From positions 1 to 22,725 of the forward strand of contig JAMCWY010000020.1 in NCBI GenBank assembly GCA_023480925.1: a DNA stretch of 22,725 bases, given 5' to 3'. The translations under genes and the position numbers were made by a program. The notes beneath the pieces are model-generated. The model worked only from the letters and a program-made list of their open reading frames with translations, searched no databases and was not told the DNA's origin. Origin of the DNA: Patescibacteria group bacterium. Its GTDB lineage: Bacteria > Patescibacteriota > Minisyncoccia > UBA6257 > HR35. Position 1 is the first letter of the stretch; the number at the start of each line of letters is the position of its first letter. Below are positions 1-22,725 of this stretch, one piece after another.

Positions 1-108
1 GTAGACGCGAAAAAAATCCTGAGCGCGCTTAAAACAAAATACCTTTTGACCTCGAACTTTTGGACCGCCTCAAAACCGATTGGGATCTTGATCGAATCAA
101 CCGGCTAC
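1..108. repeat. Inverted repeat copy: reverse complement of 2558..2665 (107/108 identical). It probably continues left of the window.
   Basis: Base-by-base comparison of nt 1..108 with the reverse complement of 2558..2665 gives a single mismatch, at nt 100 (paired with nt 2566). Similarity ends abruptly after nt 108. Confidence 0.9.
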
Positions 109-177
109 GGTACACTTGTAATAATCGTTGCCCGCATTATTATACAGCGCCACACGGATTTTCCAGCAAATGGATGA
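1..177 (+). pseudogene. Second copy of the 3' part of a NodS-like SAM-dependent methyltransferase gene (5' end outside the window), with its C-terminus replaced after nt 108
   Basis: Frame 1 reads VDAKKILSALKTKYLLTSNFWTASKPIGILIESTGY, matching the intact 214-aa protein at 2468..3112(-) with one A->T change. After nt 108 the frame runs 23 unrelated codons to TGA at 175..177. The last 29 codons of the intact copy are therefore missing. Confidence 0.55.
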
Positions 178-368
178 AACCAATATTTGCAAAAGAAGTA
201 ATGATGGCTCTGAGAGAAGATAACGCTAAAATATCTTTACTTATTGGCGGAGAACCAACTCTTTATCCCGATTTATCGGAGATCGTATCGTTCGGTTCAC
301 AAATTAATCTAAAGATGGTCATTATTAATAATGGTCGTCGTTTTAAAAATAGACGATTTATCGAATAG
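109..368 (+). pseudogene. Decayed radical SAM enzyme fragment: 5'-truncated, third cluster Cys replaced by Tyr, premature end
   Basis: Frame 3 reads RYTCNNRCPHYYT...AKISLLIGGEPTLYPDLSEIVSFGSQINLKMVIINNGRRF. This is a CX3CX2(Y) remnant of the CX3CX2C motif, then the GGEP motif and an (T)NG-like strand. The frame stops at 366..368, about 86 codons in, where real family members continue for 200+ aa. The first 16 residues of track ORF 60..368 (TTG start) are an alternate frame of the duplicated methyltransferase segment, not part of this protein. Confidence 0.6.
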
Positions 369-509
369 ATATTTGAGACGGGATTAAGTCTATGAGAGGG
401 CAAAAGTCCTTGCTACGTTTCACTTGCGAGGACGAGCGCACACTAGATTTCAAATCAGATAGTAATTAAGAAATCTAGCTAATCTAAAAAAGAAAGGAGA
501 TGAACACAA

Positions 510-719
510 ATGTCGAAGGAGAGATTCCAAGTTACTAAGGATGATTCCTTGATTAATATTCTGATACCGCCCTACACAAGATCAGTCAAGATCAAAGACA
601 CCAAAACGGGAAATGAGGTACGAGAGAATGGGCCGACGTACGAGTCGGCTGAACAAAGAGCTTGGGACAAATTAGAAAAGATTCAAGGCCCTACGCCTTC
701 AAAGCTTGGCAAAAAATAG
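510..719 (+). CDS. Hypothetical small protein (69 aa)
   Basis: ATG ORF with AAGGAG at 494..499, 10 nt upstream. Strong hairpin terminator immediately downstream. No recognisable motif. Confidence 0.5.
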   Translation: MSKERFQVTKDDSLINILIPPYTRSVKIKDTKTGNEVRENGPTYESAEQRAWDKLEKIQGPTPSKLGKK

Positions 720-845
720 TTAGCTGATTTCGAAAGCTAAAATCCCGTTCTAATTTAAGAGCGGGATTTTTTTGTACAAGAACGCCGAGTTTACTTTCTT
801 GACCAATTCAAAGGTTTTAAGAGGAAACGCGTAACTAATAATAAC
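693..845. repeat. Direct repeat copy A (partner 1902..2054). It carries the last codons of ORF 510..719, a bidirectional terminator and the 3' end of gene 750..1268(-).
   Basis: 693..801 is identical to 1902..2010 (109/109). The next 30-45 nt still align but with many substitutions. Confidence 0.9.
739..773. terminator. Bidirectional rho-independent terminator between convergent genes
   Basis: The sequence aaaatcccgttct / aattta / agagcgggatttt gives a 13-bp stem with one G.U pair. It is flanked by an A-run upstream and a 7-T run downstream. It overlaps the stop of the minus-strand gene. Confidence 0.7.
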
Positions 846-1268
846 AGCGTCATTTTTTAAATCTTGTTGAAGTTTTAGTTCAAGAGATTTATTTGACCCT
901 TGATAATGAAAAAAATAAACAACATCAAACTTATTTAAATTCATTTTCCAGAAACTTCCCCAGAATATTTTGGCATTCTTGATTTTTAACTTTTTAATTT
1001 TTATTTTGCTTAATATTACTAAAAATGGATTAATTTCAATCCCATAACTCTCAAAATTATTCTTGGCGAATTCAATTACTGCTCGGCCGTCGCCAGAACC
1101 GAGATCAATAAACTTTTTACCTCCGCCATCGCCAAAATAATCGAGTATTTTCTCTAAATCTTTCTGTTGTGTCGGCATAAACGGCGCGCCTTTAAAAAAA
1201 ATGAGCGGAACAGAAAAAGTTAAAAAAAATAAACTGATTACAAAAAACCAAAATATTTCTAACATCAA
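750..1268 (-). CDS. Membrane-anchored class I SAM-dependent methyltransferase (FAM173/ATPSCKMT-like lysine methyltransferase architecture)
   Basis: N-terminal TM helix, then GAPFMPT and the SAM motif I FIDLGSGDGRAVIEF. A TM segment followed by APFVP and DLGSGDGR is the layout I recall for that family. Confidence 0.6.
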   Translation of the reverse strand: MMLEIFWFFVISLFFLTFSVPLIFFKGAPFMPTQQKDLEKILDYFGDGGGKKFIDLGSGDGRAVIEFAKNNFESYGIEINPFLVILSKIKIKKLKIKNAKIFWGSFWKMNLNKFDVVYFFHYQGSNKSLELKLQQDLKNDAVIISYAFPLKTFELVKKVNSAFLYKKIPLLN

Positions 1269-1357
1269 TTATTTTGTTTTAACTATTTCTATCTATTTTA
1301 ATTTATAAACGACACCGGCTTACATGCATGATTCGCGATAAAGAGTAGTTTTTAACG

Positions 1358-1392
1358 ACCGGCTTTAGTTTTGGCTGAAGCCGGTATTTTTT
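1358..1392 (+). terminator. Orphan rho-independent terminator with no intact upstream plus-strand gene
   Basis: The sequence accggctttag / ttttgg / ctgaagccggt gives an 11-bp stem with one G.U pair, followed by aTTTTTT. The minus-strand reading has no T-run. Confidence 0.5.
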
Positions 1393-1458
1393 AATCTAAA
1401 AAACTTTGATGAAATTTAAAAATATATTTAAAATTATCGTGGTTCTTCTCGGAAATGA

Positions 1459-1830
1459 TTTGGTCGCGCCGCCGCTCATGGAATTATGCATCTGAGTAAA
1501 GTTTTAAGCGATCGGCGAATCAGTTCACTTTCTTCCGGCTAGAAAAGCAAAATTTTCATGATTGGTGTTCTACTTTCCGATCCCGATATTTTGCTTTTGG
1601 ACGAGCCGACTAATAATTTAGATTCCCCGGTTCTTATTTGGCTCGGAAATTTCCTCGCGCGTTCCAGGGCCGCTTGTATTGTTGTTTCATACGATCGCTA
1701 CTTTGTTGAGAAGTTTCGCGCTACCGATACTTATGTTTTTTCCGAAAGAAAGTTTGTCCGGCAGCAAAGTTTCGAGGCGTACGCGGCAAAGGCCGAACGA
1801 GAAGCTAAACGTTTGATCAATATATTTTAA
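1459..1830 (+). pseudogene. ABC-F type ATPase fragment, with an in-frame stop inside the ABC signature motif and a degenerate H-loop
   Basis: The frame reads ...SLSSG*KSKIFMIGVLLSDPDILLLDEPTNNLD...IVVSYDRYF.... This is an LSGG-like signature interrupted by TAG at 1540..1542, an intact Walker B (LLLDEPT), and SHDRYF altered to SYDRYF. Walker A and the N-terminal domain are absent, with TGA at 1456..1458 upstream. Confidence 0.65.
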
Positions 1831-1901
1831 AGCGAGGCTTAGGGGCGGAAAGGTTGGAAATCGGCTCGGACCAAATTAAAAAAGATTCGATTTTTTTTCA
1901 C

Positions 1902-2054
1902 ACGCCTTCAAAGCTTGGCAAAAAATAGTTAGCTGATTTCGAAAGCTAAAATCCCGTTCTAATTTAAGAGCGGGATTTTTTTGTACAAGAACGCCGAGTT
2001 TACTTTCTTGGCCCATTCAAAAGTCTCAAGAGAAAACGCGCGATCGGCAATGAT
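1902..2054. repeat. Direct repeat copy B (partner 693..845), including a second copy of the bidirectional terminator at 1948..1982
   Basis: 1902..2010 is identical to 693..801. 2011..2054 is a diverged alignment. Confidence 0.9.
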
Positions 2055-2060
2055 AAGTTG
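1959..2060 (-). pseudogene. Remnant 3' end of a paralogue of methyltransferase 750..1268(-)
   Basis: The minus strand reads ...QLIIADRAFSLETFEWAKKVNSAFLYKKIPLLN*, compared with ...AVIISYAFPLKTFELVKKVNSAFLYKKIPLLN* in the intact gene. There is no start codon, and an upstream in-frame TAA lies about 15 codons further 5'. Confidence 0.5.
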
Positions 2061-2147
2061 TTTTATCGGTAGATTTTTTTGAGAAACAAAACATGCTATC
2101 GAAAGTTAAACTAGAAATTAGTTTAGAACAAGTTATTTTTGAGAGGT

Positions 2148-2175
2148 TTGCTTTGATAAAAATAAGAACTATAAT
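2148..2175 (+). promoter_or_regulatory. Putative sigma70-type promoter for ORF 2221..2424
   Basis: TTGCTT (2148..2153), a 16-nt spacer, then TATAAT (2170..2175). Confidence 0.35.
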
Positions 2176-2220
2176 ATTAGTAGCAGTTTCTCTAATGTCA
2201 ATATTTAAAGGAGAGAGACG

Positions 2221-2424
2221 ATGTTAATGGGGTTGAATCGGACGGCCATCAGGGTTATTCGTTCTGGCGGCAAGGTCGATGAGGTCAAAGGCATATTTTA
2301 TTTTGATTTCACAGAAAATAAAGTCATCGAAATGGATCAGAATGGTGAGGTCGTGGAAGAGTTCGATCCGTTCGATGTGGTCGAGCTGGATATAGAGTTT
2401 TTGTGTATCGTTTCAAAGAGGTGA
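2221..2424 (+). CDS. Small hypothetical protein (67 aa), paralogue of 3262..3450
   Basis: AAGGAG at 2208..2213, 7 nt before the ATG, and a terminator overlapping the stop. It aligns with the 62-aa ORF: ...G.F..D...N.V...D.NG..V.E.D...V...D..FL. Confidence 0.6.
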   Translation: MLMGLNRTAIRVIRSGGKVDEVKGIFYFDFTENKVIEMDQNGEVVEEFDPFDVVELDIEFLCIVSKR

Positions 2425-2450
2425 TCAAAGTGATCGCCTCTTTTTTGTTT
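2416..2450 (+). terminator. Rho-independent terminator
   Basis: The sequence gaggtgatc / aaagt / gatcgcctc gives a 9-bp stem with one G.U pair, followed by TTTTTTgtttt. Confidence 0.65.
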
Positions 2451-2467
2451 TGTTTCAAGTTTATTTT

Positions 2468-3112
2468 TTAGTTTGATATTTTTTGCCAAAGGGAAATCTT
2501 TGAAATTTTTAGTTGAAAAGTTTCGAAACCAAAAACGCGTTCGGTCTTGATTAACTTGTAGCCGGCTGATTCGATCAAGATCCCAATCGGTTTTGAGGCG
2601 GTCCAAAAGTTCGAGGTCAAAAGGTATTTTGTTTTAAGCGCGCTCAGGATTTTTTTCGCGTCTACTTTGGTTAGATAGTATAAAATCTCGGTCGCGAGAG
2701 TTAAATCAAATTCATTTTGCGAAAAAAAATTACCGAGAGAGTTGGCATCGGCGTTAATAAAACAAACCCCGGGCGCTTTTTGGTACGCTTTTGCGATCGC
2801 GGTCGGACTAATTTCAACCGCGGTAACGTTTGGACAAAAAGAAGCAAGTTTTTTGGTTAGGTCGCCTTCAGCGCAGCCGATTTCAAGAAGATTTTTCGGT
2901 CTAATCATTTTGGCCACTTCAACAACGCGATTGAAACGATTTTTTTCCCAAGCCGAATTTTGAAAGTTCCACGGATCGGTTTGGCGTTGGAAAAGTTTTT
3001 CAAACTGTTCGCTTCGGCTTTTGAATTTTTTCGGCGCGTAACGAAAACAAATAAAAAGTTTTTTAATTGAATTCATCTGTCTGATTATAATTGAACTGGC
3101 CGTCTTAGCCAA
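2468..3112 (-). CDS. NodS-like class I SAM-dependent methyltransferase
   Basis: Contains the DPWNFQNSAWEKNRF N-terminal motif typical of NodS-family enzymes and SAM motif I LLEIGCAEGDLTKKL. The track start at 3112 is TTG. ATG at 3076 (MNSIKKLF...) is an equally plausible start. Confidence 0.7.
   Translation of the reverse strand: MAKTASSIIIRQMNSIKKLFICFRYAPKKFKSRSEQFEKLFQRQTDPWNFQNSAWEKNRFNRVVEVAKMIRPKNLLEIGCAEGDLTKKLASFCPNVTAVEISPTAIAKAYQKAPGVCFINADANSLGNFFSQNEFDLTLATEILYYLTKVDAKKILSALKTKYLLTSNFWTASKPIGILIESAGYKLIKTERVFGFETFQLKISKISLWQKISN
2558..2665. repeat. Inverted repeat partner of 1..108, lying inside the methyltransferase CDS
   Basis: See feature 1..108. Confidence 0.9.
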
Positions 3113-3261
3113 AGATCGAAACCGCGGTGGTCGCGTTTAATCGCGTCGAGAAAGCGGGGCGGTGAGCGTCATCGCGAAAACGCGGTCAGCCGAATTTTTC
3201 TTCAGCGTCAATTTATTTTTTCTGTTATAATTAGAATTAGTTCTAAATAGAAAGGGCAAAA

Positions 3262-3450
3262 ATGATATTGAGTTTGGGCGAGAAAAGAGTCATAATTAAA
3301 GATGGCTCTGGTCGGATGGTCGTGAGCGGCCACTTTTGTTTGGATTTGAAAAAAAACGTGATTTTCACGGTTGACGAAAATGGCAAAGCTGTGGTTGAGT
3401 ACGACGCCGACAATGTCATTGATTTCGACCAACTTTTCTTGCATCGCTAA
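3262..3450 (+). CDS. Small hypothetical protein (62 aa), paralogue of 2221..2424
   Basis: Similar to the 67-aa ORF across its whole length, with a strong terminator just downstream. I preferred it over the antisense ORF 3208..3444 for these reasons. The RBS is weak (AAAGGG). Confidence 0.55.
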   Translation: MILSLGEKRVIIKDGSGRMVVSGHFCLDLKKNVIFTVDENGKAVVEYDADNVIDFDQLFLHR

Positions 3451-3454
3451 AAAG

Positions 3455-3493
3455 AAGGGGATTGGGCTTGGCCTGATCCCCTTTATGTTTTTT
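3455..3493 (+). terminator. Rho-independent terminator
   Basis: The arms aggggat...atcccct form an outer stem with an inner GGC/GCC extension, followed by ttatgTTTTTT. Confidence 0.6.
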
Positions 3494-3614
3494 GGCTTTA
3501 ATTAATTTTAGAATTTAAGTTAAAATATTAAATCGGGTTATTAAGTTTGTTGAAAATATAAATAAAAAGTCGGTGAAATTTAAACAATTTTAAATAAATT
3601 AAATAAAAATTAAA

Positions 3615-4364
3615 ATGAACGACAAATCAAAAACCTTAACGATCGCGGCGGCGATTGTTTTGGCCGGTTTAATTATCGCTTCTGCTGTTATCTTTTCATC
3701 GGGTAAGGGTATTGGTATTTTTAACATTCCTCAAGCGGCTCAGCCAAGTCAAGGTAATAACGCGGCGAATAATAACCAGAGGTCGGTTCAATCAAATATC
3801 GATATTAGAAATGTTAAGATCGCCGGCGAGCCGTTCATCGGCAATCAGAACGCGCCAGTGACAATGGCTTACTGGTTTGACTACCAGTGTCCTTTTTGCG
3901 ATCGGTTTGAAACTCAAGTTTTGCCGACCTTGATTAAAAATTATGTTGAGACGGGTAAGCTTAAAATTGTTTTCAAAGACTTCCAGTTTTTGGGCGCCGA
4001 CTCGAACACGGCTGGTTTAATTGGCCGGGCGATTTGGCAGGCTGATCCGAAGGCTTATTTTGCTTGGCGGGAAAAGATGTATGAAAGTCAAGGTTCGGAA
4101 AATTCGGATTGGGCGAGCCAAAGCAATATTTTTAAATTGATTGAAAATATTCCGGGTTTAAATTTGAATCGGATCAAAGCGGATTTAAACCAGAACCAAT
4201 CAACTTATCAGGCTGAATTAGATCAAGATAAAACCGAAGCCGGAAGTTTTGGCATTCAAGGCACACCCGGTTTCATTATCGGCCGTCAAGAAATCATTGG
4301 CGCTCAGCCATTGGCTGTTTTTGAAAAGGCGATTAATAATGTTTTAAGTCAGAATCAAAAATAA
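3615..4364 (+). CDS. DsbA-family thiol:disulfide oxidoreductase, membrane anchored
   Basis: N-terminal TM helix, the CPFC active site in WFDYQCPFCDRFE, and the C-terminal GTPGFIIG (cis-Pro loop region) typical of DsbA/Thioredoxin_4 proteins. Confidence 0.8.
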   Translation: MNDKSKTLTIAAAIVLAGLIIASAVIFSSGKGIGIFNIPQAAQPSQGNNAANNNQRSVQSNIDIRNVKIAGEPFIGNQNAPVTMAYWFDYQCPFCDRFETQVLPTLIKNYVETGKLKIVFKDFQFLGADSNTAGLIGRAIWQADPKAYFAWREKMYESQGSENSDWASQSNIFKLIENIPGLNLNRIKADLNQNQSTYQAELDQDKTEAGSFGIQGTPGFIIGRQEIIGAQPLAVFEKAINNVLSQNQK

Positions 4365-4369
4365 TCGCG

Positions 4370-4702
4370 ATGCCAGAAAATTTTAATCAAGAATCGTTTA
4401 ATCAGGCCGGTCAAGAAAAAAAAATCGAAATCGAAACAGAAGACGATAAAAAAAACAACAATAAGGAAAAAATCGAAATTATCAAAGAAGATCTTGAAAA
4501 GGGGACAAGAGTAATTCGTTTTCGAGCGACGCCGGTTGGCGAAGATAAGGTTTATTTAATGGAGGGAGAGTACCAAAGGATTAAGAGTGATCATAATGAC
4601 ACTAAGATAGAGTCTTGGCAGTTGATTCATGGCTCGTTAAAGAAAATTGGTTTGGCCGATCAAAAAGAAGATCAAAAAGAAATAAGGGGAGAGGCGATTT
4701 AA
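4370..4702 (+). CDS. Hypothetical charged (Lys/Glu-rich) protein
   Basis: ORF starts 6 nt after the DsbA-like stop. No recognisable motif. Confidence 0.4.
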   Translation: MPENFNQESFNQAGQEKKIEIETEDDKKNNNKEKIEIIKEDLEKGTRVIRFRATPVGEDKVYLMEGEYQRIKSDHNDTKIESWQLIHGSLKKIGLADQKEDQKEIRGEAI

Positions 4703-4892
4703 AATAAATTTTCGTTTTTTAGTTTCAGAATTTTTATTCTAAAAAATTAATTTTTTAGTTTTTAGAAATTGTTTTTTATTCCTAAAATTAAAAGAAGAGT
4801 AAAAACTTGTGTATTTTGCTTGATTATTAATACTAATCTTTTAAAAGGTTAGTATTTTTAAAGGGTCTTTCAAAAGTTTTATAATCTTTTTC

Positions 4893-4920
4893 TTGACAAA
4901 TAAATTTTTTTTGCTATAAT
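4893..4920 (+). promoter_or_regulatory. Consensus sigma70-type promoter for the 3D-domain gene
   Basis: TTGACA (4893..4898), a 16-nt spacer, then TATAAT (4915..4920). AGGAGGTGA lies just before the TTG start at 4952. Confidence 0.6.
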
Positions 4921-4951
4921 CAAATTAGAACCACAGAAAGGAGGTGAAACT

Positions 4952-5473
4952 TTGAGAAAAAGTTTCTTAACTAAAGGTAGCATCGTCTTGGTTTTGTTGG
5001 TTTCTATTCTTTGGAGCTTTAGTCAAACAAAAATGTTTGGCGCGCGGCCGGAGAAAAAAGAAGCCAATCAAAACAAACGAAAATCTATTAGTTCTTTGTC
5101 CTGGTCCATCAGCAAAGATCGGACCGGAGGCAGAATCAAAAGAGTCAGCTCTAGCCGACTCCAAAAAACTAATAATTTTTCGTTTAGAAAGGGTGAAAGT
5201 TTAGTCGTTACAGCGACGGCTTATTCGCCCGAAGATGACGGCGGTCAACGAACCGCTCTTGGGATTAAACCAAAATCCGGGGTAACGATCGCGGTTGATC
5301 CGCGATTGATTCCACTTGGATCAAAAGTTTTTATCCAAGGGTTTGGTTGGCGTTTGGCCCAAGACACGGGTGGAGCGATCAAGGGTCGGCGAATTGACAT
5401 CTTTATGTCAAGTCGCCGTTTGGCCGATACTTTTGGCCGTCGGCGCCTAAAAATATTTTTTATCAAGGCGTAA
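4952..5473 (+). CDS. 3D domain-containing (MltA/RlpA-like fold) cell-wall protein with an N-terminal signal/anchor
   Basis: C-terminal TATAYSPEDDGG...GVTIAVDPRLIPLGSKVFIQGFG...AQDTGGAIKGRRIDIF is the classic 3D-domain pattern. It has a strong RBS and a TTG start. Confidence 0.75.
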   Translation: MRKSFLTKGSIVLVLLVSILWSFSQTKMFGARPEKKEANQNKRKSISSLSWSISKDRTGGRIKRVSSSRLQKTNNFSFRKGESLVVTATAYSPEDDGGQRTALGIKPKSGVTIAVDPRLIPLGSKVFIQGFGWRLAQDTGGAIKGRRIDIFMSSRRLADTFGRRRLKIFFIKA

Positions 5474-5478
5474 AAATA

Positions 5479-5515
5479 GCCCCGGCGCGGTTGTGGTCGG
5501 GGTTTTCTTTTTTTT
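5479..5515 (+). terminator. Rho-independent terminator
   Basis: A gccccg...cggggt stem followed by TTTTcTTTTTTTT. Confidence 0.55.
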
Positions 5516-5537
5516 GTGTAATATAATTATAATATTA

Positions 5538-5622
5538 CCAGAGGTGTCGGAGCGGACAATCGAGCTTGGCTGTAAACCAAGTGGGCTTTGCCCCTACGCA
5601 GGTTCGAATCCTGCCCTCTGGA
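5538..5622 (+). tRNA. tRNA-Tyr (GTA), bacterial type II with a long variable arm; CCA not encoded
   Basis: Hand fold of the cloverleaf:
- Acceptor stem: CCAGAGG/CCTCTGG.
- D stem: TCGG/TCGA.
- Anticodon stem: CTTGG/CCAAG, with loop CT-GTA-AA.
- Variable arm: about 16 nt.
- T arm: GCAGG-TTCGAAT-CCTGC.
- Discriminator base: A. Confidence 0.9.
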
Positions 5623-5674
5623 CAGAAAAATTATCACAAATAAATTTTTGTCGAATTAAATTAAAAAAATTTTA

Positions 5675-6292
5675 ATGGGCAATTTGTTTTTTATTTTTTT
5701 GATTATTCTAACTTGGATCTTTTTTGGTTTGCATTACCTTAGCGCCGGCGTTAGTTTGATTTTGACTTTGGTTTTGCTTCTGGCGATGTTGGTCTATATT
5801 TACAATTATCTTGTTCAGTTAAAACAGGAGGTTGACGAGGCTTGGTCAGACATCGGCGTTCAACTTAAACGTCGGTCGGATTTGATTCCAAATATTATCG
5901 AGACGGTCAAGGGTTACGCCGCCCACGAAAAACAGGTTTTTGAAGACGTCACGGCCGCGCGGACAAAGTTTTTGAGCGCTCAGACGCCCAAGGAACAAAT
6001 GGACGCCGATAATCAGTTTAGCCAAACATTAAAGTCGCTTTTCGCCGTGGCTGAAAATTATCCCGACCTAAAAGCGAACCAAAATTTTCTTGAGCTTCAG
6101 GCTGAGTTACGCGACGCTGAAGACAAGATTCAAGCGGCGCGAAGATTTTATAACTCGGTTGTTCGCGACTACAACACCGCTTTTAAAGTTTTTCCCAATA
6201 ATCTTTTCGTCCAAACTTTAAAATTTAAGCCGTACGACTTTTTTGAGATTAACGACCAGGCCGATACCCAGGTACCAAAAGTTCAATTTTAA
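5675..6292 (+). CDS. lemA: LemA family membrane protein
   Basis: TM helices, then EVDEAWSDIGVQLKRRSDLIPNIIETVKGYAAHEKQVFEDVTAAR, the conserved LemA core. Confidence 0.85.
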   Translation: MGNLFFIFLIILTWIFFGLHYLSAGVSLILTLVLLLAMLVYIYNYLVQLKQEVDEAWSDIGVQLKRRSDLIPNIIETVKGYAAHEKQVFEDVTAARTKFLSAQTPKEQMDADNQFSQTLKSLFAVAENYPDLKANQNFLELQAELRDAEDKIQAARRFYNSVVRDYNTAFKVFPNNLFVQTLKFKPYDFFEINDQADTQVPKVQF

Positions 6293-6401
6293 TTTAACTT
6301 TAAAACTTAAAATAAATAAAAAAAATAAAACTAAATTGAAGATAAAAATAAACAATAAGGGTGAAAACAAAACTCAAAATTAAAATTAAAAATTAAAACA
6401 A

Positions 6402-7310
6402 ATGGTTTCAGTTTATTCTCAGCAGCGTTTAAATAACCAAAAGACTTGGCTTTTGATGACGATTTTTCTTTGTTTGGTTATCGCGATCTCGTTTGTTTTC
6501 GCTCAGCTTCTGGGTAATTCGCTTATTTTGTATTTTGGCGTTGGTTTCGCCTTGATTATGAATATTTTTTCTTACTGGTATAGCGACAAAATGGTTATCG
6601 CTATGACTGGCGCTAAACCGATTGAGAGATCGGATTATCCCGAACCTTATCGGATTTTGGAAAACTTGTCAATCGCGGCTGGTTTGGCTCAAACGCCAAA
6701 ACTTTACCTACTTAATTCCGACGCGATCAACGCTTTTGCCACCGGCCGGGATAAAAAGAACGCGGTCGTGGCGGTAACGAGCGGCGCTTTGCGAAAATTA
6801 AACGATAAGGAACTGGAAGGAGTTTTCGCTCACGAACTTTCTCATGTTTTGAATTCCGACATCAAAATTATGACAATCGCGACGATCTTAGCCGGGATTA
6901 TGGCGATTTTGGCGAATTTTTTTCTTAACTCGCTTTTTTGGGGCGGTTTAGGCGGACGTCGACGCGACGATGAAGGCAATAATGTTATTTTTTTGATCAT
7001 TGGTTTAGCTGTTGCTATTCTGGCGCCGATCTTCGCTCAATTGATGCAGTTGGCGATTTCTCGCAAGCGCGAGTTCTTAGCCGATACCTCCGGCGTTCTT
7101 TTAACTCGTTATCCGCAAGGTCTAATTAGCGCCTTGGAAAAGATTGGCAATGACGAAAATATTTTGAAAACGCCGCCGGCAACCGCTCATCTTTATATTT
7201 CTAATCCTTTCCGAGAAAATAAAAGTTTTCTTGGTTGGATGGGCAATCTTTTCGCCGATCATCCGCCTCTTGACCAAAGAATCAAGGCGCTTCGATCGGT
7301 GGCGGTTTAG
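6402..7310 (+). CDS. htpX: Zinc metalloprotease HtpX (peptidase M48)
   Basis: HELSHV zinc motif, a downstream EFLAD, four TM segments, and HPPLDQRI at the C-terminus. Confidence 0.85.
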   Translation: MVSVYSQQRLNNQKTWLLMTIFLCLVIAISFVFAQLLGNSLILYFGVGFALIMNIFSYWYSDKMVIAMTGAKPIERSDYPEPYRILENLSIAAGLAQTPKLYLLNSDAINAFATGRDKKNAVVAVTSGALRKLNDKELEGVFAHELSHVLNSDIKIMTIATILAGIMAILANFFLNSLFWGGLGGRRRDDEGNNVIFLIIGLAVAILAPIFAQLMQLAISRKREFLADTSGVLLTRYPQGLISALEKIGNDENILKTPPATAHLYISNPFRENKSFLGWMGNLFADHPPLDQRIKALRSVAV

Positions 7311-7372
7311 ATTTGTTATTTTGGCGCTGATGGTTGCTTCGATTTTCTAAAATTTGAATTTAAAATATATCA

Positions 7373-9745
7373 ATGGAAAATTTTGGTTTAAGCCAAAGTC
7401 AGGCCGAAGCAAAGTTGAAAGAGTATGGTTTAAACGAAATTCCTTCGGAAAAGAAAAACTTTTTTGAAAAAATTTTTAAATGGTTGATATCGCCGATCTC
7501 GTTAATGCTCTTGACCGCGGCTTTAATTTCTCTCGTCATCGGCAAAATCTTTAATTTTTTCTTTATTTTGGGTTTGATGGTTTTAAACTTTAGTATTTCA
7601 TTTTGGCAGGAAAATAAAGCTGATCGGGCGATTGAAAAATTAAACAAGCAGTTAAATAATCAGGTCAAAGTTTATCGCGATCAGAAATGGCAATGGCTCG
7701 ACTCGCGTTTTTTGGCGCCGGAAGATTTAATTGAATTGACAATCGGCGATATTGTTCCGGCCGACGCTAAGATTGTCGAGGCAAAAAACTTGAGTTTAAA
7801 CGAGGCAGCGGTCACTGGCGAATCGTTGCCGAAAGATAAGACCGCCAACGATTTGATTTACGCTGGCTCTTTCGTCGCGACCGGTTGGGCGCGAATGGTT
7901 TTAACCGCGACGGGCAAAAACACCTATTTCGGCAAGACGGTTTTTTTGATCGAGCGTTCGAATCGGAAGAGCTTACTTGAACAGGATATTATTCGAATTT
8001 CTAAATTTCTTTCTTATTTAAGCTTAATTGGCGTTATTATTTTTAGTGTTTTTTTTATTTGGCAAAAATTTCCTTTGCCTGATTTAATCATTCTTGATTT
8101 AAGTTTGATTATCGCCGGCATCCCGATCAGTCTGCCGACGGTTATGACTCTGGTGATTGAGTTCGGCGTAATTGAGTTGGCAAAAAAGAACGCCCTGGTT
8201 AGAAGAATTTCCGCCTTGGAGGATTTTGCCAACGTCGATTTGGTTTTGACCGATAAGACTGGAACGTTGACTAAGAACGAAATTAGCGTTCAAGAAATTA
8301 TTCCTTATAGCCAAAAAAGTTTGGCCGAAATAATTTCACTCGCTCTTTTTGGCGCCAGTCAAGACGATCGTAGTCCGATTAATCGAGCGATTTTAAATAA
8401 AGCCAAAGAGTTAAAATTGAGTTTCGAAGCGGATAAGTTGATCGATTTTGTTCCGGCCGATTCCGACCGAAAAAGAAATTCGGTTGTGATTAAAGCGGCC
8501 AGCCAAAAAATTTTGATTGATGTTGGCGCCAGCCAGGTCATTGAAGGTTTGGTTAATTTAGATCAGGCGGCCAAAGTCAGACTTGAATCGGATGTCATTC
8601 GTTTGGCTCAATCCGGTTACCGCGTTTTAGCCGTGGCGACTAAAACAGGTGATAATCCCGTTGAAGCGGAGATGGATCTGATCGGTTTAATCGTTCTTTC
8701 CGATACGCTTGAACCGGACGCGAACGAAGTTCTTGATTTTATGAAAAATAACGGTATTAGCGTTAAAATTGTCACCGGCGACAATCGGGCGATTGGTCAG
8801 GAGGTGTCGCGAAAATTAGGTTTGGCCGGCCGTATCATCGATCGAACCGAGTTAAGTCGACTTGATTACGATCAACTCAAGCCGAATTGGCTGAATGACG
8901 TTGCTGGTTTTTCGGAAATCTTGCCTCGAGATAAATTTAATTTGGTCAAGTGGGCGAGAAAATATTTTATTGTCGCTTCGACCGGCGATGGCGTTAACGA
9001 TTTGCCGGCTTTGAAAGAAGCCAATGTTGGCATTGCCGTCAAGAACGCCGTTGACGCCTTAAAGTCGACCGCCGATATCGTTCTTTTGTCGAGCGGCGTT
9101 TCCGTGATCAAGGACGCGATCATTGAGAGCCGTCGGATTTTCGCTCGGCTTTACACTTATTCAACCTATCGAATTTCCGAGAGCTTGCGTTTGATCGTTA
9201 CGATTGTCGTTCTTGGCCTAATTTATAAAACCTATCCGTTAACGCCGATCCAAATTATGGTTATAGCTCTTTTGAACGATCTTCCGATTATCACTTTGGC
9301 TTTTGATCGGGTCAAGTTGACGAATAAACCGTCGAAAATAAACGTCAAAGATCGATTCCAACTCAGTACCATTTTCGGTTTGGCCGGCGTCGCCAATAGT
9401 TTAATTTTGTTCTTTCTAATGAAACATGTCTGGTTTTTGAGTTGGCCGCTGATTAAAACGGTCTACTTTTTAAAAATCGTTATCTCGGGCGATATGCTGA
9501 TTTATATCGCTCACACCAAAGAGCGATGGTATAAATTTCTGCCGAGCCGTCAAGTTATTTTGGCAACAATCTTTATCCAACTCAGCGGCATCGCTTTGGC
9601 TATGAGCGGTTTGATGATGCCGGTTGCCATTTCGCTCGGCTGGGTTGTTTTTGTCTGGCTCTGGTCGTTTATGTGGATGCAAATTACCGAACTGACGAAA
9701 TTTGTCCAGTCAAAATTGGCTAACGAACAAATTAACCAAAATTAA
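7373..9745 (+). CDS. P-type cation-transporting ATPase, most similar in motifs to type IIIA plasma-membrane H+-ATPases
   Basis: Contains DKTGTLT (phosphorylation site), TGES, TGDGVNDLPALK, the N-terminal GLSQSQAEAKLKEYGLNEIP and LNDLPIITLAFDRV (compare LNDGTIMTISKDRV in PMA-type pumps). The subtype is inference. Confidence 0.8.
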   Translation: MENFGLSQSQAEAKLKEYGLNEIPSEKKNFFEKIFKWLISPISLMLLTAALISLVIGKIFNFFFILGLMVLNFSISFWQENKADRAIEKLNKQLNNQVKVYRDQKWQWLDSRFLAPEDLIELTIGDIVPADAKIVEAKNLSLNEAAVTGESLPKDKTANDLIYAGSFVATGWARMVLTATGKNTYFGKTVFLIERSNRKSLLEQDIIRISKFLSYLSLIGVIIFSVFFIWQKFPLPDLIILDLSLIIAGIPISLPTVMTLVIEFGVIELAKKNALVRRISALEDFANVDLVLTDKTGTLTKNEISVQEIIPYSQKSLAEIISLALFGASQDDRSPINRAILNKAKELKLSFEADKLIDFVPADSDRKRNSVVIKAASQKILIDVGASQVIEGLVNLDQAAKVRLESDVIRLAQSGYRVLAVATKTGDNPVEAEMDLIGLIVLSDTLEPDANEVLDFMKNNGISVKIVTGDNRAIGQEVSRKLGLAGRIIDRTELSRLDYDQLKPNWLNDVAGFSEILPRDKFNLVKWARKYFIVASTGDGVNDLPALKEANVGIAVKNAVDALKSTADIVLLSSGVSVIKDAIIESRRIFARLYTYSTYRISESLRLIVTIVVLGLIYKTYPLTPIQIMVIALLNDLPIITLAFDRVKLTNKPSKINVKDRFQLSTIFGLAGVANSLILFFLMKHVWFLSWPLIKTVYFLKIVISGDMLIYIAHTKERWYKFLPSRQVILATIFIQLSGIALAMSGLMMPVAISLGWVVFVWLWSFMWMQITELTKFVQSKLANEQINQN

Positions 9746-9984
9746 ACTTTTGACGAAATTTAAATTAAAATTTTTAAACTCGCTCTAATGGAAACTTATA
9801 TTTGATATATAATGAGGATGGAATTTGATTTAAGGTTAACCTAAATCGTGAATAGTCTTATAAAATAACGTTTTTAATATATTATTTTATAGGCTCAAGT
9901 TCGGAAGATTTTAAGCGAAGGTTTTTATTAAAAATGATTTGTTCTTGATTCAAATTTTTTCAGTCCGAGAAAATTAGATTTGCG

Positions 9985-9993
9985 TGATATAAT
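9985..9993 (+). promoter_or_regulatory. Possible extended -10 promoter element (TGaTATAAT) for the SIMPL gene pair
   Basis: TGATATAAT lies about 50 nt upstream of ATG 10042. There is no good -35. Confidence 0.3.
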
Positions 9994-10041
9994 AAAAAAG
10001 TTATTAAGTATTTAGTTAAAAGCATTAAATATTTTTTAAAG

Positions 10042-10794
10042 ATGGAACAGAAAAATAATTTAATTTTCGCCAGTTTTATCTTGGCTGTTGCCTTAATTAT
10101 TGTCGCTTTTATTGTTTCAAGCGCGGTTTATCATATTAAGGCTTTGGCTTATGGTTTAAGTGTGACCGGTTCGGCTGAAAAAATCGTTACTTCAGACACG
10201 GCCAAATGGACGAGCAGTTTTTCCCGCAACGTCGGTTTAACCAATATAACGACAGGATCAAGCGAAATGAAGAGTGATTTAGCGACAATTTTGGCTTACT
10301 TTAATAAAAACGGTATTCCCTCAAGCACGATTACGATTGAACCGATGACGACAAATTCTGTTTATGATAATAGTTTTGGCAAACCAGGTTATTATGGCGG
10401 CGGCGGCAGTTTGATCGGTTATAGTTTTCAACAACAAATTACGGTTGAATCAAATAATATTAAGGCGATCACGGCCTTAGCTCAAAAGGCGGCGACGGAT
10501 CTGACCGAAGCCGGCGTGATTTTTTCCAGCCAGCCGGTTCAGTATTATTACTCAAAATTGTCCGACTTAAGGGTGGCGTTGTTGGCGGCGGCAACTCAAA
10601 ACGCCAAAGATCGAGCTGAGCAGATTGTTAAAAGCGTTGGTTCGGTTCTGGGGCCGTTGCGTTCAGCCAGTCAGGGTGTTTTTCAGATTACGCCTGTCAA
10701 CTCGGCCGAGTTTTCCGGTTATGGCTTTTATGATACGAGCGCGATCGAGAAAAAGGTCACCGCGATCGTCAATGTTTCATTTGGATTAAAATAA
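10042..10794 (+). CDS. SIMPL/DUF541 domain protein, membrane anchored
   Basis: N-terminal TM helix, with size and alternating pattern similar to the neighbouring clearer SIMPL protein. A..A..A..QA motif region: LLAAATQNAKDRAEQI. Confidence 0.55.
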   Translation: MEQKNNLIFASFILAVALIIVAFIVSSAVYHIKALAYGLSVTGSAEKIVTSDTAKWTSSFSRNVGLTNITTGSSEMKSDLATILAYFNKNGIPSSTITIEPMTTNSVYDNSFGKPGYYGGGGSLIGYSFQQQITVESNNIKAITALAQKAATDLTEAGVIFSSQPVQYYYSKLSDLRVALLAAATQNAKDRAEQIVKSVGSVLGPLRSASQGVFQITPVNSAEFSGYGFYDTSAIEKKVTAIVNVSFGLK

Positions 10795-10837
10795 TTGAAC
10801 TAAAAAATAACGGTCAAAATTGAAAATAAAGTTTTAA

Positions 10838-11626
10838 ATGGGAGAGCAAATAAAAAATCAGTTAAAAAATTATATCGGCATTTTAGTTTGGGGCAGTTTG
10901 ATTATTTGTTTGATTTTCGCTTACGCCGCGATTATTTTTGTCAGATCTTATGGCCAATCAATTTCGTCTAAACAAACTTTTACCGTCTCAGCCGAAGGCA
11001 AGGCAGTTGGTTTGCCCGACGTGGCTAAAGTTAGTTTCGGCGTTATCAGCCAGGGCGGTTTAGATTTAAGTCTGACCCAACAAGAAAACACGACCAATGC
11101 GAATAAGATAATTGGTTTTCTTAAATCAAAACAAATCGATCCAAAGGATATTCAAACAATAAATTATTCGATCGAGCCGCGTTATCAGTCTTATCATTGT
11201 CCGATTGACGCGAATATTTGCCCGCCGGCCGACATCGTTGGTTATACTATTAATCAAACTGTTCAAGTTAAAATTAGAAATTTCACCCAAATTGGCGCGA
11301 TCTTGTCCGGTTTGGTCGCTAATGGCGCCAACTCGGTTTCGAATTTAAGTTTCGTTATTGACAGTCCGACCGCGGTTCAAAATCAGGCGCGTTCAGAAGC
11401 GATTGCCAAAGCGGAAGCGGAAGCGGCGTCGGTCGCGACTCAGGCCGGTTTTCGTCTTGGTCGCTTAGTTTCGATTCAAGCGTCGCCGCCGAATTCATTT
11501 CCAGAGCCGATTTATAATAATACTTCGTTTGGCGCGGTTCGGTCAATGGCGGCGCCAGCACCAACGATCGAACCTGGCTCTCAAACAGTCAGAATCGAAG
11601 TGACTTTAAAATACGAAATTAAATAA
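10838..11626 (+). CDS. SIMPL/DUF541 domain protein (26-kDa periplasmic immunogenic protein-like)
   Basis: TFTVSAEGKAVGLPDVAKVSFGV...NANKIIGFLKSKQIDPKDIQTINYSIEPRY...ARSEAIAKAEAEA...IEPGSQTVRIEVTLKYEI matches the SIMPL layout. Confidence 0.7.
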   Translation: MGEQIKNQLKNYIGILVWGSLIICLIFAYAAIIFVRSYGQSISSKQTFTVSAEGKAVGLPDVAKVSFGVISQGGLDLSLTQQENTTNANKIIGFLKSKQIDPKDIQTINYSIEPRYQSYHCPIDANICPPADIVGYTINQTVQVKIRNFTQIGAILSGLVANGANSVSNLSFVIDSPTAVQNQARSEAIAKAEAEAASVATQAGFRLGRLVSIQASPPNSFPEPIYNNTSFGAVRSMAAPAPTIEPGSQTVRIEVTLKYEIK

Positions 11627-11803
11627 ATCGCGGTCCAAATAATAATCGCGATTATTTGGATTATCGAATCAGCCGGCTTTTTTGTTTTATTAGGAACGTT
11701 TTAATTTTTTTTCAGAGCGCTAAAATGTAAAATAAATTTTAGCCAAAAATCATTTCTTATTTTTAGGGGAAAAATTGGGAAGAACTTTGGCCCGGATATT
11801 TTT

Positions 11804-12397
11804 CTAAACTCCGATTAAACGGAAAATGAGTTGGATGAAATTGAAAAACCAGTTGCCAAAAAACAAAAGAAAAGCTAAGACTAAAATTAAGCCATAACGT
11901 TCAAGGAAAATTTGGGTTTGAATCGGCATTTGATTAAGAAAAATTCGCGAACCATCAAGAGGCGGGATTGGAATAAGATTGAAAAGAGCCAAAATCAGGT
12001 TTATTTCGATTGGAAAAACTAAAAACGATTTAAAGGCGAATAAGTTGACCGGCAAGAGATGATAGAAAACGATAAAAATCGTCATTAAAATCAAATTTGA
12101 AGCCGGTCCGGCTAAAGCGACCAAGACGCTGTCGCGTTTCGGGTTTTTGAGATTATAAGGGTTATAGGGAACGGGTTTGGCCCAGCCGAAGATGAACCCG
12201 CCAAAATAAAAAGAAAGAGCGGGGATAACAACGCTGCCGATTGGATCAATGTGGGGCAGAGGATTGAGGGTCAAACGGCCGGCCAGTCGAGCGGTCGGAT
12301 CGCCCAAGTGGTCGGCAACGAGACCGTGAGAGACTTCGTGGATGATAATAGAAAAGATAAGCGTGATCACGACTAAAATAATCGCGGTTATTGTCAT
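11804..12397 (-). CDS. Site-2 protease family (peptidase M50) membrane metalloprotease, short form without PDZ
   Basis: HEVSHGLVA HExxH motif in TM1 and FNLIPIPPLDGSRI (NxxPxxxLDG) motif. Confidence 0.85.
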   Translation of the reverse strand: MTITAIILVVITLIFSIIIHEVSHGLVADHLGDPTARLAGRLTLNPLPHIDPIGSVVIPALSFYFGGFIFGWAKPVPYNPYNLKNPKRDSVLVALAGPASNLILMTIFIVFYHLLPVNLFAFKSFLVFPIEINLILALFNLIPIPPLDGSRIFLNQMPIQTQIFLERYGLILVLAFLLFFGNWFFNFIQLIFRLIGV

Positions 12398-12516
12398 AAT
12401 TAAACATTATACCGTAAATCATAAAATCTAAGACGGAAAAGATAAAGTGAAAATTAATAATTAGACCAATTGTTGAGACGCGAAATTATTCGACTGAAAA
12501 TTTTTTAGCCATAGAA

Positions 12517-14088
12517 TTAAGACACTGGGCAGAACAATTCGTTGGTTCGGTCGAAAGCCTTAAGGAGCAGATCGAGAAACGGGCTGCTCAGTTGACTTTT
12601 ATAAGATTTAATTTCTTTTAATTTTAATTCCTCGGTTTGTTTAGAGAGGGGGTAGGTTAACCAGTCGCAGTAGTTTTTTAAATTATCGGGTGGGTAGAGT
12701 CCCATCTTTGGATCAAAACGAAGCGGGTGAGGGTATTCAAAAATTTGCCAGTGGACGAGGAAAGTGTAAATTTTTGGTTTGGCGATTAAACCGCGATCAA
12801 GGAGTTGATCAACGGCCAAACGAACAAAGGTGTAAACGGTGCTATGATCGGGGTGAACATCAACCGGGCTGTGGGTGATGATAATATCCGGACGAATCGA
12901 GGCGATGATGTTTTCCATTAGATCGGTCAGGTTGCGGCCGGTATAGTTAATGTTTTTTCTATAAGCGTCAGGGTAGGCGGTTTGGCTCAAGCCGGTAAAC
13001 CTTGATTTTTCTGTTTTTAACCAATAACGAGTTAGGAGCGGTTTAAGACCCTCATCAGGGAAAGAAAGGTAGAAAGTCTGATTATTGGGTACGCCGGCCA
13101 AGGCTAAGGCTTTTTCATTTTCTTTGATTCGAATTTCACCCTCGCGGGTCATGTCTCTTTTGTCCAAGATTAAATTTTGATTGATTACGCTGGCGCTAAA
13201 ACGGTTAGCGTCGCCATTGGTGACGACGACGACATAAATTTGACTGCCATTTTTGATCGCGTCGGTGATATAGCCGCCCGCGCCGATAATCTCATCGTCA
13301 GGATGAGCGACCACGACTAAAATTCGTTCGCCTGGTCCCGGTGGCGGCATCTGGCCCGAAAGAAGCCGAGAAAAGAAAAATGGGCTGAAGAAAAGCAAAT
13401 AAACAACAATGACCGCGATAACGAGGTTGCTGATAAAAAGATGATTCTTGTAGGCTTTAACCATATCGATGAAAAATCTTGATTTACCCAGCCAAGCTCG
13501 GCCGATTGAATATTTTTGTTCTTTTTTGAGATGGTCGAGTCCGGATAGAGGAATGAAAAGAGTTATTAATTTAAGTTTACTGACTAAACGATTAAGCAAA
13601 ATTTCAAATTGATAGCGGCTTTTAAGAAATTTTTTGTCGTCGGCAATCGTTTCAAAAATTGATCGCTTAAGCGCGCGTTGACCAGAAATCTGAGGCAGGA
13701 ATTTTTGGATCTCATCGTCGGCCAGATAGCCAATGATCATATCGGCTTCGTCGTTTAAGGCTGGTTTGACAATTTTATTAATGTCGTTAACGGTTAAATT
13801 GATTAGGTCGGCGTCGAGCAAGAGAATAATGTCGCCGCTGGCGCGCTTAAAACCCTCCAATAAAGCGCCGCCCTTGCCTAAATTTTTTTCTGAATCAATA
13901 ACTAAATCCGCTTCGGCCTCTTTCGCTCTGGCCACGGTTTGGTCGTTTGAGCCGTCGGAAATAACGATGATTTCTTTAACTAGACCGGCCTGGCTGGCTT
14001 CTTTGACGATTTTGACGACCGAACCAACGGTTTTTTCTTCATTGTAAGCCGGGATCAGGCAGGAAACAGTTTTAATTTTTTCTGGCAT
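12517..14088 (-). CDS. Fusion protein: N-terminal family 2 glycosyltransferase, a central TM segment, and a C-terminal PIG-L/LmbE-family deacetylase
   Basis: GT2 half: SCLIPAYNEEKTVGSVV, ISDGSNDQT, LLLDADL (DxD). A TM helix follows (LFISNLVIAVIVVYLLFF). PIG-L half: ILVVVAHPDDEIIGAGG and VHPDHSTV motifs. Confidence 0.8.
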   Translation of the reverse strand: MPEKIKTVSCLIPAYNEEKTVGSVVKIVKEASQAGLVKEIIVISDGSNDQTVARAKEAEADLVIDSEKNLGKGGALLEGFKRASGDIILLLDADLINLTVNDINKIVKPALNDEADMIIGYLADDEIQKFLPQISGQRALKRSIFETIADDKKFLKSRYQFEILLNRLVSKLKLITLFIPLSGLDHLKKEQKYSIGRAWLGKSRFFIDMVKAYKNHLFISNLVIAVIVVYLLFFSPFFFSRLLSGQMPPPGPGERILVVVAHPDDEIIGAGGYITDAIKNGSQIYVVVVTNGDANRFSASVINQNLILDKRDMTREGEIRIKENEKALALAGVPNNQTFYLSFPDEGLKPLLTRYWLKTEKSRFTGLSQTAYPDAYRKNINYTGRNLTDLMENIIASIRPDIIITHSPVDVHPDHSTVYTFVRLAVDQLLDRGLIAKPKIYTFLVHWQIFEYPHPLRFDPKMGLYPPDNLKNYCDWLTYPLSKQTEELKLKEIKSYKSQLSSPFLDLLLKAFDRTNELFCPVS

Positions 14089-14236
14089 ATAAATTAAATA
14101 TTGTGAATATAAAAATAAATCCCAAGAGATTTTAATTCAGTTGAATAATATAAAAAATAAATATCGATTATAATAAAATAATTATAACAGAATCGACTGC
14201 TAATTCAATTTGTCCCAACCGAACTAATTAAAATAA

Positions 14237-15256
14237 ATGAATTTTAAACGGGTTAAATTTTATTTAACTTTATTTTTTGGTGGCTTGGTTTATATCTTGT
14301 TTATTTGGTATTTTTCAACCAAAGTTCATCTGACCGACATCGCTAAAATTTTTCAGGAGGGTTCTATTTTTTACCTTAGCTTGGCTGGTTTATGTGGGTT
14401 GACTATGATATTTTTCCAGGGGTTTCTTTTAAAAAAGGTTTTCAATCTTTACCAAATTGATTTAAGTTTAAAAGAAGCGCTGATGACTTGGTTGGTGACG
14501 CTTCCAGCTGGTCTTTTATCGATTGGTTTGGGCGGCCCGGCGATTATTTTTTACGTCGCCAACAAGAAACAGGAATCAAAAAAGATCGCGGCTCAGGCGA
14601 CTATTTCGTTTTTTCTTTTTTATCTTATCCCGATAATCTTTTTCGTTTTACTTGTCGCTAATTTTAGTTTTTATCAGATGACAAATCTCAAACCGATTGA
14701 TTTGCTTCTTCTCGTTTTTGATCTGATTTTTTTAATTTTATTTTTTCTTCTTTTGTTAAGCCGATCTTTCCGAGAAAAATTTTCTGGGTTAATTAAAACA
14801 ATTTTTCCAAAAATCGGACCAAAAGTTAGTTTCTTGAAACCAACATCGGTTTCAACTAGGGATTTTTTGATTACGTTGGTTATCTCGGCCTTGGTTACAA
14901 TTTTGAATTTCATCATTTTAATTTTCAGTCTTAAAACTTTTCAAATTAAAAGCAGTATTTTTTTAATCTCAAAAAATTTTATCGTCGCGGAAATTATTTC
15001 AATGGTTGCGCCAACCAGCGGCGGCGTCGGTTTTGTCGAAATTGGTCTGATCGGCTTTTTAAAATTGAGCGGTTTGTCGACAATCCAGGCGGTCCTGACG
15101 ACATTAGTCTATCGTTTAGTTAATTTTTGGCTGCCGTTTTTGTTTGGCGCTTTGATTCTCGTTTTCCGAGGTTATCATTTTGTTCAAAATCGGCTTGAAG
15201 ATAAAATAATCAGCGATGACGCTGAAGATACTTCAGTGAATCGGGATGAAGTTTAA
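14237..15256 (+). CDS. Polytopic membrane protein, possibly UPF0104 / lysyl-PG-synthase-TM-like 'flippase-like' family
   Basis: About 8 predicted TM helices, divergent from a GT2 gene, which is a common UPF0104 context. The family assignment is from topology and context only. Confidence 0.4.
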   Translation: MNFKRVKFYLTLFFGGLVYILFIWYFSTKVHLTDIAKIFQEGSIFYLSLAGLCGLTMIFFQGFLLKKVFNLYQIDLSLKEALMTWLVTLPAGLLSIGLGGPAIIFYVANKKQESKKIAAQATISFFLFYLIPIIFFVLLVANFSFYQMTNLKPIDLLLLVFDLIFLILFFLLLLSRSFREKFSGLIKTIFPKIGPKVSFLKPTSVSTRDFLITLVISALVTILNFIILIFSLKTFQIKSSIFLISKNFIVAEIISMVAPTSGGVGFVEIGLIGFLKLSGLSTIQAVLTTLVYRLVNFWLPFLFGALILVFRGYHFVQNRLEDKIISDDAEDTSVNRDEV

Positions 15257-15289
15257 AAAAAATCAGGTATAATACTCTAAAAATTATCA

Positions 15290-16972
15290 ATGAAAAACAA
15301 GAAACTAAAATACATTTTTGTCGCTGGTGGCGTTATGTCGGGCGTGGGTAAGGGTGTTAGTGTTTCTTCGATTGCCAAAATTATTCAGTGGCAAGGTTTA
15401 AAAGTTACTTGCGTCAAGATTGATCCTTATGTCAATGTCGACGCCGGAACGATGAATCCGACCGAACACGGCGAGGTTTTTGTTTTAAGCGATGGTCTTG
15501 AGTGCGATCAGGATATGGGCAATTATGAAAGATTTTTGGGCGAGAATCTTTCTCGTTCAAATTATTTAACCACCGGCAGTATTTATCTTGACGTGATCAA
15601 AAAAGAACGGGCCTTAAAATACGATGGTCGTTGCGTTGAAGTCGTGCCGCATATTCCTTTAGCGATTTTGGCCAAAATTAACCAGGCTGCGATTGAGAGT
15701 CAGGCCGATGTCATTATTGTTGAGATTGGCGGAACCGTGGGCGAGTATCAGAATATTCTTTTTCTTGAAGCGATTAGAATTTTGAAAACAAAAAAACCGG
15801 CTGACGTCGTTTTAGCTTTGGTCAGTTGGCTGCCTTATCAAGGCTTAGGGAGTGAGTTAAAAACCAAACCAACTCAGTACGCGGTCAGAACAATCAACGC
15901 CGTCGGTCTTCAACCTGACGTCATTATCGCTCGAGCCGCCTTTGCTCTTGACCAAAAACGTAAAGAAAAAATCGCCTTTAACTGCAATCTTAAAGAAGAA
16001 GAAATTATTTCAGCGCCTGATATTAAGATTATTTACGAAGCCCCGCTGAATTTTGAGCGGGATAATTTGGGCCGAGTCATTTTAAAAAAATTAAATTTAA
16101 AAAAGAAGTATAAAAAAACCGATCGTTTGGTTTGGTCAAAACTGATCAGAACGGTCAAAACGGCCAAGGCTGAACTTCGGATCGGCGTTGTCGGAAAATA
16201 TTTCGCCAGTGGCAACTTTATCTTGTCCGATTCGTATATTTCGGTCATTGAGGCGATTAAACATGCCGCTTATTTTTTTAAACGCCAACCGATAATCGAA
16301 TGGCTCTCAGCCGATGATTTTGATCCCGCTTACGTAAAAACAAAGGTCAAAGAAAATTTGTTGAAATTAAAAAAACTTGACGGTGTCATTGTCCCGGGCG
16401 GATTTGGTTCGCGCGCGGTCGAGGGAAAGATTAACGCGATTCGTTTTTGCCGCGAAAATAAAATACCGTTTTTTGGCCTCTGCTACGGTATGCAGTTGAT
16501 GGTTATCGAATTCGCCCGTCATCTTACCGGTTTAAACCAAGCTCAGACAACCGAGATTGACCCGGCCACACCCGCGCCGGTCATTGACATCTTACCCGAA
16601 CAAAAAAATAACTTAACCAACCAAGCCTTTGGCGCAACAATGCGCTTGGGTTCTTATCCGGCGATCTTGGCCGAAAAAACGATTGCGGCCAAAGCTTATG
16701 GTCAGACGAAAATCAGTGAACGTCACCGTCATCGTTACGAAGTCAATCCCGCTCATGTTGAAACTTTAACAAAAGCTGGTCTGATTTTTTCCGGTTTCTC
16801 GCCCGATAAACGATTGATGGAGATTGCCGAGTTGCCAAAAAACAAACACCCGTTTTTTCTTGGCGTTCAGTTTCATCCCGAATTTCAATCCTATCCGCTT
16901 AAACCTCAACCATTGTTCAAAGAGTTTATTCGCGCTTGCTTAAAACGACGGTTAATTGGAAATCAAAAATAA
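15290..16972 (+). CDS. pyrG: CTP synthase
   Basis: KYIFVAGGVMSGVGKG N-terminus, DPYVNVDAGTMNP, GATase GLCYGMQL, HRHRYEVN, QFHPEF. Confidence 0.95.
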   Translation: MKNKKLKYIFVAGGVMSGVGKGVSVSSIAKIIQWQGLKVTCVKIDPYVNVDAGTMNPTEHGEVFVLSDGLECDQDMGNYERFLGENLSRSNYLTTGSIYLDVIKKERALKYDGRCVEVVPHIPLAILAKINQAAIESQADVIIVEIGGTVGEYQNILFLEAIRILKTKKPADVVLALVSWLPYQGLGSELKTKPTQYAVRTINAVGLQPDVIIARAAFALDQKRKEKIAFNCNLKEEEIISAPDIKIIYEAPLNFERDNLGRVILKKLNLKKKYKKTDRLVWSKLIRTVKTAKAELRIGVVGKYFASGNFILSDSYISVIEAIKHAAYFFKRQPIIEWLSADDFDPAYVKTKVKENLLKLKKLDGVIVPGGFGSRAVEGKINAIRFCRENKIPFFGLCYGMQLMVIEFARHLTGLNQAQTTEIDPATPAPVIDILPEQKNNLTNQAFGATMRLGSYPAILAEKTIAAKAYGQTKISERHRHRYEVNPAHVETLTKAGLIFSGFSPDKRLMEIAELPKNKHPFFLGVQFHPEFQSYPLKPQPLFKEFIRACLKRRLIGNQK

Positions 16973-16986
16973 ACTTACAATAAGAA

Positions 16987-17013
16987 AACGGTTCAATTTG
17001 TGATTGAACCGTT
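16987..17013. terminator. Bidirectional hairpin terminator between convergent pyrG and 17030..17341(-)
   Basis: The sequence aacggttcaat / ttgtg / attgaaccgtt gives a perfect 11-bp stem, with an A-run before and T-rich sequence after. Confidence 0.65.
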
Positions 17014-17029
17014 GATTTATTGAATCGTT

Positions 17030-17341
17030 TCAATTTATTTTTTCCCCATCGGCAAACTGATAAACGAGTCGATGGAAATAAATAGTTTTCGCCGTTGATA
17101 TCAACTCTTCGAAAAATTCCGAAAATTCTTCCATCGAATCCGAATCGGGAAAAATTTCTTTGTGTTTATGGCAAAACTTGAAGAAACGAACCTTGTTTTC
17201 AACGCCGTAGCAACAACCGCAGCCCAAGAAGTTTCTGAACTGAATTTTGAATTGACCAATATCTTGGTTTTGACCTCGATTTTGATCAATTTCTTTTTTT
17301 TCGCCGCTGTTGGCACGGATGCTTTTTTGATTTATCAGCAT
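17030..17341 (-). CDS. Hypothetical small Cys/His-rich protein (103 aa)
   Basis: AAGGAG 9 nt upstream of the ATG. Contains the GCGCCYG...FCHKHKE cluster. I preferred it over two overlapping alternative-frame ORFs because of the RBS and the terminator position. Confidence 0.5.
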   Translation of the reverse strand: MLINQKSIRANSGEKKEIDQNRGQNQDIGQFKIQFRNFLGCGCCYGVENKVRFFKFCHKHKEIFPDSDSMEEFSEFFEELISTAKTIYFHRLVYQFADGEKIN

Positions 17342-17583
17342 TTTTTTATTCTCCTTTCCAAAATTAGAGAACGAAAAATTATTTTATTTTAACAGATTAA
17401 TTAGCCAAGTCAAGCTTAATGCGATTTGATCACAAAAAAATCATTAGAATTTTAAAAATTGCCTCGTGTTATCATAAATCGCCCGTTTTATTATTAACCT
17501 TTGCGTCAAGAAAGATTATATTGTTCTTATCGTTGCCACGATAGCGGCGAAAAAACACTAAAAGGAGTTTGAAATTTTAAAAA

Positions 17584-18924
17584 TTATTTTTCAGAATTAT
17601 ATAAAGTTTGAATCTCGGCAGCGGTCAGGGGACGATTATAATATTGAACTTCTCTAATGTCGGCGGTCGGTGAATACCAGCAATTATTGCCGCTACTGTC
17701 GACCCAGGCGGAAATATGGAACCCGCCGCTTGAATTTATTGTTGAAATAAGCGAAGAAGTTCCGATTAAATTGCCGTCAAGATAAAATTTGCCAAGACTG
17801 CCGTTGTAGGTTCCGGTTAAAAAGTGCCAAGCGGGAAGAGTCGTTGTTGTTCCAATTTCGTAAAAATTGCCATTTTGAAAGTAAGAAAAATAACCGTAAC
17901 CGCCGGAACTGTTGCTATACAAAGAAACATTGCAAGATGTTGACGTTGGCGTTGAATGATAAGGAATTTCAAGCAAATTGCCGTTATTGAAGGAAGTCTC
18001 GTAAACCCAAGCAGCGATGCTGTTGTTGGTTGAGATGTTTGGCGTGGAACTGACGAAAACATAATTTTGGGAAGAGCTTGAAAAGCTTAACGCGGCTTTG
18101 TTGCTAATGGTAACCCATTGAGGCAGACAGCTTTGGCATGTTGATGAAGCGGCGGTTAAGGTTCCATTATTATTATAACCGGAAGTGTCTTGAGCGATTA
18201 AACCGCTGCCGTCATTCAAGGGCCAGTGTCCGATTAAACCAAAAGCAAAAGTGTCGGCTGGCAATTCTCTTAATAAAATTTGAGGAACTTGAAAAGCTAA
18301 GGATAGGTTCGTGCCGATTTCATAATAATTCCAACTTAAACCTCCGTCTTGACCGGCGCCGGATTTTAGACCGGTGTTATTCGAATATTCAAGTTTAGCC
18401 GCGAATTCATAACCGCCGTTGACAATATAAGTATAGTAATAAGGTGGATTGTTACTTGGGTCAACGGGCAGTTGGTTTAAATTAATCATCGTGTCAGAGG
18501 CAAAGTTGATTGGCAGCCAGCCCGTGCCATTGGTATTTTTATAGTTGGCGGTTGAAACGCAGTTGTAAGTCCAACCCGAAGGCAGCGTTGGCAGTTGGTT
18601 TGACCAAGCGCCGCAAGTCGAGGAGGTATCCGGAAGCGAGGTGTAAACGATCGAAGAAGTGCCGATGAAATTAGCCGGGTTGTCTATTAAATATATATTA
18701 ACGGCGTTATTAATATTACTCAGGTCGGTCATTCTTTGAGCGTCTCTGGCTTTGGCGAAAATTAAACCTGGTTTTAAAATAAGAATTAAGACCGCGGCCA
18801 AGATGGCGATGATCGATAAGACGATTAAAATTTCAATCAGAGTAAAACTCTTTTTTTTAATCTTAAGAAGGATTTTTCGATAATTTAAATTATTTTTTCT
18901 GAAAACAAGTTGGTTAACTTTCAT
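17584..18924 (-). CDS. Type IV pilin-like (prepilin N-terminal cleavage/methylation domain) protein with a C-terminal LamG/concanavalin-A-like lectin domain
   Basis: KKKS-FTLIEILIVLSIIAILAAV class III signal-like segment followed by AKARDAQRMTDL. The C-terminal half has GHWPLNDGSGLIAQDTSGYNNNGTL ... YLDGNLIG ... YYNRPLTAAEIQTLY, typical LamG-domain hallmarks. Confidence 0.75.
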   Translation of the reverse strand: MKVNQLVFRKNNLNYRKILLKIKKKSFTLIEILIVLSIIAILAAVLILILKPGLIFAKARDAQRMTDLSNINNAVNIYLIDNPANFIGTSSIVYTSLPDTSSTCGAWSNQLPTLPSGWTYNCVSTANYKNTNGTGWLPINFASDTMINLNQLPVDPSNNPPYYYTYIVNGGYEFAAKLEYSNNTGLKSGAGQDGGLSWNYYEIGTNLSLAFQVPQILLRELPADTFAFGLIGHWPLNDGSGLIAQDTSGYNNNGTLTAASSTCQSCLPQWVTISNKAALSFSSSSQNYVFVSSTPNISTNNSIAAWVYETSFNNGNLLEIPYHSTPTSTSCNVSLYSNSSGGYGYFSYFQNGNFYEIGTTTTLPAWHFLTGTYNGSLGKFYLDGNLIGTSSLISTINSSGGFHISAWVDSSGNNCWYSPTADIREVQYYNRPLTAAEIQTLYNSEK

Positions 18925-19158
18925 TGGTTTTAACGATATTTAATTGTATCACTTATTATTCCAATATAAGTTTTATGTTTCATTTGATCTTGGCGAATAT
19001 AATCTTTCCGGCCGGCCAAGAATCATGAGAGCATATTTGGGTTTGTGGGAAGACTACAGAAAAGTTCACGACATCGTTGAAGAAAATTACGTGTTTAAGT
19101 AAAAACGCGACCGCGTAAATAATTTTTTCGTCGAGCCGTTCACGAATAAAACTGCCTC

Positions 19159-19187
19159 TTGACTTTTCGTATTAAGTGGGTTATACT
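19159..19187 (+). promoter_or_regulatory. Sigma70-type promoter positioned for a leaderless transcript of the phosphoesterase gene
   Basis: TTGACT (19159..19164), a 17-nt spacer, then TATACT (19182..19187). The ATG at 19194 is only 6 nt after the -10 and has no Shine-Dalgarno. Confidence 0.5.
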
Positions 19188-19193
19188 TAACAT

Positions 19194-20663
19194 ATGAACA
19201 ATACTCTGAAACCATTTAAAAATATGACACGACGAGAATCTATATTAATAATCGTTGGCGTCGTTTTTGTTGTCGTAGCGGCTTTAATTTTTCTTAGAAT
19301 ATATAATAATTCGACGGAAATGTCCTCCAAAGAAGTCGGAATACACAAAATTCAGCATGTTATAGTTATATTTCAGGAAAACAGATCTTTTGATTCATAT
19401 TTTGGCGCTTATCCAGGGGCCGACGGTATCCCTATGAAAAATGGCGTTTCAACGGTTTGCGTACCCGATCCAGTAAGCGGTGCGTGTGTCAAGCCGTACG
19501 TAGATCATAACGATAGCAATCATGGCGGGCCGCATGACGCCTCAGCTTCAGCCGTAGATATAAATAACGGTAAATTAGACGGTTTCATTAAAGAAGCGGA
19601 AAGAGGCAAAAAGGATTGTCGCAATGTCACTAGCCCGAATTGTAGCCTAAGCAACTCTACCGATGTGATGGGGTATCATACGGAAAGCGACATACCTAAT
19701 TATTGGGCTTATGCCCGAAACTTTGTTCTTCAAGATCATATGTTTGAATCTGTTCATTCTTGGAGTTTCCCTTCTCATCTTTTTTTGGTTTCAGATTGGT
19801 CGGCAGATTGTACTGATCCACAAAATCCTCTTTCTTGCACGAGTTCTTTGATGCCAAACGACAGGAGTCAGAAAGATCTGGAGCCGTTTGGCTGGACAGA
19901 CTTAACTTATCTTCTTAATAAAAATGGCGTCTCGTGGGCTTATTACCTTGATGGTGGCGCCGGTCCTCTAGAAACTGTCGGGAAAAAAACCTCCAACAAA
20001 CAGGCCAGGCCCAAAAACAAAACCTCCCAAAAAGCCAGAGAGCTTAATAAAAAGAGTGGCGTACCTGAGATTTGGAATGTCCTGCCCGGTTTTGTAGATG
20101 TGCACCAAGATAATCAAATTAGTAACGTTAAGAATCTAAATGAATACTTTGTTGCAGCTAAAGACGGGACTCTGCCAGCCGTCTCCTGGATTGTGCCTAA
20201 TGCCAAAGACAGCGAGCACCCGCCGGCTTTGGTTAGTGATGGTCAGTCTTATGTGACACGTATCATCAATGCCGCTATGAAAAGTCCTGATTGGCCGAGT
20301 ACCGCTATTTTTCTAACTTGGGATGATTGGGGTGGATTTTATGACCACGTTCTGCCGCCTCAGATTGACAGTTTGGGTTACGGTATCCGGACGCCCGGTC
20401 TCGTCATTAGCCCTTATGCCAAGAAAGGCTACATTGACCACCAAGTTTTGAGTTTTGATGCTTACTCAAAATTTATAGAAGACGATTTTATGAACGGTCA
20501 GCGTTTGAATCCAAAAACAGATGGCCGACCCGACAGTCGTCCCGACGTTAGAGAAAACAGTTCAATACTTGGAAATCTCTTAAACGATTTTGATTTCAAT
20601 CAAAGTCCAAGACAGCCACTAATTTTGCCGGTGAATCCGACAACCACACTAATTAATAAATGA
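19194..20663 (+). CDS. Phosphoesterase family protein (phospholipase C / acid phosphatase AcpA family), membrane anchored
   Basis: HVIVIFQENRSFDSYFG and TWDDWGGFYDHV motifs characteristic of PF04185-type phosphoesterases. N-terminal TM helix. Internal Lys-rich low-complexity insert. Confidence 0.8.
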   Translation: MNNTLKPFKNMTRRESILIIVGVVFVVVAALIFLRIYNNSTEMSSKEVGIHKIQHVIVIFQENRSFDSYFGAYPGADGIPMKNGVSTVCVPDPVSGACVKPYVDHNDSNHGGPHDASASAVDINNGKLDGFIKEAERGKKDCRNVTSPNCSLSNSTDVMGYHTESDIPNYWAYARNFVLQDHMFESVHSWSFPSHLFLVSDWSADCTDPQNPLSCTSSLMPNDRSQKDLEPFGWTDLTYLLNKNGVSWAYYLDGGAGPLETVGKKTSNKQARPKNKTSQKARELNKKSGVPEIWNVLPGFVDVHQDNQISNVKNLNEYFVAAKDGTLPAVSWIVPNAKDSEHPPALVSDGQSYVTRIINAAMKSPDWPSTAIFLTWDDWGGFYDHVLPPQIDSLGYGIRTPGLVISPYAKKGYIDHQVLSFDAYSKFIEDDFMNGQRLNPKTDGRPDSRPDVRENSSILGNLLNDFDFNQSPRQPLILPVNPTTTLINK

Positions 20664-20845
20664 AAGGCGCAGAAAACTGATGCGGCGTTTGTCCAGTCAA
20701 GTTTACTTCTATCACTTTGTTATGTGATGCCGCGCCGGAAAACGACAACCGCGCGGGTGACGGAATTCGTTTGGACGGCTCGCGAGCAAAAAATTTTCCT
20801 CCCCCCTTCGCCCCCTCCATTTTTTGCCCGTTCGCTCAAGAACTC

Positions 20846-20874
20846 TTGCATAAAGTATTGATTTACTGTATATT
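20846..20874 (+). promoter_or_regulatory. Near-consensus sigma70-type promoter of the radical SAM cassette
   Basis: TTGCAT (20846..20851), a 17-nt spacer, then TATATT (20869..20874), about 80 nt upstream of ATG 20957. Confidence 0.55.
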
Positions 20875-20895
20875 ATTCTTAGATATTATTCTTAG
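20870..20895 (+). repeat. Perfect 13-bp tandem direct repeat (ATATTATTCTTAG x2) overlapping the -10 and start-site region
   Basis: 20870..20882 equals 20883..20895, and the next three bases (ATA) begin a third unit. Confidence 0.85.
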
Positions 20896-20896
20896 A

Positions 20897-20919
20897 TAGA
20901 AACTCATGATGAGTTTCTA
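20897..20919. promoter_or_regulatory. Perfect palindrome TAGAAACTCAT-G-ATGAGTTTCTA: candidate operator or 5'-UTR hairpin
   Basis: 11-bp arms are exact reverse complements around a single central base. It lies between the predicted -10 and the RBS (AAAGGA at 20944..20949). Confidence 0.6.
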
Positions 20920-20956
20920 GAAAATTGAGTACATTTACAACAGAAAGGAACCTGCA

Positions 20957-22396
20957 ATGGCACTTAATTTCAACGTCGCCTATGTGAAGTCGCCGTTCAT
21001 GCAGGTCGTCCGGGACGGCGACTCTGCGGTGATCTGGCATTCGCTGTTTGGTTACCCCAAAGTCGTCTCTGCTGAGACGCTTGAGTTTCTTCAATCGTTC
21101 TCGGAGCCGACAACGATCCGCTCGCAACTCGGCGATGAACTGAATAATGAAGATCGAGAGATGATTGAGGAACTGTTGCGGTGTTATTCCCTCATCCTTG
21201 AGGATTTCAACGACCGAGCGTTTCTCGAAGAAAAGATGCGGGAACGCGAAGCGGAAATCGTCAACGGTTCGCTGATTGATTATCTCGAGCTCATTGTGAG
21301 TGAGGCGTGCAACTTCCGCTGTACCTACTGCATCCACTTCAACAATCTGGAAACTTCGGACCGTATCAACAACCCAAAGAAGTTTATGCGGTTTGAGACA
21401 GCCAGGGAGACAGTGGATCGCTATCTCAAGATACTCCGCGACCACGGAAAACGCACCGCCGAAATCAATTTTGGTGGGGGCGAACCGTTGCTGGCATGGC
21501 CGGTTATCAAGCAAGTACTCGAATACTGCCGTGCTACTTACGGCTCGGAATTCGAGTTCCGCTTCTCTATCAACACGAATGCTTCGCTCATCACGCCGGA
21601 GATCGCCGCGACTCTCAAAAAATTCCACGTCGAAATTGCCTCCAGTCTTGATGGCTTGCGCGAAGGGAATGACCGCGTTCGACTGACAAAGTCGGGAGGC
21701 AGCACATTCTCCCAGATCATGCGTGGTTTCGAAGCGTTAGGTCAAGTGGGATACCCGCTTGATGGCGTCGCGGTAACGATCATTGAAAAAAATTTTCACC
21801 AGCTTGATGAGTCGATTATCGACTGGGCAGTATCTCGCGGCATGAAGAATGTCAGAATCGATATCGACGTAGTCGACATAGTGGAAATCCCAGTCGAGGA
21901 AGTGGTCACAAAACTGATGCGTATTCGACGCTACGCGGCGGCACGAGGAGTTGATGTTCCTGATTTTTGGTCTCGACCAGCCGAGAACCTCAACGAATCA
22001 ACGCTCGAAAGCCGCGTTGCGTTCTGTGGCGCAGTTCGCGGCAACAGCATGTGCGTAGGCCCATCCGGGAATATCTACGGATGCGGTTACAGCACAACCC
22101 AACTCGGCAATCTCTCTGAAATCCAATCGTTTCATGCGCCTGGCACTGCTTATCATCGCTTTGTGATAGATCATCTCACCGGAGTGATGGAGATGTGCAA
22201 GGGTTGTATGATCGAGGGGCAGTGTGGCGGTGGTTGTAACATCACGCAAGAGTTCGCTCGGGCAACAAAAACTGCCAAAATCGAACGAACGTGTGACTTC
22301 TATCGTCGTATGACCCAAGAGATTCTCCGAGAACAACTGCGGGAAGCGACGGCGCCAAAGCTAGAACTTCTCCAAGCTGCAACAGAAAGGAGGTGA
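20957..22396 (+). CDS. Radical SAM / SPASM-domain peptide-modifying enzyme with an N-terminal PqqD-like (RRE-type) extension
   Basis: The radical SAM motif CNFRCTYC (C118/C122/C125) comes after a roughly 115-aa N-terminal domain (DSAVIWHSLFGYPKVVSAETLEFLQSF...REMIEELLRCYSLI) that looks like a beta-strand and winged-helix RRE. It also has the GGGEPLL motif. A full SPASM signature is present: C..MCVGPSGNIYGCG then CKGCMIEGQCGGGC (CX2CX5CX3C) and a final C in ERTCDFY. Confidence 0.9.
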   Translation: MALNFNVAYVKSPFMQVVRDGDSAVIWHSLFGYPKVVSAETLEFLQSFSEPTTIRSQLGDELNNEDREMIEELLRCYSLILEDFNDRAFLEEKMREREAEIVNGSLIDYLELIVSEACNFRCTYCIHFNNLETSDRINNPKKFMRFETARETVDRYLKILRDHGKRTAEINFGGGEPLLAWPVIKQVLEYCRATYGSEFEFRFSINTNASLITPEIAATLKKFHVEIASSLDGLREGNDRVRLTKSGGSTFSQIMRGFEALGQVGYPLDGVAVTIIEKNFHQLDESIIDWAVSRGMKNVRIDIDVVDIVEIPVEEVVTKLMRIRRYAAARGVDVPDFWSRPAENLNESTLESRVAFCGAVRGNSMCVGPSGNIYGCGYSTTQLGNLSEIQSFHAPGTAYHRFVIDHLTGVMEMCKGCMIEGQCGGGCNITQEFARATKTAKIERTCDFYRRMTQEILREQLREATAPKLELLQAATERR

Positions 22397-22401
22397 ATGT
22401 C

Positions 22402-22506
22402 ATGCAGAAGGCACAGCAGAAGCAGCCGCGGCCGGCTCTCAAGGTCAAGGCGCTGCCGAAGCTGAAGGCGCTGATGACTTGTCGGCGCCCCAGTAACTGC
22501 CACTAA
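22402..22506 (+). CDS. Unannotated 34-aa ORF, candidate RiPP precursor peptide: MQKAQQKQPRPALKVKALPKLKALMTCRRPSNCH
   Basis: The ATG lies 5 nt after the maturase stop, and AAGGAGG (22387..22393) is 8 nt upstream. The G+C-rich composition matches the maturase. Two Cys fall in the last 8 residues. It is below the 60-aa cutoff of the supplied ORF track. Confidence 0.6.
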   Translation: MQKAQQKQPRPALKVKALPKLKALMTCRRPSNCH

Positions 22507-22561
22507 GCGTGGCTTCACGGGGCTAAGGAAAAGTATTACACCTACCTTACCCATTTTATTT

Positions 22562-22725
22562 ATGAATAAAATTTATTTAAGAAAAATTAAATACATCGAT
22601 AAAAAATATTTTGCAAAATGGTGGAGAGATAAGGAACTGCTTAAATTAACAAGTGGTATTTTGAAACGTATTTCGGACCAAGAAGTTGATAAATATTTTC
22701 AAATTATTTTAAAAAGTAAAGACAG
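22562..22725 (+). CDS. 5' part of an AT-rich host-type gene, possibly a GNAT-family N-acetyltransferase (3' end outside the window)
   Basis: MNKIYLRKIKYIDKKYFAKWWRDKELLKLTSG... resembles the LRP..D...L..W.ND.EV.KY N-terminus of RimJ/RimL-like GNATs. Only 54 codons are visible. Confidence 0.35.
   Translation, partial: MNKIYLRKIKYIDKKYFAKWWRDKELLKLTSGILKRISDQEVDKYFQIILKSKD

Follow-up and report, generated by a model that had tools for sequence, protein, structure and literature searches.

A probable RiPP maturase and its precursor peptide in a mobile three-gene cassette of Patescibacteria

Near the right-hand end of the window, by which we mean the whole 22,725-nt stretch analysed (contig JAMCWY010000020.1 of a Patescibacteria group bacterium), lies an intact gene for a radical SAM enzyme, followed by a 34-codon open reading frame (ORF) and, up to the contig end, by the first part of an acetyltransferase gene (Table 1). 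A palindromic border element, a promoter-like block and a second palindrome precede these genes, and a hairpin separates the last two. An earlier note on this DNA had described the enzyme and the short ORF as a minimal RiPP cassette. The word 'minimal' has to be given up, since the cassette has a conserved third gene encoding a GNAT acetyltransferase, a nucleotidyltransferase (NTase) or a methyltransferase (MTase); the palindromic border elements and an empty site in a sister strain had also been overlooked.

Table 1. Features at the cassette locus, in window coordinates.
Feature	Position	Strand	Remarks
Left border element 'E'	20777..20836	.	Palindromic: GGCTCGCGAGCAAAAAA, C-rich loop, TTTTTTGCCCGTTCGCT
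Promoter-like TTGCAT-N17-TATATT	20846..20874	+	Assigned by cross-locus conservation only
Perfect palindrome GAAACTCATGATGAGTTTC	20899..20917	+	Read from sequence; between promoter and ribosome-binding site
RRE / radical SAM / SPASM peptide maturase gene	20957..22396	+	Intact ORF, 479 aa
Maturase parts			RRE ~residues 1-105; CX3CX2C 118-125; SPASM cysteines 357-446
34-aa precursor peptide gene	22402..22506	+	Conserved beside enzyme; codon-level purifying selection
Hairpin and T-run, putative intrinsic terminator or attenuator	22519..22562	+	Between peptide gene and third gene
GNAT acetyltransferase gene, 5' part (54 codons)	22562..22725	+	Contig end cuts gene

The maturase is identical to NCBI protein MCL5258067.1, annotated as 'radical SAM protein [Patescibacteria group bacterium]'. 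Its motifs are as first described: the CX3CX2C motif reads C118-N-F-R-C122-T-Y-C125, GGEP occupies residues 174-177, and the PF04055 score of 67.5 bits against a cut-off of 29.5 places the protein in the radical SAM superfamily. Radical_SAM and Fer4_12 are its only Pfam matches. Among the profile checks suggested beforehand, PF04055 was therefore positive, and the SPASM and PqqD models gave no match, the SPASM HMM failing to reach E<=0.1 on the window protein. The seven-cysteine SPASM signature proves complete, its cysteines (C357...G371-x4-C376 / C414-x2-C417-x5-C423-x3-C427 / C446) fitting the test pattern C-x9-15-G-x4-C / C-x2-C-x5-C-x3-C / C. All seven are retained in relatives down to 31% identity, and the pattern lines up with the TigE and CteB SPASM domains; the domain is predicted to bind two auxiliary [4Fe-4S] clusters. 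An eighth cysteine, C366, occurs only in the close family and is dispensable. It was rejected as a general fourth ligand of Aux I because L032, a locus whose maturase lacks it, retains an SNC peptide.

At the N-terminus, residues 1-108 match as a profile the RRE of TigE (8VPO residues 4-110; E=2e-9), which its depositors place at residues 3-85 (8VPO). The AlphaFold model has strands at residues 8-38 and then three helices (39-75), with block-mean pLDDT values of 81-94 across residues 1-90 and 70 for 91-100. By profile and model, this domain qualifies as an RRE, with leader binding predicted. The RRE that had been proposed thus stands; the nearest characterised relative of the enzyme is TigE, a cyclopropyl synthase that forms C-C bonds, rather than a sactisynthase. 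Within a G-F-W motif that is otherwise invariant among relatives, the window maturase carries the substitution G336D. Decay of the window copy was considered and ruled out, because its three deviations at conserved sites fall within the normal range of homologues.

To judge from their sequences, neither enzyme nor peptide belongs to a curated or described family, as had been supposed: every NCBIfam match of the maturase lies far below its cut-off, and the peptide has no match. In the literature, we found no account of the maturase-peptide family or of such RiPPs in CPR/Patescibacteria. The pair belongs to a known kind, but forms a new family and comes in an unusual mobile package. TigE (8VPO) is the closest solved relative of the maturase, with a full-length match at E=2e-49 and a Foldseek match at E=3e-26 (TM 0.66-0.70), followed by CteB, ChlB and anSME. 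The likeness to TigE/TvgB spans the full length and comprises an N-terminal wHTH RRE, a partial TIM-barrel radical SAM domain and the seven-Cys SPASM domain, but the structural alignment with TigE shows only ~19% identity, and the GYW motif of TigE/TvgB becomes G-F-W in this family and D-F-W in the window maturase. In TigE, the Tyr of this motif is an Aux I ligand, reported to be absolutely required for activity and unique to the family (PMC10878394); it follows from the substitution that this ligand is missing here. Furthermore, the TigE substrate has a repeated Val/Ile motif, in contrast to the single-copy, Cys-containing C-terminal core of the present peptide, and unlike the TigE system this cassette includes neither a transporter nor a second radical SAM gene. 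Lacking GYW in the maturase and repeats in the peptide, the pair falls outside the cyclopropyl synthases.

Among curated models, PapB (NF047865) matches the maturase best, over residues 110-434, at 136.7 bits against a cut-off of 340, so that membership of the PapB-type ranthipeptide maturases is not indicated. Both are radical SAM/SPASM enzymes paired with a Cys-containing peptide. However, PapB-type precursors use Cys-x3-Asp/Glu, which is absent here from a core without Asp or Glu, and the candidate acceptors conserved in the present peptide are Ser and Asn, unlike those of PapB substrates. With CteB, the second-best structural match (PDB 5WGG), the maturase shares the order of RRE, radical SAM and seven-Cys SPASM domains, but its score on the SCIFF maturase model TIGR03974 is 92.1 bits against 425, and its peptide is not of the six-Cys-in-45 type and matches nothing in NCBIfam or Pfam. 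Scores are similarly low for the sactisynthase RumMC (87.1 bits against 720) and for anSME (TIGR03942, 99.8 bits against 349); the anSME target is C/S-x-P/A-x-R, whereas the present core has C-x-x-P-S, and no locus has a sulfatase neighbour. The maturase clusters neither with anSME nor with cofactor radical SAM enzymes; such clustering was what the earlier note had said would tell against its reading. In the NxxcB system of streptococci, a radical SAM/SPASM enzyme forms a beta-thioether (Cys-Asn), a precedent for joining a Cys sulfur to an Asn carbon. Going by its general description, that system resembles the present core in that an invariant Asn here adjoins an invariant Cys, and differs in having N-x-x-C repeats rather than C-x4-N-C at the C-terminus. 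The viral contigs searched yielded no relative, plasmids yielded only relatives at 27% identity or less (e.g. FibroRumin and PeaB maturases), and PADLOC returned only generic viperin-core, minimal-NTase and MTase matches.

The 34-codon precursor gene translates as MQKAQQKQPRPALKVKALPKLKALMTCRRPSNCH, and its position agrees with the earlier description: the maturase stop (TGA, 22394-22396) directly follows AGGAGG (22388-22393), the peptide ATG lies at 22402 and its stop at 22504-22506. The leader, LKVKxLPKLKVL, is cationic, and the core, T26-C-R-R-P-S-N-C-H34, is encoded at 22477-22503. Six-frame motif scans located the same short ORF at the corresponding place in 25 of the 28 loci L001-L028, all of which except L001 contain a maturase relative, and the window provides the 26th case. 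Nearly all loci examined have the short ORF beside the maturase homologue, and the pairing persists to ~38% enzyme identity, diverged loci at 38-68% included; homologues without such a neighbour had been named beforehand as evidence against the pairing, and the opposite was found. Across loci, the C-terminal core reads C-x(3-7)-(S)-N-C-x-stop, with diverged versions such as ..CRRASNCH, ..CRLPSNCRH, ..SCDFYNCD and ..CSTYQKSSNCH. Functional constraint covers C...(S)NC-x-stop rather than the whole of TCRRPSNCH, which had been taken as the modified segment. Four residues, C(-8), S(-4), N(-3) and C(-2), never vary among 29 distinct DNA versions, although their codons change synonymously and all three stop codons are in use; leader positions tolerate substitutions. 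By this codon pattern, the short ORF is a real gene under purifying selection. As a conserved and selected partner of the enzyme gene, it very probably encodes the substrate of the maturase, as the earlier note had proposed.

Upstream of the maturase gene, element E is present once in the window and has homologues at the cassette borders of L002, L004, L016, L017, L026 and L038-L043, paired in inverted orientation in L002, L038 and L040 and in direct orientation in L041. The promoter-like block, CTCTTGCATAAAnTATTGATTTACTGTATAnTAT, is kept in L038, L041, L026 and L004, and a similar block precedes the L003 gene. It was assigned by conservation alone because a simple consensus promoter scan of the window did not flag the TTGCAT/TATATT hexamer pair. 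Next, at 20870-20895, comes a tandem duplication of ATATTATTCTTAG that is specific to the window. The perfect palindrome further downstream is kept in L003, L004, L026, L038 and L041 and may act as an operator or as a hairpin in the 5' UTR. Over 20500-22725, no Rfam match was better than E=0.9.

The cassette measures ~2.5-3 kb, has a foreign base composition and is bracketed by the palindromic border element, and is thus larger than the island of 20957-22506 first delimited. Its GC is constant irrespective of host GC, and a 2.5-kb DNA block is shared at 76-88% identity between unrelated genomic contexts. On either side lie inverted repeats, up to 288 nt long and 99% identical. These repeats are not assembly artefacts, because they are present in contigs of 45-237 kb from independent samples and assemblers. 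A cassette-less sister strain, L050, which is 95-96% identical, provides an empty site, its homology ending inside element E at window position 20792; an extra GNAT in this strain does not count as an orphaned cassette gene, having only 27% identity to the cassette GNAT. The L038 junctions carry a direct repeat of 12 nt, beside a tRNA. Integron gene cassettes are marked by attC with an integrase, and IS or MITE-type elements by terminal inverted repeats with a transposase and a target-site duplication; across loci, no integrase or transposase was found in or beside the cassette, and no consistent target-site duplication was seen. Another inverted repeat of the window (1-108 / 2558-2665) was rejected as a cassette border, having no relation to the borders; it is a duplicated methyltransferase-gene 3' end among gene fragments. 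The cassette occurs in MAGs labelled with many Patescibacteria candidate phyla, at 65-89% protein identity and in at least 120 clusters at 90% identity; 268 representative clusters reach E<=1e-30, and groundwater samples (Hainich ERZ12926xx; JGI 3300037692) are among the sources. To judge from these comparisons, the cassette is most likely acquired and lost as one unit and has passed horizontally between Patescibacteria.

Behind the peptide gene, every locus shows a strong hairpin and then a T-run, with different stem sequences in diverged loci. That of the window is weaker (-14.4 kcal/mol over a 75-nt stretch), and its assignment as a putative terminator draws on cross-locus conservation and folding, a simple terminator scan having passed it over. 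Beyond it, the GNAT fragment of the window shares 81% identity with the first part of the L016 GNAT, itself a match to Pfam Acetyltransf_3 and Acetyltransf_1; this gene follows the peptide gene in 10 near loci and in L029-L032. An NTase, GNAT or MTase gene is found behind the peptide in all of L002-L028 with downstream sequence, apart from L025, which is a remnant, and in the diverged L033 a 218-aa protein outside these three assignments takes the place. Since 3' remnants of an NTase gene lie behind the GNAT gene, the third gene has been replaced in place. The catalytic G-S...D-x-D motif is invariant, and L048/L049 hold an intact orphan NTase, with just the final 12 codons of the peptide gene left beside it.

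Family resemblances of the third-gene products are weak and far below cut-offs: the GNAT resembles AAC(6') and RimI, the MTase resembles Erm and TehB, and the NTase resembles Lnu, KNTase and HalB at the catalytic motif. There is thus a weak likeness to resistance and immunity enzymes such as AAC(6'), ANT(4')/Lnu, Erm and the GNAT domain of MccE, which confers immunity to microcin C, and the third-gene enzymes are interchangeable, as resistance enzymes are. Given that three group-transfer enzymes interchange and that one orphan case exists, the third gene might, by analogy, serve self-protection by inactivating the product, a reading that we put at somewhat under even odds; a tailoring role instead of immunity is less likely still. 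No description was found in the literature of such enzymes giving immunity to a radical SAM-modified peptide. The co-occurrence of MTase and GNAT in L005 and L008 fits tailoring as well as immunity. Functional coupling to the peptide pair is itself putative: the third gene may belong with it, but its GC differs strongly (0.23 for the GNAT gene versus 0.52 for the radical SAM gene) and a terminator intervenes.

Taken as a whole, the locus is probably a mobile cassette of three genes, two of which encode a RiPP maturase and its precursor. In the proposed pathway, the cassette's own promoter would drive the maturase and the 34-aa precursor, the latter beginning eight bases past a strong Shine-Dalgarno sequence. 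The RRE would bind the cationic leader, the radical SAM site would take a hydrogen atom from the C-terminal core (T-C-x-x-P-S-N-C-H), and the two SPASM auxiliary [4Fe-4S] clusters would accept the electron, giving one or two intramolecular Cys-derived cross-links. Among possible links we favour a thioether that joins Cys27 and/or Cys33 to a carbon atom of Ser31/Asn32, both of them invariant. The group-transfer enzyme behind the terminator (GNAT here, NTase or MTase elsewhere) may then inactivate the product as self-protection.

The presence of a Cys-derived thioether is, on the sequence, close to an even call that falls slightly short. Sacti- and ranthipeptides are defined by such a bond, which runs from Cys to the alpha, beta or gamma carbon of an acceptor residue in the mature peptide. 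Pointing to it are the two invariant Cys residues and the best curated match, PapB being a thioether-forming ranthipeptide maturase. Additionally, the SPASM domain offers seven Cys for eight ligand positions, and the Aux I ligand Tyr339 of TigE is replaced by Phe, which implies for the maturase an open Aux I site such as a substrate can occupy. According to the TigE paper, another Cys or part of the substrate can act as fourth Aux I ligand, CteB being among the cited cases (PMC10878394). On the other side, the closest characterised homologue, TigE, forms C-C bonds on aliphatic side chains, and the peptide lacks the PapB-type motif.

That homology raises the alternative that the maturase forms C-C bonds, whether as a cyclopropyl synthase of the TigE/TvgB type or otherwise, on the conserved Val/Leu of LKVKxLPKLKVL, with Cys not being the reaction site. 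TigE is indeed the best match by both sequence and fold, RRE included, and some Val and Leu positions towards the N-terminus of the peptide are conserved. Yet the Tyr required in the TigE family is replaced, the peptide has no repeated TVGG/TIGSVS-like motif, and its invariant residues are the C-terminal Cys, Ser, Asn and Cys, so that we regard this chemistry as quite improbable. Even less probable, to the point of being nearly negligible, is that the short ORF serves as a regulatory micro-ORF or as a leader coupled by translation, and that the enzyme acts on another protein or metabolite, as anSME does. Partial matches to anSME and QhpD models could be read in this way, and the link between enzyme and peptide comes from sequence evidence rather than direct evidence. 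However, these matches are far below their cut-offs, neither a sulfatase nor an amine dehydrogenase neighbours the enzyme in any locus, and the maturase has an RRE domain. Moreover, the amino-acid sequence of the peptide is kept to 38% enzyme identity with synonymous variation, and both genes travel together across unrelated genomic contexts.

A somewhat stronger competitor, though still an unlikely one, is that the pair yields, rather than a secreted peptide, a cofactor or small molecule derived from the peptide, as in mycofactocin or PQQ, the C-terminal N-C-x-COOH being modified, the third gene decorating it and the product staying intracellular. The stop is fixed in position and the constrained motif always lies at the extreme C-terminus, the Patescibacteria that host the cassette have reduced genomes, and an MftM-type methyltransferase model weakly matches the MTase. 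As the earlier note had remarked of the island alone, there is no protease or exporter, and neither these nor a leader peptidase was found in any locus examined; a secreted antimicrobial would not usually lack them, and an intracellular role agrees with the finding just as well. Against a cofactor, a peptidase to free a small molecule is absent, as is a consistent redox partner, and the in-place swaps of three accessory enzymes would mean three different 'cofactors'. Furthermore, the cassette is present or absent between near-identical strains, behaving as accessory mobile DNA, and the MftC and PqqE models are not among the best 25 of 67 NCBIfam matches.

Returning to the RiPP pair on a mobile cassette, its boldest extension is a selfish cassette for a new Cys/Asn cross-linked cationic peptide antibiotic, made without a dedicated protease or exporter, neutralised by swappable acetyl-, nucleotidyl- or methyl-transferases and moved by recombination at the palindromic element. 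As a whole, this scenario is doubtful, only a little less so than the cofactor reading.

Patescibacteria are usually reported with few or no biosynthetic gene clusters, and the MAGs of one survey had none (PMC11613949). Here, one small RiPP-type cassette recurs in MAGs assigned to many of their candidate phyla. If the peptide is cross-linked as proposed, it would define a new family of RiPPs, and its core of nine residues could readily be synthesised and tested. Should the third gene confer immunity, the cassette would link peptide natural products to the enzyme families of aminoglycoside, lincosamide and macrolide resistance. The border element and the clean presence/absence strain pair offer a tractable case of accessory gene movement in organisms that lack obvious mobile-element machinery. 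If the selfish-cassette reading were true, the locus would represent a new RiPP class as well as a natural source of resistance enzymes that modify peptide antibiotics, and the cassette would shape competition among ultra-small bacteria.

The window spans the whole of a 22,725-bp contig from an NCBI MAG of a Patescibacteria group bacterium, and the gene layout described in the earlier note is present in full: an intact 479-aa radical SAM/SPASM enzyme with its cysteine motifs, GGEP and SPASM cysteines, followed by a 34-codon ORF at ribosome-binding-site spacing, starting 5 bases past the enzyme TGA and 8 bases past AGGAGG. A genome scan yielded 24 loci with enzymes 57-88% identical to the window enzyme, and the same short ORF occupies the same place in 25 of the 28 loci looked at first (L001-L028). 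A neighbouring peptide was also found in a metagenome scan beside enzymes 38-68% identical to the window protein, so the co-occurrence that the note had set as its test extends from close to diverged relatives. The peptide consensus is MQKxQxKQRPxLKVKxLPKLKVLxTCQxPSNCH, in which C27, S31, N32 and C33 never vary and T26 and H34 rarely do. Codon choice at the four invariant residues differs among the 29 distinct DNA versions (TGT/TGC, AGT/AGC), and the stop position is fixed, whether TAA, TGA or TAG. Diverged peptides end in ..CRRPSNCH, ..CRRASNCH, ..CRLPSNCRH, ..SCDFYNCD or ..CSTYQKSSNCH; given what these ends share with the close loci, the constrained core consists of a first Cys, 3-7 spacer residues, (S)-N-C, one or two further residues and the stop. 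The peptide has no NCBIfam or Pfam match, and sequence comparison indicates that its ORF is a real, selected gene.

Features of the cassette, with positions in the window
Feature	Position	Strand	Basis or occurrence
Border element E: GGGCAAAAAA, asymmetric C-rich loop, TTTTTTGCCC	20777-20836		cross-locus comparison
Promoter-like TTGCAT-N17-TATATT	20846-20874	+	cross-locus conservation; simple scan silent
Radical SAM/SPASM enzyme, 479 aa, intact	20957-22396	+	ORF translation
34-codon peptide ORF, product MQKAQQKQPRPALKVKALPKLKALMTCRRPSNCH	22402-22506	+	ORF translation
Nucleotidyltransferase (NTase), 239 aa	third-gene position		14 loci
GNAT, ~160 aa	third-gene position		10 loci
Class I methyltransferase (MTase), 211 aa	third-gene position		4 loci

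By sequence reading, the enzyme carries the cluster motif C118-x3-C122-x2-C125, GGEP at residues 174-177, and C-terminal cysteines arranged as C357...G-x4-C376 / C414-x2-C417-x5-C423-x3-C427 / C446. Pfam recognizes only Radical_SAM and Fer4_12, and all 67 of 67 NCBIfam matches fall below curated cut-offs, headed by PapB (136.7 vs 340 bits), nif11 maturase, anSME (99.8 vs 349), QhpD, CcpM, HxsB and SCIFF (92 vs 425). The enzyme-family profile aligns TigE (8VPO) over its full length (E=2e-49), with CteB, anSME and ChlB next, and fold comparison of an AlphaFold model (mean pLDDT 72) gives the same ranking (TigE TM 0.66-0.70). Alone, the N-terminal 108 residues match TigE residues 4-110 (E=2e-9); the depositors of the structure class TigE residues 3-85 as an RRE with the typical wHTH fold (PMC10878394), and 8VPO is among the reference structures validating RRE models in PMC12710340. 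Homology and predicted topology thus support the earlier assignment of this domain as a putative RRE, although the Pfam PqqD model suggested for checking it found no match.

The family falls outside the cyclopropyl synthases (TigE), PapB, SCIFF/CteB and anSME by the criteria tested for each. GYW is the TigE family signature; its Tyr339 is a ligand of auxiliary cluster I and, by the published account, absolutely required for TigE activity (PMC10878394). The enzyme family has G-F-W at this position (D-F-W in the window), and F337 and W338 never vary; the Tyr is therefore replaced, and a cyclopropyl synthase is ruled out by the GYW criterion. The window enzyme itself carries G336D in the otherwise invariant G-F-W, beside auxiliary cluster I. 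Since seven conserved SPASM cysteines serve eight ligand positions, and C366, an extra cysteine specific to the family, is dispensable, an open site on auxiliary cluster I is probable. The TigE paper gives two ways of occupying such a site, with a further cysteine or with a portion of the substrate (PMC10878394), and we infer that an open site would favour Cys-based chemistry.

Directly after the peptide gene, every locus has a strong hairpin and T-run, with different stem sequences in diverged loci, and the third gene begins ~10 bases further on; the window copy of the hairpin is weaker than the others. Clustering all ORFs of the loci returned exactly three recurrent neighbours, the NTase, GNAT and MTase, one of which lies 3' of the peptide in every L002-L028 locus with downstream sequence, the L025 remnant aside. 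The window has the GNAT type: 22562-22725 and the first part of the L016 GNAT share 81% identity. All three types are generic by profile search: the NTase, with an invariant G-S...D-x-D motif, is weakly similar to Lnu, KNTase and HalB, the GNAT is similar to RimI and AAC(6'), and the MTase bears a weak likeness to TehB and Erm. Because the 3' half of an NTase gene persists past the GNAT stop in L005, L007, L008 and L016, the GNAT, or MTase plus GNAT, has taken the place of the 5' portion of an ancestral NTase at the same site. In L048/L049 (4850-5720), the radical SAM gene is gone, and all that precedes an intact, orphan NTase (72% identical) is the end of the peptide gene (its last 12 codons) and the hairpin; this is a decayed cassette in which the third gene survived. 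That three group-transfer enzymes can stand in for one another at a single position, and that one is kept as an orphan without the producer genes, leads us to favour self-protection over tailoring with low to moderate confidence; the joint presence of MTase and GNAT in two loci suits tailoring just as well.

Comparison of loci points to a mobile cassette. GC is 0.52-0.55 over window 21000-22500 vs ~0.40 elsewhere; in the close family, the radical SAM gene and peptide lie at 0.45-0.56 (GC3 0.47-0.70), the NTase or GNAT at 0.26-0.36 in most loci, and host backgrounds at 0.35 to 0.62. In loci with unrelated flanks, DNA similarity is confined to one ~2.5 kb block of 76-88% identity. The block starts at the palindromic element, takes in the promoter, radical SAM gene, peptide and terminator, and stops where the third gene ends; in the window, 20779-22584 aligns to L038 6836-8632. 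Element E occurs at both cassette ends, inverted in L002, L038 and L040 and direct in L041, or at the single visible end (window, L004, L016, L017, L026, L042), and nowhere else in 530 kb of fetched sequence. The border repeat reaches 210 nt (97%) or 288 nt (99.3%) in some loci. Many enzyme homologues sit on 1.6-3 kb contigs, and the L040 contig ends inside both repeat arms, which fits assembly breaks at repeats. Seven loci have tRNA genes within ~300 nt of a cassette edge, namely Tyr/Thr (L003), Gly (L005), Asn (L007), Thr (L020) and Leu (L026, L038, L041), more than expected at one tRNA per ~20 kb. At the outer junctions of L038, a 12-nt direct repeat, GATACATTGTGC, surrounds the repeat arms right at the tRNA-Leu 3' end. 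L048 has tRNA-like sequences, read by eye, on both flanks. No conserved integrase or transposase was found near the cassette in the loci examined, nor was the cassette found on known viral contigs or plasmids.

Presence and absence were also seen between strains. Over 15.5 kb, the sister-strain locus L050 (on a 178-kb contig) shares gene order with the window at 95-96% nucleotide identity, and the homology then ends at window 20792, inside E; past this breakpoint lies E with the opposite loop orientation, and L050 has no radical SAM gene, peptide or cassette GNAT. The site can be read as what remains once two inverted E copies have recombined through their palindromic stems or, equally, as a pre-insertion target site. 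At L050 16612-16842, two E copies in the same orientation, 190 nt apart, enclose a homologue of the outer portion of the repeat arm in L002; this pair may represent either a scar left by deletion or a miniature form of the element without cargo. A second indel (window ~18990 vs L050 13714-14816) gives L050 an extra 1.1 kb between a pilin-LamG gene and a phosphoesterase gene, holding a CYTH-domain gene and a GNAT whose 27% identity to the cassette GNAT rules it out as a relative.

An exhaustive search of 1.84 billion representatives returned 268 clusters at E<=1e-30, continuous from 60% to ~30% identity, and a word-indexed search listed at least 120 clusters (90% identity clustering) 65-89% identical to the window enzyme. 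Cluster labels include Magasanikbacteria, Brennerbacteria, Uhrbacteria, Peregrinibacteria, Saccharibacteria, Portnoybacteria and Parcubacteria, with Ryanbacteria from the genome scan and Azambacteria from the NTase look-up. A few MAGs (among L004, L007, L008, L018 and L021) bear the non-CPR labels Omnitrophica, Gammaproteobacteria, Anaerolineales and Pseudonocardiaceae. L021, whose 128-kb contig has a GC of 0.62, carries a cassette with GC raised to 0.54-0.56, which points to a genuine, older transfer beyond Patescibacteria and not to mis-binning.

Some cassettes are damaged or rearranged: L018 (6001-7410) has its radical SAM gene disrupted into two ORFs with peptide gene and NTase intact, L025 (4043-4414) retains only the last 123 enzyme codons and no peptide, and L022 (3316-8313) carries another radical SAM gene on the opposite strand and an SNCH peptide gene on the minus strand, convergent with the NTase. 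In L046/L047 (Azambacteria, 585-kb contig; 299-8230), three radical SAM/SPASM genes within 8 kb each adjoin a different Cys-rich short ORF, one being of the SNCH family with its own NTase and the other two peptides ending ..CQADPTCDFD and ..CPSCCTCLCPST; some Patescibacteria thus have small cassette arrays. Within the window, a 108-nt inverted repeat (1-108 / 2558-2665, 99% complementary) and a 139-nt direct repeat (693-831 / 1902-2040) enclose three gene fragments: a degenerate radical SAM fragment (ORF 60-368; CNNRCPHY for CX3CX2C, GGEP kept), an ABC-ATPase fragment and the duplicated 3' end of a methyltransferase gene (2468-3112). Window 1-2665 has the look of rearranged junk DNA and bears no relation to the borders of the cassette.

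The 5' region contains a conserved palindrome, and the window alone has a tandem duplication of ATATTATTCTTAG just past the -10 box (20870-20895). Maturase and precursor would be translated close together, the RRE would bind the leader LKVKxLPKLKVL, the radical SAM site would take a hydrogen atom from the C-terminal core, and the SPASM clusters would accept the electron. Our preferred product, held tentatively at slightly under an even chance, carries a thioether that links Cys27 and/or Cys33 with Ser31 or Asn32; the NxxC system offers a precedent for a Cys-Asn beta-thioether. The alternative is some other Cys-derived or C-terminal modification. The peptide contains no cleavage motif and the cassette loci no protease or exporter, as the earlier note had remarked for the island; as the leader is also cationic, alternating Lys and hydrophobic residues, one may speculate that the full-length peptide is the active species.

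The mechanism class, a radical SAM/SPASM RiPP pair, is of a known kind, and this is one among many uncharacterised radical SAM peptide families. NCBIfam (June 2026) and Pfam hold no model for the enzyme family, and no paper on the enzyme/peptide family was found in the literature searched. What is unusual is the packaging, three genes that include an exchangeable transferase, between palindromic borders and present or absent at strain level, together with the host range across Patescibacteria.

What the first reader, a model, noticed from the sequence alone, without database searches (positions are those of the whole stretch)
22402..22506. Precursor-like peptide has a strongly basic, acid-free leader with a KAL-type repeat and a tiny C-terminal core
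**Seen in the sequence**
- The peptide has 9 Lys/Arg plus a C-terminal His, and no Asp or Glu.
- The stretch ALKVKALPKLKAL has an amphipathic spacing.
- The only Cys residues are at positions 27 and 33 (C-x5-C), and the peptide ends in Cys-His.

**Why it is unusual**
- Many RiPP leaders are acidic or neutral, so an all-cationic leader is atypical.
- An alternative reading is that the mature product keeps the cationic helix and acts as a membrane-active peptide with a cross-linked C-terminal cap.

**Competing frame**
- A second frame starts at ATG 22397 (MSCRRHSRSSRGRLSRSRRCRS*). Its start is only 3 nt from the SD, so it is disfavoured.
Basis: partly seen in the sequence, partly recalled or inferred. 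Interest (0 to 1): 0.7.

Follow-up and report, generated by a model that had tools for sequence, protein, structure and literature searches.

The report
Conserved modified-peptide gene pair in Patescibacteria
The 34-codon reading frame is a real, strongly conserved gene for a small peptide that sits directly behind a peptide-modifying radical SAM enzyme in about 120 loci from ultra-small (Patescibacteria/CPR) bacteria, and I found no description of this peptide-enzyme pair.

Summary
ORF 22402-22506 encodes MQKAQQKQPRPALKVKALPKLKALMTCRRPSNCH.

**The gene is real.** A homologous small ORF follows the homologous radical SAM gene in every one of about 121 loci that hold downstream sequence. Its C-terminal core T-C-x-x-P-S-N-C is almost invariant, while third codon positions vary freely. 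Synonymous to nonsynonymous single-base differences are 4979:1520 in this frame. The competing 22397 frame gives 368:2402 and carries stops.

**The partner enzyme.** It has an N-terminal peptide-recognition (RRE-like) domain, a CxxxCxxC core and an eight-cysteine SPASM domain. The closest solved structure is the cyclopropylglycine synthase TigE, but that family's defining Tyr is an invariant Phe here. No curated family cutoff is reached.

**Other anatomy.**
- A terminator-like hairpin follows the peptide gene in 41 of 45 loci.
- The next gene is usually a nucleotidyltransferase or a GNAT acetyltransferase; the GNAT replaced part of the nucleotidyltransferase gene in place.
- Composition and identity levels indicate horizontal spread among Patescibacteria.

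**Verdict.** This is most likely a precursor-maturase pair of an undescribed RiPP-like family. The chemistry is unknown, with a thioether crosslink the leading guess. The amphipathic-helix reading is not supported: the pattern is strand-like.

The parts
20777..20839 (+). Conserved upstream element at the left edge of the cassette. It is a hairpin-like dyad (GCAAAAAAT...ATTTTTTGC) with a CCUCC-rich loop.
   Evidence: It is homologous to stretches upstream of the radical SAM gene in L001, L003, L017 and L041. It occurs as an inverted copy about 1 kb downstream of the radical SAM gene in L001 and L016. In L001 it lies inside a 210-nt, 97% complementary inverted repeat that brackets the cassette. 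Its function is unknown.
20846..20874 (+). Putative promoter, TTGCAT-17 nt-TATATT.
   Evidence: Read from the sequence. The block is conserved in L002, L003, L017 and L041. The consensus scan did not list it, because the -35 hexamer matches only 3 of 6 positions. Treat it as tentative.
20897..20919 (+). Perfect palindrome TAGAAACTCAT g ATGAGTTTCTA, 37 nt before the radical SAM start. It could be an operator or a 5'-UTR hairpin.
   Evidence: Arms of 8-11 nt are found at the same position in L002, L017 and L008. L008 has compensating changes (TAGAGATT...AATCTCTA). Arms of 8 nt or more occur in 4 of 28 loci against a 2% shuffle frequency. It is seen only in a subset of loci.
20957..22396 (+). Radical SAM/SPASM peptide-maturase gene (479 aa). 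It has an RRE-like domain at about residues 1-85, CxxxCxxC at C118/C122/C125, and SPASM cysteines C357, C366, C376, C414, C417, C423, C427 and C446.
   Evidence: - Pfam Radical_SAM matches at 2e-18.
- 64 NCBIfam peptide-maturase models match, all below their cutoffs; the best is PapB at 137 bits against a cutoff of 340.
- The PDB profile hit to TigE (8VPO) covers the full length at E 8e-49.
- The AlphaFold model has pLDDT 75.6, and Foldseek gives TM 0.74/0.79 to TigE.
- 364 homologues at 65-89% identity come from many Patescibacteria lineages.
22389..22395 (+). Shine-Dalgarno sequence GGAGGTG of the peptide gene, overlapping the radical SAM stop codon.
   Evidence: A GGAGG-type motif lies a few bases upstream of the peptide start in nearly all of 45 loci.
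22402..22476 (+). Leader part of the peptide gene (M1-M25). It is basic, contains the LKVKAL/PKLKAL repeat, and carries the L-P-K-x-K-V-L motif.
   Evidence: Alignment A3, charge table, strand-type alternation.
22477..22506 (+). Core part of the peptide gene (T26-H34, TCRRPSNCH) plus the stop codon.
   Evidence: C(-8), S(-4), N(-3) and C(-2) are identical in 48/48 genome loci, with third-position entropy of 0.6-1.0 bit. The S-N-C motif is present in 71 further metagenome loci; one more has T-N-C and one has a different spacing.
22519..22561 (+). Terminator-like hairpin (GGGGCTAAGG ... CCTTA--CCC) followed by ATTTTATTT. It lies between the peptide stop and the next gene's ATG.
   Evidence: Hairpin plus T-run with dG of -10 or lower occurs in 41 of 45 loci, against 9 of 225 shuffles. 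The stems differ between clades, which indicates compensatory change. The window copy is weakened by a 2-nt gap in the 3' arm (total dG -12.6). The consensus scan did not list it.
22562..22725 (+). 5' part of a GNAT acetyltransferase gene (MNKIYLRKIKYIDKKYFAKWWRDKELLKLTSG...), cut off by the contig end.
   Evidence: Full-length homologues of about 160 aa in L004, L006-L009, L011, L013, L014, L016 and others match Pfam Acetyltransf_3/Acetyltransf_1. The nearest PDB sequences are AAC(6'), streptothricin and spermidine acetyltransferases. The window is a complete 22,725-bp contig.

Best explanation
The 34-aa ORF is the precursor peptide of an undescribed radical SAM-modified peptide family (RiPP-like) that occurs mainly in Patescibacteria (CPR).

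**Shown**
- The peptide gene and the upstream radical SAM/SPASM gene form a conserved unit. In most loci the peptide's ribosome-binding site sits at the end of the enzyme gene, and a terminator-like hairpin follows the peptide gene.
- The peptide has a variable, mostly cationic leader. The leader has a strand-type L-K-V-K-x-L-P-K-x-K-V-L pattern.
- The peptide has a near-invariant nine-residue core, T-C-x-x-P-S-N-C-x.
- The enzyme has the three-part build of RiPP maturases: an RRE-like winged helix, a radical SAM barrel and a SPASM domain with eight Cys.

**Inferred**
- The leader docks as an extra strand on the RRE-like domain.
- The core is placed at the SAM cluster, and the enzyme abstracts a hydrogen atom from a core residue to make an intramolecular crosslink.
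- My leading guess (about 40%) is one or two Cys thioethers to a carbon of Asn32, Ser31 or Thr26, as in ranthipeptides and sactipeptides.
- Alternatives are anSME-like oxidation of Cys or Ser, or a new C-C or C-S chemistry.
- The gene after the terminator is a nucleotidyltransferase in about 42 loci, a GNAT in about 38, and occasionally a methyltransferase or an MFS transporter. It most likely tailors or neutralises the product (self-protection) and is expressed by read-through. This step is the weakest.
- In the window's clade the cassette has moved horizontally between Patescibacteria lineages.
For: **Peptide conservation**
- The peptide is present behind the enzyme gene in 48 genome and 73 metagenome loci. 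The only loci without it are contigs that end at or inside the enzyme gene.
- Coding signature: 4979 synonymous against 1520 nonsynonymous single-base differences in frame, versus 882:6222 and 1935:5411 in the other two frames. Cys, Ser, Asn and Cys are invariant with free third positions.
- Over the full length, the in-frame count is 1731:704 against 368:2402 for the rival frame.

**Enzyme**
- Full-length homology to TigE (E 8e-49), which includes its RRE (PMC10878394).
- The AlphaFold model shows a beta3-alpha3 N-terminal domain with pLDDT 85-93.
- The best Foldseek matches are TigE, CteB, anSME, ChlB, SkfB and SuiB, all peptide- or protein-modifying SPASM or related radical SAM enzymes.
- All strong NCBIfam matches are RiPP maturases.

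**Cassette anatomy**
- Terminator-like hairpin in 41/45 loci, with compensatory stem changes between clades.
- The peptide plus terminator is kept as an intact unit even when inverted behind the nucleotidyltransferase (L025, L121).
- It is also kept when the next gene is convergent (L034, L118, L133, L151).
- Census of the third gene.
- GNAT-type loci retain the 3' 320 nt of the nucleotidyltransferase gene.

**Horizontal spread**
- The radical SAM protein is 85-89% identical to homologues from MAGs labelled Magasanik-, Ryan-, Brenner- and Saccharibacteria (83% for Portnoy- and Peregrinibacteria). The window's CTP synthase finds nothing above 68%.
- The radical SAM gene plus peptide gene have 47-54% GC regardless of flank GC (30-53%).
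- Nucleotide homology stops at the cassette edges.
Against: - No experiment shows translation or modification.
- No leader protease or dedicated exporter is conserved next to the cassette, so release and export of a mature product are unsupported.
- The chemistry cannot be read from sequence. The closest solved relative makes cyclopropylglycine, not thioethers.
- The eight-Cys SPASM resembles anSME, in which (to my knowledge) the substrate Cys does not ligate a cluster.
- The third gene lies behind a terminator and has a very different GC content (23-36% against about 52%). Its link to the peptide may be co-transfer rather than function.
- Electrostatic matching of leader and RRE was tested and not found.
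- The window's cassette sits at a contig end with a GC shift, so a local assembly join cannot be excluded for this one contig. Other loci lie deep inside long contigs.
Confidence: 0.75

Rival explanations
1. **Peptide-derived cofactor or intracellular metal/redox ligand.** The core (two Cys plus Ser/Asn, often His) would be modified and used inside the cell, as with mycofactocin or PQQ. The nucleotidyltransferase would add a nucleotide handle.
For: - No protease or exporter is conserved in the cassette.
- In host-associated Saccharibacteria the three genes sit in a fixed place among housekeeping genes: rpsL, rpsG, gap, rpiB, rpe ... SpoU, leuS, nusB, rnc, rpsP.
- The core is extremely constant.
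- A SPASM enzyme acting on a peptide's C-terminal residues resembles MftC and PqqE (own knowledge).
Against: - Distribution is patchy: 53 loci among 185,579 species genomes, found with exact-pattern seeds and therefore a lower bound.
- The cassette spreads horizontally.
- It decays in some strains: the radical SAM gene is split in L085, and the peptide is frameshifted in P0156.
- The nucleotidyltransferase is replaceable by a GNAT.
- No partner oxidoreductases are conserved nearby.
Confidence: 0.12
2. **Regulatory leader peptide.** The small ORF would be a ribosome-sensing leader, as in ermCL, cat or tnaC. Translation or stalling near its stop would mask the terminator and switch on the downstream resistance-like gene (Lnu/ANT-like nucleotidyltransferase, AAC-like GNAT or Erm-like methyltransferase).
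For: - A terminator-like hairpin starts 0-31 nt after the stop codon in 41/45 loci, and in many loci the next gene's start codon follows the T-run closely.
- The downstream genes belong to families typical of drug-modifying resistance enzymes.
- Arrest peptides are also conserved at the amino-acid level (own knowledge).
Against: - The ORF is tied to the radical SAM gene in every locus, not to any one downstream gene.
- It is retained with its terminator when the next gene is convergent (MFS in L034, L118, L133) or when the unit is inverted (L025).
- The tail length after Ser-Asn-Cys and the distance from stop to hairpin both vary.
- I did not test for an alternative anti-terminator pairing.
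- The enzyme has a peptide-recognition domain that would otherwise lack a substrate.
Confidence: 0.07
3. **Unmodified cationic antimicrobial peptide.** This is the first reader's alternative: the cationic segment forms an amphipathic helix that acts on membranes, with the Cys pair as a cap.
For: High net positive charge in most members. The hydrophobic/basic pattern is real.
Against: - The helical hydrophobic moment is 0.09, below the shuffle mean of 0.28. The pattern peaks at 180 degrees.
- A Pro lies in the middle of the segment (38 of 48 genome loci).
- The leader is the variable part and the core is the constant part, the opposite of what a helix-driven activity predicts.
- There is no signal peptide and no exporter.
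Confidence: 0.03
4. **Not a gene.** The stretch would be conserved only as RNA or DNA, for example the 3' UTR and terminator of the radical SAM gene.
For: Most gene callers miss it. Only about 40 called proteins in 5.8 billion match the peptide profile, and none is named.
Against: - Substitutions are strongly biased towards synonymous changes in exactly this frame.
- Length differences among the homologous ORFs (24-47 aa) keep this frame open.
- A GGAGG-type motif lies a few bases upstream of the start in nearly all loci.
- No stop occurs in this frame in any locus.
Confidence: 0.02

Closest known systems
TigE/TvgB radical SAM cyclopropylglycine synthases (PDB 8VPO; PMC10878394)
   Same: It is the best sequence and fold match over the full length: RRE, radical SAM barrel and SPASM (E 8e-49; TM 0.74/0.79). 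It is also a single-enzyme RiPP system with a short precursor.
   Different: - The family-defining G-Y-W motif, whose Tyr ligates auxiliary cluster I, reads [G/D]-F-W here with an invariant Phe337.
- An extra invariant Cys366 appears where TigE has Ser.
- TigE-type precursors carry repeated Val/Ile motifs (TVGG, TIGSVS). This peptide has one non-repeated Cys-containing core.
- Foldseek sequence identity is only about 19%.
PapB-type ranthipeptide maturases and CteB/SCIFF thioether maturases
   Same: PapB is the best NCBIfam model match (E 1e-39), and CteB is the second-best structure match. Both use Cys-containing precursors and an RRE + radical SAM + SPASM enzyme. Like SCIFF loci (own knowledge), this cassette has no dedicated protease or exporter.
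   Different: - Scores are far below the family cutoffs: 137 against 340 bits, and 92 against 425.
- The core has no Asp or Glu acceptor (PapB uses Cys-X3-Asp/Glu).
- It has two Cys rather than six.
- It has eight SPASM Cys rather than an open auxiliary-cluster site.
- The precursor lies downstream of the enzyme gene.
Anaerobic sulfatase-maturating enzyme (anSME)
   Same: The SPASM cysteine set is complete with eight Cys. The substrate motif has Cys followed by Pro-Ser (C-x-P-S-R in sulfatases, from own knowledge, against C-x-x-P-S-N here). The fold matches at E 1e-10.
   Different: anSME has no RRE and acts on whole sulfatases. The spacing of the motif differs by one residue and Arg is replaced by Asn. 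The TIGR03942 score is 100 bits against a cutoff of 349.
Mycofactocin (MftA/MftC) and PQQ (PqqA/PqqE) peptide-derived cofactors
   Same: A short peptide whose conserved C-terminal residues are the substrate of a SPASM radical SAM enzyme that uses an RRE (own knowledge).
   Different: No MftB/D/E/F or PqqB/C homologues are present. The RRE is fused to the enzyme. The distribution is patchy and horizontally transferred.
Self-immunity by product modification, as with microcin C MccE/RimL-type GNATs and ANT/Lnu nucleotidyltransferases
   Same: The third gene is either an Acetyltransf_3/RimI/AAC(6')-like GNAT or an ANT/Lnu-like Pol-beta nucleotidyltransferase. One replaced the other in place.
   Different: No substrate is known. 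All family scores are below cutoffs. The gene lies behind a terminator and has a different base composition.

Membership tests
RiPP precursor + RRE-dependent radical SAM/SPASM maturase (general kind) | Radical SAM CxxxCxxC cluster motif | tested here: met
   C118-x3-C122-x2-C125, each conserved in at least 90% of 47 aligned homologues. Pfam Radical_SAM matches at 2e-18.
RiPP precursor + RRE-dependent radical SAM/SPASM maturase (general kind) | C-terminal SPASM domain with 7-8 Cys for two auxiliary clusters | tested here: met
   C357, C366, C376, C414, C417, C423, C427 and C446 are invariant. This region aligns to the TigE SPASM domain. Cluster binding itself was not tested.
RiPP precursor + RRE-dependent radical SAM/SPASM maturase (general kind) | RiPP recognition element (winged helix, three strands plus three helices) | tested here: met
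   The AlphaFold model shows strands 8-11, 15-20, 23-28 and 35-38, then helices 39-46, 54-58 and 64-75, with pLDDT 85-93. The sequence aligns to the TigE region that the crystal structure defines as its RRE. No Pfam PqqD hit was found. Binding was not tested.
RiPP precursor + RRE-dependent radical SAM/SPASM maturase (general kind) | Adjacent short ORF with a variable leader and a conserved core, under purifying selection | tested here: met
   About 121 loci carry it. The core is near-invariant and the leader varies in length and sequence. The synonymous:nonsynonymous count is 4979:1520.
RiPP precursor + RRE-dependent radical SAM/SPASM maturase (general kind) | Enzyme actually modifies the peptide | not testable with these tools
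   This needs co-expression and mass spectrometry.
Cyclopropylglycine synthases (TvgB/TigE) | G-Y-W motif with Tyr ligating auxiliary cluster I | tested here: not met
   The aligned position reads D-F-W in the window and G-F-W in the family consensus. F337 and W338 are invariant (motif from PMC10878394).
Cyclopropylglycine synthases (TvgB/TigE) | Precursor with repeated Val/Ile-containing motifs | tested here: not met
   There is a single core, T-C-x-x-P-S-N-C, with no conserved Val or Ile in it.
Ranthipeptides (PapB family, NF047865) | Maturase reaches the curated model cutoff | tested here: not met
   136.7 bits against a cutoff of 340.
Ranthipeptides (PapB family, NF047865) | Cys-X3-Asp/Glu acceptor motifs in the precursor | tested here: not met
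   The core of the window peptide and of nearly all homologues has no Asp or Glu.
Ranthipeptides / sactipeptides | Thioether from Cys sulfur to a beta/gamma (ranthi-) or alpha (sacti-) carbon | not testable with these tools
   Two invariant Cys and invariant Asn and Ser make it plausible. Nothing was measured.
SCIFF (TIGR03974 maturase) | Maturase cutoff reached and a six-Cys precursor | tested here: not met
   92.1 bits against a cutoff of 425. The peptide has 2 Cys in the window and 2-3 in most homologues.
Anaerobic sulfatase maturase (TIGR03942) | Model cutoff reached and a C/S-x-P-x-R substrate motif | tested here: not met
   99.8 bits against a cutoff of 349. The core reads C-x-x-P-S-N.
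Known anti-phage defence systems (PADLOC) | Match to a defence-system protein model beyond generic domain similarity | tested here: not met
   Only the generic radical SAM core matched pVip, and only the generic nucleotidyltransferase domain matched PDC-S09.

The most novel reading that the evidence does not exclude
The cassette makes a chemically new product. The enzyme is sister to the cyclopropane-forming TigE family but has swapped the Tyr cluster ligand for Phe and regained a Cys. It could install a crosslink type not yet seen on the C-x-x-P-S-N-C core. The product could then be nucleotidylated or acetylated by the third gene. On this reading it is a mobile effector or signal that ultra-small episymbiotic Patescibacteria use towards their hosts or competitors. 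That would make it the first characterised natural-product pathway specific to the CPR.
Probability: 0.2. Interest if true: 0.85.

Novelty: new variant of a known kind. Interest (0 to 1): 0.62.

Why it matters
- **Gap in knowledge.** Patescibacteria have tiny genomes and are usually reported to hold few or no biosynthetic gene clusters; one survey states its Patescibacteria MAGs contained none (PMC11613949).
- **What is here.** A compact, strongly conserved peptide-enzyme pair is present across many CPR lineages. It is fixed in a housekeeping neighbourhood in host-associated Saccharibacteria and horizontally mobile in groundwater lineages.
- **Why it has been missed.** The peptide is almost never called by gene finders, and it matches no curated family.
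- **Why it is testable.** The enzyme and a 34-aa substrate with four or five invariant residues are all that is needed for a reconstitution experiment.
- **Enzymology.** The enzyme is a natural variant of the TigE active-site architecture, which bears on how SPASM auxiliary-cluster ligation steers chemistry.
- **If the third gene is an immunity or tailoring enzyme.** The in-place swap of nucleotidyltransferase for GNAT would be a clean example of non-orthologous replacement inside a minimal gene cluster.

Tried and rejected
- **Electrostatic matching of leader and RRE.** The window's RRE has net charge -8 and the leader +7, but across 45 loci there is no correlation (rho 0.10, p 0.5) and some RREs are basic. 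Rejected as a general rule.
- **Amphipathic helix.** The helical hydrophobic moment is below random. Rejected.
- **The 22397 frame.** Rejected.
- **Peptide family look-ups.** NCBIfam gave nothing at E up to 10 and Pfam nothing at E up to 0.01. Exact-sequence look-up found most variants absent from a 15-billion-protein collection.
- **Literature.** The string 'PSNCH' and combinations of Patescibacteria, Saccharibacteria or CPR with radical SAM, SPASM, ranthipeptide or nucleotidyltransferase returned no description of this cassette. That library lacks most subscription papers.
- **Phage carriage.** No close relative was found in IMG/VR; all hits are at or below 33% identity.
- **Defence-system models.** Only generic domain hits.
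- **Rfam.** Only a tRNA-Tyr elsewhere in the window.
- **Consensus promoter/terminator scan of the window.** It missed the hairpin after the peptide gene, because this copy has a bulge.
- **Extending the window.** The exact radical SAM protein is otherwise found only on a 1.6-kb contig, and the window is a whole contig.
- **AFDB fold search.** Not available.
- **SPASM region alone against PDB.** Only TigE aligned. The comparison with anSME cluster ligands therefore rests on my own knowledge.
Full report
**1. The observation**

The ORF at 22402-22506 (+) encodes MQKAQQKQPRPALKVKALPKLKALMTCRRPSNCH. It has six Lys, three Arg and a C-terminal His, and no Asp or Glu. Its only Cys are at positions 27 and 33.

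A GGAGGTG ribosome-binding site (22389-22395) overlaps the stop codon of the preceding 479-codon ORF (20957-22396). The gap from GGAGG to the ATG is 8 nt. The competing ORF at 22397-22465 exists as described.

**2. The upstream gene**

The preceding ORF is a radical SAM/SPASM enzyme.
- Pfam Radical_SAM matches at 2e-18.
- 64 NCBIfam models match, the strong ones all peptide maturases, but none reaches its curated cutoff. The best are PapB at 137 of 340 bits, nif11-type at 107 of 519, anSME at 100 of 349 and SCIFF at 92 of 425.
- A profile of 47 homologues hits the crystal-structure sequence of TigE (8VPO) over its whole length (E 8e-49), then CteB and anSME.
- An AlphaFold model (pLDDT 75.6) has an N-terminal domain of strands followed by three helices (residues 8-75, pLDDT 85-93). 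This is the winged-helix RRE layout.
- The whole model superposes best on TigE (TM 0.74/0.79), then on CteB, anSME, ChlB, SkfB and SuiB.

TigE is a methyl-cyclopropylglycine synthase. Its family is defined by a G-Y-W motif whose Tyr ligates auxiliary cluster I (PMC10878394). In the alignment that Tyr corresponds to Phe337, which is invariant in this family. An invariant Cys366 stands where TigE has Ser.

The SPASM region therefore has eight Cys. To my knowledge this is the fully Cys-ligated pattern of anSME. The enzyme is a relative of TigE, not a member of its family.

**3. Is the small ORF a gene?**

The enzyme has 364 homologues at 65-89% identity, almost all from Patescibacteria MAGs.

I fetched 53 loci from species-representative genomes and 80 from metagenomes. 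Every locus that has sequence downstream of the enzyme gene carries a homologous ORF of 24-50 codons. That is 48 genome loci and 73 metagenome loci. The seven without it are contigs that end at or within the enzyme gene.

In the 48 genome loci, over the last 16 codons:
- Cys(-8), Ser(-4), Asn(-3) and Cys(-2) are identical in all 48.
- Thr(-9) and Pro(-5) are present in 46.
- Third positions of the four invariant codons vary, with entropy of 0.6-1.0 bit.
- Single-base codon differences are 4979 synonymous to 1520 nonsynonymous in this frame. The other two frames give 882:6222 and 1935:5411, and they contain stops in 31 and 15 sequences.

Over the whole length of the 34-codon class, the peptide frame gives 1731:704. 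The 22397 frame gives 368:2402, has stops in all 22 sequences, and keeps its ATG in only 14.

A GGAGG-type site precedes the start in nearly all loci.

**4. Anatomy of the peptide**

The constant part is T-C-x-x-P-S-N-C followed by one to three variable residues. His is the most common tail, but G, K, R, T, S, HKS, SKS, RH, KH, HKN and NK also occur. One locus has Thr for Ser, and one has a different Cys spacing. The terminal His is therefore not essential.

The leader varies in length and sequence but keeps an L-K-V-K-x-L-P-K-x-K-V-L theme. The 'KAL repeat' is a real internal repeat, and one relative has three units.

Net charge is +3 to +11 in the 45 loci tabulated, but a few members are nearly neutral.

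The hydrophobic/basic pattern is strand-like, not helical. The hydrophobic moment is 0.09 at 100 degrees (shuffle mean 0.28), its maximum is 0.60 at 180 degrees, and a Pro sits in the middle. This fits a leader that adds a strand to the RRE sheet, which is the usual mode. It does not fit a membrane-active helix.

An acidic RRE does not explain the charge. Leader and RRE charges are uncorrelated (rho 0.10), and some RREs are basic.

**5. What follows the peptide gene**

A hairpin plus T-run begins 0-31 nt after the stop in 41 of 45 loci (dG of -10 or lower), against 9 of 225 shuffles. Two more loci (L013, L035) have an evident hairpin sequence but no T-run. The stems differ between clades while pairing is kept.

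In the window the 3' arm has lost two bases (GGGGCTAAGG ... CCTTA--CCC, 22519-22552, then ATTTTATTT), so the copy is weaker. In many loci the next gene's ATG follows the T-run closely.

I classified the next gene in 93 loci with at least 900 nt of downstream sequence:

| Next gene | Loci |
|---|---|
| Pol-beta-type nucleotidyltransferase, about 220-245 aa, distantly ANT/Lnu/MntA-like | about 42 |
| GNAT acetyltransferase, about 160 aa, Acetyltransf_3, nearest to AAC(6'), streptothricin and spermidine acetyltransferases | about 38 |
| SAM methyltransferase first | 8 |
| Convergent MFS transporter | 3 |
| Other | 2 |

The window has the GNAT type, cut by the contig end at 22725. GNAT-type loci (L004, L006, L007, L016) still carry the last 320 nt or so of the nucleotidyltransferase gene behind the GNAT. 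The GNAT therefore displaced the 5' part of an ancestral nucleotidyltransferase gene in place.

All distant Saccharibacteria loci fetched in this search have the nucleotidyltransferase.

**6. Mobility**

- The window is a complete 22,725-bp contig of an NCBI 'Patescibacteria group bacterium' MAG.
- Its CTP synthase finds no non-self relative above 68% identity. The labelled ones are Harrison-, Brenner-, Wolfe- and Ryanbacteria.
- Its radical SAM protein is 85-89% identical to proteins from MAGs labelled Magasanik-, Ryan-, Brenner- and Saccharibacteria, and 83% to Portnoy- and Peregrinibacteria MAGs.
- In this close clade the radical SAM gene plus peptide gene have 47-54% GC whatever the flanks have (30-53%). 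The third gene has 23-36%.
- Nucleotide homology between loci stops at the cassette edges.
- In L001 a 210-nt, 97% inverted repeat brackets the three genes. Part of it is present at 20777-20839 in the window.
- No close relative is on IMG/VR viral contigs.
- More distant clades have cassette GC equal to flank GC. In host-associated Saccharibacteria the cassette sits at a fixed place between housekeeping genes.

The family is old in some lineages and recently transferred in the window's clade.

**7. Mechanism**

*Shown.* There is a conserved gene pair with the build of a RiPP precursor and its RRE-dependent radical SAM/SPASM maturase. In most loci the peptide's ribosome-binding site lies at the end of the enzyme gene.

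*Inferred.*
- The leader docks on the RRE as a strand.
- The core reaches the SAM cluster.
- Hydrogen abstraction leads to an intramolecular crosslink.

Because the invariant residues are two Cys, Asn, Ser/Thr and Thr, I favour thioether formation at about 40%. Candidates are Cys27 to Asn32 (C-x4-N, compare C-x4-T in SCIFF and N-x-x-C in streptococcal ranthipeptides, from own knowledge) and possibly Cys33 to Thr26.

The anSME-like eight-Cys SPASM and the C-x-x-P-S motif keep Cys/Ser oxidation open. The kinship to TigE keeps new C-C chemistry open.

The third gene comes from enzyme classes known for modifying amines and hydroxyls of antibiotics. One class replaced another in place. I read it as tailoring or self-protection, with low confidence. 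It lies behind a terminator and differs in composition.

**8. Rivals**

- **Regulatory leader peptide.** The ORF could control the downstream resistance-like gene by attenuation. This fits the ORF-terminator-gene layout. It fails where the next gene is convergent (L034, L118, L133, L151), and where the peptide-terminator unit is inverted yet intact (L025, L121). It would also leave the RRE enzyme without a substrate.
- **Peptide-derived cofactor.** This fits the lack of protease and exporter and the housekeeping location in Saccharibacteria. It does not fit the patchy, mobile distribution or the decayed copies (L085, P0156).
- **Plain cationic antimicrobial peptide** and **non-coding element.** Both are contradicted.

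**9. Known or new**

- No curated NCBIfam or Pfam model covers the peptide, and none accepts the enzyme.
- Only about 40 called proteins in 5.8 billion match the peptide profile, and all are unnamed.
- Six literature searches found no description.
- One survey explicitly reports no biosynthetic clusters in its Patescibacteria MAGs.

Within the limits of those libraries, this is an undescribed family of a known kind. Its unusual traits are:
- a TigE-like enzyme with the Tyr ligand lost and a Cys regained;
- the precursor placed downstream of the enzyme gene and followed by a terminator;
- a nine-residue core;
- a swappable nucleotidyltransferase or GNAT partner;
- horizontal spread among CPR bacteria.

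**10. Caveats**

- Nothing here shows translation, binding or modification.
- MAG labels such as Omnitrophica, Gammaproteobacteria, Anaerolineales and Pseudonocardiaceae on some loci were not verified and may reflect binning or labelling errors. L022 does have 62% GC flanks, so a non-CPR host is possible there.
- The window's cassette lies at a contig end next to a GC shift.

Noticed in passing
window 20777-20839; L001 3721-3930 and 6358-6567; L016 2323-2402: A conserved element with a CCUCC-rich hairpin loop lies upstream of the cassette. In L001 it is part of a 210-nt, 97% inverted repeat that brackets the radical SAM gene, the peptide gene and the nucleotidyltransferase gene. An IS-like transposase ORF lies nearby at L001 7120-8409 (-). 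L016 has the inverted copy about 1 kb downstream of the radical SAM gene. These could be the ends of a mobile unit.
   Followed up: partly
L002 3630-3705, L004 2520-2590, L020 3414-3485, L023 3651-3738, L041 3290-3364, L006 6609-6683: In 6 of 24 scanned loci a tRNA gene lies within about 250-650 nt of the cassette. The tRNAs differ (Thr, Gly, Thr, Ser, Gly, Asn). This could indicate tRNA-adjacent integration or could be chance in compact genomes.
   Followed up: no
window 20897-20919: A perfect 11-nt-arm palindrome lies 37 nt before the radical SAM start. The same dyad is present in L002 and L017, and L008 has compensating changes. Other loci have shorter, different dyads at a similar distance.
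   Followed up: partly
L030 8312-8714: This Azambacteria genome carries an intact radical SAM-peptide-nucleotidyltransferase cassette. A second, degraded piece lies 3 kb away behind hisS. It holds the last 15 nt of a peptide gene, the intergenic hairpin region and an 88-aa GNAT fragment. It is a relic of a GNAT-type cassette.
   Followed up: partly
L085 5624-6966; protein P0156: These are decayed copies. In L085 the radical SAM gene of a Saccharibacteria strain is split into 331-aa and 35-aa pieces. P0156 is a frameshifted peptide gene (…CICQGLTTATSQWQLYRG).
   Followed up: no
P0137; L104 and L105 peptide genes: The leader carries three copies of the K-V-K-A-L unit (MQKAQPKQRPVFKVKALLKVKALPKLKVLCTCQQPSNCH). 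The leader repeat can therefore expand.
   Followed up: no
L034, L118, L133, directly after the peptide terminator, minus strand: In one lineage the gene next to the peptide is a convergent 394-aa MFS transporter (Pfam MFS_1, 1e-31) instead of a nucleotidyltransferase or GNAT. It could be an exporter or an efflux-type immunity protein, or an unrelated neighbour.
   Followed up: partly
L022 (contig DATATE010000211.1, 128 kb, labelled Pseudonocardiaceae): The cassette is present with 62% GC flanks, and the peptide has a 13-residue N-terminal extension. This may be an instance outside Patescibacteria, or a mislabelled contig.
   Followed up: no
window 20879-21628 (-), 21300-21686 (+), 21998-22336 (-), 22300-22554 (-): Long ORFs lie in other frames or on the antisense strand of the radical SAM gene. 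I take them to be shadow ORFs of a GC-richer gene and did not treat them as genes.
   Followed up: no
window 17584-18924 (-) and 19194-20663 (+): The neighbours of the cassette are a type IV pilin-like protein with a Laminin_G_3 domain (N_methyl motif) and a phosphoesterase-family protein (PC-PLC/acid phosphatase-like). The rest of the contig encodes DsbA-like, LemA, M48 and M50 peptidases, a P-type ATPase, two SIMPL proteins, GT2/PIG-L, LPG-synthase-like and CTP synthase proteins. None of these is conserved next to the cassette elsewhere.
   Followed up: partly
many loci (for example L002, L003, L007, L009, L013, L016, L017, L041) and the window itself: Contigs often end within about 2 kb of the cassette. 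This would be expected if the near-identical cassette shared by co-occurring strains breaks assemblies. It was not tested statistically.
   Followed up: no
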